NCBI GenBank assembly: GCA_964469185.1
Contig: CAYXYA010000001.1
Span: forward strand, 1-29,906
From: an uncultured bacterium
GTDB lineage: Bacteria; Oederibacteriota; Muellerivitia; Muellerivitales; Muellerivitaceae
Length of the DNA stretch: 29,906 nt
Direction: 5' to 3'
A program made the translations under genes and the position numbers. The notes below the pieces were generated by a model, which worked only from the letters and a program-made list of their open reading frames with translations, made no database searches and was not told where the DNA came from. This document shows, in pieces, positions 1-29,906 of the stretch (its first letter is position 1; each line of letters starts with the position of its first letter).

Positions 1-1671
1 TTGAACGTTCTTTCCGATAATGGCGATGGAACGACAAATTCCATTACTGGGCTTTCAAATTTAGATCTTTCTAAACTCCCGAACGGTTGGAACACCTTCG
101 ACCTGAACACCCCGGTGAACGCCTCTTCTTTGGTTCTGCAATTGACGCCCCAGTCCGGCAGTAGCGCGGCGGGTATCAAGGAAATTGAAGTTTGGGGCAA
201 AGGGCTGGCTTGGAACGTCAAGGATGCCGCCTCTTGGTTGTCGATCTTGTCCTCTTCCTCGGCGCCTTCACCTTCGGTCATCAGCGGCAGGGAATACAGC
301 GCTAATTCTAAAACAGTCACCGTTACGGATTCCAGCTCCTTCACCATCAGCCTTCCCCGCGACGGTCAAAACTTCAAACGGGCCTGGTTGGTATACGACC
401 TTCAAGGGCTTAGCCATTGGATCGCACCCGCGCGTTCCATCAACGGCCAAGCTACGGCGGTGGGATTCCCCTTGCCCGGTAGTTCTGATTGGAACACCCA
501 AGCCGAGCCCATCCATCCCGCGTGGCTGAAACAGGGAAGCAACACGATCACTTTCAGTCTTCCGACCGGCGTGACCAATCCTTATCAAGTTCGTAATGCC
601 CGCGTCATCGGTGAGCTCGACAACGGCGCGAACCTTATCGAAAGCGTGGATACTTCCTCGGGCAGCGGTTCCGTGGTTTTGGATGGCGATGAAACATCCG
701 GTTGGCGTCCTTATGTCGACGGCACCGCCAACGGCGGCACTCCGAGCCTGACTTTCAACCTTTACCGCGCGCAAGAAGTCAGCGGCCTTAAGCTCTATCT
801 CGTGAATCCCTTAAGGGGAAGCGTTCTATTAAGCGTCCTTCAAAACGGCAACTGGTCCAGCCAGGGTAATGCCGCTTCCGGCGGTTTGGGCTCAGGTTGG
901 CAGGATCTCAAAGTCAAAACCACGGGGCCGGTGCAGGCCGTCCGCTTGGAATTCCACGGGGCCGCGGGTAGCGCGTCCGAGATCATGGAAGCCATCGTCT
1001 ATGGGTCGGGTGTGGGCAAGGCTTATGGTTCCAGCATCCAAGTCACCTATCCCGATCAAGGCCAGTTCTTCGGGCGCATGGCCTATATAAGAGGTTTCCT
1101 GGGGTTGGAAGATAACGGCTCAGGCCAGGCGCAGGTCATGGTGGGTCCCAAGCAGGTTTCTCTTATCAATGGCGGTTTTGAAACGACTATCGGCAAAGAC
1201 GAGGTCGGTCTGACGTCCCAAGCGGATAGCGATGCCTGGGCTGTGACGATCACGGCCATCTATCCCGACGGCGCTCAAGTGGTCAAGGTGGTTCAGCTCA
1301 ATCAGTCCCTCAGCAATCCGTCGAATCGGGCGAATTCCAATAAGACGGTCAAAGGCAGTACCTACGGCGTGGTCCTCAAGCCGGGCCAAAAGAAAGTGAT
1401 CCAGGACGAAGACGCTGAGATCGATGTGGATATGGACTCGCTCGCCAAAGCCCTCGATATGAAGATCATTCCCTTGTCACCGGGTGATCTGCCGGACTTA
1501 GAACCGGGTATGACCAACGTGACGGGGCCGAAGTTCATGGGTTACCGGTTCTTGCCGCACGGTAAGCATTTCAAGAATAAAGTCACCATCAAGATCCCTT
1601 ACGACCCCGCGGCGATCCCTTCCGGCAGTACTCCAGCCGACATCAAGACCTATTATTTCAACCAGGAGTAG
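1..1671 (+). CDS. N-terminal segment of the giant Rhs protein: two discoidin/galactose-binding-like beta-sandwich modules and a ZU5-like region (5' partial)
   Basis: Open frame from base 1. Discoidin-like motifs GIKEIEVWG, VLDGDETSGW and SEIMEAIVYG; ZU5-like PHGKHFKNKVTIKIPYD...KTYYF. Confidence 0.6.
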   Translation: MNVLSDNGDGTTNSITGLSNLDLSKLPNGWNTFDLNTPVNASSLVLQLTPQSGSSAAGIKEIEVWGKGLAWNVKDAASWLSILSSSSAPSPSVISGREYSANSKTVTVTDSSSFTISLPRDGQNFKRAWLVYDLQGLSHWIAPARSINGQATAVGFPLPGSSDWNTQAEPIHPAWLKQGSNTITFSLPTGVTNPYQVRNARVIGELDNGANLIESVDTSSGSGSVVLDGDETSGWRPYVDGTANGGTPSLTFNLYRAQEVSGLKLYLVNPLRGSVLLSVLQNGNWSSQGNAASGGLGSGWQDLKVKTTGPVQAVRLEFHGAAGSASEIMEAIVYGSGVGKAYGSSIQVTYPDQGQFFGRMAYIRGFLGLEDNGSGQAQVMVGPKQVSLINGGFETTIGKDEVGLTSQADSDAWAVTITAIYPDGAQVVKVVQLNQSLSNPSNRANSNKTVKGSTYGVVLKPGQKKVIQDEDAEIDVDMDSLAKALDMKIIPLSPGDLPDLEPGMTNVTGPKFMGYRFLPHGKHFKNKVTIKIPYDPAAIPSGSTPADIKTYYFNQE

Positions 1672-1680
1672 GGCCGTTGG

Positions 1681-4600
1681 ATGCCGTTGGACCTTTCGAA
1701 GGTGGATGATAAAAAGCATCTCATCGAAAGCCTGACGGACCATTTCACGGACATCATCAACGCCACCATTACCGTGCCGGACCATCCGCAAGAAACTTCC
1801 TTCAACCCCAATCAGATCAAGGATATCAAGGCCGCCGATCCGGGCGGTGAGATCAATCTTATCGAGCCTCCGCAAGCCGACAACCAAGGAAACGCCAAAC
1901 TTAGCTACCCGATCGAAGCGCCTCCGGGTCGTCATGGATTACAGCCGCAACTTTCAGTCGCCTACAACTCGGATGGTGGTAATAGTTGGATGGGCGTGGG
2001 CTGGGACTTGTCCATGCAGCAGATCACAGTGGAGAGTCGATGGGGAGTTCCGCGTTATATTTCAGGAGCGGAATCCGAAACGTATCTTTTGAACGGGGAA
2101 ATGCTCGTTGAGGAAACTTCTGCGGGCCCTTACTTAGCGCACCGCGCTGCTTCCTTTTTAAGCCCACGGTTATCTGGTTCGGTAACTTTCCATACGCGTG
2201 TGGAAGGGCAGTTCAGACGCATCGTCCGCAAAGGAACCAACCCTCAAGATTATCGTTGGGAAGTGACCGATAAGACGGGAATGACCTCTTATTTCGGAGG
2301 AACATCGTCTGGGCCTGATGGGATCAATTCAGGCGACACCACACGGCTGGGCACTGATGGCGGAAACGTGTATATGTGGGCTTTGAAGGAAATACGCGAC
2401 TTAAATCACAACTTCATGCGTTACCACTACCAAGTGGTGAATTCTTCACCGGGCCGCCAACTTTATATGAGCAACATTACCTATACCGGCAATGGATCGT
2501 CCGAAGGTTCCTATGGAGTTTCATTCATCCGAGACAGTCAAGCGAGTATTGGAGCGAGGCCTGATTCGATCATTAACGCCAAGGGCGGGTTCTTACAGGT
2601 GACTGCCGATCGGCTCCATGTGATCGAAGTGAAGCTGAACAGCAACCTGATACGCCGTTACAAGTTTACCTACGATGTGGGTCCTTTTAATAAGAGTCGT
2701 CTAGTCAAGATCGAGCAATTCGGCTCGGATGGAACTCCATTTGCCGGGAACATACATACGTTCGAATACTTCAACGAGAACGTGAAGGCTTCGGATGGTA
2801 ACTATAACGGTTATGACTCCGCCCAATCCTGGAGCCCCTTCGATGACGGAAGCAAGGCAGGTATCCCTATCCTCGACGATGATTCCTCAAGTTCATTGAG
2901 CGGGTCGATAGGGGATTCGATCGGGGGAAGCGCCTATGTTGGGTTCGGCCCCATCGTGCCGCCGTTCAAAGATCAATCCGCCGGTCCAAAGTTTGGGTTC
3001 AATCATTCAGATTCGTTTGGCTTGCTTTATATGACGCCGCTCAGCGGTACGGGCCTGCCGGATAAAGTTTATCGCAAGGGTTCAAATGTCTATTTCCGGC
3101 CCAATCTGTCCGGACCCGGTAGCTCCGCGAACGATATTAGCTTGAGTAACGCCCAAAGGACCTTTGGCGACAACTCGCATGTGGATGGTTTGCATGATCT
3201 TTCGAAAGAATTCTCGGACACTATTTCCGCTGGCGGGGAATCTTATTTTGGCATTCCCATTATCGGCAACGTGTCATTCACATTTTCAGAAGGTAAGGCT
3301 TATTTCCTCGATGTGAACAGCGATGGAATTCCAGATATGGTGAAGGAAGGTCAGGTGTATTTTGGGCATCGCCGGTTAAACGGGACTGTTTTCTACGATC
3401 AGGACTCAACAACCACTCCCAATCCGTTGGTCATTGGGTCGAGTATATCTAGTTCGATGTTCGAGAGTTTCGAACCGCAGCATCAGCAGAAGATCGATAT
3501 GTCCCCAATGGTTGACACTTTAAGGCGCTGGGTGGCGCCATTTAACGGGATTATCGACATTACGGCTCCTGTATCGCTTCTTCAACCGCCCGCTCTTAGC
3601 CCTGATGATGATCCAAGAACAGATGATGGAGTGAAAGTCAGCATCGAATTAGACCATACGGGATCTTCTCCGGTTGTATTGAAAACCGTTCTTTTGAAAG
3701 GGGATACCAGCACGGGCGGGCCTGATTACGGCGCCCATAACGATCTTTCCATTAGCGGTGTTCATGTTGTCCAAGGAGATCGGATTTATTTCCGTCTCCA
3801 ATCGGGTGATGATACGGCCTCGGACGGCACTTTCGATCAAGTCGGTTGGGATCCACAGATCGATTATTCGAACGTCAATGGCCATTCGCTTCCTGTGCCG
3901 CAAGACGCGAACAATCTTGATCCGGCATCCTATCAGGTGTCTAAAGACTTTACTTTTGCGGGGCTTCGTCAAGCGCAGACGGGTTTGGGTTTTGACGGTA
4001 CCATCCGCTTGAGCGGGGATCTGGTTAAATCTGATACGACCACCGATGACATTACTCTTGTGATCAGTCTTGTCAGCGGCGGGGTCACAACCGTGCTCAA
4101 TGCTGCCACGCCGAACCAAACCCTTACCTGGGACCAAACGGGAACCATCGGTGTATCCTCTACGGGAGCTGCCGGAGGGAACAGGGATATTGTGGTTCAC
4201 GCGCATGACTTCTTGATCCTTCAGGTGCTGGCGGATTCCAATGTCGATCTGACGAAACTTACCTTCAAACCACTTGTCTATTACATCGCTAGTACCGATC
4301 CCAAATTGCCTTCCACCGCTCTTTTCCATCCAATTACGAACGAGCCTCAAACCAAGATCGATATGCCTTACGATATCGAGTTCTATCCGGACAATAAACT
4401 TGCTGACCCTCAAGCGCCCATTACCGTTGTCCGGCCGGAATTCCCGATCCCGACGCCTATTCCTGTTTATCCCGCACCGCCAGCGTTCCCGCCCAACACC
4501 GATCCTCCTGACACTCAAATGACCCCGATTCCGTCGGGTGAAGGTTTATTGCGTTCTCAAAGTACGCTTACCAAAAATGGGGTGACGTCAACTGATGTGG

Positions 4601-5235
4601 TCATCACTGTTTACGCCAAGATCCCGCCTTCGACAATTGAAGTGCCAGTTTTCACACAAACGGTATCCTCGGGGTTCACTGGGAACATGGATATCGCGGG
4701 TGTTTTTGACCAGTTGGTAAAAACGGGAACTACCTTGAGGGTGCATGTGGATGTTGGCACTCAGACTGATTTGAATAAAATTGTTTGGAACCCAACTTTT
4801 TATTACGTCAACCCTTTCCCGCCTGTCTTCACTTCGCCTCCTGCCCAGGCCGGTAAGATCAGCGGCCCCGCAGACTTAGTTACCCCTTATTGCGGTTCAG
4901 GTTCATGCACGCCGGTCATCATTCATACGCCTTATGACATCGATCTTACTTCAACCGGTCCTCTCGTCACGCGAGTCAGATACCTCAATGTCATTCCAAG
5001 CGTCAACGTTACAGCTGGCACTACCGGATCTCTGATATTTACCATCAAGAACGGTGTTGAACGCCTGTTCAAGGAATCTATCGACCTTTCAAATGTTCAG
5101 ACCGACTTCGTGACCGTGAATGTGGGCGTAGTGCCGCCTTTGGAGGTGACGTTAGGTGACCACCTCTATTCCAGCTTTACGGCGCGAGACAAGTCTTTAA
5201 GAACTAAATTTACGGCTACTCTCACTGGTTTCTAA
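1681..5235 (+). CDS. SpvB/TcaC-like N-terminal domain, FG-GAP repeat and inserted beta-rich modules (segment 2 of the giant Rhs)
   Basis: AKLSYPIEAPPGRHGLQPQLSVAYNSDGGNSWMGVGWDL is the SpvB-like signature of TcB/Rhs proteins; FG-GAP/VCBS-type DVNSDGIPD. Confidence 0.8.
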   Translation: MPLDLSKVDDKKHLIESLTDHFTDIINATITVPDHPQETSFNPNQIKDIKAADPGGEINLIEPPQADNQGNAKLSYPIEAPPGRHGLQPQLSVAYNSDGGNSWMGVGWDLSMQQITVESRWGVPRYISGAESETYLLNGEMLVEETSAGPYLAHRAASFLSPRLSGSVTFHTRVEGQFRRIVRKGTNPQDYRWEVTDKTGMTSYFGGTSSGPDGINSGDTTRLGTDGGNVYMWALKEIRDLNHNFMRYHYQVVNSSPGRQLYMSNITYTGNGSSEGSYGVSFIRDSQASIGARPDSIINAKGGFLQVTADRLHVIEVKLNSNLIRRYKFTYDVGPFNKSRLVKIEQFGSDGTPFAGNIHTFEYFNENVKASDGNYNGYDSAQSWSPFDDGSKAGIPILDDDSSSSLSGSIGDSIGGSAYVGFGPIVPPFKDQSAGPKFGFNHSDSFGLLYMTPLSGTGLPDKVYRKGSNVYFRPNLSGPGSSANDISLSNAQRTFGDNSHVDGLHDLSKEFSDTISAGGESYFGIPIIGNVSFTFSEGKAYFLDVNSDGIPDMVKEGQVYFGHRRLNGTVFYDQDSTTTPNPLVIGSSISSSMFESFEPQHQQKIDMSPMVDTLRRWVAPFNGIIDITAPVSLLQPPALSPDDDPRTDDGVKVSIELDHTGSSPVVLKTVLLKGDTSTGGPDYGAHNDLSISGVHVVQGDRIYFRLQSGDDTASDGTFDQVGWDPQIDYSNVNGHSLPVPQDANNLDPASYQVSKDFTFAGLRQAQTGLGFDGTIRLSGDLVKSDTTTDDITLVISLVSGGVTTVLNAATPNQTLTWDQTGTIGVSSTGAAGGNRDIVVHAHDFLILQVLADSNVDLTKLTFKPLVYYIASTDPKLPSTALFHPITNEPQTKIDMPYDIEFYPDNKLADPQAPITVVRPEFPIPTPIPVYPAPPAFPPNTDPPDTQMTPIPSGEGLLRSQSTLTKNGVTSTDVVITVYAKIPPSTIEVPVFTQTVSSGFTGNMDIAGVFDQLVKTGTTLRVHVDVGTQTDLNKIVWNPTFYYVNPFPPVFTSPPAQAGKISGPADLVTPYCGSGSCTPVIIHTPYDIDLTSTGPLVTRVRYLNVIPSVNVTAGTTGSLIFTIKNGVERLFKESIDLSNVQTDFVTVNVGVVPPLEVTLGDHLYSSFTARDKSLRTKFTATLTGF

Positions 5236-5268
5236 GGGGGCGATCGAAACCTCATACCGGATTTCCCC

Positions 5269-8200
5269 ATGCCTTTCACGGTCGATACTTCACCGGATAT
5301 CACAGTTTTTGCTGTGCCATATCGCGGTTGGGCGGTTGCAGGATACAACGGTAATAGAAGCCGCAATGCCGCTCCTGTAGATGAAAGTTTATTGGCACTT
5401 CCCTCGTCAGCGCCTAGTGATTTCACGGATCCAAGTAATGCGTCAAATATGAAAGCCTATTTCTTCATTCCTGACGCGATCAAGGGAAGATGGCGGGGTC
5501 CAGCGGGGGATTCTTGGGCCGCGGCGATTTCAATGAGCTCGACTCGGGCAGGCGAGGAAAACGTAGATGTACCAGACCCGAGCAAATTTGGCGGCAGCGG
5601 TACTCCTGTTCATGTGCCTGGAATTATTCGGCTCAGCAACACGACGCAAGGCCAATTAAGCATCTCCGCGCCTGGGGGCGTATTACCCAGTGGGTTTGAT
5701 CTCGGGGCGGGGGTAAGCAGGGGCGGAAGCGCTGGAACGTTGGACTTTAATGACTTGAACGGAGACGGATACCCCGATGTCGTGGGTAACAAGAATGTTC
5801 AATATACTCTTCCTAATGGCGGCTTGGATTCGCAAGTCGCGACAGGAGTGGTCGATCCAAATAACGTTTTGACTTCCCAACTTCGCTCCTCCGACTTGCT
5901 CTCGGGCAGTGTCAACGCGGATGCCTCCTCGATCCCTGGTCAGAACGCTAATGGCAAGGGTCGTGTACCGCCCTTGACCCTCGCCCAAGTGGACCAGTCA
6001 TTGAAGGGGTTCCAGATGCAGCCCCTTGGGTTCAACGGAAGCTTGGGACTCAACCAAGCCGACGAAAAACAAGAACTCATGGATGTTAATGGCGATGGTC
6101 TGCCGGATATCTTGACACTACAATCCATCGGCGGACAAGACCACTTGATGGTGCGCTATAACCTGGGTTACAAATTTACGACTTCCGCCGAAGACTGGGG
6201 CGTGTTCAAGATCAACAGCAACCAGGGCGATACGGAATCCGGCGGGGTGAACTTAGGATTCAATGTCGATCATTATTCTTTCGCGGGCGGGCTCAATGTG
6301 AATGTGAACCATTTTAACGTCAGCGAATCGTTGGTGGACTTGAACGGCGACGGTCTCCCTGACCACGTACGGCAGGATGGTGGCACCTTAAGGGTCAGCT
6401 TCAATACAGGTCATGGGTTTACCTCAGAAGTAAAATGGCAGGGTGGATCGAGTGATATCAGCAAGGGTGAGGGTAATTCACTCGGCGCTGGCGTGTACGC
6501 CACCATTTATATTCCTATTCCGATTCCTTTCGCTCCGTTCAAGATCGTTATCAACTTCGGGTTTGATGGCGCTCAGGACATGAGCCGCCAGAGGGCTATG
6601 TTCCAGGACATCAACGGAGATGGATATCCCGATCAATTGACTTCTGATAAGGAAGGTGATTTAACGGCGCATTTGAACAAGACGGGCAAAACGAATCTTT
6701 TGAAAGTGGTTCACCGGCCTTTGGGCGCCACTATTACTCTCGATTACAAACGTAATGGCAACACCTTCGCCCAGCCTCATAGCCATTGGGATCTGGCCAA
6801 GGTCGTGGTGTTTGATGGCGGTCAGAACCAAAATACAGCCAATACTTTTGGCCAGCATGGCGCGGACTATCAGGTAACGAAATACAGTTATTTTAGGGGC
6901 TTGGACAAACAAGTTCCCGCGCAGCCTATCAATGTTTATGACCGGTTCGAGAGGGACTTTCTAGGTTATGGTGCGGTGACCGAGACCCAAATGGATACCA
7001 CGGATCTCGATGGTTCAAGTCTTGACAGCGCCACGCCTTACCGTCGTGTCATCCGCGAATATCTGAATACGAATATTTATGAAAAAGGTTTGATGACCAA
7101 AGAAACAACGGATGATGTGACTGCGGGCCTTACTTCGCCTTCGCCATTCTTGGAGGCTGATAATACTTATCAATTGGTGGATGTCGATGCTGGCGGAACG
7201 ATAAATCAGTCGGATATTAGTCTTCATCATCCTCAGCAGGTAATTTTCCCGCAAGCAGTGACCATGACTAAGAAATTCTTCGAAGGTGGAACGGGAGAAA
7301 TCGACACCTTCCAGACTTTCACCTATGATCAATTTGGTAACGTCGTGAATTACTTCGACAACGGCAACTCAAACGATGCAGGTACTCAAGTAATGGCAAC
7401 GATATCTTATCTGCCGGATGGTAACCCCTATCTAGCAGGTCTGCCAACGACCATTTTAGTGACCGACAACACGAACACGACTTTACGCCGCCGTGAAGCG
7501 GTTTATGACATATCTACAGGAAACTTAAAAATAGTCAGGCAATACATTGATGGAACGCACACCGCCGAAACGGTCATGACGTATGACAATTCGAACGGCA
7601 ACTTACTTACTACAACGGCACCCGCAAACCTGAACAATCAAAATTATCAACTGAATTACTTGTACGACACTACTGTTCAAACCTATCCAGCCTTGGTTAC
7701 TGACAACCCCCTGCATTACACTTCTTCGATGGCCTATGATTTGAGGTTTGGTAAACCGGTATCGCAAGTGGATGAGAACAGCAAATTGATTACGATGACT
7801 TATGATCCATTTGGGCGCACTGTGACCATTGTTGGACCCTTTGAAACGGGGCCTGATACCCAAGTGCCCAGCAGTTACACGATTGCTTTCGACTATCATC
7901 CGGATGTTTCGGTCCCATACGCGCATACGGCTCACTTCGACAACCAGCATCCGGGCGACCCCATCGAAACGATTTTGTTTACCGATGGGTTGAAGCGCGT
8001 TATTCAAACGAAGAAAGATGATGCGGTTGCTTTGTCGGCGGGTGTATTGCCCACGGACGTTATGACCGTCTCGGGCCGTGTGGTGTTCGACCAAGTTGGC
8101 CGCACTATTCAGCAGTATTATCCTATCACTGAACCTAAGGGTTCGGTTTTTACGGAAAACGCTATGTTAAACATAAATTATGATTCTGATACTTCTGGTG

Positions 8201-11142
8201 TTCCGCCAACGGCTATGACCTATGACACTTTGGATCGCAACACTAGAACGACTATTCCGGATAACACATTTATGACCATTGATTACGCCATTGCGCCCGA
8301 CAACTCCGCTGTCGAGCGATTCCATACCCTGGTGACCGACGCTAAGCACAACAAGAAAAACACCTACCGTGACGTGAGGGAACTCATCACCAGCGTCGTG
8401 GAGCACAACCCCTCAACTGCTGGCCAGGCGAATATCATTACGAAGTATGAATATGATCCCATTAAGCAGATAACGCATGTGAAAGATGCCGGGGGCAACA
8501 AGACGCTGGTGTCCTACGACCTTTTGGGTCGTAGGACTTCCATTGACAACCCGGATACAGGTTTAGTGACCACGAAATATGATGCGGCCTCCAATGTTAT
8601 CTCAAAGCAAACGGCGAACTTGGCGCATGAGCACAAGTTCATCAACTATGACTATGATGCCAATAATCGGCTTACTTCAATTAAGTACCCCGATAACCCA
8701 GGCAACAACGTCACCTATACCTATGGTGGGCCTAGCGCGGCCTACAACGGGGCCAACCGGATCACCCTGGTCAAGGATGCTAGCGGCACCGAACAGCGCC
8801 AGTACGACGCCTTGGGAAATATCATCCAGGAAACCAAAACCTTGCCTCCCACCAACGGCATGCCGACCTCGAGCTATACCACCGCGTTCCAATACGACAC
8901 TTGGAACCGCATGATGGCCATGCTCTATCCGGATGGAGAACGAGTTACTTATGGCTATGATTCGGGTGGGTTGGTGAACAAGGTGGATGGAGATGTTAGT
9001 GGAGTTCACTTCCCGTATGTCCAAAGACTTGAGTATGACAAGTTCGAACAGAGGATTTTCGTTCAGAACGGCAATGGCACGAAGAGTACCTATCAGTACA
9101 ACGCCGACAACCGCAGGCTTCACAATTTGCTGCACAATTCATCCGTTGACGGCATCTTCCAAAACCTGACCTATACCTATGACGTGGTGGGGAACATAAC
9201 TGACCTCGACAACCCAGTTCCTATCACCTCCAGAGACATGGGTGGCCCTGTGAAAACGCATTATGGGTATGACGATTTATATCGTCTAACGTCTGCCGTA
9301 GGCCATTTCCGTGGGACGGGTGACGCGAAAGGTTGGAAGAGCGACTACACCCTGAAGATGGACTACGACACTATCCACAACATCACGGAAAAGAACCAGC
9401 ATGTGACAGGGCAGTTCACGGGTGATACTCCCAAAGACCGCATGAAGGGAACTTATGATTACAACTACAAGTACACGGGCACGCCTCATGCGCCGACCGT
9501 TATTGGCAATCGTAGTTTCACTTATGACCTGAACGGCAACCAACTTGGGTTCGAGGAAAAGGGACACGGGTCGGATCGCACAATTTCCTGGGATGAGGAA
9601 AACCGTATCCAGTCCATCAAGGATGGAAGCCAGCAGGGAGGCAAATCAACCACCACAGGGCTGACCTTCCAATATGACGACGCTGGACAGCGCATCATCA
9701 AGGAACAGGGCGAAGACACGACCGCCTATATCAACCAGTTCTTTACGGTGAAACAGCCCATGAAGAACAGTGGGGCAATCGAAAGTAAGCATATCTTCGC
9801 GGGAAGTACCCGTATCTTGACCCAGATCGTTCATGGCGAAGGAAGCGCCGCTGTTGCGGGGGGCGGCAGTGGTGCCAGCTCAACCTCCAGTTCAAGCTCC
9901 TCAACGGGAATAACCCACGGGCACGGCGTTCATTCAACTAACCATGGTGCCAAGAATAATAGCAATGGAAATGGTGGAGGCGGACTAGGCAACAACACGG
10001 GAACAAATTTTGTGACTATTACAACCGATACGCCGGTTTTTGAGGGTTCGTCCTTGAACTCACAAACGTTGGGTAATGTGGTTCAGTGCGATGTGCTTAC
10101 CCTGTTGACCCTGACGCCTGACAACCAAGGGTTCTACAAGGTGGAGTTTGGCGGCAAGGTGGGTTTTGTGCCAGCGGCTGATGCGGTGGTGGGCACGTCG
10201 CCCAGTTGTGAAGGCACATCGGGAAGCGTGTTACCCAAAGACAACTTTATCTTCTACTACCACACCGACCACCTGGGAAGCACAGGGTACATGACGGACT
10301 GGCAAGGGAAGGTGCGTGAAAACCTACAGTACACACCCTTTGGGGAGACATGGATCGAGCAACGCCGAGGGATGAAAATTTTTCCAGATTTTGAGTTCAC
10401 CTCAAAAATTTTGGATTCTGAGACGGGGCTTTACTATTACGGCGCACGTTATTACGACCCGAGGACAAGCGTGTGGCAGTCAGCAGACCCTGCATTACTT
10501 AAATTTTTGCCAGGTGCAAAAATTAAATATGTTCCGAAATTTGAAAGAGAACCAAATTGGAAATGGGTAATAGGTCTCCCAGGAGAAGGAGGGGTTTTTG
10601 AGCCTTCAAATTTAGGGTTGTTTTCATATGCGGGGAATAATCCTCTTAAATATGCTGACCCGAATGGTGAATATATATTATCAGCTTCCTTTATGGCTGC
10701 TTACCCAAATGCGTCGAAGGAAATAATCAAACTTATTACAAAGTTAAATAAGTTAAAACTAGAAGTTTATAAACAAGTAACTGGAGCGAGCGCTAAAGAA
10801 GTAAAAACCGCTATGACCGAAGGAAAGGGTCCGATAATTACTGGCAGCTTCATCCCAAAATCTTCAGAAGCGCCAAACGGTGCATATGGCCAACAAATAG
10901 ATTCTGTTCTTATGTTGGATATTAAAAGTACATTAGATAAATACGAAAAGGGCGAAATCTCAACAAAGTTGTTTGATGCAACTGTCGAACATGAAACGGC
11001 CCACTACCTTGCTCAAAAACATGGTTTGGAAGATTCGAGTGAAAAGGGAAAACATGAACGAGGAAATGATTACGAGATGGGTGTTTACAAAGAAATAACT
11101 AATGAATCCAATTCCCCTGTCGAAAAAGAAAAGGACAAATAG
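5269..11142 (+). CDS. FG-GAP repeats, TcdB_toxin_mid-like region, YD repeats, Rhs core and C-terminal metallopeptidase toxin (segment 3)
   Basis: Four D(L/V/I)NGDG(Y/L)PD repeats; YDRFERDFLGYG; many YD motifs; core YYHTDHLGS...TGLYYYGARYYDP...NNPLKYADPNG. Confidence 0.9.
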   Translation: MPFTVDTSPDITVFAVPYRGWAVAGYNGNRSRNAAPVDESLLALPSSAPSDFTDPSNASNMKAYFFIPDAIKGRWRGPAGDSWAAAISMSSTRAGEENVDVPDPSKFGGSGTPVHVPGIIRLSNTTQGQLSISAPGGVLPSGFDLGAGVSRGGSAGTLDFNDLNGDGYPDVVGNKNVQYTLPNGGLDSQVATGVVDPNNVLTSQLRSSDLLSGSVNADASSIPGQNANGKGRVPPLTLAQVDQSLKGFQMQPLGFNGSLGLNQADEKQELMDVNGDGLPDILTLQSIGGQDHLMVRYNLGYKFTTSAEDWGVFKINSNQGDTESGGVNLGFNVDHYSFAGGLNVNVNHFNVSESLVDLNGDGLPDHVRQDGGTLRVSFNTGHGFTSEVKWQGGSSDISKGEGNSLGAGVYATIYIPIPIPFAPFKIVINFGFDGAQDMSRQRAMFQDINGDGYPDQLTSDKEGDLTAHLNKTGKTNLLKVVHRPLGATITLDYKRNGNTFAQPHSHWDLAKVVVFDGGQNQNTANTFGQHGADYQVTKYSYFRGLDKQVPAQPINVYDRFERDFLGYGAVTETQMDTTDLDGSSLDSATPYRRVIREYLNTNIYEKGLMTKETTDDVTAGLTSPSPFLEADNTYQLVDVDAGGTINQSDISLHHPQQVIFPQAVTMTKKFFEGGTGEIDTFQTFTYDQFGNVVNYFDNGNSNDAGTQVMATISYLPDGNPYLAGLPTTILVTDNTNTTLRRREAVYDISTGNLKIVRQYIDGTHTAETVMTYDNSNGNLLTTTAPANLNNQNYQLNYLYDTTVQTYPALVTDNPLHYTSSMAYDLRFGKPVSQVDENSKLITMTYDPFGRTVTIVGPFETGPDTQVPSSYTIAFDYHPDVSVPYAHTAHFDNQHPGDPIETILFTDGLKRVIQTKKDDAVALSAGVLPTDVMTVSGRVVFDQVGRTIQQYYPITEPKGSVFTENAMLNINYDSDTSGVPPTAMTYDTLDRNTRTTIPDNTFMTIDYAIAPDNSAVERFHTLVTDAKHNKKNTYRDVRELITSVVEHNPSTAGQANIITKYEYDPIKQITHVKDAGGNKTLVSYDLLGRRTSIDNPDTGLVTTKYDAASNVISKQTANLAHEHKFINYDYDANNRLTSIKYPDNPGNNVTYTYGGPSAAYNGANRITLVKDASGTEQRQYDALGNIIQETKTLPPTNGMPTSSYTTAFQYDTWNRMMAMLYPDGERVTYGYDSGGLVNKVDGDVSGVHFPYVQRLEYDKFEQRIFVQNGNGTKSTYQYNADNRRLHNLLHNSSVDGIFQNLTYTYDVVGNITDLDNPVPITSRDMGGPVKTHYGYDDLYRLTSAVGHFRGTGDAKGWKSDYTLKMDYDTIHNITEKNQHVTGQFTGDTPKDRMKGTYDYNYKYTGTPHAPTVIGNRSFTYDLNGNQLGFEEKGHGSDRTISWDEENRIQSIKDGSQQGGKSTTTGLTFQYDDAGQRIIKEQGEDTTAYINQFFTVKQPMKNSGAIESKHIFAGSTRILTQIVHGEGSAAVAGGGSGASSTSSSSSSTGITHGHGVHSTNHGAKNNSNGNGGGGLGNNTGTNFVTITTDTPVFEGSSLNSQTLGNVVQCDVLTLLTLTPDNQGFYKVEFGGKVGFVPAADAVVGTSPSCEGTSGSVLPKDNFIFYYHTDHLGSTGYMTDWQGKVRENLQYTPFGETWIEQRRGMKIFPDFEFTSKILDSETGLYYYGARYYDPRTSVWQSADPALLKFLPGAKIKYVPKFEREPNWKWVIGLPGEGGVFEPSNLGLFSYAGNNPLKYADPNGEYILSASFMAAYPNASKEIIKLITKLNKLKLEVYKQVTGASAKEVKTAMTEGKGPIITGSFIPKSSEAPNGAYGQQIDSVLMLDIKSTLDKYEKGEISTKLFDATVEHETAHYLAQKHGLEDSSEKGKHERGNDYEMGVYKEITNESNSPVEKEKDK
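9260..9287 (+). other. attL-like junction: ATTATGGGTAT-GACGAT-TTATATCGTCT, inside the rhs coding sequence
   Basis: Identity with copy 2 begins exactly at G9271; the upstream bases differ from those at 19279. Confidence 0.75.
10669..11142 (+). other. Rhs C-terminal toxin domain, HExxH zincin metallopeptidase (Tox-MPTase3-like); identical copy at 20678-21151
   Basis: Follows the DPNG autoproteolysis motif (10657-10668). HETAH at 10990-11004, then ERGNDYEMGVY. The region is AT-rich relative to the core. Confidence 0.75.
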
Positions 11143-11143
11143 C

Positions 11144-11626
11144 TTGCAAAACAGAGGAAGGCTGGAACAAAGTTTTAAAAGATTTTCATTTTTATTTATT
11201 TTTGCATTTATGTTTACTTGCTTTGCGAATGCAAAAGATAGGTGCATCCTTTCAATTCAAATGGACAAGTCACAATATACTGAAAAGGATGCAATTCTAT
11301 TAACCTTGTTATTGAAAAACCAAACCAAAGATACAATTGTTCTTCCTGATTTATTGAGCATTGGTGCTGGTACACTTAGTTTTGAAATTAAAAATGAAAA
11401 AGGTAAATCCATAACTTATAAGGGACCGCACTTTAAAATAATACCGCCCGGTAATTTCAAACTTGGCATTGATGAAATTTGGGGTTGCGTAAAAAACTTA
11501 ACTGAATTTTACAAGTTCGAAAAAGGTAAATATTCAGTGAAGTGCATATATAACAATAAGTATTTTGCAGAAAATAATAACGTTTTACGCCTTGAATCAA
11601 ACGTGATTTCATTTGTGGTGGAGTGA
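11144..11626 (+). CDS. Putative exported immunity protein (signal peptide + Ig-like beta-sandwich, BsuPI-like)
   Basis: Directly follows the toxin stop. TTG at 11144 has AAGGA 8 nt upstream (ORF track starts at 11102). Signal-like KRFSFLFIFAFMFTCFANA|KD; AT-rich like the toxin tip. Confidence 0.7.
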   Translation: MQNRGRLEQSFKRFSFLFIFAFMFTCFANAKDRCILSIQMDKSQYTEKDAILLTLLLKNQTKDTIVLPDLLSIGAGTLSFEIKNEKGKSITYKGPHFKIIPPGNFKLGIDEIWGCVKNLTEFYKFEKGKYSVKCIYNNKYFAENNNVLRLESNVISFVVE

Positions 11627-11665
11627 CTTTTAAAATATTCAAACCGCGACTTTCTCCCGACCCCG

Positions 11666-11944
11666 CTAAGATTTTCTTTCTTGATTTGGTTTCCCTTTTT
11701 GTTTGAAGAACACATCTTTGAGATTGTTTCGCTCGGTCAGTAGATGCTCGATGAGTTTCAGGCGTGTTTTTTCTTTTCGCGTCCCGTGCTGACGAATACG
11801 GGTTTTTTCCTCGTCGGAGATCAAGGCGTCGGGGTGCTGGGTTTGCAGCATTTCGGCCACTTCCTCGTCGGTGAAGTCGGGGGCTTTTTCATCCTCGACG
11901 GCTTTCATGCGTTCCTGCCAGTATTTCCAGTCGCGAGTTTCCAT
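11666..11944 (-). CDS. Hypothetical 92-aa helical protein, translationally coupled to the XRE gene
   Basis: TAATG stop/start overlap with the XRE gene at 11944; no recognisable domain. Confidence 0.6.
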   Translation of the reverse strand: METRDWKYWQERMKAVEDEKAPDFTDEEVAEMLQTQHPDALISDEEKTRIRQHGTRKEKTRLKLIEHLLTERNNLKDVFFKQKGKPNQERKS

Positions 11945-12339
11945 TATTCTTTCGCCCCATCTTTGACCCTGGCGGCTTTGAGGACGCGGTCAAGGTATTG
12001 AGCGACGTGTTTTCGCTCGGATTCGGGCAGTTTTTCAACCTGGGAAAACCTTCTTTTCAAGCGTGAGTCTTTCGGTTTTGTTCTTTCCGATTCTTTTTGC
12101 AAACCCAATAATTGATCCGTAGAGACCCCCAAGGCTTTGGCGATAGCGGGTAGGAGATGGGTCGGGGCATGCTGGGTTTGCGATTCATAGTAGGCGATGA
12201 CCCGTTGGGAAACTTCGAGCTCGGCGGCCAAATCACGTTGGGTGTAGCCGGCGGCTTTTCTAATGCGAGCCAACCTTTTCCCAAAAGGGTCTTCCGGGTT
12301 CAAATGACGAGGTTTTTGTTTTGTCAAAATCAGCTCCAA
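11944..12339 (-). CDS. XRE/Cro-C1 family HTH transcriptional regulator
   Basis: FGKRLARIRKAAGYTQRDLAAELEVSQRVIAYYES...LLPAIAKALGVSTDQLLG is a classic HTH_3 pattern. Divergent from the primase gene; exact start uncertain. Confidence 0.9.
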   Translation of the reverse strand: MELILTKQKPRHLNPEDPFGKRLARIRKAAGYTQRDLAAELEVSQRVIAYYESQTQHAPTHLLPAIAKALGVSTDQLLGLQKESERTKPKDSRLKRRFSQVEKLPESERKHVAQYLDRVLKAARVKDGAKE

Positions 12340-12360
12340 AATCGAGATGGGTGTTTAATT

Positions 12361-12412
12361 ATTACTTATACGTATAAGTAATTATAAAACTTCCCTATAG
12401 GTAAGTTTTATA
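12361..12412. promoter_or_regulatory. Two adjacent palindromes (candidate XRE operators); copy at 22370-22421
   Basis: Perfect 22-bp ATTACTTATACGTATAAGTAAT (12361-12382) and a 30-bp palindrome with one mismatched pair (12383-12412) in the divergent promoter region. Confidence 0.6.
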
Positions 12413-12536
12413 TTTTTCCATGTATAAAACCATGTTTTTATCCATGTATTCATCGTATGAGGCTTGAGGGGGTTTTCCCGCCGGTCATGAAAGCAAACGC
12501 AGTGTAACCTTGAATTTAAAACCGACGAAAAAACGG

Positions 12537-12565
12537 TTGACAATTAGATACCAAAATAGTATCAA
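12537..12565 (+). promoter_or_regulatory. Candidate sigma70 promoter for the primase operon; copy at 22546-22574
   Basis: TTGACA-17 bp-TATCAA, overlapped by the inverted repeat GATAC-N7-GTATC. GGAGG SD at 12625-12629 precedes TTG 12635. Confidence 0.4.
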
Positions 12566-12634
12566 ATGCGTACAAGGTATAATTTTAGAAAATTCCTAAA
12601 TAAATATTGACAGGTTTTCTAAGGGAGGTCAGTT

Positions 12635-15082
12635 TTGGGGCCAAAGGGCGGGGGAGTGAAGAAAACCGGGGACGTGGAAGCGCGGGAAGCGATCCAGCGC
12701 CAAAAGATATTGAACCGGGTCATTACCTTTTACCACCAGGCTTTCCTCTCCAATCCCGTGGGGATCAAATACCTTGAAGGGCTGGGGTTGAGGGAAGCCC
12801 CGCTTTTTTCCACTTTCCAGGTGGGCTTGGTGAACGGAACCTTGCTTTCCACCATTCCCGAAGATGGCGAACTACAAGAGAACTTAAAGGCGCTCGGGGT
12901 TTTGAACGGTGACGGCCAGGAGGTCCTGGCCGGATGCGTGGTATTCCCGTGGTTTGATGAGAACGGGGATTGCGGCGGGGCGTGGGGCCTTTCCATGACG
13001 ACACCGATGGAAACGCGTGGGATTTATCTAGGGCCAGGACGGGGTGCCAGCGGCACGCTGTGGCAATGGACACGGGGAGTTTGGAACTACACGGCGGCCA
13101 AGAGAAGCCGGGTAATCATTTTGACCGACACGATTCTTTCAGGGTTGTTCCTAATCCAAGCGGGTTTCCGGGAAGTAGTGGCGGTGAACGGAATATTCGA
13201 TGGACACGGAAAAGAGTTAAGCGCAGACCGCTCATTGAACGGCGACCACTCGCTAAGTGGCGACCGCTCGTTGAGCGGCGATCACTTGAGGCTATTTCAG
13301 CAGTCGGCCACGAGGGAAGTGATCTTGACTTTTGAGAGCGAAAAGATCGAGGAGCAGTTGAGGGGCGAGGAAATATTTTGCCGGAGGGTTACGCTGCCTT
13401 CCGTGATGGCCGACCCGAAGGAGATTCAAAAGGCATTTCAGTCGGTGAACTTTCAGGCTTCGAGGGAAGAAGATATGCCTTTGGTTTCCCAGGAGATGAA
13501 CGTTGTGCCAGCGGCACGTTGTGCCGATGGACAGGGGGTTGAGGAAACAGAAGGCGGATTTGCGGTGCAATACGGGAACCGCCGGTGGGAAGTGAAGGGA
13601 GTGGAGAAGAAGGGCGTGAGGCTAATGGCGACCCTCAAGGTGTGCCGGAAGGCGGGGGAGTTACCGCTGTATTTGGACAGCGTGGATTTGTATTCCAGCC
13701 GTAGCCGGATTTTATTCGGGAAGTGTTGCGCGGTGGCGTTGGGTGAGAAGGACGAGACCATTTACAGGGATTTGGTGGGGCTGATTGAAACGGCGGAAAA
13801 GCACCAACCCAAGGGGGTGGAGTCGAAAAAAGCCCCGCCGATGACCAAGGAAGAAGAAGCGGAAGCTTTCGGCCTCTTGAAAGACCCAAACTTACTGACT
13901 CGTATCCTTGAGGACTTTGACCGGTGCGGATTGACGGGAGAGGAGGACAACAAGCTGATCGGTTACTTGGCGTCCATTTCCCGGAAGTTGGAGGAGCCTT
14001 TGAGCGTGCTCATCCAGTCAAGAAGCGCGGCGGGCAAGTCCACCTTGCAGGATGCCCTGTTGCGGTTTGTGCCGGAGGAGGATTACGAGAAGTACACGAG
14101 GCTCACCGGACAGGCGCTTTTCTACAAGGCCGAGGGCGGGCTATCCCACAAACTTTTGGCGATTGAGGAGGAGGCGGGGGCGAGGGAGGCGGGTTATTCC
14201 ATCCGCAATTTACAGTCCTCCAAGTGTCTTTCGATCGCCACGACTGAGAAAGACTCGCTAACGGGGAAGCTCAAGACGGTGGAATACAAGGTCAAGGGGC
14301 CGGTGGCCCTGATGCTGACGACGACTTCCGTAGACATGGACTATGAGACCCAAAACCGGTTCGTGACCTTGACGATTGACGAGTCCAAGGAAATGACGGA
14401 GCGGATACTTGCCCACCAGAGGCAGCTTCAGACGGCTGAGGGGTTACGCTTGAAGCGGGAGGGGGAGAAGGCGGCGAGGCGGCAGAAGAACGCCCAAAGG
14501 CTTTTGAAGTCCATTTGGGTGGTGAATCCTTACGCCCCGAAATTGACTTTTCCTGCCAACAGTTTGAGGGCGAGGCGCGACCACAAGAAGTATTTGGGGC
14601 TTATCCAGGCGATTGCTTTTTTGCACCAGTACCAGCGTGAGGTGAAGGTGATGACCTTCGAGGGGGAGCGGGTTGAGTACGTGGAGGCAACGAGCGAGGA
14701 CGTGGAGGAGGCCAATCGTCTTATGGCCGGAGTTCTCGGCCAGACGATGGGGGAGCTATCGGCACCGGGGAAGGTGCTCTTGGTCAAGGTGAGGGAAATG
14801 GTCAAGGAGAGGGCTAAAGATCAGCGGGATTTTCGGTTTACCCGCAGGGACATACGGGAGTTTTCCGGGTGGAGCGATTTTCAAGTCAAGACCCATATCC
14901 GGGAGTTGGCCGACCTGGAATACCTGTACTCGGTTTCGGGTAAGAAGGGCAAGGAGTACGTTTACGAGTTGACGGCCCTGGAGGGCGGTGGGGTGGTTGA
15001 CTTGGTGGGTTGGAGGGTACTTGGTGGTGACTTGGAGGCTGAGTTGAAAACAGCTAAACCCCTGTATTCAGGCCGGGTCTAA
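12635..15082 (+). CDS. DnaG-like (degenerate Toprim) primase domain fused to a P-loop ATPase/helicase with a C-terminal winged-helix-like region
   Basis: ITFYHQAF...KYLEGLGL...VVFPWFDENG resembles the DnaG catalytic N-part. Walker A-like SRSAAGKST, Walker B-like LLAIEEE, FTRRDIRE...HIRELADLEYL. No CHC2 zinc finger seen. Confidence 0.75.
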   Translation: MGPKGGGVKKTGDVEAREAIQRQKILNRVITFYHQAFLSNPVGIKYLEGLGLREAPLFSTFQVGLVNGTLLSTIPEDGELQENLKALGVLNGDGQEVLAGCVVFPWFDENGDCGGAWGLSMTTPMETRGIYLGPGRGASGTLWQWTRGVWNYTAAKRSRVIILTDTILSGLFLIQAGFREVVAVNGIFDGHGKELSADRSLNGDHSLSGDRSLSGDHLRLFQQSATREVILTFESEKIEEQLRGEEIFCRRVTLPSVMADPKEIQKAFQSVNFQASREEDMPLVSQEMNVVPAARCADGQGVEETEGGFAVQYGNRRWEVKGVEKKGVRLMATLKVCRKAGELPLYLDSVDLYSSRSRILFGKCCAVALGEKDETIYRDLVGLIETAEKHQPKGVESKKAPPMTKEEEAEAFGLLKDPNLLTRILEDFDRCGLTGEEDNKLIGYLASISRKLEEPLSVLIQSRSAAGKSTLQDALLRFVPEEDYEKYTRLTGQALFYKAEGGLSHKLLAIEEEAGAREAGYSIRNLQSSKCLSIATTEKDSLTGKLKTVEYKVKGPVALMLTTTSVDMDYETQNRFVTLTIDESKEMTERILAHQRQLQTAEGLRLKREGEKAARRQKNAQRLLKSIWVVNPYAPKLTFPANSLRARRDHKKYLGLIQAIAFLHQYQREVKVMTFEGERVEYVEATSEDVEEANRLMAGVLGQTMGELSAPGKVLLVKVREMVKERAKDQRDFRFTRRDIREFSGWSDFQVKTHIRELADLEYLYSVSGKKGKEYVYELTALEGGGVVDLVGWRVLGGDLEAELKTAKPLYSGRV
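13217..13288 (+). repeat. Four degenerate 18-bp tandem repeats in the primase gene (LSADRS/LNGDHS/LSGDRS/LSGDHL); copy at 23226-23297
   Basis: ttaagcgcagaccgctca / ttgaacggcgaccactcg / ctaagtggcgaccgctcg / ttgagcggcgatcacttg. Confidence 0.85.
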
Positions 15083-15114
15083 GGTCATTGGCGGGCTACT
15101 TGGTGGCTTGGCGG
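15000..15114 (+). repeat. Cluster of short TTGGNGG direct repeats spanning the primase stop; copy at 25009-25123
   Basis: ACTTGGTGG at 15000, 15019 and 15098; ACTTGGAGG at 15030; GGTTGGAGG at 15008; CATTGGCGG at 15086; GCTTGGCGG at 15106. Confidence 0.6.
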
Positions 15115-15154
15115 TAGAAGATCTATACCCCCATCGTTGAGAGCTGTCATATCT

Positions 15155-15190
15155 AAAGGGTCAATGACCCGATGGGTCAGCGACCCAAAG
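15155..15190. repeat. Double GGGTC-N3-GACCC palindrome, left copy of a 36-bp direct repeat flanking the recombinase pair; copy at 25164-25199
   Basis: AAAGGGTCAATGACCCGATGGGTCAGCGACCCAAAG; 31/36 identical to 17406-17441. Confidence 0.85.
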
Positions 15191-15339
15191 TGTTTCTGCG
15201 TATCAACAGTTTTATTCCACGAAATCCTTTTCCTATCAGCGTTTTGGCCTTTTGACGGGGCCAGACCCCGCCCTTTCTGAGTCAGTTTTTTGGTATCTCC
15301 ATGCCTGGGCTATGTCCGGGAAGGAAAAACTTTGTCGTA

Positions 15340-15352
15340 GGGTCAATGACCC
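15340..15352. repeat. GGGTCAATGACCC palindrome immediately before the SD of recombinase 1; copy at 25349-25361
   Basis: GGGTCAATGACCC-GAAGGAGG-ACCGT-ATG. Confidence 0.8.
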
Positions 15353-15365
15353 GAAGGAGGACCGT

Positions 15366-16367
15366 ATGGAGGATGGCTTTTTGCGGTTGCGGGGAGAATT
15401 TGGGAAGCAGATGGAGGTGAGGCGGTATTCAGAGGCCACGAGGGAAGCATATAGCGGGAACTTGAGGGTGTTTCTGGAATTCCTGGGAGGACAGGGGGTT
15501 TTGGATATCAGGCGGGTGGGGAGGGAGATTTTGAGGGCGTATGAGGCAAAAGTTTTGGAAGGCCAAACCCAGAAGGGCCGGCCATATGGATGGGGAACCA
15601 AGTGCATGAAAATCCGCTCGGTGAAGAGGCTCTTTGAATGGCTGGAGGAGACCCAAAAGATTTTGGTGAATCCGGCGGAATTTTTGAAGGAACCCAAGAG
15701 AGAAAGTCGTCTGCCCCGTGGAGTTTTGACTCAAGAGCAGGTGGAGCGGGTCTTGGATCAGCCCAACTTGACGGCTCCATTGGGCATCCGTGACCGGGCC
15801 ATCTTGGAGGTCTTTTATTCCACGGGGATACGGTTGGGGGAATTGGTGAGGCTGAATCTTTTGGACGTGGATTTGGAGGGTGGCCTTTTGCGGGTGAACG
15901 GAGGCAAGGGGGCGAAAGACCGGGTGGTGCCATTGGGTGAAGTGTCCGTCAAGTTCCTCAAGGAATACCTAGGCAGAGTGAGGCTGAAATTGAGGACACC
16001 TAAAAGCTCGAAGCATGCGGCGAAAATGGGGCCAGACAGCCAGATTCTTTTTCTGGCTAATCGGGGGACGCCGCTTTTTGGTCCGGCGATAGCGTCAATG
16101 GTTTCGCTAATGGGCAAAAAGGCGGGAGTGAAACTCCGGCCCCATGACTTGCGGCACACATGCGCCACCCAATTGGTGAGGAACGGGGCGGATATATCGG
16201 TGGTGTCGAAACTATTGGGACACTCAGGCGTTGAAATTACTCAAATCTATACGCGGGTGGCGGGGGTGGACATGAAGAAATCCCATGAGAAGGCCCACCC
16301 ACGGGAGAGGGAGAAGGCGCAAATTGTGGAACCTGAAATTGAAATGATGAGGAGGAACAAAGGATGA
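15366..16367 (+). CDS. Tyrosine recombinase 1 (XerC/XerD-like, with N-terminal SAM-like domain)
   Basis: R-K-H-R-H-Y catalytic set intact: RDRAILEVFYSTGIR, GKGAKDR, PHDLRH, LGH, TQIY. ATG 15366 follows a GGAGG SD (ORF track starts at 15252). Confidence 0.92.
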   Translation: MEDGFLRLRGEFGKQMEVRRYSEATREAYSGNLRVFLEFLGGQGVLDIRRVGREILRAYEAKVLEGQTQKGRPYGWGTKCMKIRSVKRLFEWLEETQKILVNPAEFLKEPKRESRLPRGVLTQEQVERVLDQPNLTAPLGIRDRAILEVFYSTGIRLGELVRLNLLDVDLEGGLLRVNGGKGAKDRVVPLGEVSVKFLKEYLGRVRLKLRTPKSSKHAAKMGPDSQILFLANRGTPLFGPAIASMVSLMGKKAGVKLRPHDLRHTCATQLVRNGADISVVSKLLGHSGVEITQIYTRVAGVDMKKSHEKAHPREREKAQIVEPEIEMMRRNKG

Positions 16368-17356
16368 ATGACCTGGATTATTACCTGGAAAAGTGCGGGG
16401 AGCGGATGAGAGTTTTGAATTATGCCGATCATACCTGGGTGATGTACAGCTCCCACTTGAGGCGGTTTTTCTCGTACTTGAAGGAAATGGGGGTGACGGA
16501 GCTTTCGGCGGTGACGAAGGATCATGTGCGGGGCTACCAGACTTATTTTCATGAAAGGCTGACTCCGGAAGGCCAACCGCACGCGGTAGCGACCCAAAAC
16601 CTGGCCTTGATGGCGGTGAAGACTTTTTTCCGGTTGATGCGGGAGGAGGAATACCTGGCGAGCGACCCGGCGAGGGACATTCCCTTTGCCAAGCAACCGC
16701 AGAGGCTACCGGCGTCCATCCTGACGAGCAAGGAAGCGCGCAAGGTTTTGGAAGCCCCGGATTTGGTGACGGCGATGGGATACCGTGACCGGGCGGTGCT
16801 GGAACTACTTTACTCGACGGGAATGAGAACGTCAGAGGTTGGGGCCTTGAAGCTTCAAGACGTGGACACCAACGGGGGATACGCGAGGGTGAACCAGGGG
16901 AAAGGAGGCAAAGACCGGGTGGTGCCATTAGGGAGGATTGCCAGCCGGTACTTGGAGAACTATATCCGCTCCGTGAGGCCGCTCTTGGTGAGGAAAGACC
17001 CGACAAACCCTTACTTGTTTATCACGCTTAGGGGAAGCCGGTTTGGGGCTGATGTGATTTGGCTTATGGTGAAGCGGTGCGCGAGGAAGGCGGGAATCAG
17101 CCGAAACATTTATCCGCACACCTTCCGGCACACTTGTGCCACTTTGATGTTGAAGAACAACGCCAATATCCGGCACATCCAGGAGATGTTGGGCCACGCC
17201 AGCCTGGACACGACGCAGATATACGTATCCGTGACGATCCAGGACTTGAAGGCGGTACACCGCAAATGTCATCCCAGGGAGCGCGACCACCACGCGGAGC
17301 ATGGCCATCATGCGGAGCATGAACAGGTGAGAGAGGTTGAGCAAGGGGTCGAATGA
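16364..17356 (+). CDS. Tyrosine recombinase 2 (XerD-like), ATGA-coupled to recombinase 1; His-rich tail
   Basis: RDRAVLELLYSTGMR, GKGGKDR, PHTFRH, LGH, TQIY. The tail HHAEHGHHAEHE comes from an imperfect 18-bp duplication. Confidence 0.92.
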   Translation: MNDLDYYLEKCGERMRVLNYADHTWVMYSSHLRRFFSYLKEMGVTELSAVTKDHVRGYQTYFHERLTPEGQPHAVATQNLALMAVKTFFRLMREEEYLASDPARDIPFAKQPQRLPASILTSKEARKVLEAPDLVTAMGYRDRAVLELLYSTGMRTSEVGALKLQDVDTNGGYARVNQGKGGKDRVVPLGRIASRYLENYIRSVRPLLVRKDPTNPYLFITLRGSRFGADVIWLMVKRCARKAGISRNIYPHTFRHTCATLMLKNNANIRHIQEMLGHASLDTTQIYVSVTIQDLKAVHRKCHPRERDHHAEHGHHAEHEQVREVEQGVE

Positions 17357-17441
17357 CCCAAGGGGCCAATGGCCCTAGTGAAATTTAAAAGGTGTATATT
17401 TTAAAAAAGGGTCAATGACCCTACGGGTCGCTGACCCAAAG
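17346..17441. repeat. Four further GGGTC/GACCC-family palindromes downstream of recombinase 2; copy at 27355-27450
   Basis: GGGTCGAATGACCC (17346), GGGCCAATGGCCC (17363), GGGTCAATGACCC (17409), GGGTCGCTGACCC (17425). Confidence 0.8.
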
Positions 17442-17450
17442 GAGGTGGAT

Positions 17451-17930
17451 ATGGCAACACTTAAAGAGCAGGTGAAGGACTTGACGCAAAGACTTGAGAA
17501 GCTGGAGAAACGGATGGGGATGGCTCCCTTGAAAGGGGTTTTGGCCGACTTCAAGAAAATGATGGAAAACTTCGATCGGCGAACGTTGGAACAAATTTTC
17601 CAGGGCGAGAGTGACCGAGGTTTGGCGATTGCCTTGATGGGTCAGGCGAAACCCGTTTTGGAGAACGCCAAGGGAGCTATGTCGAAAGCCCGTTGGAAAC
17701 AGGTTCGTGCGGAGATGGAAAACCTGATGGTGGAAGGTGTAAGCAAAAGATGGGTGAAGTCATCCCAGGAGGATTTACAGCGCAAAATACAAAGGCTGGA
17801 GGACATGGGGGAAATTGTTGTGGGTGGCATGGGTGGGCCAATGGTAGGGCACCGTTGGCCGTTCCCCGAACCCCCGAAGCTTGATTTGCGGGACTGGAAG
17901 GAAGACGTATTGGATTCGTTGGCGGGATGA
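17451..17930 (+). CDS. Stand-alone FliG C-terminal-domain-like protein with an N-terminal coiled coil
   Basis: DRRTLEQIF...LAIALMG...MSK...QEDLQRKIQRLEDMGEIVV resembles the FliG_C pattern (DDRSIQRVL...LALALKG...MSK...Q..I...IRRLEEAGEIVI). ATG 17451 follows a GGAGGT SD. Confidence 0.7.
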   Translation: MATLKEQVKDLTQRLEKLEKRMGMAPLKGVLADFKKMMENFDRRTLEQIFQGESDRGLAIALMGQAKPVLENAKGAMSKARWKQVRAEMENLMVEGVSKRWVKSSQEDLQRKIQRLEDMGEIVVGGMGGPMVGHRWPFPEPPKLDLRDWKEDVLDSLAG

Positions 17931-17941
17931 TGAAATGAAGG

Positions 17942-17982
17942 AAGGGCATGGGATCCACGGGGTGGATTTCGTGCCCTTTTTC
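17942..17982 (+). terminator. Rho-independent terminator after the FliG-C-like gene; copy at 27951-27991
   Basis: 17-bp stem AAGGGCATGGGATCCAC / GTGGATTTCGTGCCCTT (3 G-U pairs), 3-nt loop, ending in a T-run. Confidence 0.7.
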
Positions 17983-18015
17983 TGTTTCCATGCAAAAAAG
18001 ATTAAAAGATCGCCC

Positions 18016-18064
18016 TTAGTAGGGTGTGATTACACCCTACTAAAACGCAACGGAAGGATATAAT
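18016..18064 (+). promoter_or_regulatory. Perfect 12-bp inverted repeat (candidate TA operator) and TATAAT -10 box; copy at 28025-28073
   Basis: TTAGTAGGGTGT-GATT-ACACCCTACTAA (18016-18043); TATAAT at 18059-18064, 6 nt before ATG 18071. Confidence 0.6.
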
Positions 18065-18070
18065 CCGACC

Positions 18071-18304
18071 ATGAAGACCACGAATTATTTTAAGAATTAC
18101 GTCGTGCCCAAAAGACCATATCTCAAGGAGGAATGGCTGGAAAGGGCGGCCAAAAGCCCTTTGAAACGGGAGGTACAGTCCGATGGACGAATTCGAACTT
18201 GGATTTACGTGGAAGAGATGGGAAAATACATACGGGTCGTGTTTCTGGAAGATGGCGAAACGGTGCACAATGCCTTTCCAGACCGACGTTTCAAAGGGGG
18301 TTGA
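18071..18304 (+). CDS. Small basic protein, putative RelE/BrnT-like (DUF4258-like) toxin of a type II TA pair
   Basis: 77 aa, ...QSDGRIRTWIYVEEMGKYIRVVFLEDGETVHNAFPDRRF; directly upstream of the DUF2283 gene. Confidence 0.6.
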   Translation: MKTTNYFKNYVVPKRPYLKEEWLERAAKSPLKREVQSDGRIRTWIYVEEMGKYIRVVFLEDGETVHNAFPDRRFKGG

Positions 18305-18306
18305 AA

Positions 18307-18516
18307 ATGAAATTTCATTATGACCGTGAGACCGATTCACTTTATATCGAATTGTCCAAAAAACCGAGCGTGGACAGTAATGAAGTGGAAGATGGAGTTG
18401 TGTTGGATTTTGATGAGAAACACCACTTGGTCGGGATAGACGTTCAACATGCTAGCAAGACCGTTGACCTGAATCACTTGGAAGCGGATTTCATGCCGTT
18501 GGCCTCGGCGGGCTAA
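18307..18516 (+). CDS. DUF2283-family protein, putative antitoxin
   Basis: MKFHYDRETDSLYIEL...SNEVEDGVVLDFDEKHHLVGIDV matches the DUF2283 pattern. ATG is 2 nt after the upstream stop (ORF track overextends to 18133). Confidence 0.8.
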   Translation: MKFHYDRETDSLYIELSKKPSVDSNEVEDGVVLDFDEKHHLVGIDVQHASKTVDLNHLEADFMPLASAG

Positions 18517-18518
18517 AG

Positions 18519-18758
18519 ATGTCGCGCCCCGCAAAGAAGAAAATTCCTAAAATCATTGCCGTGGGCCAGAAAATCGTTCTGATGGAAAATGGCGCGGAGG
18601 GCGTGATTGAAGGACGAACCGAATCTGGCCAGTATGTAGTGAAGTTGAAAAAAGGAAACCAGTTAGTAACCAAAACTGCCGATGAGTTACGACCAGCCTT
18701 TTCCAAAGGCGTATTAGCCCACTTGTCGCCGAGACCGAAGCCTCCGTTTCAACCTTGA
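18519..18758 (+). CDS. Hypothetical small protein, possible SH3/Tudor/KOW-like barrel
   Basis: VGQKIVL..NGAEGVIEGRTESGQYVVKL pattern; starts 2 nt after the DUF2283 stop. Confidence 0.5.
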   Translation: MSRPAKKKIPKIIAVGQKIVLMENGAEGVIEGRTESGQYVVKLKKGNQLVTKTADELRPAFSKGVLAHLSPRPKPPFQP

Positions 18759-19268
18759 TCTAAAAATCTAAAATTTAAAGTTAGACGAATAGGTAAAGGC
18801 CGAGTCGCCTAATCCCCCGCCTTGGTTTCCCCCTTTGGAATCCCTCTTCCGAGGCGCCCCCATTCCAATGAATCCCCAAAGGGGGAAACCCATCCTTCCC
18901 AACACTAAAGACTTTTTTGAATGTGTTGGGTCCCTTTTGGGGGAACCGGCGCGGCCCACGGTCCCCGGGCCGCCCTATCGGGTCACGTCCTTTCTGATAT
19001 TTTTCCCTTTTGGCCACAAGCGGCCGAGGGAATGGTTTACCCGCCCGCCATCCCGTCCGCCCTAGAAGGGCTCCCTGAGTCGAAGACTCCCTGAGAAAAA
19101 GACTGCCAAGAAGCCAAAGCGGAGTAGTAGAATAGAGCGCAATTAACCACCCACATGGCATACGAAATTTCAAAAAGGGGCGTTACTTGAAGGCCACCTT
19201 ACCGAAGTCGAAATCTCCTAAAAACAAACAACCACAAGGGCTTTGTATCTTCGAAGAGGAAGAGGCTC

Positions 19269-19296
19269 ACACGATAAAAGACGATTTATATCGTCT
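19269..19296 (+). other. attP-like (circle-junction) site: ACACGATAAAA-GACGAT-TTATATCGTCT, dif-like 11-6-11 inverted repeat
   Basis: Left arm ACACGATAAAA versus reverse complement of right arm AGACGATATAA gives 9/11 matches around a 6-bp spacer. It sits exactly at the tandem junction. Confidence 0.85.
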
Positions 19297-21151
19297 AACG
19301 TCTGCCGTAGGCCATTTCCGTGGGACGGGTGACGCGAAAGGTTGGAAGAGCGACTACACCCTGAAGATGGACTACGACACTATCCACAACATCACGGAAA
19401 AGAACCAGCATGTGACAGGGCAGTTCACGGGTGATACTCCCAAAGACCGCATGAAGGGAACTTATGATTACAACTACAAGTACACGGGCACGCCTCATGC
19501 GCCGACCGTTATTGGCAATCGTAGTTTCACTTATGACCTGAACGGCAACCAACTTGGGTTCGAGGAAAAGGGACACGGGTCGGATCGCACAATTTCCTGG
19601 GATGAGGAAAACCGTATCCAGTCCATCAAGGATGGAAGCCAGCAGGGAGGCAAATCAACCACCACAGGGCTGACCTTCCAATATGACGACGCTGGACAGC
19701 GCATCATCAAGGAACAGGGCGAAGACACGACCGCCTATATCAACCAGTTCTTTACGGTGAAACAGCCCATGAAGAACAGTGGGGCAATCGAAAGTAAGCA
19801 TATCTTCGCGGGAAGTACCCGTATCTTGACCCAGATCGTTCATGGCGAAGGAAGCGCCGCTGTTGCGGGGGGCGGCAGTGGTGCCAGCTCAACCTCCAGT
19901 TCAAGCTCCTCAACGGGAATAACCCACGGGCACGGCGTTCATTCAACTAACCATGGTGCCAAGAATAATAGCAATGGAAATGGTGGAGGCGGACTAGGCA
20001 ACAACACGGGAACAAATTTTGTGACTATTACAACCGATACGCCGGTTTTTGAGGGTTCGTCCTTGAACTCACAAACGTTGGGTAATGTGGTTCAGTGCGA
20101 TGTGCTTACCCTGTTGACCCTGACGCCTGACAACCAAGGGTTCTACAAGGTGGAGTTTGGCGGCAAGGTGGGTTTTGTGCCAGCGGCTGATGCGGTGGTG
20201 GGCACGTCGCCCAGTTGTGAAGGCACATCGGGAAGCGTGTTACCCAAAGACAACTTTATCTTCTACTACCACACCGACCACCTGGGAAGCACAGGGTACA
20301 TGACGGACTGGCAAGGGAAGGTGCGTGAAAACCTACAGTACACACCCTTTGGGGAGACATGGATCGAGCAACGCCGAGGGATGAAAATTTTTCCAGATTT
20401 TGAGTTCACCTCAAAAATTTTGGATTCTGAGACGGGGCTTTACTATTACGGCGCACGTTATTACGACCCGAGGACAAGCGTGTGGCAGTCAGCAGACCCT
20501 GCATTACTTAAATTTTTGCCAGGTGCAAAAATTAAATATGTTCCGAAATTTGAAAGAGAACCAAATTGGAAATGGGTAATAGGTCTCCCAGGAGAAGGAG
20601 GGGTTTTTGAGCCTTCAAATTTAGGGTTGTTTTCATATGCGGGGAATAATCCTCTTAAATATGCTGACCCGAATGGTGAATATATATTATCAGCTTCCTT
20701 TATGGCTGCTTACCCAAATGCGTCGAAGGAAATAATCAAACTTATTACAAAGTTAAATAAGTTAAAACTAGAAGTTTATAAACAAGTAACTGGAGCGAGC
20801 GCTAAAGAAGTAAAAACCGCTATGACCGAAGGAAAGGGTCCGATAATTACTGGCAGCTTCATCCCAAAATCTTCAGAAGCGCCAAACGGTGCATATGGCC
20901 AACAAATAGATTCTGTTCTTATGTTGGATATTAAAAGTACATTAGATAAATACGAAAAGGGCGAAATCTCAACAAAGTTGTTTGATGCAACTGTCGAACA
21001 TGAAACGGCCCACTACCTTGCTCAAAAACATGGTTTGGAAGATTCGAGTGAAAAGGGAAAACATGAACGAGGAAATGATTACGAGATGGGTGTTTACAAA
21101 GAAATAACTAATGAATCCAATTCCCCTGTCGAAAAAGAAAAGGACAAATAG
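19280..21151 (+). pseudogene. Orphan rhs 3' fragment (tip A), identical to 9271-11142; in frame with a 31-codon element-derived leader from TTG 19187
   Basis: ORF 19187-21151: residues from DDLYRL onward are identical to the C-terminus of ORF 5269-11142. Confidence 0.85.
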
Positions 21152-21152
21152 C

Positions 21153-21635
21153 TTGCAAAACAGAGGAAGGCTGGAACAAAGTTTTAAAAGATTTTCATTT
21201 TTATTTATTTTTGCATTTATGTTTACTTGCTTTGCGAATGCAAAAGATAGGTGCATCCTTTCAATTCAAATGGACAAGTCACAATATACTGAAAAGGATG
21301 CAATTCTATTAACCTTGTTATTGAAAAACCAAACCAAAGATACAATTGTTCTTCCTGATTTATTGAGCATTGGTGCTGGTACACTTAGTTTTGAAATTAA
21401 AAATGAAAAAGGTAAATCCATAACTTATAAGGGACCGCACTTTAAAATAATACCGCCCGGTAATTTCAAACTTGGCATTGATGAAATTTGGGGTTGCGTA
21501 AAAAACTTAACTGAATTTTACAAGTTCGAAAAAGGTAAATATTCAGTGAAGTGCATATATAACAATAAGTATTTTGCAGAAAATAATAACGTTTTACGCC
21601 TTGAATCAAACGTGATTTCATTTGTGGTGGAGTGA
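21153..21635 (+). CDS. Putative exported immunity protein (copy 2)
   Basis: Identical to 11144-11626. Confidence 0.7.
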   Translation: MQNRGRLEQSFKRFSFLFIFAFMFTCFANAKDRCILSIQMDKSQYTEKDAILLTLLLKNQTKDTIVLPDLLSIGAGTLSFEIKNEKGKSITYKGPHFKIIPPGNFKLGIDEIWGCVKNLTEFYKFEKGKYSVKCIYNNKYFAENNNVLRLESNVISFVVE

Positions 21636-21674
21636 CTTTTAAAATATTCAAACCGCGACTTTCTCCCGACCCCG

Positions 21675-21953
21675 CTAAGATTTTCTTTCTTGATTTGGTT
21701 TCCCTTTTTGTTTGAAGAACACATCTTTGAGATTGTTTCGCTCGGTCAGTAGATGCTCGATGAGTTTCAGGCGTGTTTTTTCTTTTCGCGTCCCGTGCTG
21801 ACGAATACGGGTTTTTTCCTCGTCGGAGATCAAGGCGTCGGGGTGCTGGGTTTGCAGCATTTCGGCCACTTCCTCGTCGGTGAAGTCGGGGGCTTTTTCA
21901 TCCTCGACGGCTTTCATGCGTTCCTGCCAGTATTTCCAGTCGCGAGTTTCCAT
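21675..21953 (-). CDS. Hypothetical 92-aa protein (copy 2)
   Basis: Identical to 11666-11944. Confidence 0.6.
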   Translation of the reverse strand: METRDWKYWQERMKAVEDEKAPDFTDEEVAEMLQTQHPDALISDEEKTRIRQHGTRKEKTRLKLIEHLLTERNNLKDVFFKQKGKPNQERKS

Positions 21954-22348
21954 TATTCTTTCGCCCCATCTTTGACCCTGGCGGCTTTGAGGACGCGGTC
22001 AAGGTATTGAGCGACGTGTTTTCGCTCGGATTCGGGCAGTTTTTCAACCTGGGAAAACCTTCTTTTCAAGCGTGAGTCTTTCGGTTTTGTTCTTTCCGAT
22101 TCTTTTTGCAAACCCAATAATTGATCCGTAGAGACCCCCAAGGCTTTGGCGATAGCGGGTAGGAGATGGGTCGGGGCATGCTGGGTTTGCGATTCATAGT
22201 AGGCGATGACCCGTTGGGAAACTTCGAGCTCGGCGGCCAAATCACGTTGGGTGTAGCCGGCGGCTTTTCTAATGCGAGCCAACCTTTTCCCAAAAGGGTC
22301 TTCCGGGTTCAAATGACGAGGTTTTTGTTTTGTCAAAATCAGCTCCAA
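21953..22348 (-). CDS. XRE-family HTH regulator (copy 2)
   Basis: Identical to 11944-12339. Confidence 0.9.
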   Translation of the reverse strand: MELILTKQKPRHLNPEDPFGKRLARIRKAAGYTQRDLAAELEVSQRVIAYYESQTQHAPTHLLPAIAKALGVSTDQLLGLQKESERTKPKDSRLKRRFSQVEKLPESERKHVAQYLDRVLKAARVKDGAKE

Positions 22349-22643
22349 AATCGAGATGGGTGTTTAATTATTACTTATACGTATAAGTAATTATAAAACT
22401 TCCCTATAGGTAAGTTTTATATTTTTCCATGTATAAAACCATGTTTTTATCCATGTATTCATCGTATGAGGCTTGAGGGGGTTTTCCCGCCGGTCATGAA
22501 AGCAAACGCAGTGTAACCTTGAATTTAAAACCGACGAAAAAACGGTTGACAATTAGATACCAAAATAGTATCAAATGCGTACAAGGTATAATTTTAGAAA
22601 ATTCCTAAATAAATATTGACAGGTTTTCTAAGGGAGGTCAGTT

Positions 22644-29906: not shown

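What the first reader, a model, noticed from the sequence alone, without database searches (positions are those of the whole stretch)
19269..19296. dif-like 11-6-11 recombination site half-embedded in Rhs coding sequence
Seen: ACACGATAAAA-GACGAT-TTATATCGTCT has arms matching 9/11 as inverted repeats around a 6-bp spacer. The right arm doubles as codons L-Y-R-L of the rhs tip. In the diverged tip B the arm (CTGTATCGGTT) still keeps TATCG in register. The host-side left arm at 9260-9270 (ATTATGGGTAT) lacks the CGATA motif. Established: XerC/XerD sites such as E. coli dif have two 11-bp arms and a 6-bp central region, with the right arm starting TTAT as here. Inference: the element targets a site conserved by protein-coding constraint (YD repeat), and two different recombinases could explain tolerance of an asymmetric host arm.
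Basis: partly seen in the sequence, partly recalled or inferred. Interest (0 to 1): 0.85.

Follow-up and report, generated by a model that had tools for sequence, protein, structure and literature searches.

The report
Recombinase crossover site inside Rhs toxin gene
The 28-base site is the joint where a 10-kb mobile element cuts itself into and out of a bacterial Rhs toxin gene; half of the site is the toxin gene's own conserved coding sequence, so the element swaps in a new toxin tip in frame, a concrete mechanism for a long-discussed kind of toxin diversification.

Summary
ACACGATAAAA-GACGAT-TTATATCGTCT lies at 19269-19296 and its arms match 9/11 as inverted repeats.

The site is the end-to-end (attP-type) joint of a 10,009-bp element (9271-19279, repeated exactly at 19280-29288). 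GACGAT is the only sequence shared by the left, middle and right junctions.

Contigs from a second sample also carry the joint, and the integrated junctions are seen too.

About 20 related elements, from several phyla, show the same 11/12-6-11/12 layout at their junction with an Rhs fragment. In each lineage the element-side arm is the reverse complement of a different conserved Rhs coding motif. The arms covary and the spacer is always two codons.

Both recombinases are catalytically complete and Xer-like, but score below the XerC/XerD cut-offs.

So this is a core-type attachment site of a Xer-like tyrosine recombinase pair. It resembles dif in layout only. The TTAT resemblance is incidental. 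The role of having two recombinases is untested, and single-recombinase relatives exist.

This scan has met the same class of Rhs tip-swapping element before on other DNA (at least 28 genomes). I found no paper describing it.

The parts
19269..19296 (+). attP-type joint (element right end | GACGAT | start of the element's own Rhs tip): the finding itself
   Evidence: 9/11 inverted arms. Joint also present in Logan contigs of runs X1 and X2.
9260..9287 (+). attL: host arm ATTATGGGTAT | GACGAT | element arm TTATATCGTCT, an in-frame fusion of the host Rhs shell to tip A
   Evidence: The ORF 5269-11142 is continuous. An X1 contig carries the host-left sequence as a loose end at the tip A start.
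29278..29305 (+). attR: element arm ACACGATAAAA | GACGAT | displaced tip B arm CTGTATCGGTT
   Evidence: 7/11. An X3 contig spans 29026-29350 without differences.
9271..19279 (+). Element copy 1 (10,009 bp)
   Evidence: Exact repeat, spacing 10009.
19280..29288 (+). Element copy 2, identical. It may be an assembler's second pass through a circle or tandem loop.
   Evidence: Depth is about 2.2-2.8 times the flanks in X1.
5269..11142 (+). Rhs/TcC-like carrier gene (1957 aa), whose last 624 codons come from the element (tip A, Tox-MPTase3-like HExxH end)
11102..11626 (+). Candidate immunity gene with a signal peptide (element cargo)
   Evidence: No family hit. The function is inferred from position only.
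11944..12339 (-). HTH_3 (XRE/cI-like) regulator
   Evidence: Conserved in relatives.
12635..15082 (+). 815-aa DnaG_N/Toprim plus MTBMA_p00010 P-loop protein (primase-helicase-like replication protein)
   Evidence: feature search, a lead only. No Pfam, NCBIfam or PDB sequence hit. Conserved next to the recombinases.
15252..16367 (+). First Xer-like tyrosine recombinase (likely start ATG 15367 behind GGAGG)
   Evidence: (the R, K, HxxR, H and Y residues align with E. coli XerD).
16364..17356 (+). Second Xer-like tyrosine recombinase
   Evidence: (XerD 1a0p, E 5.5e-41).
17415..17930 (+). FliG_C-like small protein (element gene, also present in L011 and L146)
18133..18516 (+). DUF2283 protein
29289..29906 (+). 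Displaced original tip B (runs off the contig), 73-81% identical to tip A over the repeat stretches found (77% over the first 197 nt)

Best explanation
The 28-bp sequence is the core-type attachment site (attP form) of a 10-kb integrative, probably self-replicating element. The element carries a promoterless Rhs C-terminal tip with its immunity gene.

The element's two Xer-like tyrosine recombinases are inferred to bind the two inverted 11-bp arms and to exchange strands at the edges of the 6-bp central region (GACGAT, the two Asp codons of Y-G-Y-D-D-L-Y-R-L). The left arm is the non-coding right end of the element. The right arm is the first codons of the element's own tip.

The chromosomal target (attB) offers the same central region and a similar right arm, because both are fixed by a conserved YD-repeat motif. 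Its left arm is unrelated.

Recombination fuses the host Rhs shell in frame to the incoming tip and pushes the old tip downstream as an orphan.

Shown: the junction sequences, the in-frame fusion, a precise end-to-end joint in two samples, the same layout with covarying arms in about 20 relatives, and catalytically complete Xer-like recombinases.

Inferred: which protein binds which arm, the cleavage positions, and the order of strand exchange.
For: (1) Junction mapping. The exact 10,009-bp repeat starts at 9271 and 19280 and ends at 19279 and 29288. attL, the middle joint and attR share only GACGAT.

(2) Contigs built by another assembler. An X2 contig (1816 bp) and an X1 contig cross right end -> tip A. 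An X1 contig shows attL. An X3 contig shows attR. The element has 8.5-10.1 word depth against 3.4-4.2 for the flanks in X1.

(3) Relatives with independently mapped junctions. In L010, identity between tip and orphan begins exactly at the spacer GATGCG, and the arms are 9/11. In L133, L153 and L098, identity begins at or 1 nt before the spacer.

(4) Inverted arms around a 6-bp spacer at the element/Rhs boundary in W, L010, L153, L133, L117, L100, L144/L147, L137, L017, L016, L177, L104, L148 and L013. They score 7-9/11, which puts each site in the top 0.01-1% of positions in its locus. Host-side arms in attL score 2-6/11.

(5) Control. The NNPVNxxDPxG motif inside intact rhs genes has no such inverted repeat (mean 2.8 against 5.9 for junction-type sites; Mann-Whitney p 5e-4, even with some intact-gene sites misfiled as junctions).

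(6) Arm covariation over 20 sites. 73% of cells are paired against 55% in shuffles (0/500). The covariation score is 0.49 against 0.20 (0/500), and against 0.08-0.21 when partners are slid. 51 cells show a change on both sides, against 20 expected.

(7) Both recombinases hit the XerC/XerD models (221-290 bits) and E. coli XerD (E 1e-39 to 1e-41). For the first recombinase the R, K, HxxR, H and Y residues are shown aligned to XerD; for the second I read the same motifs in the translation. First and second genes form separate, co-diverging clades in 52 loci.
Against: - There is no biochemical evidence that these proteins bind or cut here.
- No empty attB contig was seen, but contigs drop rare forms.
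- The tandem copy may be an assembler's loop estimate, so tandem insertion and circle plus single insertion cannot be told apart.
- In two relatives the 6-bp spacer differs between attL and attR (L011 GATGGG/GACATC, L016 GTGGCG/GGGCAG). A classical homology-dependent overlap region does not predict this.
- L098 and L011 have only 6/11 arms.
- Three of the 20 sites (L100, L144, L137) were found by the inverted-repeat scan itself.
Confidence: 0.8

Rival explanations
1. Tn554- or SE-like mechanism. The 6-bp centre is a coupling sequence that need not match the target. Only one pair of strands is exchanged, and replication finishes the job (copy-out or copy-in), with the two recombinases acting at different ends. 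This is a variant of the main reading, not its opposite.
For: There are two conserved tyrosine recombinases and a 6-bp centre. The element carries a primase-helicase-like gene. The spacer is heterologous between attL and attR in L011 and L016. No empty site was seen although the joint is abundant. Features of SEs and Tn554 are as described in PMC10214605.
Against: - Both recombinases are ordinary-size and Xer-like, not one small and one large.
- No Tfp, Srap or TnpC counterpart was recognised among the element's genes by Pfam or NCBIfam, though these were not searched for specifically.
- In five of seven mapped pairs the spacer is identical on both sides.
- Contigs cannot show absence of attB.
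Confidence: 0.2
2. A genuine dif/Xer system or an IMEX: the host's XerC/XerD act on a dif-like site carried by the element.
For: The layout is 11-6-11. One arm starts TTAT. The recombinases' best family hits are XerC/XerD.
Against: - The element encodes its own pair, and this pair travels with the element in 52 loci.
- Scores are below the equivalog cut-offs.
- Arm sequences change with the targeted Rhs motif, not with the host.
- The site lies in a toxin gene.
- No other gene in this 82%-complete genome scores higher on the XerD model than the element's own.
Confidence: 0.04
3. Ordinary homologous recombination between Rhs repeats (the circular-intermediate model of Jackson et al. 2009), with the palindrome a by-product of repetitive YD codons.
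For: Tip A and tip B are 73-81% identical downstream of the junction. PMC2935791 proposes homologous recombination with circles.
Against: - The sequence to the left of the junction is unrelated between host and element, and the shared block is 6 bp.
- The same register recurs in many lineages, each with its own arm.
- Intact rhs genes lack the inverted repeat at the same motif.
Confidence: 0.04
4. Assembly artefact: a free plasmid wrongly joined to an rhs gene, or a false duplication.
For: The window is a whole contig of a fragmented metagenome bin (533 contigs). Two exact 10-kb copies cannot be verified from contigs of short-read runs.
Against: attL, attR and the end-to-end joint each occur in separate Logan contigs, from three runs. 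Six shared bases cannot cause a k-mer misjoin.
Confidence: 0.03

Closest known systems
XerC/XerD-dif (and XerA, XerH, XerS sites): simple tyrosine recombinases on 28-bp sites
   Same: Two inverted ~11-bp arms around a 6-bp central region. A pair of paralogous recombinases lacking a separate arm-binding domain. Best sequence matches are the XerC/XerD models and E. coli XerD.
   Different: No sequence kinship with dif beyond TTAT in one arm. The recombinases score below the equivalog cut-offs. The site lies in a mobile element and a toxin gene. The function is integration, not dimer resolution. attB has only one good arm.
[quoted passage not shown]
   Same: Site-specific elements with two or more tyrosine recombinases, imperfect terminal inverted repeats, a 6-bp centre, a circular form and no conjugation genes. 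The spacer heterology seen in L011 and L016 recalls their 6-bp footprints.
   Different: No large recombinase. No Tfp, Srap or TnpC counterpart was recognised. The element carries a primase-helicase-like gene. One 'terminal repeat' is target-type coding sequence. Found in groundwater and soil phyla, not Gammaproteobacteria or Firmicutes.
Rhs C-terminal displacement and orphan tip arrays (Jackson et al. 2009, PMC2935791)
   Same: An incoming tip with some core sequence displaces the resident tip, which stays downstream. A circular intermediate is involved.
   Different: [quoted passage not shown] Here a dedicated recombinase pair and a fixed 28-bp site do the job.
rAID-1 arrays of Bacteroidales (bioRxiv 10.1101/471110)
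   Same: A XerD-like recombinase linked to cassettes of the polymorphic-toxin world, with repeated junction sequences.
   Different: rAID-1 collects orphan immunity genes in an integron-like array. It does not splice a toxin tip in frame into a delivery gene.
Prophages that integrate into the 3' end of a gene and bring a replacement end (for example phage 21/e14 in icd, or tRNA-gene integrases). This comparison is from my own knowledge and was not checked here.
   Same: attP contains a copy of the target gene's 3' part, so that integration keeps an open gene.
   Different: Those elements restore the same product. This one deliberately changes it by supplying a new toxin domain.

Membership tests
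Core-type site of a simple (Xer-like) tyrosine recombinase | Two inverted binding arms flanking a 6-8 bp overlap region | tested here: met
   9/11 arms around 6 bp in the window. The same layout is seen in about 20 relatives with covarying arms. The innermost arm pair is usually complementary and the outer spacer bases never are (alignment).
Core-type site of a simple (Xer-like) tyrosine recombinase | The crossover lies within the overlap region | tested here: inconclusive
   Identity shared by attL, attP and attR is exactly the 6 bp in the window. In L010, L133, L153 and L098 it starts at or 1 nt before the spacer. Cleavage points cannot be mapped from sequence. Two pairs have unlike spacers.
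Core-type site of a simple (Xer-like) tyrosine recombinase | A catalytically complete tyrosine recombinase is encoded nearby | tested here: met
   Two Phage_integrase proteins are present. The R-K-HxxR-H-Y residues of the first are aligned to XerD; the same motifs are read in the second's translation.
XerC/XerD-dif chromosome dimer resolution | The recombinases are XerC/XerD equivalogs | tested here: not met
   221-250 bits against cut-offs of 330-335 (TIGR02225/TIGR02224), and 255-290 against 371 (NF002331).
XerC/XerD-dif chromosome dimer resolution | The site sequence matches the dif consensus and is conserved with the host lineage | tested here: not met
   Arms differ between elements according to the targeted Rhs motif. 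The dif sequence itself was recalled from memory, not retrieved.
XerC/XerD-dif chromosome dimer resolution | A single site at the replication terminus, dependent on FtsK | not testable with these tools
   The bin is fragmented into 533 contigs. The site lies in a toxin gene and a mobile element, which argues against this.
IMEX (elements exploiting host Xer) | No recombinase of its own, and integration at host dif | tested here: not met
   The element encodes two recombinases, conserved with it in 52 loci.
Tn554 / SE family | [quoted passage not shown] | tested here: not met
   Both recombinases are ~300-370 aa. Pfam and NCBIfam scans recognised no such partners among the element's genes, though those libraries may not model them. 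The family's features were taken from PMC10214605.
Tn554 / SE family | A 6-bp centre that may differ between the two ends, and no empty site after circle formation | tested here: inconclusive
   The spacer is unlike in L011 and L016 but alike in five other pairs. No attB contig was seen, but contigs cannot show absence.
Rhs tip-swapping integrative elements (a class met repeatedly in this scan; not found in the papers searched) | HTH, primase-helicase-like gene and Xer-like recombinase(s), with an Rhs tip upstream and a start-less Rhs fragment downstream | tested here: met
   Earlier notes are listed.

The most novel reading that the evidence does not exclude
A large, cross-phylum family of self-replicating elements uses Xer-like recombinases on sites whose one arm is a conserved Rhs coding motif. 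In each lineage the element-borne arm has evolved into the mirror image of a different motif (DxLNR, GQYFD, HNDHLG, NTEDRL, YYYDPFG, NNPVNxxDPxG), always with a two-codon spacer. This would be the dedicated, integrase-driven vehicle for Rhs C-terminal displacement that Jackson et al. (2009) said was not known. It may tolerate unlike spacers, as Tn554/SE elements do.
Probability: 0.55. Interest if true: 0.8.

Novelty: new variant of a known kind. Interest (0 to 1): 0.66.

Why it matters
Rhs and related polymorphic toxins diversify by replacing their C-terminal tips. The accepted model rests on homologous recombination with hypothetical circles, and explicitly notes that no integrase is known to accompany Rhs (PMC2935791).

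Here the crossover site, its 6-bp centre, the circle or tandem joint and the recombinase pair are all visible. The comparative pattern shows how a mobile element can aim at a protein-coding motif and stay in frame.

This makes the mechanism directly testable with plain att-site substrates. It also gives a sequence rule for finding such elements and their boundaries in genomes: an element end that mirrors the first four codons of a conserved Rhs motif, six bases away.

Tried and rejected
- **Alternative register.** GACGAT-TTAT-ATCGTC is a perfect 6-4-6 palindrome in the window, and ACGAT occurs as a direct repeat. No relative shows either (L010 GATGCG...ATCGCC is no palindrome), and a 4-bp centre is too short for a tyrosine recombinase.
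- **The simple motif CGATWAWW-N6.** Downstream of the recombinases it fits only the three closest elements. More distant elements needed a motif-free inverted-repeat scan.
- **blastn of the right-end region.** It found only an ~85-nt conserved block 280 nt inside the end, not the end itself.
- **Extra copies of the arm word** that could serve as accessory sites: none.
- **Rfam:** no hit in the element.
- **Viral contig collection:** no relatives.
- **Free-circle contigs among ~10-kb contigs of relatives.** L177 and L181 have no terminal overlap. L177 gave one more attR-type junction instead.
- **Single-recombinase lineage (target WLNRDPLGE).** I could not find a 6-bp-spaced inverted repeat at its junction. 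Its end looks different.
- **Literature searches** for a Xer-like element in rhs genes found nothing relevant.

Full report
**What is in the window**

The sequence at 19269-19296 reads ACACGATAAAA GACGAT TTATATCGTCT, as reported. The window is a whole 29,906-bp contig of a fragmented metagenome bin: 2.58 Mb, 533 contigs, 82% complete. Its relatives are labelled candidate division FCPU426. The runs that hold it are groundwater metagenomes.

A 10,009-bp unit is present twice without a single difference, at 9271-19279 and 19280-29288. Left of the first copy lies a 1957-aa Rhs/TcC-like gene that starts at 5269 and runs in frame through the junction to 11142. It is preceded by an SpvB-domain gene. 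Right of the second copy lies a diverged Rhs fragment, tip B, which is 73-81% identical to the start of the unit over the repeat stretches found.

The three junctions are:
- attL: ATTATGGGTAT|GACGAT|TTATATCGTCT
- middle joint: ACACGATAAAA|GACGAT|TTATATCGTCT
- attR: ACACGATAAAA|GACGAT|CTGTATCGGTT

The only block common to all three is GACGAT. The reported site is therefore the end-to-end joint of the unit, which is the form a circular or tandem element would carry (attP).

**Genes of the unit**

In order, the unit carries:
- the last 624 codons of the Rhs gene, with a weak Tox-MPTase3 (HExxH) end;
- a small exported protein in the position of an immunity gene;
- an XRE-type HTH gene on the other strand;
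- an 815-aa protein whose nearest feature-space clusters carry DnaG_N, Toprim and an MTBMA_p00010 P-loop (a lead);
- two overlapping tyrosine recombinase genes;
- a FliG_C-like gene;
- a DUF2283 gene.

Both recombinases score best on the XerC/XerD models, at 221-290 bits, but below every curated cut-off. Their best solved relative is E. coli XerD, with E 1e-39 to 1e-41. The R, K, HxxR, H and Y catalytic residues of the first recombinase align with XerD, and I read the same motifs in the second's translation.

**Is the joint real?**

Logan contigs of four runs of the same study were laid on 19230-29906.
- An 1816-bp contig of run X2 and a 2514-bp contig of X1 run from the right end of the unit across the joint into tip A.
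- An X1 contig shows tip A preceded by the host-left sequence (attL).
- An X3 contig spans attR without a difference.
- In X1 the unit has word depth 8.5-10.1, against 3.4-3.6 for tip B and 4.2 for the attL contig.

So the integrated form and the end-to-end joint both exist in the samples, and the unit is roughly 2.2-2.8 times as abundant as its flanks. Whether that reflects two tandem copies or one copy plus circles cannot be told from contigs of short-read runs. The second copy in the contig may be an assembler's coverage-based pass through a loop. No empty attB contig appeared, but contigs drop rare forms.

**More than chance?**

An 11-6-11 inverted repeat with 9/11 matches occurs at 0.044% of window positions, about once per 2.3 kb. 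The palindrome alone proves little. What carries weight is that it lies exactly on a junction fixed beforehand by the repeat, and that the same holds in relatives.

**Relatives**

The block HTH / 815-aa protein / recombinase / recombinase is common. It is found in five of 24 family relatives and in many metagenome and genome contigs from FCPU426, Desulfobacterota, Verrucomicrobiota, Planctomycetota and Rokubacteria. Very often an Rhs tip lies upstream and a start-less Rhs fragment lies downstream.

Junctions mapped without reference to any palindrome:
- L010: the upstream tip and the downstream orphan become identical exactly at GATGCG. The site is CTGCGATTAAT|GATGCG|CTTAATCGCCG, with 9/11 arms.
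- L133, L153 and L098: identity begins at, or one base before, the spacers CCCGGC, GCGGGC and CATAAC.

A motif-free scan for 12-6-12 inverted repeats downstream of the recombinases then picked out the precise start of the Rhs-like reading frame in W, L010, L153, L100, L144/L147, L137, L017 and L016. Further cases were found in L177, L104, L148, L013 and others.

Scores are 7-9 of 11, which is the top 0.01-1% of positions in each locus. The host-side arms in attL score 2-6 of 11.

**The arm mirrors the coding motif**

The targeted motif differs between lineages:
- D-x-L/F-N/Y-R of a YD repeat (W, L010, L011)
- G-Q-Y-F-D (L133, L153, L117)
- H-N-D-H-L-G (L098, L100)
- N-T-E-D-R-L (L144, L147)
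- Y-Y-Y-D-P-F-G (L137)
- N-N-P-V-N-x-x-D-P-x-G (L013, L016, L017, L020, L021, L104, L120, L126, L148, L177)

In each lineage the element's non-coding end is the reverse complement of the first ~11 nt of that motif, six bases away.

The NNPVN motif provides a natural control. Inside intact rhs genes it shows no such inverted repeat (mean 2.8 of 11). At junction-type sites the mean is 5.9 (Mann-Whitney p 5e-4), even though my crude classifier filed several intact-gene sites as junctions.

I treated the two arms of 20 sites like a helix:
- 73% of cells pair, against 55% in shuffles (0 of 500 as high) and 30-48% when partners are slid.
- The covariation score is 0.49, against 0.20 in shuffles and 0.08-0.21 when slid.
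- 51 cells carry a change on both sides, against 20 expected.
- One pair, T at -5 and A at +5 from the spacer, is invariant.

Three of the 20 sites (L100, L144, L137) were found by the inverted-repeat scan itself. The others were fixed by junction mapping or by peptide motif.

In the alignment the outermost spacer bases are never complementary, while the innermost arm bases usually are, so the centre is six bases. In every lineage I checked these six bases are two whole codons.

**The two recombinases**

In a tree of 121 sequences, 43 of 48 first genes fall in one supported clade. The second genes fall elsewhere, nearer to chromosomal Xer proteins of Bacillota. The sub-clades of first and second genes mirror each other. 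The pair is old and co-diverges, as expected of partners with different roles.

The reconstructed attP is nearly symmetric, which does not by itself call for two specificities. Fourteen to sixteen loci carry a single recombinase and still abut a conserved Rhs motif (WLNRDPLGE), with a differently built end.

**What does not fit**

In L011 and L016 the spacer differs between attL and attR: GATGGG against GACATC, and GTGGCG against GGGCAG. The arms remain in register. This could reflect later events in these arrays. It could also mean that spacer identity is not required, as reported for Tn554 and the SE elements, whose 6-bp centres act as footprints (PMC10214605). I keep this as a variant of the mechanism at about 20%.

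**Comparison with what is known**

In layout and in enzyme type this is a Xer-style 28-bp site. It is not dif, for four reasons:
- the arms follow the targeted Rhs motif, not a host consensus;
- the TTAT start is peculiar to this element;
- the enzymes fail the equivalog cut-offs;
- the element brings its own enzymes, and they are the best XerD-model matches in this incomplete genome.

It is not a Tn554/SE member, since it has no large recombinase and no recognisable Tfp, Srap or TnpC counterpart.

Its effect is the C-terminal displacement described by Jackson et al. [quoted passage not shown]

Four full-text searches found no description of a Xer-like element inserting in rhs genes.

Notes of this scan record the same class of element in at least 28 other genomes, and palindromic core sites in Rhs core ends in two others. 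I treated these as leads only. My junction and arm analyses were done independently here.

**Verdict**

- Observation: confirmed.
- Interpretation: right about a recombinase core site half-embedded in constrained coding sequence; wrong or unproven about kinship with dif and about the role of the second recombinase.
- Most likely mechanism (0.8): a Xer-like recombinase pair exchanges strands at the edges of the two-codon spacer between an element-borne arm and its mirror image in the Rhs gene, giving in-frame tip replacement.

Noticed in passing
window 18913-18998; L010:15381-15466; L013:10320-10411: An ~85-nt G+C-rich non-coding block about 280 nt inside the element's right end is 76-80% identical in two relatives whose proteins are only 50-60% identical. 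There is no Rfam hit. It could be an origin, an accessory recombinase site or a small RNA.
   Followed up: partly
window 15157-15192, 15340-15352, 17345-17375, 17406-17441: GGGTC-N3-GACCC palindromes, partly in pairs, bracket the two recombinase genes and abut ribosome-binding sites. A CGGGTC word also lies at the right end of the single-recombinase lineage (L163-L173).
   Followed up: no
20 junction sites of alignment A2 (W, L010, L011, L133, L153, L117, L098, L100, L144, L137, L017, L016, L177 and others): In every lineage checked the 6-bp spacer is exactly two codons, so the right arm starts at a codon's first base, across six different target motifs. In-frame fusion does not require this, so it needs another explanation.
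   Followed up: partly
L011:4927-4932 against 15519-15524; L016:158-163 against 7835-7840: The spacer differs at three of six bases between the attL and attR of the same element, although the adjoining right arms are nearly identical.
   Followed up: partly
window 19268 / 29277: In run X1 the contig that crosses the end-to-end joint carries A instead of C, 12 nt left of the spacer. The copy bearing the joint therefore differs from the assembled sequence by one base.
   Followed up: no
L133:11042-12650; L153:11868-12413 and 19630-19750: Successive orphan tips are each preceded by the same ~45 nt of element right end. In L133 no element backbone lies between them. In L153 a second element with a zinc-ribbon primase gene lies between them. 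Arrays seem to grow by repeated insertion and backbone loss.
   Followed up: partly
L154, L157-L160, L162-L167, L170, L173: This sister lineage has the same HTH and primase-helicase-like genes but only one recombinase. It abuts the Rhs motif WLNRDPLGE, and no 6-bp-spaced inverted repeat was found at the junction.
   Followed up: partly
G000 whole genome: The element's two recombinases are the best matches to the XerD model in this 82%-complete genome (250 and 221 bits). The next best reach about 157 bits (C444, C235), and none passes the cut-off.
   Followed up: no
window 19187-19279, 29196-29288: The reading frame of the downstream tip stays open for 93 nt into the element's right end, with TTG at 19187. 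The same holds in L010 and L011 but not in L133. Whether orphan tips are translated from there is unknown.
   Followed up: no
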